The notes beneath the pieces were generated by a model. That model saw only the letters and a list, made by a program, of their open reading frames with translations, did no database searches and was not told where the DNA came from. Below are positions 1 to 64,000 of a stretch of 64,000 nt of DNA, piece by piece (positions within the stretch are counted from its first letter, which is position 1; the number at the start of each line of letters is the position of its first letter). The stretch covers positions 21,639-85,638 of the forward strand of contig DF237348.1 in NCBI GenBank assembly GCA_000708835.1. The letters are read 5' to 3'. Origin of the DNA: Klebsormidium nitens. Its lineage: Eukaryota; Plantae; Klebsormidiophyceae. Both the position numbers and the translations under genes were made by a program.

Positions 1-831
1 TCCCTTGATCGACGAAATGCAGATGCCATCTTTAAATTGGCTGGGCGTGATAAGAAGTCTCACGCAGACGCTTGCACAAGGTTATAAGCAAAGCGATTTC
101 GCAAAAGCGTACAAGAACGTCGCTAGGCGGATCAAACATTAACTGATTGCAGCTAAACGACGACAGCTGCAGTGACAGCCGCTGTGCACAATCTGAACCC
201 TTTTCGAAGCCCCTTGAAAGTATGTACCGTACTTTAATTTGATTGAATGTCGAACACTTGGTAAATGCCAGCGTGCGCAAACCGTTTTGTTTGCTTTGCC
301 AGCCCTGCAATTACACATGCTGGCATGCAATCGTAATCACTTCGATCACGTGCTGCTATGTACCTCTGTACGTACATAATTACACGCGCATGACAGCCAT
401 TGACCCATCCGATGTGACTTGCGAGCTGAACATCAACGTTCGTCACCATGATATCTAGATTCTCTATATGTATACTTAACACCTAAACAGTATGCGTTAG
501 TACTGATCTTCAGGTAAGGCAGGAGCTCGGCCGCCCAGGTAGAAGGTCGGTGTCACACAACTCGTAAAACTTTCTGCCATTCGGATGCATAGCAGATTGC
601 TTGGGCGCAAACTCGCAATGTGGCAAGCAAGATGTCCTGTACGAGACTACTCGAGGCTGCTCCGTAAGTTGCAACAATAGATGGTCCGACCGTTTTCCTG
701 AAACAGGACCTCTTGTTGTGCTCAGCGGATGGTGCTGCCGCCTCAACAGCAGATTATGGTACCCTTGTATCCTGCCTATCTTCGACTACGCCAGCTGTGC
801 CTATGTACAAAAGCTATAGAGTATCAAAACC

Positions 832-2099
832 TTACAGAATCACGCAGCACCTATTCAGCTTCTTTGCGTTCTTGAGGTAGATCTTCGAGTTTTCGCTGAG
901 GTCTTGGCTCTTGTCCATTAGGACCTCCAACTTCTCCCCTCGATCTAATAGACTATTGATTGTTTTATGAGCTACCTCTGCGACGTCGTCGATTTGCCGC
1001 TGAACTTTGATAATCTTATCTGCTTGCATCGGATCCTGGTAATGTCGCAGCGCGTCGTTGAGGAGCGGGAGTGACTCTTTACAGTCTGCGTGTATGAGCG
1101 CCCATGAGTCCCCCATCCGCCGTTCATAATCGTCGAGGATCTTATTGATGACTGAGTATGCGGCCCGTTCGGGATAGTCTTTGTCTGCAAGGACCACACC
1201 CACCAAGCCCTGCAAAGGGATCCAAAGATAAGCTGACTGCATTTGGAGGATCTGTAGGTCACTACCAGTGTCTTGCTGGTTTTCTGGAGGGAGCAGACGC
1301 CGGAGAATCACCAACACTAATACTAGCAGGTTGCGCTCAACCTGGATAAACGCGGAGTCTGATCATTGGGAATCCTTTTGAGCTACCGTAAGCAGGAAGT
1401 AGCTGAGGAGGGAGGGGGGGGCGCACCTGTTTGTTGTAGGCATGGACCAGATACTCCTCATGCTGGAGCGTTGACTTGTTCCCCTCAGGAGTCCTTCCCC
1501 CCACCAGTCTTGACACAAACAGGATCATCTCCTTAACTGTGAGACAGAAGTTACGCCAAAGCTCAGGTTAGTGACTGCAATTGGACAGCTGCATAGCTCA
1601 GGTTGACATAAAGGTGCTTGTCGGGAATCGAAGAATTGCTGAGCAGAGAGGCAAAAATGGACACACAGACTGTTGTTGATAGAACCAGCTCAAATGAGAT
1701 GCCCTGTGTGCCTGAACTGCCAAAGAGCACAAAAAGGCAGAGCTTGGATTGCGTCCAGCATCCACAAGTGAATAGCACAACACAGTAGCAATGCTTGACC
1801 TTCTACTGAAAGCTAAGAAGAGCAGCCAGCCTAAAAGAAGGTCCAGGAACTTACAGCTGGACCCATGGACATCCGACAAGATGTAACACCCTGCCAAACT
1901 TATCCGCGCATAGAAAGTAGCAAACACAATTAGGGTTCCACTGCTCCTGATACCTGATATGCAGCCAATCAGAGCATGGGACCTTACCTGTGGCCCTCTG
2001 GAAGTAGCCAAAGTCTTTCACATCGCTGGCGGTCCCCAGGATCCATGGATCCCCACCCTGACTGTTTGCCTTCACAATGGATAGGGCGATGATCTTCAT
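832..2099 (-). CDS. YKT6: YKT6-type longin R-SNARE, 3 exons (2099-1988, 1536-1427, 1209-832), 199 aa
   Basis: The spliced frame reads MKIIALSIVK...DFGYFQRAT/VKEMILFVSR...EYLVHAYNKQ/GLVGVVLADKDYPERAAY...DPMQADKIIKVQRQIDD...LLDRGEKLEVL...NRCCVIL*. Introns are GT-AG and phases join. The C-terminal CCAIL-type prenylation motif is present. Confidence 0.96.
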
Positions 2100-3027
2100 C
2101 ACAATTCACGTGAAACGGGCAGCTGGCGAGCAGAGTGGCAGACCAGTGGCAAGTATTGAACTGAAAGTGGCCACCAATCGCCAGCTTTAAGATACTGGGC
2201 AATCACACGGGGAAGAAGATCCACAGCCTACAGGTGTGTCTGATCATCTGGATAGAGCGCTGCAGACTTCGAGAAGCAATGACCACGAAAAGCTGCCATC
2301 AACCTGTCATTGGTCACGGAAAAGTCGCGTGCTGTTGCAGTAAATCGCACCAAATTGTGTGCCATTGCTTGCAAACACTTTCAAGCTGTATTTGGAGCGA
2401 CTCACCAAACTCGCGCGAGGGCTCCCTCAAGGCCTGCTTCCGGTTCCGCTTGATCTTAGTTCCGTTCTGCTCAAGGCTCAGCAGAGCCAAATTGCAGGAC
2501 CAACCCAGCCAAAACATGTAGCGTCCAGTAGCGAGCAGCCCGTATGGGCTCCACCGCTGGCGCGTCCACGAAACTTTGCAGACGTCATATATGGTCTGTT
2601 GGCTACCATTTCCACCCATTTTCGAGTCAGCGCACCCGGTGGAGCCCTCAGTGTCAAGGACGAAGTAAACCTATGTCTGACTTGCCCAGCTAAATTGAAA
2701 AATCTGGGCATTAAAATGGACCGGCCGAATGACACCCAATGATGGCGGAAACTTGTAGAGAACGTTTTGGGACCTAGCCAAGACGTTTTGACCTTGTGGG
2801 CAGTTTGGATATGATGCTTCCGCCCGCTTACAATTCTGCTTGCGCCAACATTTTGGCTGGCGTCTGCGCCCTCTGGACCAACTTGAAGTTGAAGTTGAAG
2901 CCTGAGGCCGCAGAGGCAGAGGTGGGCACCGCAGAGGAGAAAGGCGATACGCGGGTGCACAGGCTGCTAATGTTGCTCACCTACTGATACAAGTTGATTG
3001 ATTGGATGATCTGCTTGCACCCGCATC

Positions 3028-6000
3028 ATGGCACTCTTGGCACTGCTTGCGGGCCGGCAAGCCACAAGGCAGGCTTCGGAAGCTTCCAGCCGCCTCTTCT
3101 CAAGTCTGGAAGGCGATCTGCTGTTGAAGAGCCTGCATGCTGAATCACTTGGGTCTCAAATGACGGGGTTCTTTGCGAGGCAGCACACATCGAGTGCGGG
3201 AGCCTTGCGAGAAAGGCTTCTGGAAGGAGGGGGAAAGAGGGCATTCACGAGCGGTGTGGGAAAGGTGCTGGCTCCGTTTGCTGCAGGTAAGTTGCAATAT
3301 GATTCTGCTCTTGAAGAGCACCAGAAAAGGTTAGAGCTGTGTGTGTCAATGTTGATGATCCTGGTTTATCCTCAAAACCAAGGCAACGAGCGGTTTGCTT
3401 GGTGGCACCTCGATGGTGTGTTTTTATGGCCTCTGGAATTTTAGTCAGTGTACAGCAGACTTTGTTGTCTTCCAAGATTCAAATTTGCTGGTTGTGCAAA
3501 GTTTTTGCGGAAGGATTCGCTTGCACTCCAGCTTCCCCTCCAGGCATTTGAGCTACAAGGCCAGTTTCTTGTGCTTTCGCCTAGACTAGATTCATAGATG
3601 CCACTTGCACAGATGCATTGGAGGGAATTGGAATAGATCGTCAGTCAAAGACTTTTCGGGGCAGCCAGTGCGTTTTTTGAACAGTGCTCGATCTTTTGTA
3701 CAGATGCTGCTGTTTCTGTTTCGTCCGGGGTACTCTCACATCCCTCTGCCACCAAGCCGCTGGCGCTGTCCATCGCGTACTGGGGCCGGTGCTACTACGA
3801 GCTTTCAAAAGCGAGGTTGAGGTGAGTAATCCTCTTTTGTCTACTCACTTAGTTATCCTTTTCATGAAACGTCATAAAATGCAAAGATGCGGAACCTGCA
3901 GAGACCATCTAATCAGGGGGACATAAGTTGATCGTGATTTGCCATATGAATGGCTCTTATCTGGTGTGCACTTTATCGACTTATTTTCATTTCTCCAGTT
4001 TGTGCTTGATACTTGTCTCCTTGCTGATCACACCAACCTGCTGCTTCTATGGCATATTGCCCCCCCTCATGAATCACAAATGAGCTTATATAAGTACTTG
4101 TAAAACGTGATCCAGTGCCCTGGTTGTCGCCACTGCTGCTGGAGGGTATATCATGGGAAGCGGCGAGGTGATTGATTGGGCCGGCCTGGGGTGGACCTCT
4201 CTTGGCACATACATGGCCGCTGCATCAGCCAATGCATTCAATCAGGTAATTGCCGAATGCTGCCCCTCTGTGAATGTACGGCTGCTCTGCTCTCAAACCT
4301 CGTGTGTCTGACATCACTATCGCTGACCATGATAAGAGTCTGGTGTACAGGGATAGCCAAAAGTACTACCGTGGTACTCTTAGTGTACGCAGCACTTGTC
4401 TCTCAGCATTGTTGCAGGCTTGAGTTATGCAGTTCTTCAGATATTTTTTGGTGATTCATAGTGTTTCGTGCAGAGATTGTTTTTGATTGGCTTTCCTTTG
4501 ACCGAAGCCCTATCCAAGGGAGCAGATCTCAGACAAGCTTGTGGTCATCCCGCAGGTCATCGAAATTTCCAACGATGGCCGGATGAGAAGGACGATGCGG
4601 CGGCCGCTGCCCTCTGGCCGGATGTCCAGAGCACACGCGCTGAGCTTTGCGATAACGATGGGCGTCGGAGGCGTGTCGTTACTTGCTTCCAAGGCAAGGC
4701 TTTCCTCAATCATCCCTCTTTTGACTAGTCAGCTTGACCCGGTTGCTGGCGAAGTGATTGATGTATGGGCGTGGCTGGGATGGATTGCAGTTGGGTGTTG
4801 GTTTTATAGTTCGTTACTGGATCAGCTAACATAACTTTCTGATTCAATCTTTGACCCGTCGGCTTTCGTTGCCGTCATGTCCCGTTCGGTTGCAGCAAAT
4901 CTCTTCAAAAGCCTTCCACGAGAGGTGACACTTCTGAAGCGCTTACCTCCTTCGCATCTGCCCTTATCTGCCATTCTGTATTGAAAACGAGGAAAAGGAG
5001 CAGACGCTTACAGTGCAAGCCAGGTATGGCGGACGCGCGGCCCAGCTATCTAAAAGCTTCCCTCCTCCTCTTGCAGACGAACCCTCTGACAGCGCAGCTC
5101 GGAGCTGGCAACATCGGTCTCTACGCCCTTGCGTACACCCCTCTGAAGCAGATTCACCCCATCAACACCTGGGTCGGTGCCGTGGTGGGAGCCATCCCGC
5201 CGCTTATGGGGTGAGCGAACACAAGTGCCTGGGCTTTTGTTCCCTTATCCAAATAATGAAGAGGTTGTAAAGTCGACCGAACGAGTTGTAATGTCGAGCA
5301 TCTTTGTGCGTGGGGTCACGTCAGATTCGAAGACAAAAATAACGCTAGGTACTTCGCTCACTTTCTTTGAGGTGGCCTCTTAAAGCTTTTCAGTTTTTCC
5401 CCGTGGATAGATGGAGAGTTGTCTCTCGTGCGCAGCCTCTGTGGACTGTGTCAGATTCCAACGAGAAGAGGTTCTTTTTCTGGTCTTTGAGCCCGCATCA
5501 CTGAGCGCTAACCGCGCTGTATCTTACCCAACCATCTCAGTTCTGCTCCCGTAATCTTCCTTCCTCGTCATGCATCGCTCTCGCTCTTCAACTAAGTTGC
5601 TGGACTCGTCCCTCGAGGTCGAAGCACATTCGCTTTAGGAAGGTGAAGTCCGAAGATCCTCAGCGCTAGGCGCTCAACGCAAACTTCTCCGTATATGGAG
5701 CTCGGCAGCCCGTTTTCCAGCCTCGAAGATTGCTTCGTGCCCTGTCGCGAGTCTGTGCGAACCAATAAAATCCTTTCCACTCTCGTTCAGATGGGCTGCG
5801 GCGGCCGGACAACTAGACCCGGGCGCCGCAGTGCTGGGCGCCGCGCTCTATTTCTGGCAGATGCCGCACTTCATGGCGCTCGCGTACATGTGTCGAAACG
5901 ACTATGCAACCGGAGGGTGAGTTACACTTCAGTAGGCGTGCGACGAACTGTTCATTGCTGAAATCTCCGAGCTGCACCAAATTAGTAAGGTCCATTCAGA

Positions 6001-7156
6001 AGGATCTAAGGGTGGCTTCAATGTATCGTAACAAGGGCGGTTGGTCGTGCTATTACCTGAGGGGAAGCGATATAGTGAAGTCAGGAAGTCTCTGCTGAGG
6101 CTCAGTCAGTGGGTCCAGAAAGAGGAGACAGTCGAACTTTTTTGAGTAACATTTTGACGTACCTAAGTCTGACGTGGCGAGACTCTGAAAGCCACGGCGC
6201 GTTTTCGTTGCAGGTACAAGATGCTGTCGCTGGTTGACAAGACGGGGCGCCGCGTCGCAGCGGTGTCGCTCCGAAACTGCCTGTACATGGTTCCTCTCGG
6301 CTTCCTGGCGCTTCACTGTAAGTACCTAGTTGAACCCTGTGGAGAGAGTACGCAGCGAGAATGGAAGCACGTGACTCGATTGGAATGCTACTTCGAAGGG
6401 GCTTGATTCCTGAGAACGTTACTCCTGGTCGTTGCAAGAAGGGGAGGGCTAGTTCGCCTGGATTTTGATTATCCGGTTGGAGTGTTTTCTTGTGTTGGAT
6501 TTGGACGCCTGCAGGAAACTCTCACTGTAATTTCGGTGTCTGCAGGAACTTCCGAGTCTTACCCCACTGTTCTGAGATGCATGTGACACGTCCTTCGTGC
6601 CTAGCAATGTCAAATCAACAGTAGTCTACGATGAAATGGAGCGGATCAATCTGACAGTCTTGGGCTCTTAGCAGATTCTTTTCGTCTGCCTCCCTTACGT
6701 CGATTAACCAATTCACGTTCCTTCGGTGCAGATGGCGTCACCTCTTCCTACTTCACCTCAGAAAACGTCCTTCTCACGGGTTGGCTCGGCTTATCAGCGG
6801 CCGCCTTCTACCGCACCCCCAGCCCTGAAACCGCGCGCAAGCTCTTCCGCCACAGTCTGCTTTACTTGCCTCTCCTTATGGGCGCAATGTTCCTTCACAG
6901 AATACCGAACAAAAACGCTCAGAGCCACGACGCAAAGCAAAATTTAGACGTCCCACTCTCGCTAGAAGCGAGCAGTAGTAGTCGAGAAGATTCACATGAA
7001 GCCAGTCGGAAGAAGCATTGTGAGAGCTTCGTGCTGGATGAAGGAAGGTGGGGCCGTTCCAGGCAGCAGTATGACGTCGTCGGTAGGCCACCGATAGCGT
7101 TTCTCTCTGCAGCACCGTTTCCGTTCTTGCCAGTTCCGGACTTTGCTAGCAGGTAA
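3028..7156 (+). CDS. COX10: Heme O synthase / protoheme IX farnesyltransferase, mitochondrial, ~8 exons
   Basis: Exon peptides: [25 protein letters not shown]...[91 protein letters not shown], ending [15 protein letters not shown]. The N-terminus is presequence-like. Confidence 0.96.
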
Positions 7157-8030
7157 TAAATTGCGAGCAAGTGTCTCTGCGATTCGTTTGCAGCCGGGAA
7201 ACTTGGTTATAAATTCATATTCGCCAATGGCAAAGCGACGCGCATCTATAGCACACTTCAAAACGATAGCAACCTGATATTGGACACGCCTCATATAGCC
7301 GTAGCAAGCTGTGGAGTCAAGAAGCAAGCCCCCGGCCTTGCTGAGACGTGCTCCACGGCCATGGCGGCAAATCAGCGTTAGGAATTGGAAGTTACCATTG
7401 CAAATGACTCAAAATGGGGCATACACACTTGATGGATGCGACGTGTCCCTCGATCCACCAATAACATACACGGAGGCAGGAGTGGGGGGGAAATCAGGTG
7501 AAGGCTCTTACCTAACTGCCAATGATGGCTGCCAAGCAAAATTGTCAAGCTCGTGTAGCACATGAACAACACGATTTTGGAGGAAGAGCTACCATGGCGG
7601 CGCAATTGAAAATGACAATTTAAAATACTATTTTAAACAGGACAAGGTCCGACAAGGTGCAAATTGTCAACAAAGCAATCGACATGCAGCATCATCAGCT
7701 GGAGGCTGGGCTATACAGGACGTGGTCTCTAGTTGTTGCACGGCGTACTGGGCTGCATGATCTAGGACAATTTAGTCAGATTTATCATACTTTGGAGCCT
7801 CAGTGTTGCGAAACATACACATAGAGTATTAGTCAACAATTTAAGTCACATGCAATGCCTTGCATGGCAATTCGACTATTCGATGCAATCCAGGCATGAT
7901 TCTGTGTAAGTTTCACTTTCATAAAGAAGGATCGAGGCCGATCGGACGGTTTAGAAAAAAGATCTCCTTGTGCACTTTTTGCGTTTGGTCATGGCATTCC
8001 GGAAAAGGAGGCGCCCTCGCTCCTAGGGCG

Positions 8031-8067
8031 CCCTAAAACCCTAAAACCCTAAAACCCTAAAACCCTA
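8031..8067 (-). repeat. Interstitial telomeric repeat (TTTTAGGG)4 plus a partial unit
   Basis: The plus strand reads CCCTAAAA x4 then CCCTA, exact. Confidence 0.95.
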
Positions 8068-9160
8068 CCGCAATTTTATCCTCTAGGTTCAAAAAGGTTC
8101 TGAGGCTTTTTGTGCCCCTATCTTCGAGGATGAATCGGAATTCTTTTCTTAAATCTTCGTACGCTATACAATCATAGACGAAGGGAGCTTCATCCTCTAT
8201 TGCACCCGAATGACAAACTTGGCAAAGTCTTTCCGCCCTGTCTATTCCTTGCCATCTCCCGGTTTCGACAGCCAGATTATGGCAGCCTATGCGGAGCTTG
8301 GCCAAGGTATGGAGAAATGGGAGACGGCCTAAACTGTCTAAGTAAGGCTCAAATGAGTAACCTTCCTTGACATCTTCGAAGTATGTCCTATACCTAGTTC
8401 CACCTTCCTCTCGCAAATCTTGCATGTACGCCATCTCTGAATTGTCGCGCAACACCTGCAAGTCGAAACCCCTCTCGAGATGTTCGTCGGTCACCAACTC
8501 CCTGGCCTTCTCCATCACTTTAGCGTACCATCCCCCCCGGCCTGCTTTCCACATCGACTTTGACTCCTGTAGAGCCAAACGTGCCAAGCGGTCGCTTGGA
8601 AGAGTCGAAGTTCGCTTAACGAATTTGAAGACCTGCTCCCACCTTCCGATGGCAAGCGGGAAACGGCCCATCTCTCCAAGAACCGCTTTTGAGAGAGTCG
8701 ACTTCCTAGCTCGGAGTAGACTGCGCAGAAAAAGACGATGCACCGTCTCCAAACAGTCCCCATCACCATTCCAGCCCCACTCCGGACTGAACCCAGGACC
8801 CCACACCTCCGCCCCATACTGGAGGATTGGCCTGACAAGGGTGTCAAAGAGTCCGAGCTTCGTGCTGAGCTTTAGCAACCCCAACTCCTTGCATCTCCGG
8901 TCCATCGCAAACACCGCCTTCCGCCCCGCCCCCGCCAAAAGTTGGACCCCCATTGGACCCCAAGCCGAAAGCTTCCGCTACAGTGAAACTGTACCCCCAG
9001 ATAGTGATAGCTTTGGACGATCTCGACGCGCTCCTCCCCATACCAAAACTCATGCTTCGCTCGTTGCGCTTCCACTTTTCCCCCAAACACTACCGTGACA
9101 ATCTCCGTTTTCTGCAAGTTTACAAAGACACAAAGAGTTCGGTCTTTGTACACAACTTCT
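8057..9160 (-). mobile_element. 5'-truncated non-LTR retrotransposon (LINE, RTEX/CR1-like); end of RT, thumb and zinc knuckle; frameshifted
   Basis: RT end VNLQKTEIV...VEIVQSYHYLGVQF. Thumb LFDTLVRPILQYGAEVWG and KAVLGEMGRFPL. C-terminal LAKLRIGCHNLAVETGRW...RLCQVCHSGAIEDE...C..YEDLR. The frame changes near 8950-8990. Confidence 0.9.
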
Positions 9161-9722
9161 AGTGACTACATACGCACGCCGCACGATGTACCGTGTATGG
9201 TGCACCGTGCGTGTATGCATGCATATCCACCATAGGCACCATCATTCAGCTCACTTGTATCACTTGTACGTCAAGGACAAGACTTGTCTTTATCTAGGCT
9301 CCGGGAGCGGTTGATTCTGCGAGTTGTGGAGTTGATCCGGCAAAAGCGCATTGAGGAGACACTGGACAACTTCAACCGTCAAGAAGTCTGAGGGGAGTCT
9401 GAGAAGTGCTGAAAGAAAATGGTGGGTGGATACTTGAGCTATTGAAAAGCCGCTCCACTGAGCCTCCAGGGCACGAGAGCGAACACGCCGCACGGCCTTC
9501 ACAAGTTACCTGAGCGAAGTTAGCGAACCCGACGCGAAGGCGGCGACGAGCCGCGGCGTGTAATGTTGAAGTCAAACCTTTAGTACGGTACGCGGCGTAA
9601 AAAAAGGCCTGAGAGACTAGAGTCAACCTTTTAGGTAGGTAGGTAGTACGGTTATTACACTACGGTTATTACACCGCCGAGTCCCGACCGGTACTTGCGG
9701 CGTAAAAAAGGCCTAGGACCTA

Positions 9723-10219
9723 GGGCTGCCTCCACACTGGGGGATACTTGGGGATACTGGAGTACCCGGCTACTTCTCAAATTTCTCCAAGGAACCGGGA
9801 GCTTCTCCGCAGAATGCGGGAGCCGAAGTAGCCGCTTCCACACCGGGGGCTACTTCGGACATCGGCTACTTCCGCCGGTCACTCTCAGCGTGCCACGTTG
9901 GCTCAAAGATTCGCGCAATCATTCAAGAAAGCAGACTGTCGGTGTTAGAACTTCGGTTCAACAACTGGACCGTTATGCTCAAATCTGATTGGCCAACCGC
10001 CCAGTAGCCGGCCAAGTAGCCTACTTTTTGAAGGATACTTGCCGGGCTACTCGTTCACACGTGTGAAGGCGAAGTAGCTCCCGATCATCGCGGAACGCAA
10101 AGTAGCCGGGTGGAATATCCCGCAGTCTGGACGGGCACTTGCCCGGGATACTCCAGAGGGGGGTACTCGGAGTAGCCGACGACCCAAGTATCCGGCAGTG
10201 TGGACTCTGGAGGCAGCCC
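9723..10219. mobile_element. MITE-like non-autonomous DNA transposon (~500 bp) with subterminal repeats
   Basis: GGGCTGCCTCCA at 9723 has its exact reverse complement at 10208-10219, with imperfect inverted similarity extending ~45 bp. About 10 internal AGTAGC/GCTACT motifs occur in both orientations. No clear TSD. Confidence 0.7.
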
Positions 10220-10249
10220 AGGTGGACTTTCAAGCTTGAAAGTCCACCT
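10220..10249. repeat. 30-bp perfect palindrome AGGTGGACTTTCAAG/CTTGAAAGTCCACCT
   Basis: Self-complementary on direct reading. It abuts the right end of the MITE. Confidence 0.9.
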
Positions 10250-10698
10250 CTACGTGGTAGTTTGGTACCTACATACCGTACCGTAATGATGGGCTTTTAA
10301 TGGTAAACAGATTATCTTGAGGACCGTAATCATTGACGATGTCTGGAAGCCACTCACAATAGGTACCGGTACTGTCACAGTATTACTGTGCAGTGTGCAG
10401 TCACCAGTGTGCACTGTGCACTTCTCTGTGAGAGGCTGAGCCTGAGATCAACTAGGCTGTCAAGACCAGTACAAACCTAAGAAACTGAGTCTCGACACGA
10501 TTTCGGCAGCCTGCAACAGGCGTGCAATGCGCTGCATTGATTGATCAGTGCATGAAGCATTGCTACCTAGTACCAATTCGGATGGCAGTGAAGCTGGGGT
10601 GCAGGGCTTTTAGAAGGCAAGAGAAGCTGCAGGAGCGCGGCTAGCGTCGCAGGATCAGCGGAGCCACAGGAGCGAGAGCTAGCTAGCAAATCACAAGT

Positions 10699-12333
10699 AT
10701 GGCGGCCTTTGTTGTCGACGGGATCGGCATAGCGCTTGCTAGCCTTCTCGTTTTGTCAAACGGGTTCATGTTCGTCTTCCTGCTGAGGGTTGGCTACAAA
10801 AGGGACAGGGCGTTATCGGTGGATGTTTCTGTGATCCTGAACAGCTTTGACGACAATCATGAGGGGAGGCCTAGAAAGAGATCTGGGAAGCGGGTGCAGG
10901 GAAGGCATTTCGAGATTGGAGTTGCAGGCGGCACGCCCGACACCCTCAAGAATCTCAATGCAGTCTCGCTTGCAGCTGAGGACGCCAAAAAAGTGACACA
11001 CATTGAATGTAAGACTGGTGAAGGTGACATTATAGTATTCCAAAAGTCAACCGAGGAGGCTCCAGATCGAACTGCTGGGCGGGACTTGGCTGAGCATGAG
11101 GAAACTAATCAGAAGCATCTCACTGCCATGCGATCCATCAGACGGCACTCGGCTGAGGAGACTCATCAGGAGCTGCCTCCAAGACCGTCGGGCGGAATCA
11201 AAATTGCTCACTCTTTCTTGAGTGACAAGATGTTGAGTATCCAGCAAGGGACGATGATGCTTTGCACAGTGATGGACATTGCATCCATCTTATTATCGGT
11301 GCTCCGGTCAGAAATGCGGCGCCCCCGGGAGAATGGGGGCGGAGAGCCAACAGTGCACTCATATCCATTTGCGTACCTGCTGACCGTGGCTGCTTTTGCC
11401 GTGCTGGCCCAAGAGGTTGTGCTCAAGGTCCTATTGGGAGCTAGCTGGTTGGTGGTGCTTCCCGCCATCATAAAGAACAGCGTCAACTCCATGTGCCAAA
11501 GGAACGGCATTGTTTTCAGGAAAGCAGGTGACAAACCGAAAGAATGGCGGGAGGTTTTGTGGGTCACCTCAAAGTTTGACAAGCGAAGGGGCCTGTGGTG
11601 TGACCATGGGGGCCTGGGGATCCAGTATGCCCATGCTGTCCTGTCTATCGAAGAAGCATACGCTGCCGGCGATGCTTGCTTGGTGCAACTGGCCGTTGCC
11701 ACGGGGGTGTACTCCTTTGTGATCGTTGCTGCTGTTGCGATGATCATAACGTTGGGCTCTGCCTACTTTCCTGGAGCTGGAGCCGTGCTTTCTGCGGCAG
11801 CCGCGATCACAACAGCGGTCACCGCGAGCATGGCGCTGATCTGCACCCACTTGACAATGTTGTGTTACCACGTCGGCAAGGGAAGGCGTATCATGAGGGA
11901 GGTCAACGGAGGTATGAGCTTTGCCACCGGGAAGAGCATAAGGGAATTCCAGCTGGGACCCGGGTGGGGGAGCCCGGAAGCTGTGCGAGCTGCTCTGCTC
12001 TATGTCCTGTGCCCCATGATGCTGATGAATAAGGTGTTCAAGCCAAAGCCTGGGATGCACCTCTCTTTCCTTTCCAAGTGGGGTGGACACGGAGGACAGG
12101 CGGCGGCGCAGTTCATGCGTGCGGATATTGTAACAAGGGCAGACTCCTCCGATCTGATGCGAGATGCACGTCCGGTCAGAGACCAATGCCTTAGTGTACG
12201 CATGGGCACGCACGTTGAAACATTGAGTTCCTGTACCACGCGAAGGGTCTCGTATAATACGGAGGGGGATGTTGAATTAGGCGTAGCAACGCCAATGGTC
12301 CACGAGCCTATCAGTGACCTTAACAGGTTCTAA
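10699..12333 (+). CDS. Intronless 544-aa putative multi-pass membrane protein, family not recognised
   Basis: An uninterrupted 1635-nt ORF with several hydrophobic stretches (N-terminal ALASLLVLSNGFMFVFLL; YLLTVAAFAVLA...WLVVLPAII; VYSFVIVAAVAMIITLG; AVLSAAAAITTAVTASMALI). Confidence 0.65.
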   Translation: MAAFVVDGIGIALASLLVLSNGFMFVFLLRVGYKRDRALSVDVSVILNSFDDNHEGRPRKRSGKRVQGRHFEIGVAGGTPDTLKNLNAVSLAAEDAKKVTHIECKTGEGDIIVFQKSTEEAPDRTAGRDLAEHEETNQKHLTAMRSIRRHSAEETHQELPPRPSGGIKIAHSFLSDKMLSIQQGTMMLCTVMDIASILLSVLRSEMRRPRENGGGEPTVHSYPFAYLLTVAAFAVLAQEVVLKVLLGASWLVVLPAIIKNSVNSMCQRNGIVFRKAGDKPKEWREVLWVTSKFDKRRGLWCDHGGLGIQYAHAVLSIEEAYAAGDACLVQLAVATGVYSFVIVAAVAMIITLGSAYFPGAGAVLSAAAAITTAVTASMALICTHLTMLCYHVGKGRRIMREVNGGMSFATGKSIREFQLGPGWGSPEAVRAALLYVLCPMMLMNKVFKPKPGMHLSFLSKWGGHGGQAAAQFMRADIVTRADSSDLMRDARPVRDQCLSVRMGTHVETLSSCTTRRVSYNTEGDVELGVATPMVHEPISDLNRF

Positions 12334-12950
12334 ATATGCTGTTCTTGACCTTCAGGCTTCACGTACTTGTTGATCTAGGCTGGACGCATGCATGTGCCAG
12401 AGTGACTGATTTTGAGATTTGAAACAGCTAGCTTCAGGCTACAGGGTGGTTAAAATCTAGTGCCAAAACGATCTCGTTGGATCAGCTAGGTCTTTCGTGC
12501 ATGGCTGATCCTCAAATAAAACGTCTCGTTCACGTTTCTGCTTGGACGTGGATTCCTACAGTCTAGGAAAGCTAGTAAGCCATGACCTTCGCCGTCAGCT
12601 ACTACTGCTCCACTTCTATATGAACTCGAGTGCCACCTGCCAAATTCTCCGAAGCGTCGGATCATGTGGTTTCATTAAGGCAACTTGAGAAGCATTGTGT
12701 TTAAGGGTACTACCCATCCCTACATGCGTACTCGTACTGCTGGCCGCCAACACTTGCTTCATCGCCTGCATTTCCAGCCCGATCACATCATCCGACATAC
12801 GCCCGCAGTCACTAAGCGATTCGGATGCCATTCAGGATGCCTCAAATGCTAAATACGCTGCCGCTGCCGGGTTCTGATGCGCGGATTGCATACACGGAGA
12901 ATAGATGAAAAATAGAAGTGGTGGAGAGCGCTAGCATGCTAATTGCTATA

Positions 12951-13041
12951 GTATCGTCGTATCCTTCTGCATCATGCATCATCCATCATGCATCGTCGTA
13001 TCCATCATGCATCATGCATCATCCTTCATGACATCTCATGC
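12951..13041. repeat. Degenerate CATCATG/CATCGT minisatellite
   Basis: Repeated catcatg, catcatc and catcgtcgtat units. Confidence 0.7.
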
Positions 13042-14037
13042 AAACCAAGCAAATCGAATACGAGATGTCTACTCGAAGTGTCAAATCCGTGTTTCATGGC
13101 GCTCCGCATATTCTAGCGGGTCTAGCGCATGAGGATCATTGGATGCAATCAACTATTCTGTCTCCGACAAAGTCACGACCCCCACATATTTTCGTCTACA
13201 AATCCCGGCATGCAAGCGTTTAACGGACATATACCTATGGAGTCATTCAATCTGATTGCCTCTCGGGCGGGACAGGACTGAGCTTTCGTCAAGCTTGCTT
13301 GACTAACTCACCATTTTAATGATGATGGTGAAGAGAAAGATTGAAAGAGTTCTTCCTCTTCCTCGGTTCTAATTGTATTAGGTGATTCTCTAGGCATAAC
13401 TAAAAGTACAAGGGCCGGGCTTCTGATCGTGTACGAGGTCCGACGTGTCACTGCACGGAGAGCTTACATAAAGGTATAGTCTTAGTCTCACGGAGCTTCT
13501 CCGAGGGCGATCACTAGAGCAGGATTGCCCGTCACTACAAGAAAGCCCATGAGCCCGACAACCGTCAAATCAGACCGTCTGCCGCGCAGCACATGGGTGC
13601 GCTCTGCACACTCGTTCTAGACGGGGTCAGGAGAGCCGTGGCGCAGGCCGCAACTTTCGTGTGGCTTGGATAGTGGCACTCGATCCTGCTGCGCCAATTG
13701 CGAGATGAACACTAGGGCCCCTGGTGGCAATTTTGGACTTAAGGACTGATCAATCTAGCATCTTTTCCAGATTGAGATGAAGATTACTGTATGAAGAAGA
13801 GATGAGAATAACTGTACAAGCCCGGAACATTTGTGAGTGACCTGATACCTCTGCACAGATCGAGCTTTGATTCCTCGTGCATTAACGGAGGTAAGTGCCG
13901 CCTAGCGCCGCACTTAGCATATCAACTAGACAATGTTGGAATTTCGTAGCTCTGGTAAGTTCCGTCGCCAAATGGTGTCCATAGCTTGATCAAGGTGCCC
14001 CTACATCATAACCGCTACGCGTGCGCGTGCAACCCAC

Positions 14038-17000
14038 TTAATGGAATATCTGCTGTGAAGCGTAGTATTCGCTCTCCCTAAAAGCCGGCCTCAGATCCTC
14101 GTCCCTCGTGAATTCGAGCGGAAAGGTAACAAGATGGCCTCTAACTGCGTCCAATAACCCATCAACCTCTGAAGACAATGACGATGTGGACGGCTTCGAT
14201 TCCGTCATCTGATCTCGGCTAACATCTTCTTTGGCCTTAGCCTTCTGGGCAGCCTCAGCTTGGCGCAGGGCGGACCTGAGGTGGACGATGGTTATGTGTG
14301 AGAGGGATCCCTTAAAATCAGGCTTGGCCGAATTGTCATTCGCCGCTTGCTCACTATAGCAGGATCTCGCACGAAAAGCATCGTCTCTCTGAACGCCGAA
14401 GCATTATGGTCCTCTCTACACTTCCGAGCAAGCCGCCAGTGGTTATACCATCGTATCGAGCAGACTTCACGAGCTCTATATTGCATCTTCTCCCCACATC
14501 GTCTAGCCGAGTATGATGTAAGGAGCTGAGAAACTTCAACCGTTGAAATCTTGTTGGTGCGTTTAGAGAAGCTGTGTGGTAACGCACCTGGAGTGGATGG
14601 CGTCGCTGGGTATGCATAGGAGGGCGGCCTCGTATATGGCGGTGTTGGACTTGGCACGTGCCATCCAGAGGCCCCAGTAGGTGCGGTCGTGCACCGGGTC
14701 CCGGATTCCGTCCATCTGTACACGGAAATGGAAGTCGAGTGTCCTCAAAAAACTTGCATACGACACGGCCACTAATCCGCAGCGCAGAATTGCACACAGC
14801 AGCGGCTGCTGTAACAGACTGGCTCTTGCGTGAAAGAGACGAGTGAAAGGTATACAACCTGTACGGGAACAGGAACGCCAAAGAAGGTGGGCCGAAAAGT
14901 ACATTATTCAAGATCCAGAAGAGAGGTACGGAACACTATTCTCTGCGGAAAGGTTCCAGAGTCCAGAATCCAAACCTCGTAGAAGCTCTTGTGGAAAACT
15001 TTCTTCACAAAGAGACCAAAAAGGAGCAAACAACGCTCACGTCCGCTTCTTTGAGCCCCAGGTGCTCCGCCCAGAGCGCCATGCGCAGCGACTGCGCGAA
15101 CCGGCCCGCGCGCCAGGGGCGCCCGTCCATGGCGCCCGGTACGTACCGCTCGTCCTGGATCACCGCTGCGATCTCGGAGTCGCGCGAGCCGAGCAGGCTG
15201 CGGTCGTTCAGATTGGCGGACCCGATCAGCGCCACCCGGTCGTCCACCAGCATCAGCTTGCTGTGGACGTACACCTGGACACGCGTGACGTCAGCATGAC
15301 GTCATCTTCGTCGGGTTACGAAAGGCCCTGACAATAGGTCCAGTGGGTCCTGCCCATGGCATCGGAATCTGGTGCACATTAGACGGAAGAAGCCTCCGAA
15401 AGACCAGCATCAGCTTGCTGTGCCCATACACTGGACACGCGTGACGTCAGCTTGATCTCATCTTCGTCAGCCTATGATGAAGGGTCTAGAAAGAAGACCT
15501 TCGGAAAAGGTCCAGGTGGGTCCTGCTGTCGGAATCTGGTGAGTACTAGACGCAGAAAGCCTTCGGAAAGAACCGCATCAGCTTGCTGTACTCCTGGACC
15601 CGTCTGACGTCAGCGTGAGGCTTACTTCGTCGGGTTACGACAATACAAGCAAAAAGCAGCAACGGCTTGCTGTGAACACCTGAGAAACCTAGTTCTGTCG
15701 CTCCTCTCTGCTGAATGGCTCTTCTCCCTACATGTTTACTCTGCGCTCTCAGGCCCTCCGCTACTTCCTAACCACAGAGCAGAGCCCTATTTTCTTTGAC
15801 AATCATACGATGATGGACCGCGCTCAGGAAATCAATAATCACGGCGGGACTACTCTACTCACAGCGGCCCCAGGAAGAAGTCCCCTCCATCCTGGAAAAA
15901 CCCACGATTCCGAGTTCCGTCATTCGCAATCTGTTAAACTTTTGAGACCTGCTGATTCTCCAAGGGGCTCACGATCTAAACTCCGCAAACAACCCACCTG
16001 GCTGGTTGCCACGTGTCCCCCCGGCGTGAGCCTCCCGTGGCTCCTTAGCGCAAAGAACCCAACATATTCGGACACCGCCGCCGCCGTGCCTAGTTCCTCC
16101 GCGAGCCGCGTGAGCAGCGAGTGCTTGCCCCGGCAGATAGTGCGGTACTGCCAGTGCATGATGGCGCGGACCGAGGCCGCGCCGGCATCGTCGACTCCGC
16201 CCTGCAGAGAGTTCAATTGTCAGACTTTGCAGATCTTCTGAATCTTGCCCATAAGGGTTTATGAATCTGCTGCCGACCATACGGTAAGCGCCAGTAACTG
16301 CGCTGATGAAACAGTACTGCCAGTCCATGATGGCGCGCACTGAGGCCGCGCCGGCGTCGTTAACGCCCCCCCACAATCGGCAGGGTTTCCAAATGTCAGA
16401 TTCCGCAGCTTTTCGTACTCTTGCACACAAGGGTGAGTTGTATAGTCCGCAGCCAATCGAGAGCGCCAATCGACCGCGTTCCCACCTAATGAGACAGTGC
16501 TGCAAGTGCGTGATGGCGCACACTGAGGACATGCCGGCATCGTCTGCCCCGCCATGCTATCAGCAATTTTTCGGTTTATGATATTTGAAAGCTTGCACTT
16601 AGAGGTTCGAGGCTCTGCTGCTCCTTCAACTGATTGACAGGCACTCGCCTCCTCTTCGTCAAAGAGCCCTTGTGACCAACTTATAGCAGTAGAAAACTCT
16701 TAATATGCAGGATTGTGAGGTGGCTTGAATTACGGTAGCAAGGTCTGATTGTCTGGCGTTCTTTACTGCGGATTGACAGAGCAAGCAAGCGAGGGTTTGG
16801 AAAAACGTCTTGCAGAAGGGTGGGTCTAACGAATAACAGTAGCGACGTTCTTGAAACCCTCGAATGGTATTATGCCCCCTTAGTCGTTCCTTTGGCCTTG
16901 ATTCCGCGAGCCTCTAGTCGACTCGAGAGGTGAGAATTATTGACAACCGCCAAGAAGGTGTCAAAGCGAGGTCCTCCTTTGCTCGTCCACCCTCCGGTCT

Positions 17001-20000
17001 CCAGTTAAAGATTCAAAACCTGTTGAGTACCCTCGAGAGTATAGTAAATCAAGGCCAAAGAATACCTGGAAGCCGGGCAGCAACAGCATGACATCAATAA
17101 GCGGACGCTCCGTGTAATTGGCTACATTCGGTCCAAAGGCAAGGCCTGGAATCCGCAATAACTGCCAGGTCTTCAGTGAGCGGACCGTCCCCGACCGTAC
17201 CTGGAACCCGGGCAGCAACGGCATGACAACAATAACCCGGAAGGTTGCGCGCTCCCTGTGCGCGCGCAGGATCCTGGCGAACAGCGCCTGGAGGACACGG
17301 TTTTGGATGGTGTCGTCCTCGTCCAGGCCCGACACGAAGAATTGGTTCTGCAAAGGGCGGCAGAAACAGGATTTCTTTGGCCGAAACACCGAAGAATTGG
17401 CTATGAAAGGGGAGGGAGACAGGGCATGTTAAACAAGTCGAATAATTGGTTCTGCGAGGAGTTACGGAAGCCGGGCCTCTTGAAGACGAAGTCGGGGGGG
17501 CGGTGGGCGCATGTTGTTTGAGCACGTGACTGCGGGAGCGCAAGAGCTGGTGGTGGATGCAGTTCTGCAGGCTTCTTCATATGTACCTTTCACAGGAGAA
17601 AAACGTCAACGTGCATGCAGAACGGGAGTGCTAGTACGTTATGAGCAGATTCCTTAGTACACTACCGAGAGCGATCTGATCGGTAATCAGGAGCTTAACC
17701 CATGGTGATGACATGCCCGGTTGGACACTTCTAAAGGTGATTGTCTGGCTTCGTCGAGCCCCGATTCAAATCGGTGGCAACCAAGTAAAAATCCACTAAC
17801 ACTGATTTGACAATGACAGAGAATCGCACACCGTGTTTTGCAGTCGGATGTTTCACAGCGAGGGGTTGGGCTCACCTCAATATACACAAAGTGCTGCGCG
17901 TTTGTAATAAGCGTGCAGTACGCCTCGTGGATGCTGCGCTCCTCCGCCTGCGTCGTCCCGGCGGACCACTGCCCCACGCTGCGGACAATCTGCGGACAAA
18001 CGAATATGGTGGTCATTTTGAAAGTGACAATGTTTTCTCTGAAACAGAATGGGCAATCCCCTTCTCCGAAATGTGGGTCAACTCCCCAAAGCACTATTCG
18101 CAACTGCCGTCTGTTAGCACACTTCTGAAAGGAACACAGCATTGATGAGGTAGAAGCTTAACGTTGTGTTTGGTGTGGGCTGGGCTATGAGGAGAGCATG
18201 CGGGGCATTCATTACGAGCGACGTCATCAAACAAATTCGATACCAACCATCTTCAGCAACTGTCCACGTGTCCTTCTCTTAACTAGCCCGGCCAACAGAC
18301 TCGAACGTACCGGTACGTCGCCTTCCATGGCTTTCCCCACTTCCTTTTCGTGCTGCGTAATTACCTTGAGCTTTTCAAGGTAAGCTTGAAAAGCTCTCTT
18401 GGTGTCAAATGTGAGCTTCTTAATACGGTGTCCGAATGCAGACCTGGCCTCGAAGGGTGAAACCTTACCTGGCACCGACACGACACCCTCTGACCCGCTT
18501 CGCCGGACGGCACCGAAGCGCCCACCAAACTCTCGCCCTCTAGTTGCTTGTGAGGCGTTTCATCTCCCCTTTCGCCGCTCGCTCTCCTCTGGGGGGTATC
18601 CAACAGTGGCTGCTCCAGGCGCTCCTGCCCCCCCGTTTCGGAACCGGTCATCAACTCTACCTGAAGGTGCTTTTTCCCCTTCCCCGCAGACCCCGGTGTG
18701 AACTCGCCCCGTTTCTCTGCACTTGCAAGTGTGCCCCGCTTGTCGGACGGTGTGGAAGGGCCTCGCTTACCGGATGGTGTAAATGCGCCCCTCCGAGCGA
18801 ACTGCGCCCACTTCTCCCGCAGCCGCGCCGCCGACTCCTGAGCGTCGGCCCAGGTCAGACCGAGGGTTTTCACAACGGGCCTCTGGCCCCGGCCGGCCGG
18901 CGGTGTGAATGACCCGCTCCTCCGAAGCTCCGCCATGTCATTCATCTCCGCATTTCCGGACGTCGACGCAAACGCGCCAGAGTCTTCCCGACCGATCTCC
19001 CCGTCCAAAAGCCGTCCGACATCGTCCGACTGGTTGGCCCGCCCGAGAGTTTTCACACTGCCCAGGAACAGGGTGCCCACAGACCGGAAAAGGCTGTCGG
19101 CACTGCGGGAGTGTGAATGCGTTCCGCGGAAACGGCCGGGGGTCAAGGTGGGGGCTTCTTCCTGGGGCAAAAGGAGGGGGATGGAAAGGACGCTCGAGCG
19201 GCGCGAGGGCGGTTCGGAGGCTTCGCCGCTGGCAGCATCCGGCAGGGCATGCGCCTCAATGACCTACGAAAACCAATTTCAAAATTGTTAGCAACAATTG
19301 CTTGCTGATCAAACTGGACCGAAGCTCTTAGAAGTTCGACTGCAATGTTCCAGCTGGTTGGAAACTTTGAGAGGCTCGAAAACCTTATTTTTCGCAAGCG
19401 TTCAGGTAGAGAAATGGCAAGTTTTAGGACGTGCGCACATAGGTTCTGATTTGATTGAAAAGGGAACAAGCTTCAAAAAGTGGCTGGATGCACGGAAAGG
19501 GTACGTATAAAGAATATCCTGAGAAATGTGCTCCTAACTCTTCGCTGCTCGTCTACACTGATCGCAAATGCCAGGTTAGATGGCCAGTCAATCACTCGTT
19601 GTCGCCTTACACAAGTGCATCCTTTAATGCTCGCAGCTGCATAGAACATGCAAGGAGTGTGAATATGGCCTGACCTGTTCCTCTTGCTTGCGCTGCTCCT
19701 CGATTTCGCGAGCCTCGTCGCCGCTCCGGTAGTGCGGGATGACCATGTGCTGGTGGGGCAACAGCAACGGGATGGCGTCCTGATTGGGCGCCTTGCTCCG
19801 CTGCAACAGAGAAAAACTGTGTCAGGGTCTCACGGTGTCTCCGTTGTTAACGTGAGAGACGTGGAAACTAGCTCCGCTGCAACACAGACGACAACGTTCA
19901 GAACAGCAGGGATGCATTGTTGAAAAGAGGACCGTGATTGTCCTTACTCCGCAGCCCACGATTCGAGTTGAATTTGATCGGCAATATTGAACTCGGTCTG

Positions 20001-23000
20001 CCGACAAAAAGGAAAGGGTAGTTTTTTTATCTCATCTCAAACCTCGTCCTCCCGTCCGAGCCAAGAACTTGCGTCACAGGAAGCGGCTTGATGGCTGGGC
20101 TTCCCAGCTGAGATACGGGATATAAAGCAGCGGAAGTCAGAGAATTGAAACTGAAGTTGAGGTTTTAGATGAAAAGCGGAATAACGGAATGGTAAAGAAG
20201 CGACGCCCCACCTTGGCATAGTTCCAGCGCTGCACGAAGTGGCGCGCGACGTCGCGACAGGGCGGCCCCCAGAGCGCGCAGTGGACGTCGTGCCAGGGCA
20301 TGCGCGGGGTGCGGCTGCGCTCCAGCTCGTCCTTGTGCGGGTCCTCCCACGAGTTGGGCTCGCGCTCCCTACAGGGTTTGGGAAACTAGGTTAGTGTTTG
20401 AAGGTTAACCAGCTCGCCCTCCTTGGAACAGCAATTGTAATGGGTGTTTGTTCAAAGCAGTGGAATGCAGCTTACAAACGTGAGTAACAGATAGTTTATG
20501 TAGGTTCGTTCACGGGTTGGGCTCGCACTTCGTGCGGGTTTTGGGTCAGGGTTAAGATTTGAAGTTAGTTATTGGATTACAGCAGTTCGCGAGTCGGTGT
20601 GGACAATCGTACTTGAAAGTTTCACAATTGGAGCCTCGGTAAGGGAGCGGGATCAAAGAACTGGAATCATTAGTGGACCTGCAATCTTCATTGTAGCGTG
20701 GATGCTAAACAGGCAGAGGTTCTTCCAAGCGTTTGACTTGCGCTCCCTTCAGATCCCGGCGGATCAAGTGCTCACAGCGGTAGAAGGACTTTCTTTTCGC
20801 TGCGCCCACCAGAGTTTTGCGAGCTTGCACGCTCCTGACAGCGAAGGACTCCGCAAGCGACACGTGGCATTTAGGCGACCCACAAGAAGCTTACCTGGGG
20901 TTGTAGTAGTCCTTCCCCGGCCAGACGGTCGCCGGCAGGTCCCCCAGGGAGTGCTCGGGGGTGTCGTACCGACCGAAGCACAGGTCCAAGCCGCCCAGAA
21001 AGGCCACCCGGTGATCAACCACCACGATCTTCTCGTGGTGGGACCTGGGCAAAAATGGGGACGCATTACGACCGAGGGTGTTCCTGCTTTTGAATCTGTC
21101 GAATAAAGGTACTCAAAGCGTCTCATTGTGGGCTCTTGAGATCAGTAACTGTGGTTATATGAGTTGAGGTACTAGAGTTTCGTTGGAAGGATCCCAGGAT
21201 GGCTGGGAGCTTGCAAACTTCGGTTGCAAGGATGAACGACAACGTGGTGGGTTCCTCTCCATCTTGCGAGACCTTTTGAGCTGCGTGCTGGCTGCATAAA
21301 AGAGCACGCGCCAATTGCTTCTTCAGCTAGACGCAAAAGAAATGGAACATGGAAATAGCGAGTAGGAAAACAGGGCAAAGGGCTCACCAGAGATAGACCC
21401 CCGCCGAAAAGTGGTCCGGATGCCGCACGACCTTGATGTTCTCGTGCAGCGCTTGCAGCTTCTTCTTGCTGTATAAGCTATTGATCTTGAGCGCGATGGA
21501 CACCTCCTTATACATCAGTATGTACACCTGCACGCCCGCCCGCGCGCGCTCCTCCAGAATGGCGGCGACCGTGGACTGGCCGTGGCTGGCGAAGGGTCGC
21601 CGGAGGAAGAGGTCGGGGCAGAGCCACCAGCCGGTGATATAGATCTGCGGTCAACAAACTTACGAGGGTTTGTTGAAGCACAACAGGACGGCGATGTGAT
21701 GAACAACGCAACCGTCCAGGTTCGACTCGCCCCAAAGCAAGGCAGAAGATACTGTGAAAGACCGATGGACAAAGCAGGTTTGCAAGTCTCGTCCGGCAAA
21801 TAGGGAGGAGCGACGGGTAGTACTTCCTCTCAACAATCATTCGACGGATGGATTCACACACTTCGAACTCGGGATACGCACTTGGAAAGCAAAACAACTC
21901 AGATCTTTGTATTCAAATATCCGGCTTCCCTCGTTACAAATTTCCTCTTTGCCGGTAAACCACACCCTCAGGAACAAACTCAGGGCCTCGACAGAAAGCG
22001 CAGAAGGCATTGACATCCAAGAAGCTGAACCATACCACACGAGCTACCAAACACGTGCCTTTCTTATCCAGCACCGTTGCAAAGAAGCTTAGAAACCGAC
22101 TGCAATCAAATACCAGATTCCCCACCTCGTTCTTCGCTGACTCCAGCGCATTGGCCACCGCCTCAAACGCTGCCCTCCCGTCAACGAGCCACTGTGCTTC
22201 GCTGCCATCGGCAATCATCCCCCGAGGGGGCGCAAATGAGCCGAAGCGGTGGGGGTGGCACCACGCCTCGGGGGCCTGCAACCCGGCCTCGTTGATCGCA
22301 GCCACCCAGTCTTTCGAACCCGCCCCATGCCTGACAAAAGAAGCAAATTTTGATATTGGTAAAGTTCACTTGCGGTCCAGATTTTAGGTACTCATTTGAG
22401 CACAGGGTTCCCTCCAACTCGATGAATGAGGTCTTCTGAACCCGCCGCATGCCTGACCAGAAGCGTATAGGTGAAATACATTTGCGGTCATGACTTCTGG
22501 AAGCCGTTTGAGGAGATCCACTCTAACTCGATGGATCAGGAACCACTGATGTCGAGACAGCGCTACTTCTGCGGAGGTGATAACGTTGAACGTTGGCATA
22601 AGGAACAGGCCCATCGACATTGGCGCGAATCGACGGCTCTCTCTTTAAGGCTACGTTCTACAGAGCGCTCCGTGTTCGTCGTTTTGGGGAAGCGACCGTC
22701 AGAAAAGGTTGCCACATGACCACGGAGCAGCCGCACATGCTACGAGCTCACCAGCAGCCGGCAATTGCGATCTCGTCAAACGTGTGTTGTAACATCGTGG
22801 AATCGACGATGATGTCTCACCTGGTCCGTATTTGCAGAACTCGGCCCCCACCCGCAACCTCAAACCCAAACCACATTGGCCGCTTGTACTTGTGCGGCCT
22901 CGCCAGCCGCACGCCCTCGTCCTTCCGCTCCATTCCGTCGTTCCGCTCGGTTCCGCCGTTCCGTTCCGCTGTCTGAAGGACATCGAAGAGGATGATGTCC

Positions 23001-25514
23001 ACCGGCTTCTTGTCGAGGGGGTCAGCTAGCAGTGCGAGGAAGCCAGGCTTGAGAACCCCCCATACCTCCTGCCAGTTTCCGCGGCAGCACGTGCTTCCGC
23101 AAAAGCAGGAAAAGAGGCGGCGGAACCAGCCGGGGCGCGTCTTCTTCCGGGGGGGTAGGTCTTGTTCCTTGTCGCCTGCAGAAGTGAGCCGGCTGTAAGA
23201 TGGCCAAGAAATAGAAGAGCGCAGTAATAAGGGACACACGAAGGTTGCTCGCAACATCAGAAGCCTCCGACATGGCGACGTTTCATCGACTCCTGTCATC
23301 GAGCGGCTAAGGAAGTCGCTGCAGCGTTATCGGAAGTCTGACGTTGGCATGACGTCAGTCAGTCCAAACCTGTGAAGTGCGAGGTTCGATCCCCCTCGGT
23401 AAACCTGATGACTCAAGGTCCTATCGTGGGGTATGCGGAAGGAGCGTACTGAGTTGGAACTCCACACAAAGCGATTGCAGGAGAGAGATCAACGTGCCGG
23501 ACAAACCACACCCACCAACCCCACGCACCTTCCTCGTCATCGTCTGCCTCCGTGTCCAGGTCCGCCAGGTGGCGCACGCTGAGCCAGCCCTCATGGAGCT
23601 TGGGGCCATACTCGCGCGCAAATGACAGCCGCGACACCTCCAAGAAGCGGCACACCTCGCGCGTGTTCACCAACTCTAAGTTTTCCAAAAAGCTGCAGAA
23701 AAGGGGCCGTTCGGACGTTGTCAAGCTTCTCGCAAGGTTTGGTTTATTGCTGAAATCCCGTTTGGCTTAATCACTGAGGAGGTGATTTCGATTTCCACTG
23801 TGTCAGAAAAAGCTTGTAAATCGGTTGCAGGGTATTGATCTGAAAATCCTTTTAGTCGGGTTGACCGACAGGATCAGCGAGAGTATGTATTTTAAGGAGG
23901 AGTGTGACTCCTGAGAATAGGCATCAAAGCATTGTCGATCATGACAATCATACAGACAAAAACGAGGGCATAGGAGCCCAAAAGAAGTTCCTGAGACGTC
24001 ACCATTGCTAGCAAGATCAGAACTAAGAGTGTTACGGACCCGCGTCCCTTCCATAAGAGACTGAACTCTGGTTGCGCGCGGATGTGAGCTTCATTCCAAG
24101 TCGAATTTTTCGAGAAGGTGATGGTCGAAAAAGGTGGTGGATGCCGGAGCCGAGCAGAAGCAGGGGGGTGAAAACGCGTCTTCGTTAGTGCAATTTTGAG
24201 CAAAACAGTGTTTTTGAGTGTTTCTTGAGGCCAGACAAATCGAACTAAGCGGACAACCGAATCAACTGACACACAAGTTGGCCGGAAACTGCGGTGGGAA
24301 TCTGTTCAGAATCGTCGAGCACAACGCAACAAAGCACAGAAAACTCGAAGGCATCCCCTTACTGGTTCACATAATCCTGCATCACTCGCATCGCATCCTC
24401 TGCCGCACTCCCGCTCCTCCCTAACGTCGGCTTCATCACCGAGAACGCCGCCTCCACTGGGACGCTCACGTCCACCTTCCGGGGGGTGCTCTGCCCAGCC
24501 TCCGGCTCCCCCCCTTCCCGAAAAGGATCCTCCAACCCCTCCTCGCCTCCCTCGGCAACCCCCCCAGAAAACCGGAAGGAGTGCCCCCGAAATGAGTGCT
24601 CCGGCAGAAGACGGTCTAGGTAAGACTTGAGGTTCTCTTGCTGTCGGTCCCAGTAAAGCTTGAACTGCTCCTGCCGCGTGCGCAGCTCGACGGTGAGCGC
24701 GCGGCGCTTGAGGCGGAAGTGGAGGGCGAGGACCTGGCCCGCGCGCTTCTCCAGGCGCCACGAGAACTAGAACAGGGGGGAAAGAGCGTGTGTGGCTTAG
24801 TCAGACTTGTTACACTTGAGATTCATGGAAGGGCTGAGTGGGAGTTGACTTGTGTTCTGAGAAGTTGGTGGTAGCTGGGGACTCTGCGGCAGCCTACTAG
24901 TAGAGCTTCTCCAGGCAGCTCAGTGGGGGGAACCAAAGTTCAAGGAAAACATTTGACGCTCTGAGAGATGCATCATCAGGAGAATGACAAAAGGCAATAC
25001 GAGGTTTTGAACAAACAACAGGCGGGGCTTTCAGGAGCCGGAGCACGTTTTTGGTACTTCCAAGAAATGCAAAGTCTAATCAAAAGCCGACTTTTCAGCT
25101 GATAAGCTGTCTTCTCCCAATCAAGCAAGTTATCAAATCATGCTGTCAACAGGGACCCATACCACCCAAGCATCCAGAACGCTTGAATTTCATGACTGAC
25201 AGCCTGATCTCCAGAGCATCATGAACAACTTTGTCCAAACTGTACCACCTTCAGCAACTGGGAATCCCATCGCAACTCACCTGCCTGTAGCGCATCTCAA
25301 TTGTGTACACCAATTGCACATCCGTAACATCAGCTCTGGTGACCCCTGTGACCCTTGCCACCGGCAACTCTTCAAAGACTGCCGCCTCGGCTTTCGCTGC
25401 AGCATCTTTTTCATTCCCATCACAATCTACGGCTGAATCATGTGCGACCTGTCCCTCAATTGGTCTGTACTCCCCCTTTCTTTCCGCTGAAGGATGGTCC
25501 TCAGACCGCGCCAT
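14038..25514 (-). CDS. PLDP1: Phospholipase D zeta (PX-PH-PLD), multi-exon
   Basis: PX: FEELPVARV..., [39 protein letters not shown]: [12 protein letters not shown]. Also [33 protein letters not shown]1 [29 protein letters not shown]2 [12 protein letters not shown]...[17 protein letters not shown], and C-terminus [11 protein letters not shown]...[13 protein letters not shown] (stop at 14038-14040). The start codon is the most plausible one, not proven. Confidence 0.95.
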
Positions 25515-26294
25515 GGCTTGGGAACATTAGAATCAAGAGATTCACGTCAGTGAGCAATTTAAAACTTTGAATTTGAAGCATCAAACTATGAGGACTTGCA
25601 AGAACCAGCGCTGAACCAAGCCTTTGCGCAGCTGCTGGCTGGACAACTGCCTCTCGAAGCTGCAGCAATGCACTGAAGCAGCTGGCAGTGGGAGTGGGTC
25701 TGCGCACATCCCAGGGCCAAAGCTTTCTCCATCATGGAACTCGGAAAAGCAAGCTCACATGCACTGGTGGCAGTGGTGACTGACTTTGACAAGCTTGAAC
25801 TTGCATGAAGCAGCTGCTTTGAAGTGAATGATAAAGTGCAGATGTGCACAATTAAAGGCAATGTTTTTCGACCAGGCATAAGTACATGGAGAGGATGGGA
25901 CGCAAATGGACGCATAAGCGCGTAGCTTTGCTCTGAGTCTAAGGTAGATTTTGAGAAAGACTCAAAGAGTGGCTCAATCTACCAGTATTGAGACCTCCTA
26001 CAGGAATTCCAGATTTTTTGGAATTATAAGCTTAGGTACGTCTTTAGCCACGTATGCGCGGTGAGTTGACCACCTGGGCACTAGGAAATCTGAAAAGCCA
26101 CGCACATATGGCGTGTGAAGAGCTCTATAGCAGTAGTAAAAGGTAGATACTAGAGCCTGAGGCGTTTCCTTCTCCCTCCTCCCGCAGCGATTGTACGTCT
26201 CACTTTTGCTGAGAATGAAACCTTGATTGTGGCTTTTTTTGCTCTCGCTTGGCCTTTCCCACCGCGGTTGTGGTACAATCCACTTAGATTGGCC

Positions 26295-27586
26295 ATGCTC
26301 TCTAATCTGCTGCGACGGCCTTTTGCTGCGGCTGCTGCCACCGTGCGGCGCACGCGGGGTCTTGAGGAGTTTTTTGAAGGGGGGCCTCTTAAGAAGGACG
26401 AGCCGCTGGTGGTTGGGAGGGAATGGAAGGTGAGCCTCGTGGGAGATACTCGAATTTGAAGCTGGTTCTTAGTAGATTTCAAGGCAAGCACCTTTCTTAG
26501 ATACAAAGGTGGTCACAACGCTCTGCCCTTCTAACATATCCAAAGTGATTGTGAGATGTGGGCAAAAGGGTTGGTGTACCACCTGGTGGCGAATGCAGAA
26601 GTGAAGCGCTTGCCACTTGACAGCTTGAGCGTGGCTCGTCAAAATGGCCTTCAGAAGCTTACGATGCAAAGAGTGGTGCAAGCCTGTGATGCAACAAGCG
26701 GTGGTGGCTCGAGAGGTGGCTATAGTTCTTGTTGCTTAATGGTTTAGCCAAAGTGGCGTGATGCTATGCATCCGATCTGCACACTGGACAGATTGCCCAG
26801 CATTGAAAATTGTAAGATTGAAAGCGTGCACTTTTCTGCTTGGACAATCGTTTCGTGGTTAAAAGTACACTCAGAAGCTGAAAGAGTTGATACTCAATTT
26901 TGATGTCAGGCACCTTAAGTTCCGCAATGGTTTAACAGGGCAAAAGATTGCTGATTGGGTACTGCCCTCAGCATGATTCTTGTTGCTTCTTATTCTGTTT
27001 CTTCTCTGATTTTACCTTTTGACATGTCTACGGCGAAGTCAGGGCAGCTCCAGGCATCTGCGGCTCACTTTGAGAAGCTATCAATGAGCACCGATGGACG
27101 ATGAACACTGTTCAGCATCTGGCTTTTGCAGGCCAGCGATTTGCGGCTAAAGTCGTTTGACGACCTTCACAAGCTGTGGTATGTGTTGCTTAAGGAGCGG
27201 AACATGCTGGCAACACAGAAGGAAATCCATCGAAAGGCCGGCTATGTCATGCCCCGCTTGGACCGGATACCGAAGGTGGGTAAAGGGGCATCCTTGCTTA
27301 TTGCGCTGTCATGGTGTTCTTTGTTTTAGATCCATGTATGATCAGGGGGCGAAAGCCTTTTCTTTCTAATATTACATGATGGGGAGAACGTACAATTTCA
27401 GTACAGGATTGCAGTACGGACTTTTCATTCTTGTGACTCAAGGGCAGATCTATCAATGGAATTGTTTAATGAATGCAGGTGCGGAAGGCCATGTGTCGAA
27501 TAAAACACGTTCTTACTGAGAGAGCACTCGCCGAATCTGACGTCCAAAAACGGGCTGTAGCAAAGAAAGTAATTAACGACATGTGA
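26295..27586 (+). CDS. MRPL47: Mitochondrial ribosomal protein uL29m (L47), 3 exons
   Basis: MLSNLLRR...GLEEFF...VGREWK/ASDLRLKSFDDLHKLWYVLLKERNML...RIPK/VRKAMCRIKHVLTER...INDM*. Introns are GT-AG. Confidence 0.93.
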
Positions 27587-28622
27587 AATGGGACGCTGAT
27601 TCCAGCGCATATTACTCTGTAGAATACAATGGACAGTGAAGCCTCCAGATCTGACCATCTTGCCATCAGGTTTAGATCATCATGGTAGGAATGACACACC
27701 AGGTTTGGTGCCAGCCAATCAGAATCGGTTGAGTTACGTTTGCAATTGAAGGTCCACTTGCACATGTGCCATGCAGCAGACTGAGTAAGATATTGTGCTA
27801 CTATATGGTATGACTTTGAATGATTGCAATGATCCGAAGACTTTGGATGCAATTGAACTAGCGATGAAATACATCAATGGCGCGTTTATGCATGGTTGTT
27901 TGGCATGAGTAACAATGAATGCACGCAGACTGCGCAATGTGTATAGGACTCATATGAAAATAGCATCATGGTTGTTTTTCGGAATAAACGCGTGCGCATA
28001 TGCAATCGATCCTGGCACACTTGGGAGAGAATTCTCACTCAGCCAGCTGCAACTGACGGCCATCTGGTCTGTGGCCCTGCATAGCATAATCTAGTACCTA
28101 ATAGAGCTTCCATAATAGGTGGCTAGCGTATGTAAAATCTACACTCGCTGATGTCGTGCAAGCAAGTTGCAACTCTCTGCTAACGACGAGACGTAGCGGG
28201 TGCGTCTTGGTGCAGCCACATGTGCAGTGGCACCACGCCTATGGTTTGAGATCAACAACAACTGCGTGCCGCCAACGAGTGCGCTGGATTCCTTCTTTAT
28301 ACTGTCCCCTATCCAAATGAACTGGATGTATGTCTAGTTTTCAAGCTCGTTTGCACAGTTTCAAAGCAACTTAATCCGACTTCAAAGCAACTGATCTAGT
28401 AACTTAAGAAACCATCAAATGTTTAGAACGTATCAATGTCACCTTCCATTGGAGTGTTATGTACTCGCCTGAAAGTGGAGACCCATCGTAATGATCCCAA
28501 TATACAAACCCTCTATATGGTTACAGTCCAAGCCAGCATTTTTGCTGCTTGTCAATGTCAAGCTAGTCATATCAGCCCTCCGATTAACGGACGCAGTAGA
28601 ACTGACTCAAAGCAAGGGGCCC

Positions 28623-30588
28623 TCATAAGTAGGTCTTCACTTTTGCAGCTTCGCCGATTTTCCGGAGAGCCAGAACAAGTTCAGACATCCCGGCTAGGAG
28701 CTCAACCTGCTGTCGCCATGTCAAAACACCCAAGACCTTCTTCACCGTCGTTAACCTCAATTCGTCTCCCTGATGAACCAGTTGCTTCAGCGAAACTAAC
28801 CTCTCGTGCATTGCAGCCTTGATGCTCACAGAGAAAGCATCTGGGTCTGCTTTGGAAGGGTCAGCCAGGCCGGGAAGGGGCAGGTCGGCAAGATTCATTT
28901 GCAGTGATGCAGACTCGTCACTCAAGTCATCTTCAATCTGCAAGAAAATTCCACAATTTAGCAGCCTACTACCCATGTTGTAATTGTCTGGGTTACACAG
29001 CGTGCCTTCACCAACCTGAGCTGTGCGCTCTAACACTTCTCTCCCTCACCAATGCCTAACCCCACGAGTTGCTCAAGTTCTCCTAGGTTGCAACTCGCAG
29101 CTCACTGAAACTGAAAACTCCACACTTTGGATTTCAGATGGTTAACAGCAAATCTGACATTCTCAGATTGGATTGGATTGGCATCCCAGCGTGAACCATG
29201 ATGTGCGTACAAGCAATCAGTGCTGACGGATGACAAACTGTGCACGATTAGCAACAGACGAGCTGATGCAAACTGCTGGTCATCAAACCCTAGGGACAGC
29301 AAAAAAATCTTAACAGATCGACGCCCCAGGATCGAACAAAACCTACCAAGCTTGACTCCGAACTCCAAGCGCTATCCAACTTCAGGTAGCAACTAAAAAT
29401 TGAGCCTTCTTCCAAGGAGCGCCGCAACTCTGAACATCCCGGCCAAAACCGAAACCACTCACTTTTGTAGTCGCGAGCTGCATACTCGACAGCTCTTCCA
29501 GTTGCTTCCCTGTCAGGCTGGCCATTGGGGGGAACGCCCCCCCGCTTAAAAGCAGGCCCAAGCTGTTCTCAATTTGGGACCCAACCATATGATAGATCAG
29601 CTGGAAGAGAGTGGTCGGCCGCAGGCCCCCGTTCCAAAGAAACGACACCTCTAAAGGCGTCCTCCAGAGGCCCGCCATTACCTGCAAAAACACATGCCAG
29701 GAACAAGTGGGTGGGAGTCTCAAACTATGCAATGCCTGCATATTTTGTATTTAAAGCCTGGCAACATTCTGCAAAAGTGGCTCTGTCAAAGGGTCACAAA
29801 AAGCAACACCCCCCTTCGATGATGTCACCCGTTGCCGAATAGTTTAGTCATGGAGAACGCAGATCTTGGAATTTACCCACTTTGCTCCTGAAGCGCACCG
29901 CTGCCCTATACTGTCACTCTTCTGACATCAGGAATTGCTAAAACAGTCAACCTTGATTCAAGGAACTCACATGGAGGACATCTGCGTCTACCGCCCGACA
30001 CTTCTCCGCAAACAGGTCTACAACTGCACGGAGGCTCTCTTCCACAAGCTCTTTACACTGTTCCGCGCCCGCGTCGTCACTGATCGCTTTCTTCAGCTTC
30101 TCCAACCTCATCCTGTACTCATGAAACCAGGTGTCTGCATACTTGTCAAAATGTGCAATTATCTCAGCAGAGCCCTGTTTTGTCAAACCCTCGGGGTTTG
30201 AAGCTTGCCAATCTTGGCTTGTGGACGACTCCTCTGCCCTACCCCCCCTCAAGCTAGGAACACGTTGCACTTCCATGGGTGCCGCAGACTCCTGCTCCTC
30301 CTCCATTGGCGAGTCCGTTGCCGCTTTATTAAAATCCTCCCCACCAGCCTCCCGTCGCTCAGTGCTGGAAACAGTGTCGTCGTTCCCTGCACCACCTTCA
30401 TGTCCGTGCCCAATCATCTTCAGCTCCATTGAACCTGCTCGTGACTCTTCGTCATCAGAAAGCCCACCCTGAGCCTTCCGTTTGACCATTGAGGAGCCGC
30501 CCTCTGCCAAAATGCCTGGAAGCTCAGCTCGCATCGCCGCAATGGCAGCAAGAAACGGATTTGCTTTCTCCTCAGCAGTGATCCTCAA
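28623..30588 (-). CDS. DOG1-domain protein (DOG1-like, no bZIP visible); 3 exons seen, true start uncertain
   Basis: FDKYADTWFHEYRMRLEKLKKAI...ADVLH/VMAGLWRTPLEVSFLWNGGLRPTTL...LTGKQL.../IEDDLSDESASLQMNLAD...LVHQGDELRLTTVKKVLGVLTWRQQVELL matches the DOG1/TGA C-terminal domain pattern. Exon joins are at 29971/29681 and 29463/28937. Confidence 0.82.
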
Positions 30589-30719
30589 AAAGGTAGATCT
30601 GTATCAGCTTTTGCGCGTGCTTATCCGCCCCATATGTGGCAGTGTGAAGACGACGCTGCGAGTTTCCATTATGTTTCAAGGGTTGACATTTACATGAGCA
30701 AGGACCCCCTTACGAGCTA

Positions 30720-30993
30720 CCGTAGTGGCACGACCCATTCGCGACCCCTCTCTGCGAACATTATTTTTTTCACTTATTTTTTTTCACACCAAGCTCAAGA
30801 GGATTTATTTCATTTCGTACCAGCAATATAACCCTACAGAATCAGGTGATTAACCACCCAAAACAGACGTAACCAATCAACTAACCCGGATCTTTTAGTT
30901 TCGCAGTTTCACACAAGCTGTTCAGAATTAATTATTTTTTTCACACAAGCCCAAAATAATTAATTTCAGGGTGAATGGGTCGTGCCACTACGG
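30720..30993. mobile_element. Tc1/mariner-type MITE, 274 bp, 21-bp perfect TIRs, TA target duplication
   Basis: TA-CCGTAGTGGCACGACCCATTC (30720-30740) ... GAATGGGTCGTGCCACTACGG-TA (30973-30993), with an AT-rich non-coding interior. Confidence 0.88.
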
Positions 30994-31464
30994 TAAACTG
31001 GTTCTTGAGACGTCATCCTGGGACGGCGCGAGCGGTGCTCATTATTGAGCGCGTCACCTTTTATCCAATCATTTGGCCCAAAAGAGCATCTGAGTGCCCC
31101 GTGTTCACGCACCGGCCACTCACGCAAAACTTCAGTCCTGAAATCCTTTCTCAGGGCAGACTGGTTGAAGGCAGACTACGCTCGGGGAGGAGCCACGGGT
31201 TGACAATCATATCGGATTCGACGATACGGGGAGCCTGGAACCTATTCACACTGAGTTGTGATCAAGAAAAGCTGAGCCGCAAGTCAAGCGAAGCATCTCA
31301 CGTGGTCACCATCCTTTTCACTTTTGACTTGGAACTTGCAGCGTGCACATTTGCCTGAGCCAGGTGGGTCCTGTCTTCCCACTGGCAATCGCCACACAAA
31401 AAGGAGACAGGTAAAGGACCATCTGCAGGAGTTTTGTTTCGGGTGCGTTCAGACGTCAGCAGCA

Positions 31465-34400
31465 ATGTCGCTGCGTGTGACGTCGCCGGCCTTGAGTACT
31501 AGGAGCTGTGGGGGATGGCAGAGCAGCACGTTCGGCGATTCTGCAAGTTGTATTGAAGCCAAAAATGTCTGCCTGGTACCGAGTTTCACCAAGCGACTAG
31601 CAGGCAGTTTCACAGGAACAGAGAAAGCTCAAAGGTTCGCTGCGCGGACATATTCAGGACCCTTAAGGACCATTGCAGCAGTAGCAGATGCGGCAGCTGA
31701 CGGTATGTCCTCCGATTTAAGCTTGGTATATTCACCATTTGACCTTGCGGCATTGCCCAAAACCGCTCAAGTCCTGTACGTCTAAATTTTTTGCTTCAAG
31801 GAGGTTCCAATCTTTATTCTGGGCCGTATCAATCCTGCCTGAATCGTTTCTTGATATGATGAAGGCCTCACATCATTTTCAAGCCGCTTGTTCACATCTA
31901 GGATTGTCCAATAGTTGCGCAAGGAAACCACTTTGTGCGCCATCGCATGGTAATGGTGAAGGGTTTTGTGTGTTTCTTAAATGCAGTATAAGGTGTTTCA
32001 CGCCCTCAACTTTTATTGTTAGTATTTGATGAAGCAAAACGTGGAAGAGGAAGTGCATTGCTAAGCGCTGTTTCCCGTGTAGATTGGATTCTAAACCTGA
32101 CCGCATCAGCATATGGAATATGTAGGCATGGCCTTTTGAACGCCATCCGCCTGCGCAAGATAATATATGAGAGGGTGCTCGGGGCAAGGAACACCTCACA
32201 TATCAGAATTTCTTGCCGGAAGTGGGAAGTATTGAAACCCTGATGCCCGTTATAGCAAGTGATGCTCAGTACGATGAAGCAGCATTTGGGAAAGTGCGAT
32301 GGATTGGTGGTGGAAATTGACGCCCTCTTTAGAGTCGCGGCTTCAGTTCGGGAATTCTTGAGCATTAAGGATTTGAGTGGGGCCTGGTAAGCCTAACCTG
32401 TCAGCATCTTACTTGTGAGCTGCTTCTGGAACTCAGAACTGTCAAGAGTGATAGTCAAGCAATCAAGAAACAGAGCAATGACAGTCTTCGCTTTTTCAAA
32501 TTCAGCTCCTGCCAAGCAGCGGAGCTGGCGAGAGAAAGCACGACCGATCCAGCCAGGCAGCGCGTACCCAGCGAAAGAGCACTGCAGGTAAGCCGCCATC
32601 GTTGGTGCATAACTGCAAGTCTTTGTTCATCACAATTGTGTTCAGTTCCATTGGGCCTGGAAGATTCCTGCAGTATGGTACTCGTCTCCATCTCAATCCA
32701 TCGTGACTGCTCCAGATCGGTCCATAAAGCTCAATTGCAGCACTTGCCTTTCACATCTCTAGTTGGAAGTCCTGTTCATGAGATATACCAGCGCAATTTC
32801 CTGTCTTTTACCTTTCATAGCTGTTGCCAACCAGGCTGCAGCTGCATATTCAGAGTCTGCACAATCAAGATCGCACCTCATATTGTTTCCCCTGAGCCAC
32901 AACACTCTGTTTTATGTGTCCCTTTTCAGCAATTGTGGCCTGTGCGACACCTACTACGTAGCACACGTGAAGGACGCGTGTGCTTTTCTGGGGGACGGCA
33001 TGTCCAGGGTCGAGGTATGGGTATCTCCTAGTCCATTTCTGTATCAAGTTGACCAAGCTTTCGCAGTTAAAACAGCACCTGGTGCCGGATCACTCCTTGA
33101 TCTTAAAAATCGATGCTACGATGGCGTGCAAAGCCGCAGCATTTGTTGTATGTTTTCCGTCCGCTTCCAATGGTCATGCACGGATGGATCAAGGACCCCT
33201 GGTCAGAATCGCAAGTTAACCTCGGTTATCCCAAACCCTGTCGCAGGATCTTGAGCCACGGGTACACGGACGGGGTCGGGACCCAGACTCGCTGGACGAC
33301 GCTCACTTTGGAGTGCACAAAGAGATGCTGTATGCCAAGAAGACGAACCCAATTGAAGGAGCGCAGTGGACTGGAATTGTAACTGGCATTGCAATGGAGA
33401 TGCTGCGGTCGGGCAAAGTGGACGCGGTCGTGTGCGTGCAAAGGTGAGCTTGGTGGCAACGCAGGCGACGCCGCAGCGAGTTCTACGTGTTCTGAAGTGC
33501 CCTGCGTGTTCTGAAGTGCTCTCAAAGAAGTAGTTCGAGATCGACTAGGAGTTGGTGCGGTCATTGGACAGGGTTGGTATCCAAAGACCGTTTGACATCC
33601 AAGTTGAACGGGTGATCTCAGTCGTCATATCAATCGTAGCCTTCTTGCAGGGAACGTTTGATGAAAGGCAGAGTCCGTGTTGTCCAATTACCAACGAACT
33701 TCTTACAACGTTTGCATCAATATTGACGAGCGTTGTGATCTGATTGTGAATGGAGTCGTCCATTGCTCGCAGCGATCCTGAAGACCGGTTCAAACCAAAG
33801 CCGGTGCTAGCCCGTACACCTGAGGAGGTTCTGGCTGCGAGGGGCGTCAAGCCAACGCTGTCACCAAACCTGAACGTGCTAGCTCTTGTAGAGGTGCGTG
33901 GTCGGATGAAAAAACCCTTCGCACGATACGATTTGTCAGAGGAAGCTAGAGCAATCAAACAGAGTCCGTTGACTCTGGTTTTAGGAAACCAATAGAAAGA
34001 GACGTCACTGGTTTTGCCGCTGACGGTTTAGAAACAAGTCGAGAGTCCTTGCTTATTGACAATATGAAGTTCCTTGAAAAGGTGCAATTGCTTCAGGTAA
34101 TTTGGTCACCTTTTTCGGGCCATGATGGAGTTTCTCAATAAGGATAGGTGCCTTCAAGAACGGGCCTCTTGTGAGCACTAAGGCCGTGTGCAGCACTAAG
34201 GCCGTCAAGTAAAAATGTTGAAATGGGAATGCTTTCGTCTTTGCAGGCAGCAGGTGTAAAACGGCTGCTGTTCTGTGGAGTCGGCTGTCAAGTACAAGGT
34301 ACGTGGGCGCCTTGCTCGTAGAAAAGTTTCTCAGTCCCAAGCGCTTTTGCGCACCTTTCACTTCAGCTCGGAAGGTTGACCGGAGTCAAAGAGGTGTGAG

Positions 34401-37400
34401 ATTCGATCTTGCCAGTTTGCGCATTGATGTCGTTTCGAGAAGCTCACAGTTTGACAAGGATAATGACCCTTGCGTGGTTGAAGGGGACCCATCGAACGGC
34501 TTAAGATCGTGGTTCAGATAACAGATCTACTGTCTGCCGGGCTTTGGGTTTCAAGCAAAGCCTTTGATATCGGACCCTCGCCTCGTTTCTTCGCCCCGAT
34601 GTCCACTGCATAAAACTCGCTGGTGCCAGAGCTCGTAGAAAAGAAGGACTAATTTGAATAAACCGTTTTTTTGTATTTTCTTTATATAAAAAATTGATCT
34701 TGAGCCGTTTCTTTAGGACAACTGCTACGCAAAGAACGGGCGTAAAAGGAGTGGGTTTGAAAGGTGCGTAGTCCCTCATTCAAGCCGCTTTTTACGGCGA
34801 GTGACATTCTAATCCAATGCTGGCCCCTTCCTTGCAGCGCTGCGCTCGGTGGAGCAACATCTGGGACTGGAGAAGCTCTACGTTCTGGGGACCAACTGTG
34901 GTAAGTCACTGACCATCAGTTGTACTGGTCTGCACAACTTTCCTCTGGTACTCACAGATTTGACATGGAGCAATTAGAGTGCTGCGGTCGAGAGACACAT
35001 TGATTCGTCAGGTTTTATAGGAGCAAAGTACAAATCTTCTGTCGTGGCCGTCATGGTTGTTTCTTGATGTTTCGACCTCAGCAACTTTCTACCGCCGCGC
35101 TCGATGGCACTTGACTAAAGCGAACCTTATGCCCCGCACTGGACCCCTGTCCTTGGATGCGCCAGGAGAAACCGGGTTTGTGTGCGGCGAGCGACTCAGC
35201 AATAGAAGAGTGGACCACTAGGTTTTTTCGGATACGTACAGATGGCCTTCCCCCACTTGCAGTGACGGCGGACATGTGAACAGCTTAGCTTCTCGCAGTG
35301 AAAACTGGTCACTGAACAGGGCTGGAGAAGTTTCTGCCCGCTGCGAGCGACTCAAGGTTCGAAAATAGACGTTTCTGACTACGCCTTTCTCTTTCCCGCG
35401 AGTAGAGTCTCTCAAACCTGGCTTGTTCCTCGCAGTGGACAACGGTCCCCGCGCAGGGCTGGAGAAGTTTTTGAACGCCGCGAGCGACGAGCCGGAGACG
35501 GTGCTGCACTACGAGTTCATGCAGGACTACAAGGTGCACTTGAAGCACCTCGACGGGCGCAACGAGGAGGTACGGTCGTCGTCGCTTTCCGCCTGCTTGA
35601 TCCGTCCCACTAAGCAAGACTCATGCTTAGATTTTGACGTTTATTCGGCCCCTATCCAGAAGTTGTAGCTGGTCGAGGGCTTTCTGTCCTTTGCAGGAAC
35701 GGCATAAAATAGAATCTGAAAGTGTTTCTCCTTGCTGCCGCGGAGTCTTCCGTTGTAGGGTGCCCTTGCGGCCATGACTCCCATACCTCTATACCTTAGC
35801 AGAGCTCCTGCGGGATTGGCGCGTTATATGGATTACGAGCATTTGCGCAATCTCAAAAACGAACACTTGATCTGCGCATTCCTTTTCATCAAGGAAGCGT
35901 TTTCGCTCGGAAACTTGCGCCCAAGCCAGTCTCTCATCCAACCTCTAATACTGCCGCTGCAGGTGCCGTACTTCTGTCTGCCAGCGGACGACTTAAAGGA
36001 CGTTATCGCCCCCTCCTGTTACACGTAAGCGTCAGGTGGCCCGTTGTCTCTGGGAACCTGCCCTTCTTACAACACTGCTTGCAAGCTCGTGATGGGCTCG
36101 AGGGCTGTTATGGTGTCGGAGTGGAGGTCAGCCTTTTAGAAAGGGACGCAGCTCTTGCGGGGGGTCCCTGAGGATATCAAACCCTCAGGACGCAGGAATG
36201 TTGACGTGGCTGGCTTACCATGTAGATATCCAATCACTCCGTCGAAAGATATGCAAATTGTTGTTGATAGTCGGCTGCCTCGCATGAGGCTCCAGGTTCG
36301 AGAGTTTCGGCGGGGCGATTGCGGGGCCGAATTGGAAGCATCTGACTCGTTCTTCGAATCGCTTTCAGGTGCTTCGACTACACAAACGGACTAGCGGTAA
36401 GCAGCTCGGCTCTGCACTGATGTTTTTTTGTGATGATGTCTTTTTGTGACGAGAGTGTGTGGTTTTGTGGATGAAATACTCTTACGTCGCTTGTCGGCAG
36501 CGACGAAAGCCAGCATCGACTGAAAAGGGCTTGTGCATCCAACAAGATGTTGCTCATTTGCTCCTTGCTGTTTTGGCTCTGTCTCAAATAGGCAGAGGGC
36601 CGATGCAGTCAAGGCGGTAAGGCAAGTAAGGGAGTGCTGAAGTCCAGTCGACACTCGGATTGTTGCTCAGCTCCACTAGTACTTAGGACATAGCCAGTCC
36701 CGTGTTGAAATCCAAGTTCCGGACTGTCGATTTTCTGCGGGTTTTGATAGGAGACGCTGGCTTTGATATGGTGGTGGCCCGTCCAAGCGAACCCTCCGCT
36801 TGCACCTATCGCGAAAACGGTTAGAGCACCTAGTTGCTGAGGTCAGCGGCTCTCTTCCCCGGTGCAGGATCTGGTGGTCGGGTATATGGGCGTGCCCAAG
36901 TCGGAGGGAGTCCCCATGACACGGCACCCACAATACGTCACCGTAAGGTGAGGCCTCTTTCAGTCATGATCGCATCCCATCTCACGTTCATCTGCGGAAG
37001 TGTCACTGGTTTGCTGCTCCGGCCTTGTGCACGCTTCAAGGCACCGTGCATTTCCGAGACGTGCTTTCAGTACGAAAAACGCCTTCAAGTACCGTTAGAG
37101 ACGGTTCGGGTTGCCCTGTTATCACTTCCCGGACAAAGTAAAGTTCAGAAGCACCCACCAACTCTTCCAGAACAGTGTCACCCGCCTCTCTGGCTCTGTC
37201 GGTTGCCTACTGGTTTTGTTGCACCAGTCAAATCTGCACCATAAGCATTCTGTGTTCTCCGGATAGTGCTCAGCTCTCGGTCTCTTTCTACTTCGCAGGA
37301 ATGACCGGGGGGCGGAGATGCTGGACCTCGTTAGAAATCAGCTGGAAATCACACCGACGGTCAGCTCGGTAAGCAGGCTTTTCCACCCCGTGCAACGGCC

Positions 37401-39352
37401 CCGTGAGTCTGATCACATTGAGGACAAAGACGTGAAAGTACAGATAAATGCTGGGGTTTTTTTCTGCACTGAAAGCGCTATTTGCTCGTGTCAGATCAAA
37501 CAAGAGTTCGAAGAACAACGTACGACGGCGTTTGGACGCTGACCTTTCCATGTGGACTCTAATGTCAGTCAGCCCTCTGACCCATCCGTACCTACATTGC
37601 TCAAAGCTTGTACTGCCGGCAGCAAGCTCACGATGACCTTCGCTTTAGGTTCCGCGTCGACCGAAAACTGCTTGGCTCGCCAGCTTCGCATCTCCGGTCC
37701 GCGTACAGCTTTGGACAGTACCGCTCCAGCTAAAACTTGTACTAGGTCTGTACTTTTTTTACCACGTGATCCATTGAAGCGTTCTAATTGGTCGTCACGA
37801 CCGGAGACGAGCGCTAAGCCATTTCGGTCGACGCGGAACCTTACGGGGTCAAAGGACGCTTCCTTGCAAGGAATCGTGCGGCTGGTGCGTATTACTAACG
37901 CAACCTGTGATTCCGCATGCAGGGTGACAGAAAGTCGTTCGTCCTAGAGACGGTCAAGGCAGACGACAAGGCCACGATCGGTAAGCCACCCCATTCTGCG
38001 GAGATTTGTACTCTCTGTTGAGGGGAGAATGTCAAGAAGTAAACCTGGTTCTTTGCCTCTTCGCCGACGGAAAGGTTCAGATTCGATTTCGTGATATTTC
38101 GTCGTGCACTCGGAGTGTCGTGTTCGTCGAGCTATATTCTCGGTCTGCTGGCGAAAAGCTCTGCGCCGTTTGCCTAGACACCGTCAGGCTGCCGTGTGCC
38201 CCTTGGAGACGGATTGCCGCAAGAACGTTCGGACTCCAGCAAAACGACGTCATCAACAGTCGTTTTTTATTGTTGCAGGCCTAGAAACAACAGTCCCGGC
38301 GCCTCTGTTTATCGGCAACGCCATCGCGTGGGTGCTAGACAAGATTGGACCCAAAGGTCTTGAGTTCGGACGCTACTCTATAGACTACCACTTCATCCGA
38401 AACTACTTATACGTAGTCCGGACCTGGGGTCCGAAAAGGTCCGTGTCGGCGTCTCTCATATTTTATATCATGCAGAGTTCCACAAATTCTACAGGCAAAA
38501 GGTTTTCAAATAAAGCAAAAGAAGTAGCAAAGAATAAGGAGATGGAAAGAAGCTTTGCGGGTAACTTCTTAAGTAAGGCTGGTAGCTTTCGGAGGCAGAA
38601 TGGCTTTCGTGGGTTGTTGCAGTGACCCTGTCTGACGCGTTTGCGGTCAGTGTGGCTGCACCCTTCCGTCAGTTACGCGCAGGCAGTGTGCGAGTCAAGG
38701 TGTCGTCTCGTGTTGTCGTCGAACATACACTCCTTCGTCTAGTTGCTTCTAAATAGTGTTTTCTGTGACTCTTTTCTGTTGTTTGGGAGTTCAAGCCAGT
38801 GGTGGCTTGCTATTCTGTCGTAGTAGCTGGCAGGACTTGTCAGCTTGAAGTGCGCTGCGCGATTGATTCTGGTCTGCGCAGTCTTCTTCATCAACGGCTC
38901 TCTTTGGCTCCCTTTGAGTTTCTCGCTCGGTTGCTCAGAAATGGCTAGCACCACTACAGTTACAGTCACTCTCGGATTTTTAAACCCCACGTTATCGTTG
39001 GACCTATTCAAAAGCCGAAACTGATTTTCTCCATCTTTTCTGTTGCAGGGCTGCGCAGCATATACCGGCCTACGCCCAACGGCTGGTTAACATGTACAAC
39101 AAGAAGGGCGAAATAGACCGCATTTTAGATGAAGGTGCCCTCGCTATGGAGTTCAAGAAGCAGATTGAGGGGAGGCCCAAGCGGGAGCCAAAAGCGATTT
39201 GGGAAAAGCTCTACGGGGTTCAAGAAGACTTTGGGTACACAGAGGATGGGGCGACGCGGCATCGAAACGAGCTATTGTCTCTTGCGCTAGCATACGGGGT
39301 TGTGACGCTCGTTTTGAAATACTTGTTTGACAGCGGATTCATTCATCCTTAG
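31465..39352 (+). CDS. HCAR: 7-hydroxymethyl chlorophyll a reductase, plastid, multi-exon
   Basis: A transit-peptide-like first exon, then YPAKEHCS/NCGLCDTYYVAHVKDACAFLGDG, GAQWTGIVTGIAMEML, RGVKPTLSPNLNVL, KRLLFCGVGCQVQ, YVLGTNC, VLHYEFMQDYKVHLKH, VPYFCLPADDL...PSCY/CFDYTNGLA/DLVVGYMGVP, and GPKGLEFGRYSIDYHFIRNYLYV. Confidence 0.96.
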
Positions 39353-40333
39353 TCAGTTCGCACTTTTGACTGGTTACCGTACCTCATAAGCGGACAGACC
39401 ACAGTGTATATAAGAGTTGACATAACAGGTTGTTCCCCAAAGATTTTTTAGGTAGTTCGTAGGTGACGCAGAGGCAAGCACCAAGTGGTTTCCAACGCAC
39501 TTTTGTATCGGAAGGTTGACCAATCGTGACCAATGATTTCTGTCCTAAGAGCAGGCGGCCCTACACCTCCGAAAAGGCAATCCGCGGTCTGAATCCAAAG
39601 TCTTTTGTCCAAAGCTTCGCTTCTTGGGAAGCTAGCAAATGAATGCGCATGGTTGACGAACTAGCAGTTTGTGTCAACGATTGATATGCAAATGAAGATC
39701 CAAGGACCGAGCCTGAGCATTAAACTAGCTCCGTGGGCTCAGTCCTTGCTGGTTGTGTTTGACATGCTGGATATACTGCCGCGAAATTCCGTTGGGAAGT
39801 CAGACTTCATCAAGAATCAGCACGTACGTATAGATGATACAAGAAAGCATGATCTACAGCAGCCGGGTAGTGCTGATGCATGTCGACAGGTTGCTAACCG
39901 CGCGGTTAAAACTTAAGATGATAAACCGTGGCGGTTACCGCGTACGTGGTTTCCACGTTCGGATATTCCAACTTTTTTGCCAGCGTGGCACTTGCAACCA
40001 ATAGGGTGCGCTTCCGAGATCTTGCCTTCACTTTGGCCAGCCACGTAAGCGTCGACGGAAGATTCACTTCGTTGCAGTCTGCACTTCAGTCTCGTCACCA
40101 GAGGGCAGGGCTCAACTTTCAAGCAAGAAGAAAGCGAAGGAAAAGCAACCTGAAGAGCATCAGGGCGCTCTTGGAACAATCGACGGCGGTTGAAACCATC
40201 TGACTACCTTGCATTCTCCTTACTCTCTTCGTGGTTGAGCGTCTTGTTTTTGAACAGGTTTCAGCGAAGCGCTTCGCTTTATAGCAGTTTTTTTGCTTCA
40301 ACAAGAAGCTTGCACGCGTTCAATAATAAGAAA

Positions 40334-43300
40334 ATGGAGGCCGTGGCCTCTCCGGCCCTGCACACCCAGGCAGCAGCTGCAGGGTTCGGACAGAGGACGC
40401 ATGGTACGCACGTGCAAACGCAGGTTCGGACACAGGCCGCCCTGCTGCCTCGGCAACAGAGGCATCCAAAGCTCCACAGCTTTGGCTCCGCAAAAAGCAT
40501 TGCAGGCCAGAAAGTTTGTGCAGAGTCTGAGGGGTTTAGGAGGGATAGAAAGGGGCGGGGGCATGCCAGGGCAGCGGGGACGCAAAGTCCGACAAGGGAA
40601 AGGCCCTCAGTGAAAGAGGCGGCCGAGAAGATCGTAGGGGGTCTAGGGGGCGGGCTAGATGAGGTTAAGCTGGATGAGGTAGCGGGGCAGGTAGCAAAGG
40701 AGACGGGGAGCGAGAAGGCGCAGATCAGTGAGTTTTTGAAGCGGGAGTACAAGGCAGGGTTTGTGACTGACATCCAGTCAGAGAGGATTCCGAGGGGGTT
40801 GTCAGAGGAGACAGTCAGGACTATCTCGGCAAAGAAGAACGAGCCGCAGTGGATGCTCGACTATCGCCTGCGGGCCTACCGCCAGTGGCTGAAGATGGAG
40901 GAGCCACGCTGGTCGGACAACAAGTATCCCAGGTAAGCTCAATCCTCATTTCTTTCCCACAGCTCACCTTCGTATTTTAGAGTTCAGCACTCTGAAAGAT
41001 TTCTTTCTATCTTGTCGTCGCTTTGAGTTTTTTTCTGCTGAAGATTTTGGTAATGGTGGCTGGCCCTTTACAATCTGTACCTTGTCTTGAAGCAATCCTA
41101 CTCTAACATAAGTGTCTGGATGAAGATCCCACATGGACGACGCTCCTTTTCTTTAATTGGGTGAGCTCTATAACGGGCTACAAGGGTGAAGGAAAGGTTG
41201 TCTGGCGTGCTCCACTGCGTGTGGCAGCTACGTAGTTGTTTGAATCGTATCGTAAGGAGTTTGTGATTTGCATAGTATTGAGGCTTTTGCTTATTCTTAA
41301 AGCTGCCTTTCACAATTGCAAGGCTGGTGCAACATTGAGATTAACTAAATGCTGTCGCATGTAGTAGCTCCATTGCAGGAGTGCTTGGCAATGTGCAGTG
41401 TGTAGCAGACATTGCTTGCTTTCAGAAACTTTGGAGATCTGACTTTCCGCACTTCGATGTGCAGAGGAAATAGCTCTGCATATACTGGAGTTACCAACTT
41501 GTCCTTCCAGTATTTCACATGGAGTGATCGAGCGAACCCTACTTCTAGCTGATTTCCTTCTCTATACCATCATTTTGCACACGTCCCGAAAGGAGACAAT
41601 GCTGTTCGTCTAGTTTGTTGTCTAAGTGCGCCGGTTGCTTGAATTCTCCCGAGCATATTCTGTTGCTGGTGGTGGCTCTATCTTGAAAAGGTGCACTGGT
41701 GTCCCTGAAAAATCATTGAATTCAAGATTGCAAGTATCTCCTAATGAGCTGGGCTCCTTAAAGTAGAATCCAACGTCCTTTTTTGACCCTGGGTGCTTAA
41801 TAGCATCTAGACGCTGGCAAGCGAGCCTGCTCCGAGCTTGTTCTCTGGAGAACTATTCACCTGTGGCCATTGGGGATTCCTTGTCTGCCTCATCCTAGTT
41901 CAGGGTGTCATTCCCCCTCTGCTTATGGTCCTTTGACCAGCCTCGGTTCGCCTGCTCATTTTGCCCCATCCTACAATTACAAAAGAGAGTCTTCATGGTG
42001 TTCTGCGTGAAGGCTCACAAGGAGGACATGAAGGCTCTTCTTCACAATTGTCTGCTCCCTTTCCTAGCCCTCTGATGGTCCCCCCGCCCTCGTTTCGCCC
42101 CTGCATTTGCACAGGTTGTCTACCAAGGAGCTCTGCAGTTGAGATCCATGAACCGGCATTGCAGCTCCTCGCCCCTAGATTGCTGAGTGAAACTACTTCT
42201 CATTGAGGCAGAAAAGTCCAAATGAAGAACTTTTAGAGCTAGTTTGCCTTCACCCCCTCAAGCCCCATGACTCAATTGTCCCCTTTTACCAGCTTCTATA
42301 TTCATATTCTGAGGTTTAGGAGCTACGCACAGACCATGGCAGAATGCATTGTCAGTTTTCCCCCCTTGCTCTATCTGCTGGCCACACAATTTCCGGCCAT
42401 TAAATTGGCTCTCCCTTTAGCCCCTGCTCGTTTCAACCACTCTTGTGTGCAGGTTGTGTAGCAGAGAATAACGTATCATTAAAAGGGGAAGAAGAGAATG
42501 CTGTGCCATTTCAATCCTTCAATTGTTGCCTGCGGACTCGTATTTGCATGTATGCAGGTTTGATCACAAGGACGTTGTACACGGTTCCAAGCCACGTTGA
42601 TTGGGCAGCTGCCTCTTTTTTATTCCAAAAGTTTTTGTTGCAACTACTTTGCGACGGCATATCTTCCCTACTTATTTCACCCCCCAAAAAGGAGACACTA
42701 ATATCCCCCCATTTTCCATGCAGGATTGACTATCAGGACATTGTGTACTATTCCGAGCCCAAGAAGAAGGACGTCAAGGCGAGCCTCGACGAGGTGGACC
42801 CCGACCTGCTCGCGACATTCGAGAAGCTCGGCATCCCGCTGTCTGAGCAGAAGCGCCTCTCCAACGTCGCGGTTGACGCCGTTTTCGACTCCGTGTCCAT
42901 CGCCACGACGTTCCGCAAGGAGCTGGCGCAGGCGGGCGTCATCTTCTGCTCCATATCCGAGGCTGTCAGAGAGTACCCGGATCTCATCAAAGAGTACCTC
43001 GGCAGCGTCGTCCCGCCGGGCGACAACTTCTTTGCGGCGCTCAACGCGGCGGTCTTCTCGGACGGCTCCTTCTGCTATATCCCGAAGAACGTCGAGTGCC
43101 CGATGGAGCTCAGCACGTACTTCCGGATCAACGATTCGGACACCGGGCAATTTGAGCGCACGCTCATTGTCGCGGAGGAGGGCAGCAAAGTCAGTTACCT
43201 CGAGGGGTGCACGGCGCCGTCGTTCGACACGAACCAGCTGCACGCGGCGGTGGTCGAGCTGTACGCGCACAAGAACTCGGAGATCAAGTACAGCACGGTG

Positions 43301-44854
43301 CAGAACTGGTACGCGGGCGACGAGGAGGGGGTCGGCGGGATCTTCAACTTCGTGACCAAGCGCGGGCTGTGCGAGGGCAAGAACGCCAAGATCTCGTGGA
43401 CGCAGGTGAGAAATCTGTTTTACCAATTGTGTCTGATGAGGGAAGAGCAATAGGGAGGCGGCCAAGAAGGGCTTCTCAATCTGTCTGGTTAGGTTTCAGC
43501 AGTCTCGTGTGTTTGTACACACGCATGTGTGGCGGTTTTAGGGGCTGGCGGGACACTGAAGGAACCGGTCAAAGGGATAATACAGGGGGGTCGGATTAGA
43601 AGGAGTGTGGCAATCAACAGCCATCACGTGCTAATTGTGTGCTAGCTCTGGCTCAATCCTGCTTCTGCATGTCGTCAGCATGTCGTCAGGCTTTTGAATG
43701 TGACAAGTGGTGGGCGCCGGGGCGGGCTACCCCTGCTCCGCTTTCGTGAGTGTAGTCATTGAGGGCTACTCAATCTGCTTCTCTCACCCTCTTCTCTTAG
43801 ACCGGAGTAAGGCAGCGAATCCGGTTCTTAACCCTTTCCAAACCCCGCTTTTTAACCCAGGTCGAGACCGGGTCCGCCATCACGTGGAAGTACCCCTCCG
43901 TCGTCCTCAAGGGCGACAACAGCATCGGCGAGTTCTATTCGGTCGCGCTGACCAACAACCGGCAGCAGGCTGACACCGGCACCAAGATGATCCATGTCGG
44001 CAAGAACACGCGCAGCCGCATAGTGTCAAAGGGCATCTCCGCCGGGAACTCGGTCAACTGCTACCGGGGGCTCGTCCAGGTGGCGCCGACGGCGCACGGG
44101 GCCCGGAACCACTCGCAGTGCGACTCGATGCTGATTGGCGACCAGGCGGGGGCCAACACGTACCCCTACATTCAGGTACGGAAAAGATGGTCAACTTCGA
44201 CGGGTCGAGTATGAGGTCTTAATCCTGGCCCTTGATTTTGGTCTTGATCGTGGCCTAGACAAGGAGGGGTTTGCGTAGAAGTTTCTGGTCGTAGCTGGTC
44301 GCGTTGGTTGCCAGATTGAAAGGCAACGGCTTCCTCTTCCTCACTTGTATGGAGCTTGTCAGGTTGAAAAGTAGGTTTGGATATCTGTGACTGTGCTAAG
44401 CAGCTGCCGTGCGGAAGAAGATTCGTCTATGCACATGCACCAGACCGCAATGTATCAGCACTCTTGAGTGCAGATACTTGTCCGACCCTCCGACTCACAA
44501 TCCTGAAGCTCTTTGGATGCTCGGAAGTCGTGTGGCGTTTCTTCAATCCTGTCTGCTATTGTTTATCTGGTTGACCACGAGCTTTGCAGACCAATCAGAA
44601 GCAAGCTGGCTGATTGTGAAACCCGTTCTCTACAGGTGAAAGACCCGACGGCGCGCGTCGAGCACGAGGCGAGTACCTCCAAGATCGGGGAGGACCAGCT
44701 CTTTTACTTCCAGCAGCGGGGCATCGAGGCCGAGAAGGCCGTGGGCATGATTATTAGCGGCTTTTGCAGGGACGTGTTTAACGAGCTGCCACTAGAGTTT
44801 GCCGCCGAAGTTAACCAGCTGATGAGTCTCAAGCTGGAGGGCAGCGTGGGATAA
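40334..44854 (+). CDS. SUFB: Plastid Fe-S cluster assembly scaffold SufB (NAP1/ABCI8), 4 exons (40334-40932, 42724-43405, 43860-44175, 44636-44854)
   Basis: [10 protein letters not shown]...[130 protein letters not shown]. Confidence 0.97.
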
Positions 44855-45818
44855 GCGGTGCCGTCGGGTGGTCGGTACTGCTGTCTGTGCATAAACTAGA
44901 TTGTGGACGTAAGTCCTGAACCAGCCGTTGATTTTTTCCGACCAAGCTGTAAAATATACTTGATTGCGTGGTCTTTCGAAAGATGTTGTGTTTCCACCCT
45001 CTGGCATTCGGAAGAAAAGATATGACCTCTTGATGTGTAGCATGGTGGTTATCTGGCATGCATGATACGATTGATGCCTGACGGTTGTTGGTATGTTATT
45101 AATCGCTGTTGGACCAGATCGAACAGAAAGCTAGGCAAATATAGATGGCAGCCGCAAGCATGCGGGCCATGCATGCACATGAGGCATTGCAGAATTCAAC
45201 AATCAGCTTATTCTGCATCAAGTCGAGACGCTTCTGTATGACCTGCTGCCTTAAAAGGGTGGCCGTGCCATTTTGCTTTTGAAAAGGCGCCGTCCAATTA
45301 TGTGAGGATCACGGCATAATCACAAGTTGTCAAGTTATGTTGCTCCAATCTTCGGACCCGCCTCTACAATGTGCTCTGATTGACTCGCTACTGATAAGTT
45401 CTCAGGAGGTTAGAAGTATGTCTAAGGATCTCGGGTAACTTCAGTTGAGGAAGCTGCCCAGCGAGCCTAAGGCATCGATGCGCACCTGTCGAGAGATTCA
45501 GAGCGGATCGGACCGTGCAAGCAGCACGGTCTTATGCCCAGAATCGTAAGAAGTGTACTTAGAGCGCCAGGGCCAAGAACTAGCCCCGCAACTACACTCT
45601 GGCCGGGGTTGACTGACCTGAACTTCTAGGGAATCTACCCAACGTCCGACATCAGATTCTTGTAGAATTTTCATGGCAGGACCCCAAACCTGACCTGATC
45701 CAACTCTTAACATCCACGGTCACAATTGACCGAGGTCGACCCGGGTATGTATGTTTAGTATATGAACATGCCGGTAACCAGGCGGCACGACGTTGTAAGG
45801 CGTGCTCCAATTTCCCAA

Positions 45819-46969
45819 TCAGTCTTTGTCAACCTTGCGTTCCGGTGGTTTTGACGACTCTATCTCCGGCCGCTTTGAAGCCGACCTGCAAAAAGGATAG
45901 AATAACAAACCTTTCAGACACAAGATACCTTACTTCTACATTGCCCTTTTGAATTAGCCTTGCGCCGCAGCAATCTCCAAGCTCTTGCTTGTATCAGAAG
46001 CTGGATATCTAGACTCGGTTGTAGGAGCGGCTTTATTCGTTAGATTGCTTGGAGCCATCAACGAGCCACTCTGCTTCATCAGTCAACAGGTCAACAGCCA
46101 TCCAGCAACTTATTGGAAGGTCAATTGTTCAGCAATGCGTCTATTGAAGTGTCGCCCAAGTCTTTGCCCGCCCACTGGGCTTCGTTGCAAACAAAGTCGT
46201 TATTGCGGATTCTTCGCACAGGGAGAAGTGTTGTTTTAGAGGTTTGATAAAAGATCGTATCTTCAGAAGCCTCGATATGTGAACGTTGATAAGCTTCTTT
46301 GTTTGAGCAGCTTACACTCCACTGCCTAAACCACATACCAACCCAGTTCTTTTAGAAGTATCGACGCCTTCACCGAACAATACCAGAGTCCATCAATAGA
46401 ATGTCAGAGGATTTATAGAGACCCCCAAGCCTGCCCCACGCCAGCTGCACAACATACAACTCTGATTGTTGTACTCCACTTGGTTAGCAGTGCCTACTGA
46501 ACCTTGTGGATCTTAAACCCTTGTTTACGGGGCAGCTAACCGGTCTCCAACTCAACAAAAGGGGACCTACGAACCACTGACCAGACTTTCTGCACCGCAC
46601 CTCCTCCCAAGACAACTAAAAGAAGGGCGTTGGGGGGCTGGTCCTCCTATGTGACCATTTGGCCGAGGCTCCGCTCTGGCGGTCACCTTAAAACATATAT
46701 AATTTCGAATCCGCAGCGACAGTCAGTCACATCGCCTAATCTGTGTGTCGTTGGAGAGCCACATAGGGGCACGCCCTCCTTAGACCTCCTGAGATGCCCA
46801 AAATCACACCACTTACTTTTGAGCTGCTGCGCTCTCGGCCTCTAGCCACTCCCTTACGCTCCGCACGTTCCGCCTCAGGATCGAGGCCGTCTGCTTGACA
46901 TCGCCTCTTAACATCAGGGCGACCGCGCCGACGGCGGCCACTGTGATCACAAAGTTTGTGATAGCCATT
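45819..46969 (-). CDS. Small conserved streptophyte single-pass membrane protein (~72 aa), 2 exons (46969-46817, 45885-45819)
   Basis: MAITNFVITVAAVGAVALMLRGDVKQTASILRRNVRSVREWLEAESAAAQK/SASKRPEIESSKPPERKVDKD*. The GTAAGT...TGCAG intron joins in phase. It resembles an uncharacterised land-plant family. Confidence 0.75.
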
Positions 46970-48991
46970 TTCTTCTCAAACAGGAACCTGCTCAGAAGAA
47001 AGCGGGTATGCAAGGTAAGATGGTAAGCACAGATTGGGGGCTAATAGCCGATTGTATTCCATTGTTGCTTAATCACAGAGGACCTGGGTAGCAACTCTTT
47101 AGACTGTCTACGCCAGACAGAAAATCAACCACCTGATCAGAGTGTACTAGTATTGTAATCGTGATGAAGGACCTGTTTCAAGGGCAACTCGGAGGATTGA
47201 GGGGGGTCGCCTTTTCACATGCCGTGAGTCAGTTGGAGCATCAGAAATCATCTTTCTAACCAGATTGAGTGTTCCAAAGTGCAATTGTCCAGTGTCCGAT
47301 CTGAAGCCAAGTTGGTTGTCGAAAGAACCACGTCATCCCCTATATCTCAATGAAAGCGAACCCAATGGTCATAGTAAACCTCTGATGCGCCCCGGCGGCA
47401 GACTCATGAAAGCTGCGGCAGTCGAGCGGCGCCTGTGCTTTGCCTCGGCGCCCATACACAACAAGTGTCAAAAGTGTGCAGCACTTCCAACACATTCACG
47501 TTTCACACTTGCTGTATCGTGCAAATGCTGCGCGATTGTGGGCCTCCAGAGACCAGAACCATTCCAAATCTGGGAAATGATCTGGTGCTCTGTGCCTAAG
47601 CTCTACGGGTACCCACCTGACGCTGCACGCGCTTGATTGTCGTCGCCCCCCTGCGAGTTTCTGTCGTGATATCTGTCGCGAAATCGTGCCCCAGGGAAGA
47701 AGGTCTACCTATGCAGATTCAACCTGAAAACAAGGACTAGCTTCAGCAAGGACAACCGCTTTCCGTGTCCCTTTTAATACCTCCATTGGCATCATCCCGT
47801 TCCATTGCGCATGGCATTGACGTTCTTCTGTTTCTTCTTTGAAGCCTCGACTTTAAATTTTGTTTTGAGCTCAAGCTGACGAAGGCGCGCGCTAGGCAAT
47901 TGCCATTCCGGCCGCAGTGACTTGCGTTCCGTACCGGAATGCTTGGAGTCCGGTCGGTCGACGCTTCTCATACGTTGCTTCCGGACTCGGTGCGCGGAAC
48001 AGACTCGACGGATCAAAACCCTCTGCCGAATGATCCCTGTGCGTCCGTCCGTCTGGCGGCCCGCGCGCCGCGCATATATAGCGCGCACTGCGGCATGTAG
48101 TAACGTATACGTCAACCGTAATCTGAGGGAATTGAAGGGGAGCAAGGGCACAAGCGACATGCAGCGATTCGGGCCCTCTCGCTGTTTCAACGCGCATGGG
48201 CCTTTGAACTGAACCTACAGTGATACAGTACCTAGGTTTTCTAGCAAAAAGAATGGCGGGCCAATTCAAGAACTTCAACATAATCATGACTATCATGGGA
48301 GGAAGCGCCGTATACCTAGGAGCTACCATGGCAATGGGACAAAGCAAAAGGGCCCTGGCGCAAAGCCCTGCCAAAAGCGTCGGAATTCTTTACTGCTGAA
48401 AGGAAAGCGATCCACAACAGCGATTCGTTCACGACTGCTGAAACTTCAGAGACGCTTCTCGTATTGTTTACGAGAAGCACCAGCAGAGGCACGCAATGAG
48501 TAACCCACGTCGCCTCCAGACTGCGCTTGAACGGCTCACTACCCACTCTCTTTCCAATCAGATATGCAGGAAGACGGCAGGGAGGACCTCAGGAGGCAAA
48601 GAGCAGGTGGAGTCTGAGGGTGAAGAATGAAGGTATGTTACAGCATCTAGGGCTAGAAAAAGCAGTCGGTTTCGCATGCTTCGGCCTGTTGGCTTCACAT
48701 GATTCCTGTTGCTGTTGCCGCATATGTGCTCATTCTTCGTTGCTTCATCAATTCACATAGAAGCATGTAGATGAATCTCGCATGCTTCAAACTTTTAGTC
48801 CGTCCCCTTTATCCAGGCAACGAAGGAATGATTGAGTGGGCAAGGGCAGTCGTCAAAGTCTGGTGGTCGAGCGAGAACCGAGTGGGTTGGTGAAGTGTTT
48901 ATTATGAAGATTCACTAGTTTATAATTGTTCCAGAACCCGTTCACTGTAGGCTCCGCCGGATTGGCCTGTACGTTGAAACGGATGCTTAAC

Positions 48992-49267
48992 TCAATCCCG
49001 TAGAAACGAAGTATGCTTGCGAAGATGAAAGAAAGAAGGACTTCGATTCGGGTGAAGGACTCCGCTCGATGTGAAGGACTCCGCTCGATGTCCGAGATCG
49101 TTCATCATGTCCGGCCCAAAGTCTCCAGCCGCATATACGGTTTTAAGTTGCCTGATGTAGACAGACACCGTTGAATCTGATCTATTCGGCGGAGCTCCAC
49201 GGAGAACCTTATCAGGAGATTGGACCTTCAGTTTTTTGCGTATCTCTGCTTCGAAGCTGGAATCCAT
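48992..49267 (-). pseudogene. Truncated second ORF resembling the N-terminal domain of virus-type tyrosine recombinases
   Basis: RSDSTVSVYIRQLKTVY parallels RTESSTEQYLKGIHLLW of the neighbouring ORF. A 19-bp tandem duplication (49052-49089) shifts the frame. Confidence 0.35.
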
Positions 49268-49291
49268 CGCCGTGAAACCGCCTCGTTGTTA

Positions 49292-50145
49292 CTAATCTTT
49301 ATAGATATTTTTTGTGAGATACAGACGTCTTAAAGTCGATCTGGATTGAAGCGCTTTCCATTGTACTGGATCTTACCCAAGAACATTGACCAGTTGCTAG
49401 CGGTCATAACCGTCTGCGGCTGAGTGACAGAAGTCAAGAAGTAATCTCGAGGTATCAATCGAAGGGTTCGATGAAGATACTTGCTCAGCATCTTTGTTAG
49501 AGGGATTCGATCCCCGTCTTCGAAGACGAGTTTGTAATCTCCCTTGCGTTGTGAGGTCTGCAGCAAATAGCTTGCACCCTCGATCTGTTGGCCCTTCCGC
49601 AGGATTGGAAGCTCGTGCAATTTTACCCGACGACGATGCTCCTTACTCAGAAGCATATGCCATTCGAGGACGAGATGCCACATACAGATCTTCACCTCCT
49701 TAGGAGTGAGATCTCGATTCATGTCTTCGAGACTCAACTGTCTGACCTTGCGTGCGAGCTTCTTTCCGAATGTTTCGACCTCTTCAACGGTCATCTCTGA
49801 TGTGGCGTCCGAGGTCTTGGTCTCAATCTTTCGTTGAGCGGACTCCTTCAGAGCCTTGTTTTCCTTCCGAAACGGCTCATAGTAGGTTTGATAAGCCTCC
49901 GCATAACCGAGTTTGCGGCAAATAGCAAGAAAAGGGGCTAAGCGAGTACGCCTGCTTCCAGGGTTATCATAGCGCTCTAGAACAGCTGCAACGATCTTCT
50001 GAGCCTTACTCTTTATCCACGAAGGGTCCTCGGGCATTTTATCCTCGAAAACCATGTTCCATAGAAGATGAATCCCCTTGAGATACTGCTCTGTGGAACT
50101 CTCGGTCCTAATCCCATCAGCTAAGACCTTCCGTAGAGCATCCAT
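49292..50145 (-). CDS. Tyrosine-recombinase-like protein (Polinton-like-virus/NCLDV type), catalytically degenerate, one frameshift near 49330
   Basis: Intronless. N-terminal STEQYLKGI...W...KIVAAVLERYDNPGSRR. C-terminal SYLL...IPLTKMLSKYL...YFLTS...MTASNWSMFLGKI..GKRF, then LRRLYLT in the -1 frame, comparable to the LRHxYIS box. No catalytic Tyr segment follows. Confidence 0.5.
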
Positions 50146-50299
50146 AGTTATCACCCGTCTACGATGATGCAAGAACATATTTTTATAATGTCTTCCATTT
50201 CGCAACAAGTTATTTCAAAAAGGTCGGTCACAATAAAATGACATCGAAACCTCTCCTAAACGATTACTTTTTTGAAACTGCGTGCGGGGGGCCGAAAAT

Positions 50300-50327
50300 T
50301 GTTGAGAAATCTCGAGATTTCTCAACA
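50300..50327. promoter_or_regulatory. 28-bp perfect palindrome in the AT-rich divergent intergenic region of the virus-like module
   Basis: TGTTGAGAAATCTC/GAGATTTCTCAACA is self-complementary. A second palindrome, TAACTAGTTA, lies at 50331-50340. Function is unknown. Confidence 0.6.
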
Positions 50328-50515
50328 GAATAACTAGTTATTTAAAAAGCACTTGACACTTTTTCACTGTCTCTCCGCCTGCGTTTCACACCATATACAA
50401 TGTATAATATTGCTTGTAGCAGAGATTGTTGAATTTGCATAATATGAAATGCATTAGGGGGCGGGATTATTTTGTTCGAAACTATCATGACAAGTTGCAT
50501 CAGAGGCCAGTCGAT

Positions 50516-51013
50516 ATGGAATCCACGAAACGAAGCTTTCGGGTGATTGCTGCCTACGATGCGAAGGGGAATGATGCGCTTGCTCTGGTGAAGGATACAC
50601 GACTCGAGATCGACGCCAACAAGGGGCGCGTCTGTCAGGCAGGAGCCCGCGCAGGGTCCCAACTCTTTCGGACACAGAAATGTCAGGGGAAAAAGGTTTC
50701 CCTTCCACAGAGGGTGGTGGTCCTTATAAAAGAGACTACAAGAGGTTCAACAAATAAAAAGTATGGGTACTCCGTCGAGATCGGTCCGGTCAAGAAGTGT
50801 GACCGCCCGACTGGTTTGCCATTTCAAGGGACGTTTCAGAGCATAGCAACAAAGATGGAAGTCGAAGACATCGAGAATATGAAGCTCCGAAAGAAGTCTT
50901 CTAAGACGATTAAAGCCACCCAGAAGCCCAAGGCTAAATCCACCCGGAAGAAGCCTGACCCAGCAAAGACAACGGAATCAGTTGATTCCAATTCCGATTC
51001 AGACTCGGATTGA
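50516..51013 (+). CDS. MC1-like (archaeal/giant-virus non-histone chromosomal) DNA-binding protein with Lys-rich and acidic tail, 165 aa
   Basis: Intronless. SFRVIAAYD...GRVCQAGARAGSQLFR...VVVLIKETTRGSTNKKYGY...RPTGLP follows the MC1-family pattern (QAAxKA...IxLRETTRGSxKKxYxY) of giant-virus proteins. Confidence 0.65.
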   Translation: MESTKRSFRVIAAYDAKGNDALALVKDTRLEIDANKGRVCQAGARAGSQLFRTQKCQGKKVSLPQRVVVLIKETTRGSTNKKYGYSVEIGPVKKCDRPTGLPFQGTFQSIATKMEVEDIENMKLRKKSSKTIKATQKPKAKSTRKKPDPAKTTESVDSNSDSDSD

Positions 51014-51557
51014 TTGCGTCATGGAGATCCGGTCCTGAGTCCACCGTTTGAGAGCGCCATGTGGCGGTCAGGACATTTGGTGTCTTAGTCAGAAGTTGCC
51101 TTCAATGGATTGCAGAGTGTAGCATGGCGACTCCAATCAACTTTCCGATTTCTTGCCACGTCAGCAAATTCGAGTCCGGAAGCTAGTACACATGCCCGCC
51201 GATCTAGAAAACACATCGATGAGCACCATGACACGCGCATTTGCTTACTGAACTTGATTGCGTGCTAACACCCTACTCATCAAGGACTACACAATTTGTC
51301 TATCAGAAGTGCTTAATCTCAAGACGAAATATTGCTCTTCCTAGCATGCGTAAGGGACGCGAGATCAAAAACTACTCCTATCCCCGCTATTGTGAACATG
51401 CTACCAATGGGATTCCGATTTGGAACGAGACAACAAGCAAGATATAAACTGGTCCACACCATCCTAGAACACTTTCGACTCATCGCCAAATGCCATCTGC
51501 AATGCGCGCACCACGCACACCACAAAGATAGCCTATTCAAATCGCTCGACTTGCACC

Positions 51558-54500
51558 TCACACTCGAGCAGCATCGAGCGCGTGCTCGAATCCCATAACC
51601 GCCAAGAGCTCCCTAGCCATGGCTGCCATCTGAGGAGGGTACATATGCCGCCCAATCTCGTTTTTGTCGTACTTGAAGTCTCGGTCAACCACTTGCTCCA
51701 GGAAATCGAGGGCGTGGATCGGCTTCGGCCCGAAGGTTTGCAAGAACTCCTCGCTAAGGTATGGCACGTCGTAGAACCGTGCCAGCTGAAACTTCTCCAT
51801 CTGCACTAACTCCCCCTCGCGATGTTCGTTTCTTTGGGACCGCCGTTCAATGTCGGCGAACTGGGCTTGCGAGATGTTAGGGGCGCTGATCATCTGCTCC
51901 AAGAGATACTCGCCCCCAAAAACCCCTTCTTCCGAGGGGACCGGGTTCACTTCGACCGCCTCTTCGTCTACGTTCTCGACGATGACGTGGCCGTCCGCCC
52001 TCAGCAAGTCTGTGAACTCCTGGTAGAAATGCGTCTGTCCGTTGAACATCTCCTTCTCGTTGTGAGCGAGAAGACGGGTTATTGGATGCACACAGTTCAG
52101 CCCGCCCCTTAGATTCTGGTTGAGGAACCACTGGTAGGTCTCTTCGACCCCCAGCCTTGCCTTGCTACCCGACCTGCTCATCTCCATCAACGACCCACCC
52201 ACTGACGGCCCCGCGGGTTCGGCGGGCAACCAGATGCCCTCCTGGAGATAGCACAGGACCCGTGGATTCTCCAACTTCCGTACACGGCCCTTCATCTGAT
52301 TGAGCCCCCGAGGGTGGGTGCTCTTCAGGCAGATGTACAGGAACATCTGGTGAAACCAGTCCTGGTTGAAATCCACGCCTGCTTCGACCGTGGGGCTGAT
52401 GATTACAAGCTGTTTCCGCCACTGCCTGTTCACATCCTGCAACCCTCGTTTGACTGCACCGTCCGAGTGCCGAGTGATGATGAGATCTGATCGCTCTCGA
52501 CCAGACCGCGCTCCTCGACCGCCGCCCCCAACTCTCGCACTTTTTCTGAGGACATGCTCACGATATAGACGTTGCGCCCAGCCCCAAGCGCCTCGAAAAC
52601 CGCCCCCTCCCACTTGACAAGCCCCTCGGTCTTGCCCTGAAGGAACTCAAACTCGAGGGGCCTCTCTGGAGCATGTTTGTTGACCACCACGGGGGAGCAG
52701 GATATCTCGTTCATCGTTAGGAACTCAAACGTCCGTTGCCCCAAATGCCCGTCCAGGAAGATGATCCGCCGCGCTCTTTTCATCAACTCGATAAGGAGCT
52801 GAATGACTCTGTGCCTCTCGCGAAGCGTGTCCGCCGACAGATGTGCCAAAATCGACTCGCTCTCGTCCAGGACGAGCAGGTCAAACGAGGGGGCGTCCTC
52901 GTCGTCTTCAGCAAGCAGCCCGGGCAAGCTGTCAGTTTGGACGATGACGCGGGGATGGTGTTCCCGGTCGGCGAGGGGGTGGATGAAGCGGTCGGGGCCG
53001 AGCATACGCCCATCCGCCTGCTTGAGATCTCCGTAGTGGGAGAAGCTCTGGTGCTTGCCTGCCGCGTCGAGAGCTTGCGTGCAGCGATAGGTGATCATGG
53101 AGACCTTCTTGAATCGTGAGTCTTCGGCTAGAAGAGCCGCAAGAAGGGTGCTCTTGCCGCTCCCCATGGGGCTCCTGATCGACAGATTTTTGTACCGGCC
53201 CTCCAGCCACCTGCACAAAGAAGTGAGATAGAGTCTTTGGATCCGTCTTCCGAAGCCGGCCGACTGGCAAGTGATGCAGCAATATTCCTTTCCTAACATA
53301 TGGCCTACACCTTGCAGATGGCAGAAGACTGGATTCCTTATTTCCCATGACAAGGTGTGGGCCCGTTCAAATGTTTTAGCCACTCATTTCAAGCCACTCC
53401 AAACCCACGAATCTGCTTCTGAACCGGCCCAGCAGCCACTTCTCCTCACAGCTATCCATAGAGGACCTGGCCTACACCTTGCAAATGGCAAAAGGCTGGA
53501 TTCCTTATTTCTATTGACAAGGTGTGGACCAGAGGCAGGGCACGTGCCCAAAGTCGGGTTTTGCCAACCTCGGCCCGGTGTCCGGTCGGGCTTGCTTATG
53601 GCCTACACCTTGCAGATGGCGAAAGACTGGTTTTCTTACCAGCATGAAAAGGTATGGCCCCGTTCACCAAACCCTGAAAGTGGGGGACCAGCGACAAAAC
53701 AAAAGGACTCCACCAGAATGTCAAGTCGACCATTAAAACCGAGACTGAAACCGAGCGTGTACGAACTCACTTGTTCACGATGTCATTGAAGACGACCTTG
53801 TCCGTCAGAGGGCGGACCCCGGCGCGAATCAGCTGCAGGTCCATGGGCGCGGCAGCCAGCGGGTGTCGATCCAGGTACTTCAGGTCGACCTCGACAGCAC
53901 CATCCTTCCAAGTTTCGTTGTCCACCCAGTAGGGCCCAAGGTACTTGGCCGGCAGGTTCTTGCAGCAGACACCCGTCTCCAGATCGACCCGCTCGCTGCT
54001 GCACACCGCGAACACGGCGTTCCTCTCGCGATCCGCGACACAGAGGATGTCCCGCTCCCCGGCATGCACGTGCCCCGAGTAGCACGGCTCGCTCCGATCG
54101 TGCCAGCTGAAGTTCAACGCGTTTGCCGACCCCCTGCGGTACGCCGTCGGGTGCAGTTTCTGGATGAGCTCCGTGCACCGTTGTACCTCATACATGCTCG
54201 CAGCTCTGGGGTTTAGGTGGCCTGGATTCTCTGGCCTCTCGCGCGCGCGCACCGCTCGAAACACGACGTCAGGGACCTTGATCATTTGAACGTGGTCATC
54301 GAACCAGGTGATGCAGGCGTCCGCGTACGGCTTGCTCTCGTCCAAGGGGATCAGCCGGCTCTGAGGGTTAGAGGGTTTGGAGCAGTAGGGGAGTCGGATC
54401 CCCCGGTTCCTGGTGTAGACCGACTGGTCGATCAGCTCGGCATAACGGTTGGGCAAGTGCTGGCCGAGCTTTCTCGCGAGATGCCCCGCTCCTTGAGGGT

Positions 54501-57500
54501 CCGCCGGGGGCGCCAGGTTGGAGCGGTAGACAAACTGGGGGGAGTGGGAGGAGACGACTAGGTGCAGGCTGAACTTGCCGCCCGGCCCATAGTCGCAGGG
54601 GATCCAGTTGAAGGCTTCCTTTGGAAGCTCGATGCCGTACTCCGAGCGGAAGATGGCCGTGATTTCCTCCTCAAAGGCCTCAATGACCGTTTCGAGGGAC
54701 TCTCCCTCTGGCAGGCCCCCGTCTCGTTCCAGATCCAGGTACGGCTTGCAGGGACACCCCGCTTTGATGGCCTCTTCCAAGTGAGGCTCGCCGCGCAGTT
54801 TGGGGTAAGCCGAGGGCCAATCCGGGTAAGACCCGAACTCCCGGGAGGGACGCAGGCGACGGATCTCGACCTGATGGCCGAGCACTTCCCCGTAACGACG
54901 GCAGCAACCCTGCGGCCCGTTCTTCGCGTCCTGGTAGTCGACCTTATCGTCGAACTTGCGCTTGGCAAAGAAGAAGGCGCCCAGCTCCGTCTTCTTGATG
55001 GTCAGCAACTTCCCGCCGTGCTCGCTGTGGACCACAATCTCGCCGGGGCGCAATCGAGGGTCCGCTGATGAGGCATCCTGCACGAAAGAAACCAGACCGA
55101 GTCACTGCTGGGAGACGTACAGCGGCCGCGGGAATCCGTACTTAGAGAAGCGCTGTTCTGAAGAGAGGCAGAATCTCATGTCTTTACACCACAGCAGCTG
55201 GTGCTGGTGCCGAATCTCACTAAGCTTGACCGCAATGATAAAGGGGTTTGCGTCAGGGTAAGGATGTTCCGAGAAGCAGCCTTGGGGCATTCGACGATCT
55301 TCGTCAGATAGACAAGTGCGGTGATACGAAGTCGATTGGCCGCCCCTGCTGAAGGGGTTCATAGAAGAATGGCCACTTCGAGGATTGAAATCCGGGCTCA
55401 CTCACTACTTAGCATGGTCCAGGTAGGTTACGTAAGCTCATGTCCGTTGACAAGGTACAAACGGGATGAGAATGTTTTCTGCACAATTGGGACTTACAGC
55501 TTCTACTAAAGCCCAGGTCGCGGATTGAGAAGGCGGGTCGAAGTCGGGGGTTGCGCTGGGCTCGCCAGCTTCTGCACCGGGGGGCAGGCTTGCTGCGCTA
55601 CTGAGATGGTCGGAAGGGATCCCTTGGAGCCGCTGCCGTACATCTTGGCCCCTCTCAAGTTCCTGCAAAATCGCGAATGCTGGAATCAAACGCTCACAAT
55701 CGAGCCTGCCCTCGATTTTCAGAACACCGCTTGCTGTGGCCTACACCTTGCAGATGGTAGAAGACTGGTTTCCTAATTTCTAATGACAGTGTGTGGACCA
55801 GATGAGGACCAGAGGCGGGGCACGTGCTGTGGCGAGGGGCAAAACTTATGGCCTACACCTTGCAGATAGCGCAAGACTTGAATTCCTTATTTCCATTGAC
55901 AAGGTATGGACCAGAGGCGGGGCACGTGCACACAGTAGATTTGCCAACCGCGGCGTGCGGTCGGGCTTGCTTATGGCCTACACCTTGCAAATGGCAAAAG
56001 ACTGGTTTCCTTATTTCCAATGACAAGGTGTAGACCAAGTTTTTAAAGGAAGAGACGGGCCCTCACCCACCATCTGCAATTTCCACGAGCTTGCATTGCA
56101 TGGTTCAGCCGGGCTTTGTAAGCTCAGGTCAAGCGAAGAGTTTGACGGAATCGAATGCCTTTGCACGGTCGGAACTTACATCTCCAACTGAAGCGCAGGT
56201 CGCGAGTCGAGAACGCGGATCGAAGTTGGGGGCTGCGCTGGGCTCGCCAGATTCTGCAACGGGGGACCGGCTTGATGCGTCACTGGAACTCTCTGCAGGG
56301 ATCCCTTGGAGCCGCTGCTGCGCATCCTGGAGCCTCTCGAGTTCCTGCGTAACGTGCACACTGGATCTAACACTCGCATCCGAGCTTATCCTCATACCGC
56401 TTGCTTTGGCCTACACCTTGCAAATGGGAAAAGGCTGGGTTCCTTATTTCTAACAACAAGGTGTGGACCAGAGGCAAGGCACGTGCCTACCATCGATTTC
56501 TGCCAACCGCTGTGTGGTCGGGCTGGCTTATGGCCTACACCTTGCAAGTGGCAAAAGGCTGGGTTCCTTAATTCTAATGACAAGGTGTGGACCGGAGGCG
56601 GGGGAGTGGGCGCCCACCACGCCCATCCGCGCTCTGGCTCGAGCTTGCGTCCTAGTCCGACCCAACACGTCGGACCCAAGGCTGACACTGATTTTTGATG
56701 CAGTGCTTGACCGTGTATGCCTAACCGCTCATGATCAGTCCTGACACCCGCCCGACCATGCATGCCAAGCCCGCATGCCTGACCTTTAAAAGATCTATGA
56801 AAGTCTCTTAACAACGCAGCATGTGCGTTCTCTGGTACCGCCAGCCTCACCTCAGCCTGCCCAAGGGCCTCGTGTGGACTGTGCTGGATCGACTGCCGCA
56901 TCGCGCTGTCGAAGTGCCTGAAATCATAGGAAGCATATGGGTGAAAACATCAGCGATTATCGTAAAAATTGAGACGATTTGCTGTCTCGAGGGACGTTTC
57001 TGCAGCTGATCAGTCGACCTGCACCCGCACGCACAGACACGACGAGTCATTCAAGAGCAGAGGCTCACTCGCCACCCTGCCGGTCCTCCTCGCCAACTTC
57101 GGCCACTGTCACGTCCATGCCCGAGCGCTCCCGCAGGGCCTCGGCCGCGACTGCCACTTGGGCGGGTCGATGGCCCCCTCCCTGCACCTCAGGCATCCGC
57201 CGCATCGTCGCCTGCAAAACCAGCGAGTGCGTCTTTTCCATCCGATCTCGAAGGTAGCGGCTTTCTCTGCCTACGTCTAGATTCTGCTTTCTAGACGATG
57301 CTTCGACATCGGAGTCAGATGCAGGTAAACAGCAGAAAACAGATCAGCATTTTGGGGAGACCAGAGGCGGGGCACGTGCCCACCGTCGGTTTTGCCAACC
57401 GCGGGGTGCGGTCGGGCTTGCTTATGGCCTACACCTTGCATATGGCGAAAGCCTGGTTTCCTTATTTCCAATGACAAGGTGTAGACCAGAGGCTCATGCC

Positions 57501-60500
57501 TACCATAGCCATCCGGCTTGAGCTTGCGTCCAAGTCTTACCCAACATGTCGGACTCAAGCCTAATACTGATATTGTTGCACTGCCTGACCCTGCATGCCT
57601 GACCCCTCATGATCGGTCCTGACATCCGCCTGGCCCTGCCTGCCAAACCCGCAAGCCTGACCGTTGACGAATTATGACTGTCTCGAACAATAGCACGTGC
57701 TTTTCTCTTGTAACGTCAGCCTCACCTCAGCCTGCCTGAAAGCCTCCCGTGGGCTGTGCTGGACGGACTGCCGCACCGCCTTATCGAAGTGCCTGCAACG
57801 ATCGGAAGCATGTGGGTGATAACCTTGGCGATTAGCGTGAAGGACGTTTTGCTGTCTCGAGTACGTTTCTGCAGCTGATCTGCACCCGCACGCACGGACA
57901 CGACGAGTCATTCAAGAGCAGAGGCTCACTCGCCACCCTGCCGGTCCTCCTCGCCGACTTCGGCCACTCTCGCGTCCACGCGCGAGCGCTCGCGCAAAGC
58001 CTCGGCCGCGACTGCCTTTTGGGCGGGTTGATGCAGCCCTCCCTGCGCCTCAGGCATCCGCCGCGCCGTCGCCTGCGAAACGAGCGAGTGCGTGTTTCTG
58101 TCCGATCTCGAAGGTGGCGACTTTTTCTGCCCATGCCTAGCTTTTGTTTTCGTAAGATGCTCCAATATCGGAGTCGAATCCAGATGAACGGCAGCAAGCA
58201 GATGAGCATTTAGGGGAGATGTGCACGGAAGGCTGCATTTGGCTGCAAGGGATTCCAACCGCAAAAACGCAAAGCGACAGCACTGACGAGTGCGCCCGCG
58301 AGGGATGCGAGTCGCACTCCTATATCAGCCGGATGAGTTCGCACCTCCTGCCTGTTTTGATGGGGCCTCAATCCCTCTAGAGTCCGGAAATGAGCCTCAC
58401 GAGCCGCCCAGATCTCCGCCCGAGCCGCCTCGTCCATCGGGGGAGGAATCGGCTTCGCACGCTTGCTGTGGGTGAAGGGAGAAGAAGAATTCGAGTCAAT
58501 GACGGGCCAAGACTCCTCAGCCACAGGCCTGCTACCCTGCAAAAAGCCGTCTGCACCAGGTCCCTATGTCGACTCGAGAGGCCTCTCTGTGCTCAGTGAC
58601 CCAGTCAAACTGATTCCTAACCAGGATCACTGGCAAAAGTCGAACCCGAGATGACGAATGAGGGGACAACGAGCTTACTGTGACGTCTTCTTCACCGGTT
58701 GACCAGCCTTTGGCACCACCGATCTTGATCCCCCTGCTGCTTCAACCTGGGGGGAAGCAATATGGCGGAAGGGTGGGCAAGTATTGAAGCTGTGCACGGC
58801 CACTGCCACGAGGAAGACCTAGGGCTCCCTTATGAGGTTGTCGAAAAGCGGCCGGTCAGGATCGAGCGAGACGTATGCAAGCGCCTCTACGCTAAGGAAA
58901 TCGTTTCACATCCTATCCTCCTACTGACAGTGAACGGTCTCACCCTACGAGCGAGCTCTTTTCTGGAACGAGGAAGGGTAGTTCTACAACCACGAGGGCT
59001 GGTTGGAGTACCTAATTTCGCACTGCTCTGCCGTGTGGGGAGTGAAGCTGAGCGGGACATCGAGTGGAAGGGGGCGACAGAGCCTCGACTGGAGTCGAGG
59101 GCCGTATCATCCTCGAGATGCCCATTTTCTGCACAAGAATGCGAGTGGACTCACCAAAGGTGTAGGCTCCGTAGCAGCAGAGCGAAGCTCATCGGCAGGA
59201 TGCGGAGGAGCGGGGGAAGGGCCCGGGTTCTGCATGACAAGAAAAAGCCTAGGGTCTTAGGAGCAACCGGCATGGATGTGAGGCAACTCTAGAGGATAGA
59301 ATATTACTGCAATGCAAGGGAGAGGCTCGGAAGTGGTCAATCGAAACCCGAGAGTAGCAGTGTCGTTCGCATTTCGAAACCTTCCTGGACAAGAACCCGG
59401 GACACAGACGAGGCACCTTTTCGAAGCGTTTACCTTTGCAGCACTTCAAATGCGTCAAGGACACTGTCTAAGTCTGGCGCAGACGACGGCTGATCTAGCC
59501 TCCGGCATCGAGAATCAGTAAATGGTCCAACTCACATGCGGCTCCCCAGCAGCGGACCCCGTGGACTGCTGACACACATCATGACCATCGCTTGTTGCCA
59601 CGCCAAGTTCCTGCACATGAGCGTCGAGCGAAATCCCCTTTTGCATATGGCCACACCTTGCAGATGGGGAGAGACTCGATGTCTGCACCGATGACGATGT
59701 GTGGACTAGTGAGAAAGAGAGAGAAGAGCGAAATGCCCATCATCGGTTTTGAATATCGCAAAGTGTGGTCGGGCTTGCTTGTGTGGCCTACACCTTGCAG
59801 ATGGCAAAAGCCTGGATTTCTTAATACCAATGACAAGGTCTAGACCCGATTCTCAAGAAGCATGACGCATGCCCATTTTCGGCTCTGAGAACCGCGGGCT
59901 TTCGTCGGGCTTGCTTATGGCCTACACCTTGCGATTGGCAGATTAACTTGGTTCCCTATCCCCAATGAAAGGTGTGGACCCGATTTTCGCCCACCATCTG
60001 CGCTTTGGATCGAGCTTGCATCGCCTGGTCCAAACAGATTTCGTAAGCTCAGGTCGATCGACAAGGTGCAACACTGGAAGTTTGACGAGACTGAGTGTCT
60101 TTGCACAATTGGGACTTACATCTCCAACCAAAGCGCAGGTCGCCGAATGAGAAGGCGGGTCGAAGTCGGGGGCTGCGCTGTGCTCGCCAGCTTCTGCATG
60201 GGGGGGTGGGCTTGCTGCGCTACTCAGATCCTCAGCGGGGTTCCCCTGGAGCCGCAAGCGCACATCCTGGCCCCTCTCGAGTACCTGCATGACGCACACA
60301 CCGGACACTCACATTCGAGCCTACCCTCATATTCCGCTTGCTTTGGGCTACACCTTGCGGATAGCAGGAGACTGGAATCCTTATTTCCAATGACAAGATG
60401 TGGACCAGAGGCGGGGCACGTACTGTGGGGAGGGGCTCGCTCATGGCCCACCTTGCAGATGGCAGAAGACTGAATTCCTTGTTTCCAATGACAAGGTGTG

Positions 60501-61660
60501 GACCAGAGGCGGGTACGTGCCCACCGTCGTTCTTGCCACGGCTGTATGGTCGGGCTTGCTTATGGCCTACACCTTGCAAATGGTAAAAGCCTGGGTTCCT
60601 TAATTCTAATGACAAGGTGTAGACCAGAGGCAAGACTTTCCGCCCAGCCTGGATTGCATTTGCAAGCTCAACATGAAAGTCGCGATGAGCCTGTAGAGGG
60701 CGGAGTGCCTAAGTTCTCTTGGATATTGCAGGCCACAAGAGCTCCTCGAGCATACCAACGAGCGCCTCACATGTGAGAATGGTTGCGGCGTTGGCACGTG
60801 CTCCTCCTCTGCCTCCTCTAACTCTTGAGAGAGATTCGGACGGCGTCGCTTCCTCTCGAGCGCCCGCCCTGTTAATACCACCCCACCAATGTCCTCCTCG
60901 AGACAAGAGGCTCCTTCTGGGCAGCGCTCGCCTTCACCGTTGGAGGACTGCAAAGACGACACGCAACAAGCCTGATGGGTGTGGACTTCATTCCACCATC
61001 AATCAAGCGTCACCAGGCGCCTTCCTGATGAGAATCCAGGATTGCTTCAGCTGCGAAGCACGCGTGCCTTAGCGGCACACCAGATTTAGCAACCCAACGA
61101 AGTCGCATCGAGACAAATTGCGTTGGCATCATGTTGCTCCTGTCTCTCAGCTTTTCGCAATCCAGTTCGTACCTTGCGTTTGCATTTGATTGACGGTGAT
61201 ACAGGAATCGGCTCTCTAAAAGCGCTGTTGGTAGACCAGTTGGCAACCGGAGAGGTGGGTGAATCACCCTGTACAGCACAGCAAACCCAGAAGTGGCTTG
61301 ACAGCAGAAGACACTGGTCAGTTTTGCATAAACGGGCACCAATGTTGCACGAGGCAGTTGCAAGAGAATGGGCAGACACCCTGGTGTAAATCTCAGACAC
61401 AGACTTTCAAGCCAACATAGTGCGTGCAGGTCATTTCGTAGGACCCAGAAGCCCACTGGACTGGGTTGACGCTAACCTCATTGTTGGGAGCCCTGTAGAA
61501 GCTTGCACCTTGTATGCTGCCAGAATCTTGATCGTCAAAGAAATCTTGTAGTGACTGTCCAGACTGAGATCCATCGACAGATCGATCAGCATACTCAGCA
61601 CCTTCGATGTCCTCTCCTTGGGTCCCTTCTGATTCTGACACATCACTGTACACATGAGCA
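51558..61660 (-). CDS. Multi-exon AEP primase-polymerase / UL9-type SF2 helicase fusion with a long repetitive N-terminal arm; one frameshift at ~52484; 5' end not found
   Basis: The AEP exon (55077-53771) has KPYLDLE, KFSLHLVV and LIDQSVYTRNRGIRLPYCSKP. It splices in phase (AA/G) across intron 53770-53211 to the helicase exon: SPMGSGKST, ITYR, FDLLVLDESES, IIFLDG, IISPTVEAGVDF, NQMKGRVRKL. Upstream exons have canonical GT-AG ends and compatible phases. Confidence 0.8.
53302..60625. repeat. 15 same-orientation copies of a ~62-nt hairpin in six clusters
   Basis: Consensus GGCCTACACCTTGCARATGGCARAAGRCTGGDTTCCTTATTTCYAATGACAAGGTGTRGACC. Starts at about 53302, 53469, 53600, 55738, 55850, 55975, 56408, 56532, 57426, 59649, 59785, 59919, 60345, 60445 and 60564. 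Confidence 0.93.
55498..60284 (-). repeat. Duplicated exon cassettes: A x3 (165 nt each) and B+C x2 (143+67 nt)
   Basis: A at 60284-60120, 56344-56180 and 55662-55498. B+C at 58072-57930/57792-57726 and 57211-57069/56917-56851. Lengths are identical, splice sites are intact, and flanking intron sequence is also duplicated. Confidence 0.88.
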
Positions 61661-62902
61661 GAATACCTGTGAGCATCTCAGCTTGCACTATACGTGAGTG
61701 CATTCAGACCTAGGCAGAACTAGACGCAAACATTTCCCCGCTGATCCTGCAACTCCGCAACTCTGCAACTCAAGTAGAGATTGACCACTAGTATGATATT
61801 TGGACCTGTTTTTGAAAACACATGCCTTTATAGTCACTCCGCTCTCATCACGCCCATCTCCCAGTCTGCAATTCTGATCCCAATCACTTTCCAGCCCCAG
61901 TGCTGTCCAGAAAAGCACTCACCTATCCCAAGGCAGGTGCATGTCGGAAGACATGGCAGCTCAGCTGGCATACGCAACCAGCCGCAACCAGCCAGCTTTA
62001 TGTGACCAGAGCTCCGTCAGGCTCACAGCCTGATCAGCTTCAGCTGCTAATTGTCAGCATCAAGTCTGCGCTTCACAGGGTTGACTTAGCTTTAGCCTAC
62101 ACTAGGTCTCAGTAGCATAAGACTTACCATGATGGCAGGCAGTATCTGGATTACAAAAGGACCATCGACTCTAGGCGGCGTGTCTGTAGGCCATACTCGC
62201 AGGCGTTTGGAAAGATGAGTGAGGATTGAAAAGAAGGGGAGTCCCGGAAAAGCTCATCTGCAAATTAAAGGATTGAAGCAGAAGATTGCCCCTTTACATC
62301 CCATGAGCACGCGAATTCAGTCGAACACTGTGCATGATCCAGTAAAGCTGCAGCCTCTGCTTTGTTGGCAGGCTGCTGCGTTGGCAGAAGCTTCCTAACC
62401 CTTCCAAACTGCTGCGTTGGCCGTCCGAAAACTGTCACCCTTTAGAAGGCAACCAACAAAGCGACAGGGCTGAAGCTGCTTGAGTCTTTGCTGCATTGGC
62501 CTGAGTTTCCAGAATCTGTTTGAGCTGAGTGTTCAGAGCTTCCAATACCTGCTGCTTGCGTTGGCCTTGTCAGGGCCTGATTCAGACTGCTGACTCAAGC
62601 AGGACTTTCGCCTTGCACTGAACGCCCTTTGTGTGCGCGCCAAAAAAAAAGCTCCCGCAGTGTGCTGCCAGCTGGACGCTTCGGATGCTGAAGTCGAGTC
62701 AAAGCCAGTCTTCTTGCAAGACCCTTCTTGCGCGCGCTGCTCGCGATCGGACGGCGAAGGGTCGTTCGGGCGACGAAACCTTCTGGCCTCGGCTTTTGCA
62801 ACCAACATCATGATCGAAGTCGAGTGCGAGGGCTGAGTGGCAGTGTGGAATGGCTCAGGCGCCGCATTCACTGGTCTCTGCGGGACGTCACTGGTGAGGT
62901 GA

Positions 62903-64000
62903 ATGGCGTCTGCCGCAGTGCTCTTCAAAGTGGCTGGGGCAAAAACTTTATGTTCGCGCGGGCAGGCAGACATTGCCCCTGCAACGCCCCAGCGATTCGC
63001 TTTCAGGACACTTCCTCCATCTCTGTATGAGGGATTGAGGCTGGGCCGGTTTCATTCCGACTACAGGGTGGGGTCAGGATTGAGGCGCTTCTCGCCGAGG
63101 GCAGAGATTCCCCGGGAGGGAGCAGAGTCTACCGGAAGTTCCAACTTGGTTGACAGCGTGCCTCAGGCTGAACAGGTCAAGGATGAGGCACAGGCTCTCA
63201 AGTCGAGCATCAAGCGTGTGGAGAAGGAGATTGACGATGTGAAGAACCAGATTAAGACTGCTGCGGCTGCAGGCAAGAGCACAGAGTTCTTGCAGCGGGA
63301 GAAGACCGCGCTGCGGCAGAAGGAGGCCGCGCTGCGGCAGAAGGAGGCCGCGCTGGAGCAGCGACTGACCGCGCTCGTGCAGGCGGAGGTGGAAAAGTTG
63401 AAGCTGCAGCAGACACCAGGTACGTCTCCCGTCGTCTTACGCATGGAGAGCGGTCTCCTTGGAGCAGCCCAGCAAACCAGCGCACAGATGTGAAAAGACC
63501 ATGAGCGGCGCTCTGCTGCCAATGTTGTGCTGCAGGCAATTCCCCTGCTGCTTGTCGATGTTTCGCAAAGAGAGTGGTAGGGCACACCGCACAGAGGGTA
63601 TTCTATCTGTCTTTGCCTGCAGTTCAGGTGTCTGCTCAATGAGCCATGGCAATCTGTCTCGATTGTTGCTGCTTAAGAAGGGTTTTTGTATCTGTGTTTG
63701 CCTGATGTTGGTGTGTTGCTCTGTGGGTCATGGCAACATGCAGGCGGAAAGGTTTTGCGGTGCAGAGAAACTACTTCCAACCTCATAGCCTGCTTAGCAT
63801 TTGCAGTTGGCTTATCCAGTGACTGCGTGTGGAATGCTGACAGATAGCTTCTGTCGTGTGCAGCAGCGGGGATTCCAGACCCTGCAGTCTTGGGTAAGTC
63901 TTTGTACCTGTCTCCACCTGTTGGCGCTGTGTGCTGAAGCGCTTGTCGCACCTGTCAGCATTGTCTTCTATTTGATCGCTGTTTCAGGTGCTGTTTGACT
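62903..64000 (+). CDS. First exon (62903-63419) of a coiled-coil protein with a transit-peptide-like N-terminus; presumably continues past the window
   Basis: MASAAVLFKVAG... then IKRVEKEIDDVKNQI...LQREKTALRQKEAALRQKEAALEQRL, including a 21-nt tandem repeat. The exon ends at the CCAG/GTACGT donor. Confidence 0.55.

Follow-up and report, generated by a model that had tools for sequence, protein, structure and literature searches.

Does the group of four genes towards the right end of this stretch of the Klebsormidium nitens genome constitute a mobile element that copies and integrates itself, or the residue of something else? The window (the whole 64,000-nucleotide stretch of contig DF237348.1 that was analysed) had been interpreted, in a sequence-only reading, as containing a packed set of an AEP-UL9 primase-helicase, an MC1-like protein and two tyrosine-recombinase-like genes around an AT-rich, palindromic divergent spacer, which together could form a compact self-replicating integrative element or a reduced giant-virus relic. 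All four genes and the spacer are real, and they lie in the order recombinase B, recombinase-like A, palindromic spacer, MC1-like gene and AEP-UL9, the last two tail to tail. The set is neither compact nor intact: the AEP-UL9 gene has 16 introns and extends to about 62,400, beyond the right limit of 61,660 originally proposed, the helicase is frameshifted, and both recombinase ORFs lack their catalytic end. With the recombinase broken and the helicase frameshifted, the window copy finds no support as a working self-replicating element. We instead regard the cluster, with about even confidence, as a broken copy of a gene cluster that is repeated in Klebsormidium and is probably a mobile element of viral origin, moved by a tyrosine recombinase.

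The features are as follows (strand in brackets; a dot where none applies).
48565..48804 (.), short repeat of low copy number to the left of the break; a candidate element part only
49035..49091 (.), 19-nt tandem repeat at the ORF B break point
49094..49267 (-), ORF B remnant, 58 N-terminal codons of a tyrosine recombinase gene whose remainder is missing in the window copy
49330..50145 (-), ORF A, a 271-aa recombinase-fold protein that ends at the H-x-x-R box and lacks both the catalytic His/Trp and the Tyr
50146..50515 (.), AT-rich divergent spacer holding two perfect palindromes, one of 28 nt (50300-50327) and one of 14 nt (50329-50342)
50516..51013 (+), MC1-like basic protein (moderately supported), 165 aa from the shared Met; upstream ATG at 50444
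51088..53210 (-), last AEP-UL9 exon, with the UL9-like SF2 helicase and 3' UTR
53300..60630 (.), 64-nt repeat bounded by imperfect inverted ends of 14 nt, present in 15 copies confined to 6 of the 16 introns
53771..55077 (-), AEP (PrimPol-type) exon, motifs I, II and III intact
55498..61954 (-), 15 small exons encoding a 576-residue acidic low-complexity N-terminus; start codon at 61954, open frame

No further stop-to-stop frames of at least 200 aa occur between 44,000 and 64,000, and the small frames scanned gave no Pfam matches. Neither terminal repeats nor a target duplication were found in the window, and no element ends, target site or circular forms emerged from it or from the short contigs of other copies.

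Proteins of the cluster

Two tyrosine-recombinase-like ORFs are present, as proposed, and neither recombinase gene of the window copy can cut. The ORF B remnant is 91% identical to the N-terminus of P0046, an intact relative of 358 aa, none of the rest of which was found in the window by tblastn. On a motif reading, P0046 carries R202, K247, R318, H344 and Y353, with the His of the H-x-x-R box replaced by Thr, such that the ORF B family appears to have the tyrosine recombinase catalytic set, seen in this one relative and absent from the window copy; three of the four ORF B relatives lack the catalytic end. P0046 matched no Pfam recombinase family at E<=1, and its motifs presumably resemble those of OLV11. 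Left of 49093, the contigs of other copies continue differently, as loose ends, while one unique contig ends at 48594 and another, of depth 51.5, spans 48565-48804 and is preceded by 42 unlike letters.

ORF A is shortened in a different and conserved manner. Its model (pLDDT 84.9) aligns to Cre residues 38-295 (Z 9.3, rmsd 8.4, 196 residues aligned) and ends at Cre 294-295, and its profile matches the ORF B family at 89.7% (E 1.8e-6), with the first catalytic Arg not aligned; the set R, K, H-x-x-R, H/W and Y of an active tyrosine recombinase is therefore incomplete. Of 36 family proteins, 26 extend as far as the end motif and every one of these 26 terminates at it; the final residue is the same in relatives of 44-93% identity, which excludes a recent nonsense change as the cause of the stop. 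The other ten end early. Silent changes account for 12 of 21 coding differences, against an expected fraction of 0.23-0.30 (p 0.0006-0.008; the 21 come from the 40 rows listed out of 534). The nearest Atlas clusters are viral, and the nearest BFVD folds are giant-virus and virophage proteins. A protelomerase reading was rejected, with Z scores of 4.5 or less against 9.3 for Cre; one Atlas row named a protelomerase (0.93, 113 of 256 features). A predicted complex of recombinase B with protein A scored 0.02 and gave no answer.

The spacer between ORF A and the MC1-like gene is a candidate origin or recombination site. Its GC content is 0.376, with 0.08% of 370-nt windows as low or lower, its fold has a z of -2.84, a palindrome as long as its 28-nt one arose in none of 1000 spacer shuffles, and it is repeated together with ORF A in other contigs. 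A perfect palindrome of 30 nt also occurs at 10220-10249, hence such palindromes are not unique in the window. The product of 50516..51013 has nine relatives at 61-86% identity, and no Pfam, PDB-sequence or Atlas match. Its low-confidence model (pLDDT 54) retrieved giant-virus proteins with Foldseek, one at E<=0.001, and six of these rows, resting on that weak model, are named MC1 or non-histone chromosomal protein; a VIA search with the same model gave a best Z of 5.0, with MC1 not among the listed matches. The proposed MC1-like identity is hence moderately supported.

The fusion of an AEP to a UL9-like SF2 helicase was borne out by both Pfam and PDB profile matches. Herpes_ori_bp matched two helicase frames (E 1.5e-12 and 4.3e-6), and a profile of relatives matched the herpes origin-binding protein (E 2e-31) and human PrimPol (E 5e-10), with which the window's AEP motifs line up; the window sequence alone gave E 0.046. 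In a tree retaining 108 of 160 rows by coverage, AEP-UL9 falls in its own long-stemmed clade of five rows. The gene runs from about 62,400 to 51,088, its 17 exons separated by 16 GT-AG introns, and exon duplication contributed to its N-terminus. Relatives at 58-94% identity share the intron that separates AEP from helicase, and their gene calls break off at that residue; other relatives, of 1,050-1,150 aa, are continuous across the site.

The window copy cannot move by itself, and its primase gene is still transcribed and spliced. Splicing is seen in three studies, with 13 splice joints present in three RNA-type runs and absent from the DNA run, this label being a guess, as no run is on record as RNA. 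Over 48269-50536 the RNA-type runs have no contig cover where the DNA run continues, a weak hint that the recombinase genes are silent. The helicase carries a one-base frameshift at 52483, and its second frame ends at 51558, which leaves it roughly 135 aa shorter than intronless relatives. This is not an assembly error, since contigs identical to the window were recovered in four runs; those at the frameshift are 449 nt long and come from both DNA and RNA-type runs, and a paralogue at 90% identity is one base longer.

The 64-nt intron repeat was considered as a known RNA or conserved RNA helix, and rejected as such, as it belongs to no Rfam family and shows 0 of 19 compensatory pairs. A metagenome match to it (L018) was a chance one, inside a bacterial NRPS-PKS gene.

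Repetition and linkage

The sequence-only reading had proposed a check for a gene set recurring across the genome, and would have been undermined by a single-copy syntenic locus or by non-viral identities. The locus is repeated, its recombinase pair and MC1-like gene are linked, and all of its parts have viral affinity; the linkage of AEP-UL9 is weaker than had been assumed. In run X1, summed contig depth is 340-480 over 49110-50420 and 120-200 over the MC1-like gene, against 16-21 over unique flanks, these depths being no measure of copy number and runs X1-X4 representing one sample. Up to 14 distinct contigs cover one position of the repeated part. AEP-UL9 reaches a depth of 21-46 at 90% likeness, and about 100 at its 3' end at 80%. 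Gene models elsewhere in K. nitens include KFL_005140010 and KFL_013000010 for ORF A, KFL_011770020 for the MC1-like gene, and KFL_012130020, KFL_005490050, KFL_005960050 and KFL_011360010 for AEP-UL9, with no scaffold number shared between these AEP-UL9 models and those of ORF A or the MC1-like gene. The cluster also recurs at 44-50% identity in other data sets. The family makes up about 2% of a scaffold, where gene models fuse it to host genes.

Co-location was judged solely by equal contig size, by which six of nine MC1 clusters and three of four ORF B clusters share contigs with ORF A; one size, 54068 bases, combines ORF A, MC1 and ORF B, including the intact recombinase. By the same measure, none of 20 AEP contigs (13 AEP clusters were looked up) equals any of 39 recombinase/MC1 contigs. 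Direct joints between the two parts do exist: one clear contig, with 87 letters on its short side, runs from MC1 (50868) into the helicase end (51566), and a second, weak one connects 51017-51428-51448-51568 (21 letters), with different spacing and diverged MC1 tails. GC3 is 0.75-0.81 in AEP-UL9, against 0.50-0.56 in the recombinase/MC1 part, and 0.91 in a host SufB exon.

Searches further afield were largely negative. Viral contig scans with the AEP exon, the MC1 alignment, the intron repeat, P0046, P0067 and two further alignments found nothing related, and scans of metagenome contigs with one of these two alignments, of genome contigs with both, and of phage records with P0046, likewise found nothing related. 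A separate viral scan yielded 17 distant AEP loci.

Candidate explanations of the cluster

A mobile element, which we consider an evenly balanced proposition, is supported by several lines of evidence: firstly, the repetition; secondly, the linkage of its parts; thirdly, signs of selection in the constant end of ORF A and the excess of silent changes; and fourthly, the intron between AEP and helicase common to relatives, a sign of nuclear adaptation. In such an element, an intact tyrosine recombinase, as seen in a relative rather than the window copy, would carry out excision and insertion, and the circle so released would be replicated in the nucleus by the primase-helicase. Recombinase B would be the cutting enzyme, and protein A, which keeps the DNA-binding fold without the cutting end, may be a retained accessory or repressor acting on the same sites. 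The MC1-like protein might bend DNA for the recombination complex or pack the circle, while the UL9-like helicase would open the AT-rich palindrome as an origin, the AEP would prime and host polymerases would extend. IHF and Xis act in phage integration. We tentatively suggest, as a doubtful extension, a class of nuclear DNA transposons of streptophyte algae that lack a capsid and are self-priming, with an active and a conserved dead recombinase, an MC1 bender in an IHF- or Xis-like role, and an intron-bearing AEP-UL9 firing from a herpes-like palindromic origin. A module of recombinase, primase-helicase and inverted repeat has precedent (PMC11296320).

Several observations weigh against a mobile element. 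Codon use and repetition set AEP-UL9 apart from the recombinase/MC1 part, and a 17-exon replicase is unusual for such an element. The MC1-helicase joints could reflect an old segmental duplication rather than transposition. No AEP contig was size-matched, neither terminal repeats nor a target duplication were found, and the MC1 assignment depends on a weak model.

Rather unlikely, in our judgement, is an origin in a larger endogenous virus with capsid genes (Polinton-like, mriyavirus-like or a giant virus), of which the cluster would be the end that serves replication and integration, the capsid part being lost or lying beyond the broken left end. The nearest matches of all parts are viral, and with the cluster broken on its left at 49093, the absence of genes carries no weight. 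The proposed absence of capsid genes holds for the window and is not supported for the family, given the inserts with MCP and PolB described from this species, which is reported to have five genes for PolB, six for ATPase, six for MCP and five for VLTF3, with a blank table entry for D5 that an AEP-UL9 could fill (PMC5294986). Some mriyaviruses use an AEP-UL9-type helicase (PMC10962738), and Ectocarpus viral inserts are reported with AEP-UL9 and a C-terminally truncated recombinase copy (PMC2373305). However, the recombinase part looks, on a rough estimate, too highly repeated for five or six inserts, the replicase has conserved spliceosomal introns whereas endogenous PLVs are described as intronless (PMC10120064), and no MC1-like or recombinase-like match lay near the 17 viral AEP-UL9 loci, in searches with narrow profiles from close relatives.

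Unlikely, too, are two separate neighbours, namely a 2-3 kb recombinase/recombinase-like/MC1 repeat beside an older virus-derived primase-helicase family that is kept, intron-bearing and transcribed by the alga. Such an arrangement would accord with the differing GC3 and repetition, the 0 of 20 size matches, the host-like exon structure, the varied N-termini among AEP-UL9 paralogues, one model of which has a ubiquitin-like domain, and gene model P0027, from another scaffold, in which ORF A is preceded by a different coding sequence. It is opposed by the one clear and one weak contig joining MC1 to the helicase end, and by the frameshift in the transcribed window copy, a poor fit to a conserved host function of the helicase. 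Finally, that every copy is a dead remnant of a single ancient viral insertion, multiplied through segmental duplication and without mobility of its own, is very improbable given the intact P0046, the silent excess and the recurrence at 44-50% identity in other data sets, despite the early ends in ORF A proteins, the ORF B relatives without a catalytic end and the lack of defined ends.

Relation to known elements and viruses

Cryptons and Starships are eukaryotic DNA elements moved by a tyrosine recombinase, and their definition includes neither a primase-helicase nor MC1. Compared by description, the likeness to them is the tyrosine recombinase, of which P0046 is an example without a Pfam recombinase match at E<=1. 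The end modules of PLVs and virophages (tyrosine recombinase, primase-helicase and inverted repeats; PMC11296320), with OLV11-like recombinases (PMC4642659), are similar in placing a recombinase beside a primase-helicase and a palindromic stretch, whereas here the helicase is SF2/UL9-like rather than SF3/D5-like, and there are also a second, cut-short recombinase, an MC1-like gene and spliceosomal introns. Unlike PLVs, the window copy has no major capsid, minor capsid or packaging ATPase by Pfam and frames across 44-64 kb, its left end being broken.

The order of AEP then UL9-like helicase is shared with Mimivirus R8, ASFV F1055L and mriyavirus SF2_hel fusions (PMC10962738, PMC2373305), from which the cluster differs in its 576-residue N-terminal extension, 16 introns, separate clade and frameshift. 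The AEP-UL9-like helicase of a mriyavirus subset (PMC10962738) is present here, whereas neither the mriyavirus HUH endonuclease nor its capsid genes occur in the window copy. The giant endogenous inserts of K. flaccidum/nitens share the host genus, viral genes and multiple diverged copies; they are defined by PolB, MCP, ATPase and VLTF3 (PMC5294986), and the corresponding Nucleocytoviricota set of PolB, MCP, A32 ATPase and VLTF3 is missing from the window's long frames.

Bacterial GInts and RIT elements likewise have tandem recombinase paralogues, one without catalytic residues (GinC lacks the first Arg; PMC5385486, PMC8138268), but they are prokaryotic, with three recombinases and no replicase, and the comparison extends to the shared fold. 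The recombinase-rich giant repeats of Amoebidium are also repeated non-capsid recombinase clusters in a genome with giant-virus inserts (PMC11244446); compared by description, they are intron-poor and flanked by a Plavaka transposase, unlike this cluster.

If the full element lacks a capsid, a viral module for replication and integration would have become a nuclear transposon in an alga related to land plants, its replicase having gained introns, and the few known types of eukaryotic DNA transposon would be joined by one with a replicative route. If it is instead the end of a capsid-encoding virus, it would point to an undescribed group of streptophyte viruses. The conserved, cut-short recombinase beside an active one would offer a simple system for the control of recombination by a dead paralogue.

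The recombinase pair and its divergent neighbour

The sequence-only reading had proposed tyrosine-recombinase-like genes here, and two minus-strand frames indeed each carry a tyrosine-recombinase N-terminus:

from 49267, broken at 49093, minus strand: ORF B remnant, with 91% identity to an intact relative, P0046, across 58 residues
49330-50145, minus strand: ORF A, with 17 relatives at 44-96% identity

P0046 has 358 residues with, by motif reading, R202, K247, R318, H344 and Y353. The ORF B break adjoins a 19-nt tandem repeat, no further piece of the gene was found in the window, and contigs of other copies differ from the window beyond the break. Only 62 bases separate the ORF A stop from the ORF B start, and the two genes are paralogues (profile match 89.7%). 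The ORF A structure model (pLDDT 84.9) matches Cre, XerD and lambda integrase in Foldseek (E 0.007 and up), aligning with Cre over residues 38-295 (Z 9.3, rmsd 8.4), and also matches giant-virus proteins (nine rows at E<=0.001).

ORF A terminates at its H-x-x-R box. This motif is reached by 26 of 36 family proteins, all 26 of which end there, with the other ten terminating earlier or otherwise; the search spanned 149-475 residues, hence a 350-aa form would have been among the candidates. We infer that ORF A is a retained, non-cutting recombinase paralogue. PMC5385486 offers a bacterial likeness in GinC, a partner recombinase without catalytic residues; RIT elements are named in PMC8138268, the accessible part of which mentions no dead subunit. 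Exons of the adjoining host gene are fused to ORF A residues 1-151 in the public model P0028 (KFL_003990120; 45822-50145), which matches the window at 99% over those 151 residues and at 100% over host exon 46816-46989; this K. nitens locus is thus very likely the one in the window. RNA-type contigs in this region link host exons 46985-47615 only, and the fusion is likely an annotation error.

Between ORF A and the divergent MC1-like gene lies the spacer (50146-50515), the window's most AT-rich part (GC 0.376), with a perfect 28-nt palindrome equalled in 0 of 1000 shuffles, in agreement with the palindromic AT-rich spacer described earlier. The MC1-like protein has nine relatives. Its earlier name stands in part: the Foldseek rows of a weak structure model, on which the name depends, are giant-virus proteins (one at E<=0.001), six of them named MC1 or non-histone chromosomal; neither Pfam nor the PDB sequences nor the Atlas yielded a match. 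Mimivirus has a DNA-condensing protein with an MC1 domain, and archaeal MC1 bends DNA sharply, according to 10.1101/2024.02.22.580433.

The primase-helicase gene

Thirteen splice joints across 55076-61923, in a listing covering 15 of 30, occur in three RNA-type runs, each from a different study, but not in the DNA run; three further introns were placed from loose ends and homology. All 16 introns are GT...AG, and the 17 exons form a single frame of 1,271 residues starting at 61954, in which 576 low-complexity residues precede the AEP (motifs I-III) and the first part of the UL9-like helicase, the fusion originally proposed. The frame shift at 52483 is real, because window-identical contigs occur in four of four runs alongside a 90% paralogue with one extra base. 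Motifs V and VI lie in the second helicase frame, whose stop falls about 135 residues before the end of continuous relatives.

Gene calls at 58-94% identity (P0051, P0053, P0058, P0059 and P0062; five of 15 printed, the remainder covering other parts or running on) end at the AEP/helicase intron residue, hence this intron is old; P0204, P0206 and P0208 likewise end there. In a fast, midpoint-rooted tree of 108 of 160 rows, which names no donor, the five Klebsormidium-type rows group together as a single clade with support 100 and a stem of 0.68. This clade is surrounded by 1,000-1,300-aa proteins, and six IMG/VR giant-virus-type rows stand away from it. A large group of continuous 1,000-1,300-aa AEP-UL9 proteins (P0063-P0141, 30-42% identity) lies on short contigs and was not found in viral_contigs; the carriers of these proteins may represent a group of viruses or elements not yet described. 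The 15 copies of a 64-nt repeat, which has imperfect inverted ends of 14 nt, lie at 53300-60630, every one in AEP-UL9 introns and none elsewhere in the window; the repeat may represent a very small non-autonomous element, a site bound by protein or an exon-duplication by-product.

Flanks, repetition and linkage

The sequence-only reading placed the cluster between ordinary algal genes. On its left are a spliced host gene and SufB, and on its right a repeated coiled-coil gene from 62903. The iron-sulphur assembly gene SufB (40154-44854) is an ordinary host flank. The gene at 62903-64000 is head-to-head, with a transit-peptide-like start and a depth of about 48; a paralogue's RNA-type contigs part from the window left of 62812. 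Further left are an intronless longin and synaptobrevin frame (832-1362; YKT6/VAMP-like), possibly a retrocopy, and a telomere-like repeat (CCCTAAAA x4.6) adjoining a 306-aa frame (8031-8977) without a Pfam match, which in our view resembles a non-LTR retrotransposon's 3' region. A perfect 30-nt palindrome (10220-10249) lies upstream of an intronless 548-aa frame (10687-12333), also without a Pfam match.

Named relatives of the cluster are Klebsormidium nitens proteins, and the presence of several copies in the genome is borne out by named models from other scaffolds. Summed contig depth in run X1, which is no copy number and comes with X2-X4 from one sample, possibly the window's own source, was 16-21 in unique flanks and 340-480 across most of 49110-50420, with a single bin at 267; MC1 had 120-200, and the helicase 3' end had about 100 (80% likeness). 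MC1 and ORF A shared contig sizes in six of nine cases, ORF B and ORF A in three of four, and one 54,068-base size carries all three.

Proposed mobilisation and its rivals

Gene order, repetition, splicing and breakage are observed, and for the whole we give even odds to a recombinase-mobilised element with its own primase-helicase. Recombinase B would cut out and insert a circle, because circular donors are typical of tyrosine recombinases (PMC4642659). Protein A, as helper or repressor, would bind recombinase B's sites, and MC1 may bend DNA. The UL9-like helicase would open the palindromic AT-rich spacer, which we liken to herpes origins, and the AEP would prime for host polymerases. The window copy itself is non-autonomous, with ORF B broken at 49093 and the helicase frame shifted at 52483, which does not support the compact self-replicating element once suggested. 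That such elements form a capsid-free transposon class is a tentative proposition.

That the cluster is part of a capsid-encoding virus is somewhat less probable still. Some mriyaviruses (PMC10962738) and Ectocarpus inserts (PMC2373305) carry AEP-UL9, as the cluster does; a further Ectocarpus insert contains a truncated recombinase copy, and K. flaccidum has several NCLDV inserts (PMC5294986). PLVs and virophages, according to PMC11296320, have "end modules" of recombinase, primase-helicase and inverted repeat, an idea common with the cluster; the PLV definition rests on capsid and ATPase genes (PMC4642659), and a 2026 PLV survey lacks UL9, MC1 and SF2 in its main text (10.64898/2026.06.19.733378). 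Judged on the window copy's content only, the cluster falls outside PLVs, mriyaviruses and giant-virus inserts.

Unlikely, at slightly lower probability, is that the recombinase/MC1 part and AEP-UL9 are separate neighbours. None of 20 AEP contig sizes (from 13 of 150 listed clusters) matches any of 39 recombinase/MC1 sizes, and GC3 is unlike between the parts, both of which count against linkage. In favour of linkage, one contig runs from MC1 into the helicase end, its short side holding 87 letters, and a second does so with only 21. Passive duplication is very improbable, silent changes making up 12 of 21 coding differences (p 0.0006-0.008; from 40 of 534 rows, two adjacent changes within one codon excluded).

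The combination had been thought to match no named class, and a search by title or opening, with most subscription journals outside it, found no description of the whole set (further comparison literature, in part: PMC12344493, PMC11244446, PMC10288648, PMC10120064). The individual parts and the module idea are already known, and what is new against the literature found is the gene combination, the conserved, apparently dead recombinase and the intron-rich replicase.

Follow-up and report, generated by a model that had tools for sequence, protein, structure and literature searches.

A host-spliced primase-helicase gene of likely giant-virus origin behind a repeat-built, intron-rich front end in Klebsormidium nitens

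The window analysed here, a stretch of 64,000 nucleotides from the Klebsormidium nitens contig DF237348.1, carries on its minus strand a virus-type primase-helicase gene that appears to be divided by numerous spliceosomal introns. This raises the question whether the host really splices such a gene and, if so, how the introns came to be there. The original prediction held that a replicase had gained at least 13 introns while being nuclear-adapted or domesticated. The reading favoured here, in which we have reasonable confidence, is that of a host-transcribed gene with 16 GT-AG introns. On this reading, a giant DNA virus is the likely source, on a single occasion, of its primase-helicase; the 15 upstream introns were likely brought in, and multiplied, together with a front end built of repeats; and a probably recent frame break interrupts the helicase, so that a primase-only protein of 1,271 amino acids would remain.

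Splice structure and transcription

One DNA run and three RNA-type runs, the latter from three studies, were mapped over positions 47500-62600. The RNA nature of the runs is a computational guess, and their contigs show joints and give neither level nor strand. The three runs belong to 16 putative RNA runs from four studies, which contain 0.43-0.57 of the sequence words, and four more runs under the same species label contain 0.00-0.04 of these words, for which either another strain or silence may be responsible. A total of 21 joints was obtained, and the figures given below rest on the 15 listed. Fourteen of these are of the type CT..AC on the plus strand (13 present in all three RNA-type runs, one in two), and none of the splice joints listed is found in the DNA run. 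The junction-spanning reads proposed as a check are thus present, and expression via the host spliceosome is shown in runs of three studies. The two sides of the fifteenth listed joint, which is also in all three RNA-type runs, enclose 10 other letters at the exon 6/7 border; its most plausible source is a paralog that is spliced there. Paralog DNA contigs, recognised by other letters, cross the exon-intron borders at introns 2, 3 and 4, and the intron positions at these borders and at the exon 6/7 junction are common to this gene and a paralog.

The gene model comprises 17 coding exons and 16 GT-AG introns, all on the minus strand. Its 5' end, previously left unresolved, consists of exon 1 (61923-61954), with an ATG at 61954 and an in-frame stop just upstream, and exon 2 (61477-61645), which encodes an acidic stretch and is connected to exon 1 by a joint (61645/61923) in the three RNA-type runs; the transcript starts further 5' than coding exon 1. 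Exons 3 (61173-61268) and 4 (60771-60947) bear the basic clusters KRK and RKRRR, which we presume to resemble nuclear signals. RNA-type joints are found for exons 5, 6 and 7 (60284-60120, 59610-59536, 59229-59155), exons 8, 9 and 10 (58746-58679, 58465-58345, 58072-57930), exons 11, 12 and 13 (57792-57726, 57211-57069, 56917-56851) and exons 14 and 15 (56344-56180, 55662-55498). The junctions 61173/60947 and 53771/53210 have no joint among those listed; loose ends of 9-17 letters fit the predicted junction sequence at both, those for 53771/53210 coming from the runs X4 and X12. The latter confirm that an intron, intron 16 (53211-53770), lies exactly at the primase/helicase boundary between exon 16 (53771-55077) and exon 17, as had been claimed. 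Downstream of the helicase region, RNA-type contigs pass 51558 unspliced and reach down to 51088-51243, which defines a 3' untranslated stretch at 51088-51557.

Compared to the 14-intron path first proposed, all 14 introns are GT-AG, and 12 are placed exactly (10 by listed joints, two by loose ends), while two had to be corrected. The further exon candidate at 59229-59155 is used, turning one 59536/58746 intron into two, and among the joints listed the acceptor at 58528 is replaced by one at 58465, giving an exon 63 nt shorter with its frame unchanged; the acceptor 58528 could be among the six joints outside the 15 listed. The exon thread alone is weak evidence, because as many as 319 open acceptor-frame combinations occur within 55100-61500 by chance, and it is the RNA joints which carry the claim. 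These many chance combinations would be the basis for regarding the exon path, or the frame break described below, as an artefact of threading or assembly. With 14 listed junctions in RNA-type runs, and with the break inside identical contigs of four runs, such an artefact is hardly conceivable and is ruled out unless the runs are not RNA.

The repeat-built front end and its introns

As many as 15 of the 16 introns fall within the first 576 residues, and intron 16 alone interrupts the virus-derived part. This front end is of low complexity, rich in Ala, Ser, Glu, Pro, Gly and Arg, and is not found in relatives outside Klebsormidium. The primase catalytic motif lies at residue 48-129 in 30 of 35 non-Klebsormidium relatives where it is found, as compared to residue 206-881 in six K. 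nitens paralogs, and a motif in exon 2, E-[DS]-[IL]-E-G-[AV]-E, is common to five of six K. nitens paralogs and absent in the other 35 relatives. Exons 5, 14 and 15, exons 10 and 12, and exons 11 and 13 are duplicates of equal length and 79-88% identity. The homology continues into the introns in blastn comparisons, introns 10 and 12 matching end to end and the pairs 11/13, 5/15 and 9/11 at their ends, and the paralog P0001 carries the same front-end units twice each. Since both the exons and the adjoining introns are homologous, the front end has grown by duplication of frame-keeping exon-intron blocks. The claim that the replicase itself gained at least 13 introns is therefore not upheld as 13 independent gains, several introns being copies of each other together with their exons; and with 15 introns in the block-duplicated front end, their number is no clock of intron gain. 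Nor do the introns behave like introners, in which similarity stops short of the exons, as introns 10/12, 11/13, 5/15 and 9/11 are flanked by duplicated exons.

Paralog differences were scored at 21 exonic sites among 40 of 172 sites shown. Among the sites listed, the residue is changed in eight of nine in the front end (one silent) versus five of 12 in exon 16 (seven silent). For the duplicated front-end exons dN/dS is 0.28-1.63 over 22-55 codons, values too noisy to indicate selection. There is thus little sign in these sequences of amino-acid constraint on the front end. The third-codon GC of the replicase (0.75-0.81) resembles that of exons of the host-type gene SufB (0.73-0.92), which fits a long residence in the host. 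Taken together, the notion of a nuclear-adapted or domesticated replicase accumulating introns stands as far as host splicing and host-like third-codon GC are concerned, but not as to the accumulation, as the replicase part holds a single intron; and 'domesticated' is unproven because the helicase of this copy is broken and the front end is little constrained.

The introns also share an imperfect hairpin (inverted repeat) of about 62 nt, of which 15 copies in the same orientation lie between 53300 and 60627 on the minus strand, in introns 4, 5, 11, 13, 14 and 16 (three in the last), and none elsewhere in the window. The eight copies tested fold better than shuffled sequences (z -2.9 to -5.6), compensatory change is seen in none of 16 pairs, and Rfam offers no family at gathering level and three weak hits. 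A hairpin profile had no match in 159 loci around relatives, and 15 scattered exact matches to the hairpin pattern in viral contigs look like chance. Intron 16 shares with the upstream introns only an internal block (nt ~110-475) and not its ends, and this common hairpin block implies that sequence has moved from or to intron 16 within the gene. The origin-binding protein UL9 recognises inverted repeats that flank an AT-rich spacer, and this invites the bold reading that the hairpins are putative self-binding sites. The family would then be a fully spliced element without a capsid, copying itself by means of a giant-virus primase and an origin-binding helicase. The intron repeats would be its own origins or binding sites, recognised in trans by intact members such as the paralog P0003; we give this only a slim chance.

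Primase, broken helicase and viral ancestry

A structural model of exon 16 built from 38 sequences reached a pLDDT of 82.9 (35 for a single-sequence fold). It aligns with human PrimPol (7jl8) over 210 residues at Z 20.9 and an rmsd of 2.4 Å, a profile search gives a PrimPol match at E 1.7e-15, and the structure also matches pox D5/E5 and herpes primases. The top matches in a viral structure library are giant-virus helicase and origin-binding proteins. D115, S170, H172 and D217 are present in 38 of 38 aligned rows, and position 117 is D or E in all 38; we take these to be the catalytic motifs DxE/D and SxH and the third aspartate. By both fold and motifs exon 16 is a predicted archaeo-eukaryotic primase of the PrimPol/herpes-pox clade, followed by a Cys/His (likely zinc) domain. 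The first part of exon 17 (52484-53210) has Walker A and B motifs, and PF02399 is matched with 46.6 bits before the frame break and 25.5 bits after it (cut-off 20), which assigns exon 17 at the sequence level to the UL9-like superfamily II helicases, of the NCVOG0024 type.

The helicase is not continuous. When searched with the paralogs (tblastn), the homology switches frame at 52484, and the spliced frame ends at a stop at 52432-52430 after 1,271 residues, the second half of the helicase (51558-52483) lying in another frame. The path was believed to be free of stops and to yield 1,500-1,600 amino acids; instead it holds 14 stops, its last exon (53210-51558) containing 6, 14 and 13 in its three frames, and the RNA-backed product is the shorter one just given. 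This copy would consequently yield only the primase half. As the stop sits in the last exon, the mRNA would escape junction-dependent decay. A contig covering 52374-52822 shows no other letters and no gaps relative to the window in the DNA run and in all three RNA-type runs, so the break is no assembly slip. The window itself may stem from the DNA run, and every run may represent a single laboratory strain, so that the break may be private to that strain. The part behind the break is as well conserved as that before it (40 of 46 versus 55 of 61 conserved columns kept, with equal identity to the paralogs), suggesting that the break is likely young and that the helicase was under selection until lately. 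Beyond the break there remain 308 open, conserved codons. Moreover, eight of 10 relatives extend 127-197 residues past the stop of the window at 51558, and the tail of full-length relatives (about 130-170 residues) is absent from this copy, with no trace of it found in the window. This copy hence has neither both helicase lobes in one reading frame nor the C-terminal region of full-length members. A single lesion followed by so long a conserved frame could also be expected if ribosomes slipped near 52484 to give a longer primase-helicase. Such recoding is highly improbable, as the paralogs P0003, P0004 and P0005 cross this position in one frame, no slippery heptamer was seen at the break by eye, and the tail would be missing anyway.

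Among named sequences, six K. nitens proteins are closest to exon 16 (55-90% identity), and in a quick tree of 62 rows with long branches the seven Klebsormidium rows form one clade with a support of 100, pointing to a Klebsormidium lineage of seven or more copies. Their front ends vary, one bearing a ubiquitin domain. P0003 has a full-length helicase plus tail, while P0001, the closest paralog, is annotated as ending just after Walker A. Relatives outside Klebsormidium, from metagenomes and Tetrabaena, are mostly proteins of ~1,100 residues. In the closest environmental loci the gene is mostly a single open frame, accompanied by genes such as T5orf172, peptidase S74 and PriCT-2, in gene-dense surroundings with virus-type neighbours; among the nine closest, no intron-rich relative was seen, the helicase is interrupted in three (L081-L083), and one (L084) has an in-frame insert at the domain boundary. 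More distant relatives (21-29% identity) lie on giant-virus contigs. Scans of viral contigs with the window primase and with alignment A1 found no relative, and no recognised capsid gene occurs on the contigs of the nearest relatives. A giant-virus origin of the primase-helicase part is likely from these comparisons, although the donor is not pinned down, because the nearest relatives are unclassified metagenome sequences and named giant viruses reach only 21-29% identity.

The tree and the relatives suggest that an intronless gene of ~1,100 amino acids encoding a primase and a UL9-like helicase would have been captured in the Klebsormidium line. Its anatomy indicates a fusion behind an acidic, likely disordered front end with basic clusters, which may have supplied a promoter of the host and would help import into the nucleus. 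The front end would then have grown by tandem duplication of frame-keeping exon-intron blocks, as its repeats testify, and one intron carrying the hairpin block of the upstream introns would have come to lie at the primase/helicase boundary. Finally, the gene would have multiplied, with turnover, to seven copies or more. The copy described here probably lost its helicase tail before its helicase frame was broken, the lesions themselves being visible in the sequence.

An alternative is true domestication of the primase: the subfamily would serve the host as an additional re-priming enzyme of the PrimPol kind, and losing the helicase would be tolerable or even advantageous. The intact primase motifs, the largely silent differences in exon 16, splicing in three studies and the early annotated end of P0001 agree with this. 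It nevertheless appears quite unlikely, given that the helicase was selected until lately, and P0001, P0002 and P0006 may stop where they do only because of their annotation or because their contigs run out.

Neighbouring genes and known systems

Two intronless genes adjoin the replicase: a tyrosine-recombinase-like (YR-like) ORF of 271 amino acids (49330-50145, minus strand), 1.4 kb away, and an ORF at 50444-51013 (plus strand) which is labelled MC1-like for a tentative resemblance to the chromatin protein MC1. The former resembles viral and recombinase clusters of Atlas (0.97 and 0.93) and belongs to a multicopy family whose 11 aligned members are all short and end at the same place, the K. 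nitens match being 96%. The latter has 14 relatives, forming a small conserved family with an ETTRGS motif, and no MC1 match in Pfam, PHROGs, NCBIfam, Atlas or PDB. The region of both (48004-51027) is without cover in the three RNA-type runs and covered in the DNA run, a weak hint of silence. The DNA contig depth there is 197-314, as compared to 14-31 over 51028-55059, a difference that is not a copy number.

These neighbours bear on the possibility that a mobile element lacking a capsid, or a latent virus that remains active, has this family as its replicase. Intact copies would then replicate the element including the YR-like and MC1-like genes, and this locus would be one damaged insertion. 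The seven or more copies with varied front ends, the nearby multicopy recombinase-like ORF, the intact P0003 and the finding that introns mark latency genes in punuivirus (10.64898/2026.10.09.758095) speak in its favour. We consider it unlikely, however, as the copies are only 55-90% identical in protein and there are host-type genes a short way to the left, namely SufB at 42.4-44.9 kb, with DOG1, UbiA and synaptobrevin domains further away. The third-codon GC of the two ORFs (0.56) also departs from the 0.75-0.81 of the replicase, and no match to either was found at E 0.1 in 174 loci around viral relatives, nor any relative in viral-contig scans with the YR-like alignment and the MC1-like ORF. 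Their membership with the replicase in one element is therefore only putative, and the contrast with intronless neighbours is no test of domestication. No terminal inverted repeats occur among six inverted pairs in the window, the right end of which may fall short of that of an element. Pfam found host-type domains and no viral hallmark (capsid, polymerase, packaging ATPase) in 85 ORF stretches, in a search which may miss remote capsids and extends only 2 kb beyond the 5' end of the gene.

It is well supported that, in an alga related to land plants, an enzyme of viral replication has become a transcribed gene of host style with 17 exons. The route would be fusion to a front end multiplying its own introns rather than slow gain within the viral part, which cautions against dating endogenous viral genes by the number of their introns. 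With both intact and broken members, the family makes domestication versus an undescribed mobile element testable. A literature search, mostly outside subscription journals, found no paper that links proteins of this type to Klebsormidium or to endogenous viruses of algae.

The closest known systems are the giant-virus UL9-like superfamily II helicases of NCVOG0024 (PMC3493329). Those of Bodo saltans virus, Marseillevirus and Catovirus ('replication origin-binding protein') likewise have a primase domain followed by a PF02399 helicase and are the best structural matches in the viral library, but the Klebsormidium copy adds a 576-residue front end and 16 introns, and its frame is broken and its tail missing. 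Human PrimPol shares the primase fold, the DxE, SxH and third-aspartate motifs and the Cys/His domain behind them, at only 18-19% identity, whereas the primase here is fused to a helicase and its clade has virus-type relatives and not cellular PrimPol. Klebsormidium is known to hold NCLDV genes (PMC5294986); the treatment of five core genes in that study leaves the primase-helicase family unmentioned, though its supplement may list it. Multi-exon KDM4-like genes occur in the viral insertions of Amoebidium (PMC11244446), and intron-rich mirusviruses and introners provide spliceosomal introns in viral genes, some of them related in sequence (PMC12768974). As far as the available text of the latter defines introners, the present introns are excluded or not covered, their similarity entering the flanking exons or consisting of an internal hairpin block. 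In the punuivirus endogenous elements, 61 of 506 genes have introns, with a mean of 2.5 and a tie to latency, and the text examined names primase/helicase nowhere (10.64898/2026.10.09.758095). The present gene resembles these in being virus-derived, in its GT-AG introns, in its host-like transcription and in residing in a green alga, but here no large viral block is seen, and most of the 16 introns go back to duplicated blocks of the added front end. Giant-virus genes with introns are thus already known from endogenous elements, and the gene described here is a variant in which the introns lie mostly in an added front end.

Genes flanking the replicase

Left of the virus-like stretch lie two spliced host genes, a SufB-like gene on the forward strand (window 42404-44854) and a small gene on the reverse strand (~46.8-47.7 kb), the latter situated between the former and the virus-like stretch. 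A 98-codon ORF (48992-49288, reverse strand) adjoins the tyrosine-recombinase-like (YR-like) ORF, whose beginning its own resembles by eye, and is perhaps a second fragment. About 1 kb upstream of the primase-helicase ATG lies another ORF, oriented divergently (62903-63493, forward strand), which encodes a coiled-coil repeat and gave zero matches above the cut-off in a family search.

Transcript depth and a recurrent palindrome

Contigs from two of the RNA-type runs (RNA status guessed by the tool) span 60255-60798, and with it intron 4 of the primase-helicase gene, at a depth of 13-36, higher than the 5-6 of the remaining intronic contigs listed, and retention of this intron in transcripts is possible. 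RNA-type depth persists upstream of the ATG as far as 62600, and the 5' untranslated part may contain an additional intron (62050-62130, reverse strand), with GTAAGT near 62128. The palindrome GCACGTGC, a G-box core, occurs 11 times in the window against 1.25 expected; eight of these copies, at 53540-60801, fall inside the primase-helicase gene, several of them in the linkers separating its intronic hairpins.

Paralogous and environmental relatives

The front end of the K. nitens paralog P0004 contains a ubiquitin domain, and the same replicase is therefore fused to differing front ends. Among the environmental relatives, the helicase of L081 changes frame (within 5430-5830) at a short direct duplication, and in L083 the tail of the protein is repeated three times.

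Follow-up and report, generated by a model that had tools for sequence, protein, structure and literature searches.

Fifteen copies of a 64-nt hairpin lie in the introns of one gene within a 64 kb window of Klebsormidium nitens DNA (the whole stretch that was analysed). We tentatively predict that they form a cluster of miRNA-like precursors, multiplied by duplication of exon-plus-intron cassettes. The spliced transcript that carries them comes from a primase-helicase gene that is damaged and probably derived from a mobile element. The hairpins are read as guide-RNA precursors because one arm has barely changed while its surroundings drifted. Among the five candidate roles listed in the original prediction, a small-RNA precursor appears to best match this conservation pattern.

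Hairpins in the introns of a primase-helicase gene

A profile built from the hairpin copies identified 15 full copies in the window (E-values of 1e-22 to 4e-13), all on the same strand and spanning 53301 to 60626; the matches that followed these were the reverse strands of the same 15 copies. They fall in six GT-AG introns of the primase-helicase gene in clusters of 3, 3, 2, 1, 3, and 3, exactly as had been predicted. The features are as follows:

51088 to 61954, minus strand: host primase-helicase gene with 16 introns, from protein searches and transcript contigs
53301 to 53661, minus strand: three hairpins (53301-53364, 53468-53531, and 53599-53661) in intron 53211-53770, between the primase and helicase exons
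55737 to 56037, minus strand: three hairpins (55737-55800, 55849-55913, and 55974-56037) in intron 55663-56179, from the profile and transcript joints
56407 to 56594, minus strand: two hairpins (56407-56470 and 56531-56594) in intron 56345-56850, from the profile and transcript joints
57425 to 57488, minus strand: single hairpin in intron 57212-57725, the product of a tandem duplication
59648 to 59981, minus strand: three hairpins (59648-59707, which is the most decayed, 59784-59847, and 59918-59981) in intron 59611-60119, from the profile and transcript joints
60344 to 60626, minus strand: three hairpins (60344-60407, 60444-60505, and 60563-60626) in intron 60285-60770, from the profile and transcript joints
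51450 to 51513, minus strand: diverged 16th hairpin copy in opposite orientation, in the 3' UTR exon, 45 nt past the last stop codon

Transcript contigs of three studies splice out the hairpin introns, whose ends read CT..AC, or GT-AG on the minus strand. The three runs were taken as RNA by guess, which is supported by their intron-skipping joints; a DNA run lacked these joints. In the gene model, 14 of the 16 introns come from the listed joints and two (53211-53770 and 60948-61172) from loose-end sequences, and one joint (59224-59541, with 10 letters between) was set aside as an alternative form or one from a paralog. Splicing rules out a coding role for the hairpin repeat.

The repeat unit had been described as 62 nt long and is 64 nt when its end pair is included. 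The outer stem described at the time is solid (15 bp, with 88% of cells paired), while the inner pairings are only partly kept in the consensus fold. In five introns, the 3' splice site follows the end of the last hairpin after 37, 59, 62, 74, and 90 nt, in agreement with the predicted ~40-90 nt; in the sixth, the distance is 213 nt. The claim that the hairpin never falls in an exon holds for the 15 full copies but not for the diverged copy in the 3' UTR. This copy scores 3.7, above the top score in 100 shuffled 50-kb sequences (0.0017 expected per window), and contains two exact 12-mers at the exact spacing around an unrelated middle. It folds solely on the mRNA strand (z-score of -2.8 vs. 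+0.6) and is covered by transcript contigs.

The host gene encodes, in order, a low-complexity N-terminus of duplicated exons, a primase with a Cys/His-rich domain, which we take from its motifs to be of the archaeo-eukaryotic type, and a UL9-like helicase. The helicase part matches PF02399 (E-value of 1e-12), and the best PDB sequence matches of P0003, a longer paralog (a KFL protein), are to the herpes origin-binding protein, confirming the earlier identification of a primase joined to an origin-binding-type helicase. The closest relatives of the gene product are named K. nitens proteins. A frameshift near 52465 interrupts the reading frame after 1271 aa, and the other frame past the frameshift stops at 51558, which corresponds to residue 1701 of 1864 in P0003, leaving a frameshifted helicase without its last ~160 residues. 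The gene is damaged and probably of mobile-element origin. Among 7995 scored candidates, the N-terminal cassette region of P0001 matched itself alone, and searches of viral and prokaryote contigs with the replicase and recombinase-like sequences yielded no confirmed locus.

Conservation of one arm and a predicted guide RNA

On the transcribed strand, the 3' arm of the hairpin holds an 8-mer, GCAAGGTG, that is invariant in all 15 copies:

55974 to 55989, minus strand: example of the conserved 3' arm, TGCAAGGTGTAGGCCA on the transcribed strand, with the invariant 8-mer at positions 2-9

The same 7 bp lie in both arms, so the two arms are matched in mutability, and the mirror 7-mer is changed in the 5' arm of 7/15 copies and in the 3' arm of none. 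Parsimony assigns 8 steps to the 3' arm and 20 to the 5' arm (16 columns each), and 58 to the inner region (32 columns); identity is 94% for the conserved arm and 72% for the loop. The tests were chosen after the alignment was seen and the copies are related, so the p-values for the 7-mer (Fisher, p = 0.003), for arm against arm by parsimony (p = 0.018; 0.015 after allowing for window choice), and for the invariant run of eight (permutation, p = 0.002) are optimistic. As in a miRNA precursor, the putative mature arm is more conserved than the star arm and loop in this post hoc comparison of related copies. Conservation of the 5' arm does not significantly exceed that of the loop region (p = 0.09); this lends no support to maintenance of the fold and counts against a precursor.

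A fold-back on the transcribed strand, in a transcript with spliced contigs, is a second feature shared with miRNA precursors. When folded as RNA, the transcribed strand had the better z-score in 11 of the 15 copies (mean of -2.6 vs. -1.6), with 40 G-U cells against 19 on the other strand, whereas the strands tie when folded as DNA (-1.69 vs. -1.64). Some copies fold poorly, and copy 55737 has a z-score near 0 or above. Two checks named in the original prediction came out negative. Covariation was absent from the hairpin alignment, with a double change in one pair (455 of 500 shuffles were as high), and three scans of Rfam 15 gave no miRNA family match (best E-values of 0.72, 3.3, and 3.2, all far below gathering scores).

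Under the small-RNA reading, the intron RNA would fold and a Dicer-like enzyme would release an RNA of ~21 nt from the 3' arm, with the U that precedes the invariant GCAAGGUG as its first base. The invariant run would then be exactly the seed (positions 2-9), with positions 10-16 nearly fixed and 17-21 free. Argonaute loaded with this guide would repress a target elsewhere in the genome, and the gene may be retained in part because its transcript carries these introns. Homologs of DCL1 and AGO1/5/10 are described for K. nitens in passages of PMC7994812. Against this reading, conservation extends ~14 nt beyond the hairpin into the adjoining linker, so that the conserved stretch is longer than a 21-nt guide needs, and the last five bases of the candidate lie outside the well-paired stem, with little lower stem. 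Outside 53250-60700, the window contains no site that scores at least 6.5 as a target of any of three candidate 21-mers. An antisense miRNA was rejected, as its seed would hit columns with 6 parsimony steps, compared to 0 for the transcribed-strand candidate.

Several known systems resemble the predicted one in part. In Chlamydomonas reinhardtii, the cited passages (PMC4817775) report that the majority of miRNAs are intron- and UTR-derived (DCL3-dependent), likewise with hairpins in the introns and 3' UTR of a green alga coding gene, and that their action is seed-centred. Those miRNAs were shown by sequencing and mutants, whereas the K. nitens guide is a prediction, its hairpin repeats 15 times in one gene, and K. 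nitens is a streptophyte alga with DCL1-type enzymes. The primate C19MC cluster, in the passages of PMC2637760, is also a hairpin family multiplied via a carrying cassette, all on one strand, but its cassettes are flanked by Alu/LINE elements in a ~100-kb locus, while those of K. nitens are primase-helicase coding exons with a 64-nt hairpin. Rice miR820, as described in part of PMC3459959, is a small-RNA precursor carried in many copies by a mobile-element family (CACTA transposons); it has a known target, OsDRM2, and the K. nitens element is instead a primase-UL9 helicase beside a tyrosine-recombinase-like ORF. No sequenced K. nitens miRNA set was found in the titles and passages searched, despite the reported DCL1 and AGO1-type genes. 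The fixed core of these 15 intronic hairpins, which has the length of a seed, yields one exact testable prediction. Its outcome would show whether a streptophyte that branched early produces intron-derived guides in the manner of Chlamydomonas, and whether a whole set of such guides is carried by a mobile-element gene.

Other classes of RNA were rejected. Ribozymes, snoRNAs, SECIS elements, and kink-turns are without Rfam support and their motifs were not met on inspection. H/ACA guides have an open pseudouridylation pocket 14-16 nt before the box; here the strands at 14-16 nt pair with each other in predicted folds, A-N-A follows the stem in 13/15 copies but ACA in only 2, and the first A is also in the stem.

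Spread of the hairpin by duplication

Exon-cassette and tandem duplication explain 12 of the 15 copies. Hairpin 57425-57488 was made by a tandem duplication of ~894 bp. The duplication junction, at 57359, is 4-6 nt in from the end of a hairpin, and another stray start of a linker falls at the same motif. One duplicated block is homologous from hairpin to hairpin. Within single duplication blocks, identity is 88-100% for the 16-mer, 59-81% for the intron, and 78-88% for the exons. The linkers between hairpins are reused, for example:

57364 to 57424, minus strand: linker of ~60 nt, with 72-90% identity among the five copies compared

The 14 nt of the linker that adjoin the hairpin are themselves well conserved. 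Of the eight G-boxes found after position 50000, five lie in the linkers, and these are copies of each other.

Intron 53211-53770 has only the hairpin and a 67-nt linker (72-85% identical) in common with the other introns, so a module of hairpin plus linker was copied into this intron independently of the exon cassettes. Independent spread of the hairpin, as originally proposed, thus describes the cluster between the primase and helicase exons but not the other 12 copies. Genome-wide, we estimate roughly 40 copies from 61 contigs placed on one 201-nt stretch, with 65 further loose-end rows beyond those listed (summed depth of 515-590 over the hairpin body vs. 12-16 for single contigs). Their consensus flanks resemble these introns, again roughly, so the hairpin is not an abundant MITE. 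In this count, a further check named in the original prediction, the copies seem tied to the gene family.

It is possible, if doubtful, that the hairpin is a passive palindromic minisatellite, in which an old inverted duplication formed a hairpin that favours slippage and unequal crossing-over and was amplified with the exon cassettes. Copies with a perfect ~30-nt block would recombine most and hence be copied most. Such a repeat would not readily produce 7/15 versus 0/15 changes between equal-sequence arms 36 nt apart, and conversion tracts would usually cover the loop too, which is at odds with its lower identity. It would agree with the 12 copies in duplicated blocks, with the positions of the junction and the stray linker start, and with a conserved block that runs into the linker; the lack of covariation and the frameshifted, shortened gene are also in its favour.

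Searches elsewhere were negative. The hairpin patterns had no match in metagenome, viral, or prokaryote contigs; the 16-nt core in nine viral contigs was judged a chance occurrence, with the second arm in 0/9. The hairpin profile found nothing better than an E-value of 0.15 in all six related loci, and no comparable palindrome array was present in the five examined for one (L006 was left out and several loci are short). Four 14-nt forms of the core were absent from the papers searched (supplements excluded). A MITE was rejected: the hairpin has 14-bp imperfect inverted ends but no target-site duplication (the flanks are reused linkers in 15/15 copies inspected) and no high copy number at unrelated sites. 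The introner-like mini-element of the original prediction was excluded by position, as the nearest hairpin ends lie 37-213 nt from 3' splice sites and 109-256 nt from 5' splice sites.

Origin, splicing, or recombination sites as less likely readings

Our analysis makes it rather improbable that the hairpins serve the element's own UL9-like helicase as binding sites on DNA or as origins, comparable to herpes oriS or the baculovirus homologous regions (hr). According to passages of the cited papers, two inverted boxes of oriS, one strong and one weak, enclose a spacer (PMC12543377), and hr consist of clustered imperfect palindromes that work both as origin and as enhancer (PMC4535591). The hairpin has two inverted 14-bp boxes of unequal conservation that resemble Box 1 and Box 2, its clustered 64-bp palindromic repeats have the hr layout, and a UL9-related helicase lies beside them. 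The apparent tie of the copies to the gene family and the relic copy at the gene's 3' end also favour an origin. At 61% A+T (10 ungapped copies), compared to 37-46% in the region's 1-kb bins, the 36-bp spacer is just moderately rich in A+T, and the helicase beside the hairpins is a broken one, unlike in oriS and hr. The oriS and hr sites lie between genes in viral DNA, and the cited passages report binding or origin activity for them; the K. nitens sites are intronic. The ~160 missing residues fall where herpes UL9 has its DNA-binding domain (a putative equivalence; PMC12543377, in part), the five related loci lack a comparable palindrome array, and the strand bias in folding is seen for RNA only. 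The broken helicase and this bias weaken the origin and priming-site candidates of the earlier list. If the core is a protein box, the hairpin would be a candidate origin for an algal primase-UL9 element family, which we did not find described in the literature searched.

A splicing element is unlikely. The 3' arm resembles a pyrimidine tract followed by AAG/GU, and could serve as a decoy or recursive splice site hidden or exposed by the stem; the invariant run spans AG/GU, five of the six clusters end within 90 nt of the 3' splice site, and contigs retaining intron 60285-60770 occur in two runs. However, 0/15 listed joints use a site in the hairpin (nine more joints lie beyond those listed), and 10 of the 16 introns are spliced although they carry no hairpin; one of these, 55078-55497, shares homology in its 5' part with two of the hairpin introns.

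We give very little credence to recombination hairpins, like integron attC, used by a neighbouring tyrosine-recombinase family to duplicate and shuffle exon cassettes. It is just as improbable that a eukaryotic integron-like system exists here, in which a recombinase family travelling with the primase-helicase would recombine at the hairpins and build the repetitive N-terminus. The candidate recombinase is:

49330 to 50142, minus strand: neighbouring ORF with a predicted Cre-like tyrosine-recombinase fold, from structure comparison, that stops at the HxxR position, ahead of the catalytic tyrosine

The ORF sits 1.4 kb from the host gene's last stop codon, and its predicted structure aligns with a Z-score of 8.9 (rmsd of 9.1, 229 aligned). 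Its end corresponds to Cre residue ~291-294. The three runs taken as RNA have no coverage over 48001-51006, a stretch that includes this ORF, and no conclusion was drawn from this gap. Two related algal loci (L002/L004) also pair this replicase with an ORF bearing tyrosine-recombinase-like motifs, as read by eye; profile alignment of the K. nitens ORF to these ORFs failed (probability of 0.5%), and the latter had no Pfam hit. The ~60-nt imperfect hairpins flank duplicated cassettes in one orientation, and both the hairpin-to-hairpin block and the junction inside a hairpin end would suit recombination. Sites of the attC type keep structure rather than sequence and carry RYYYAAC/GTTRRRY boxes. 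An attC site was rejected, as sequence is kept here, covariation is absent, and these boxes were not seen in the hairpin alignment; the neighbouring ORF also stops before the catalytic tyrosine. The one clean duplication junction carries a 2-nt microhomology, which fits ordinary template switching.

Intronic hairpins of the primase-helicase gene

A nucleotide profile search of the 64-kb window recovered 15 full copies of the hairpin, all on one strand (53301-60626, E 1e-22 to 4e-13), matching the number originally predicted, with no comparable profile match elsewhere in the window. The unit is 64 nt rather than the predicted 62 nt and consists of two 14-nt arms, imperfect inverted copies of each other, and an interior of 36 nt, in which the inner pairings are weaker. 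Copies are separated by linkers of 35-70 nt, which are reused. All 15 lie within introns of the minus-strand primase-helicase (replicase) gene (51088-61954), occupying six of its 16 introns (14 defined from joints among those listed and two from loose ends). The introns in transcript contigs bear out the predicted clusters of 3, 3, 2, 1, 3 and 3 copies. The predicted spacing of ~40-90 nt to the 3' splice site in five introns was measured as 37-90 nt, with 213 nt in the sixth. Introns with hairpins are 486-560 nt long, compared with 137-420 nt for the other ten. The original prediction that the hairpin is never found outside introns holds for the full copies but overlooked a diverged one:

51450-51513, opposite orientation: diverged inverted hairpin copy, 45 nt past the last stop codon, inside the transcribed 3' end

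This copy keeps two 12-mers exact and at exact spacing, outscores every one of 100 shuffled 50-kb sequences (0.0017 such matches expected per window) and folds on the mRNA strand only (z -2.8 versus +0.6 for the other strand). The copy may have given rise to the hairpin family or may be a relic site.

The nearest relatives of the replicase gene are six Klebsormidium nitens proteins (55-90% identity), with four proteins more distant (33-38%). Its N-terminus is low-complexity and composed of duplicated exons. The primase region, which has no Pfam match, is presumably of the archaeo-eukaryotic type, judging by its motifs. The helicase is UL9-like (PF02399, E 1e-12), and the only PDB sequence matches of the longer paralog P0003 are to the herpes origin-binding protein (E 8e-4). 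Three runs, one per study and each presumed, as a guess, to be RNA, have contigs that skip GT-AG-ended segments; the DNA run does not skip them. The reading frame continues for 1271 codons before a frameshift near 52465, which is also present in transcript contigs (contig 52374-52822, no gaps), and the second frame stops at the position matching residue 1701 of 1864 of P0003. Because introns are skipped, the frame is shifted and the second frame ends early relative to P0003, this gene copy is spliced but damaged. Contigs of two transcript runs (60255-60798) read across intron 60285-60770 and its three hairpins, which is intron retention or pre-mRNA.

Spread and copy number

With hairpins masked, flanking blocks are common to five of the six hairpin introns. 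The primase/helicase intron shares only a 67-nt linker with the others, in keeping with the prediction that its cluster falls outside the exon-cassette duplications. The single hairpin at 57425 was produced by a ~894-bp tandem duplication. Its junction coincides with a 2-nt microhomology, 4-6 nt inwards from the end of a hairpin, and another stray linker start is located at 55807.

Copies were also counted genome-wide, as originally proposed. With one hairpin as reference (80% identity), 61 contigs of the DNA run matched. Summed depth over the hairpin body was 515-590 versus 12-16 for single contigs, giving roughly 40 copies, a rough estimate as summed depth is no copy number; depth over the left arm would give as many as ~80, a figure that overlaps between contigs have probably raised. 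The listed consensus flanks of the matching contigs are similar to linkers and intron ends of the window. Together, copy number and flanks point to, but do not prove, paralogous introns rather than a dispersed MITE. Homologs were not detected in metagenome, viral or prokaryote contigs or in six related primase-helicase loci, the proposed Rfam check returned no match, and the main texts of papers searched gave no match to it (supplements with miRNA lists could bear on novelty).

Constraint on the 3' arm and its possible causes

Although 88% of cells pair, the suggested covariation check gave no support for the structure: only one pair had changed on both sides, a count reached in 455 of 500 shuffles. 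Of the 15 copies, 11 gave a better z-score for the transcribed strand when folded as RNA with 14-nt flanks; mean z-scores of the two strands tie in DNA folding. Arm asymmetry was tested post hoc throughout, on related copies. Parsimony on the transcribed strand requires 8 steps in the 16 columns of the 3' arm, 20 in 16 for the 5' arm and 58 in 32 for the interior, and the 3' arm has eight consecutive invariant columns, GCAAGGTG (permutation p 0.002). Both arms carry a mirror 7-mer, so mutability is matched between them; it is altered in 7/15 5' arms versus 0/15 3' arms (p 0.003). Identity of the 16-mer within two duplication blocks is 88-100%, compared with 59-81% for intron and 78-88% for exon. 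The 5' arm has no significant excess of conservation over the interior (p 0.09), and conservation reaches ~14 nt beyond the hairpin into the linker. The array is real and family-restricted, and one arm of the hairpin is under a sequence-specific constraint as yet unexplained.

Our leading, still tentative, explanation from sequence is a candidate small-RNA precursor cluster. If a ~21-nt RNA began with the U that immediately precedes the invariant run, its seed would not vary, its middle would be almost fixed and its tail would be free to change, as is typical of miRNA families. K. nitens has homologs of DCL1 and AGO1/5/10 (PMC7994812; PMC9864873), miRNAs from introns and UTRs are common in Chlamydomonas (PMC4817775), and precedents exist for an element-borne hairpin (miR820, carried by a transposon; PMC3459959) and for hairpin copying (the cassette-duplicated C19MC; PMC2637760). 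We keep this explanation tentative because no target of the candidate guide scored at least 6.5 in the window outside 53250-60700 and the lower stem is weak. As a target, the copy at 51450-51513 has a seed mismatch (pairing read by eye) and does not reach that score.

A passive palindromic repeat, somewhat less likely, would account for both the spread of copies and the missing covariation but leaves the arm asymmetry unexplained. That asymmetry would correspond to one strong and one weak box in a putative oriS- or hr-like binding site (PMC12543377; PMC4535591), which we consider improbable given that the helicase encoded here is damaged and that no such array is seen in five related loci. The position of the hairpins fits a splicing element, yet no joint among those listed uses a hairpin, making this role very unlikely. 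Readings other than those named have a slender chance, and integron-like use of the hairpins scarcely any.

The recombinase-like neighbour and surrounding features

Recombinase-like frames adjoin the replicase gene and two related genes:

49330-50142 (-): Cre-like ORF by predicted fold, 1.4 kb beyond the last stop codon of the replicase gene
L002:9604-10779 (-): tyrosine-recombinase-like ORF (motifs read by eye), beside an intronless primase-UL9 helicase gene
L004:1100-2542 (-): tyrosine-recombinase-like ORF (motifs read by eye), beside an intronless primase-UL9 helicase gene

The predicted structure of the Cre-like ORF (pLDDT 81) matches the Cre fold with Z 8.9 and rmsd 9.1 over 229 aligned residues; Foldseek gave E 0.02 against PDB and E 4e-3 for a named viral tyrosine recombinase. 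Summed DNA depth over 49003-50882, which spans this ORF, is 230-345 versus ~16 nearby, with loose ends at the 50882 edge, so this segment is a multi-copy element, at perhaps 15-20 copies, commoner than the adjoining replicase gene. The ORF ends right at the HxxR position, a column at which 10 of the 11 relatives in the alignment (45-93% identical) also end. Across the stop, the +1 frame reads LRRLYLT, resembling a recombinase motif, and continues to a W...Y pair, which may reflect a conserved frameshift, readthrough or intron.

The L002 and L004 ORFs, both from algal loci, are 37% identical, and profile comparison found no link between them and the Cre-like ORF. L002 also contains a gene for a coiled-coil protein with a nuclease domain (PF04471, E 6e-8), as well as a second, incomplete copy of the helicase C-terminus. 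The multi-copy Cre-like neighbour and the same pairing in two algal loci suggest that the replicase gene derives from a mobile element; the literature listings searched contained no apt description of such an element. In a distant relative, a 30-nt inverted repeat (87%; L005:1798-1858) starts with GTAAG and breaks the primase-helicase frame; it resembles a hairpin-bearing intron, with a sequence unrelated to the hairpin of the window.

Three further features were annotated:

50420-51013 (+): 197-codon open frame flanked by the recombinase-like ORF and the 3' end of the replicase gene
62903-63493 (+): open frame with 21-nt tandem repeats and a coiled-coil-like stretch, pointing away from the replicase gene
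40333-44854 (+): intron-split host gene, the nearest clear host landmark

The first has no convincing Pfam match and the second only weak ones, below cut-off. The third, judging by its translation, is putatively SufB-like.
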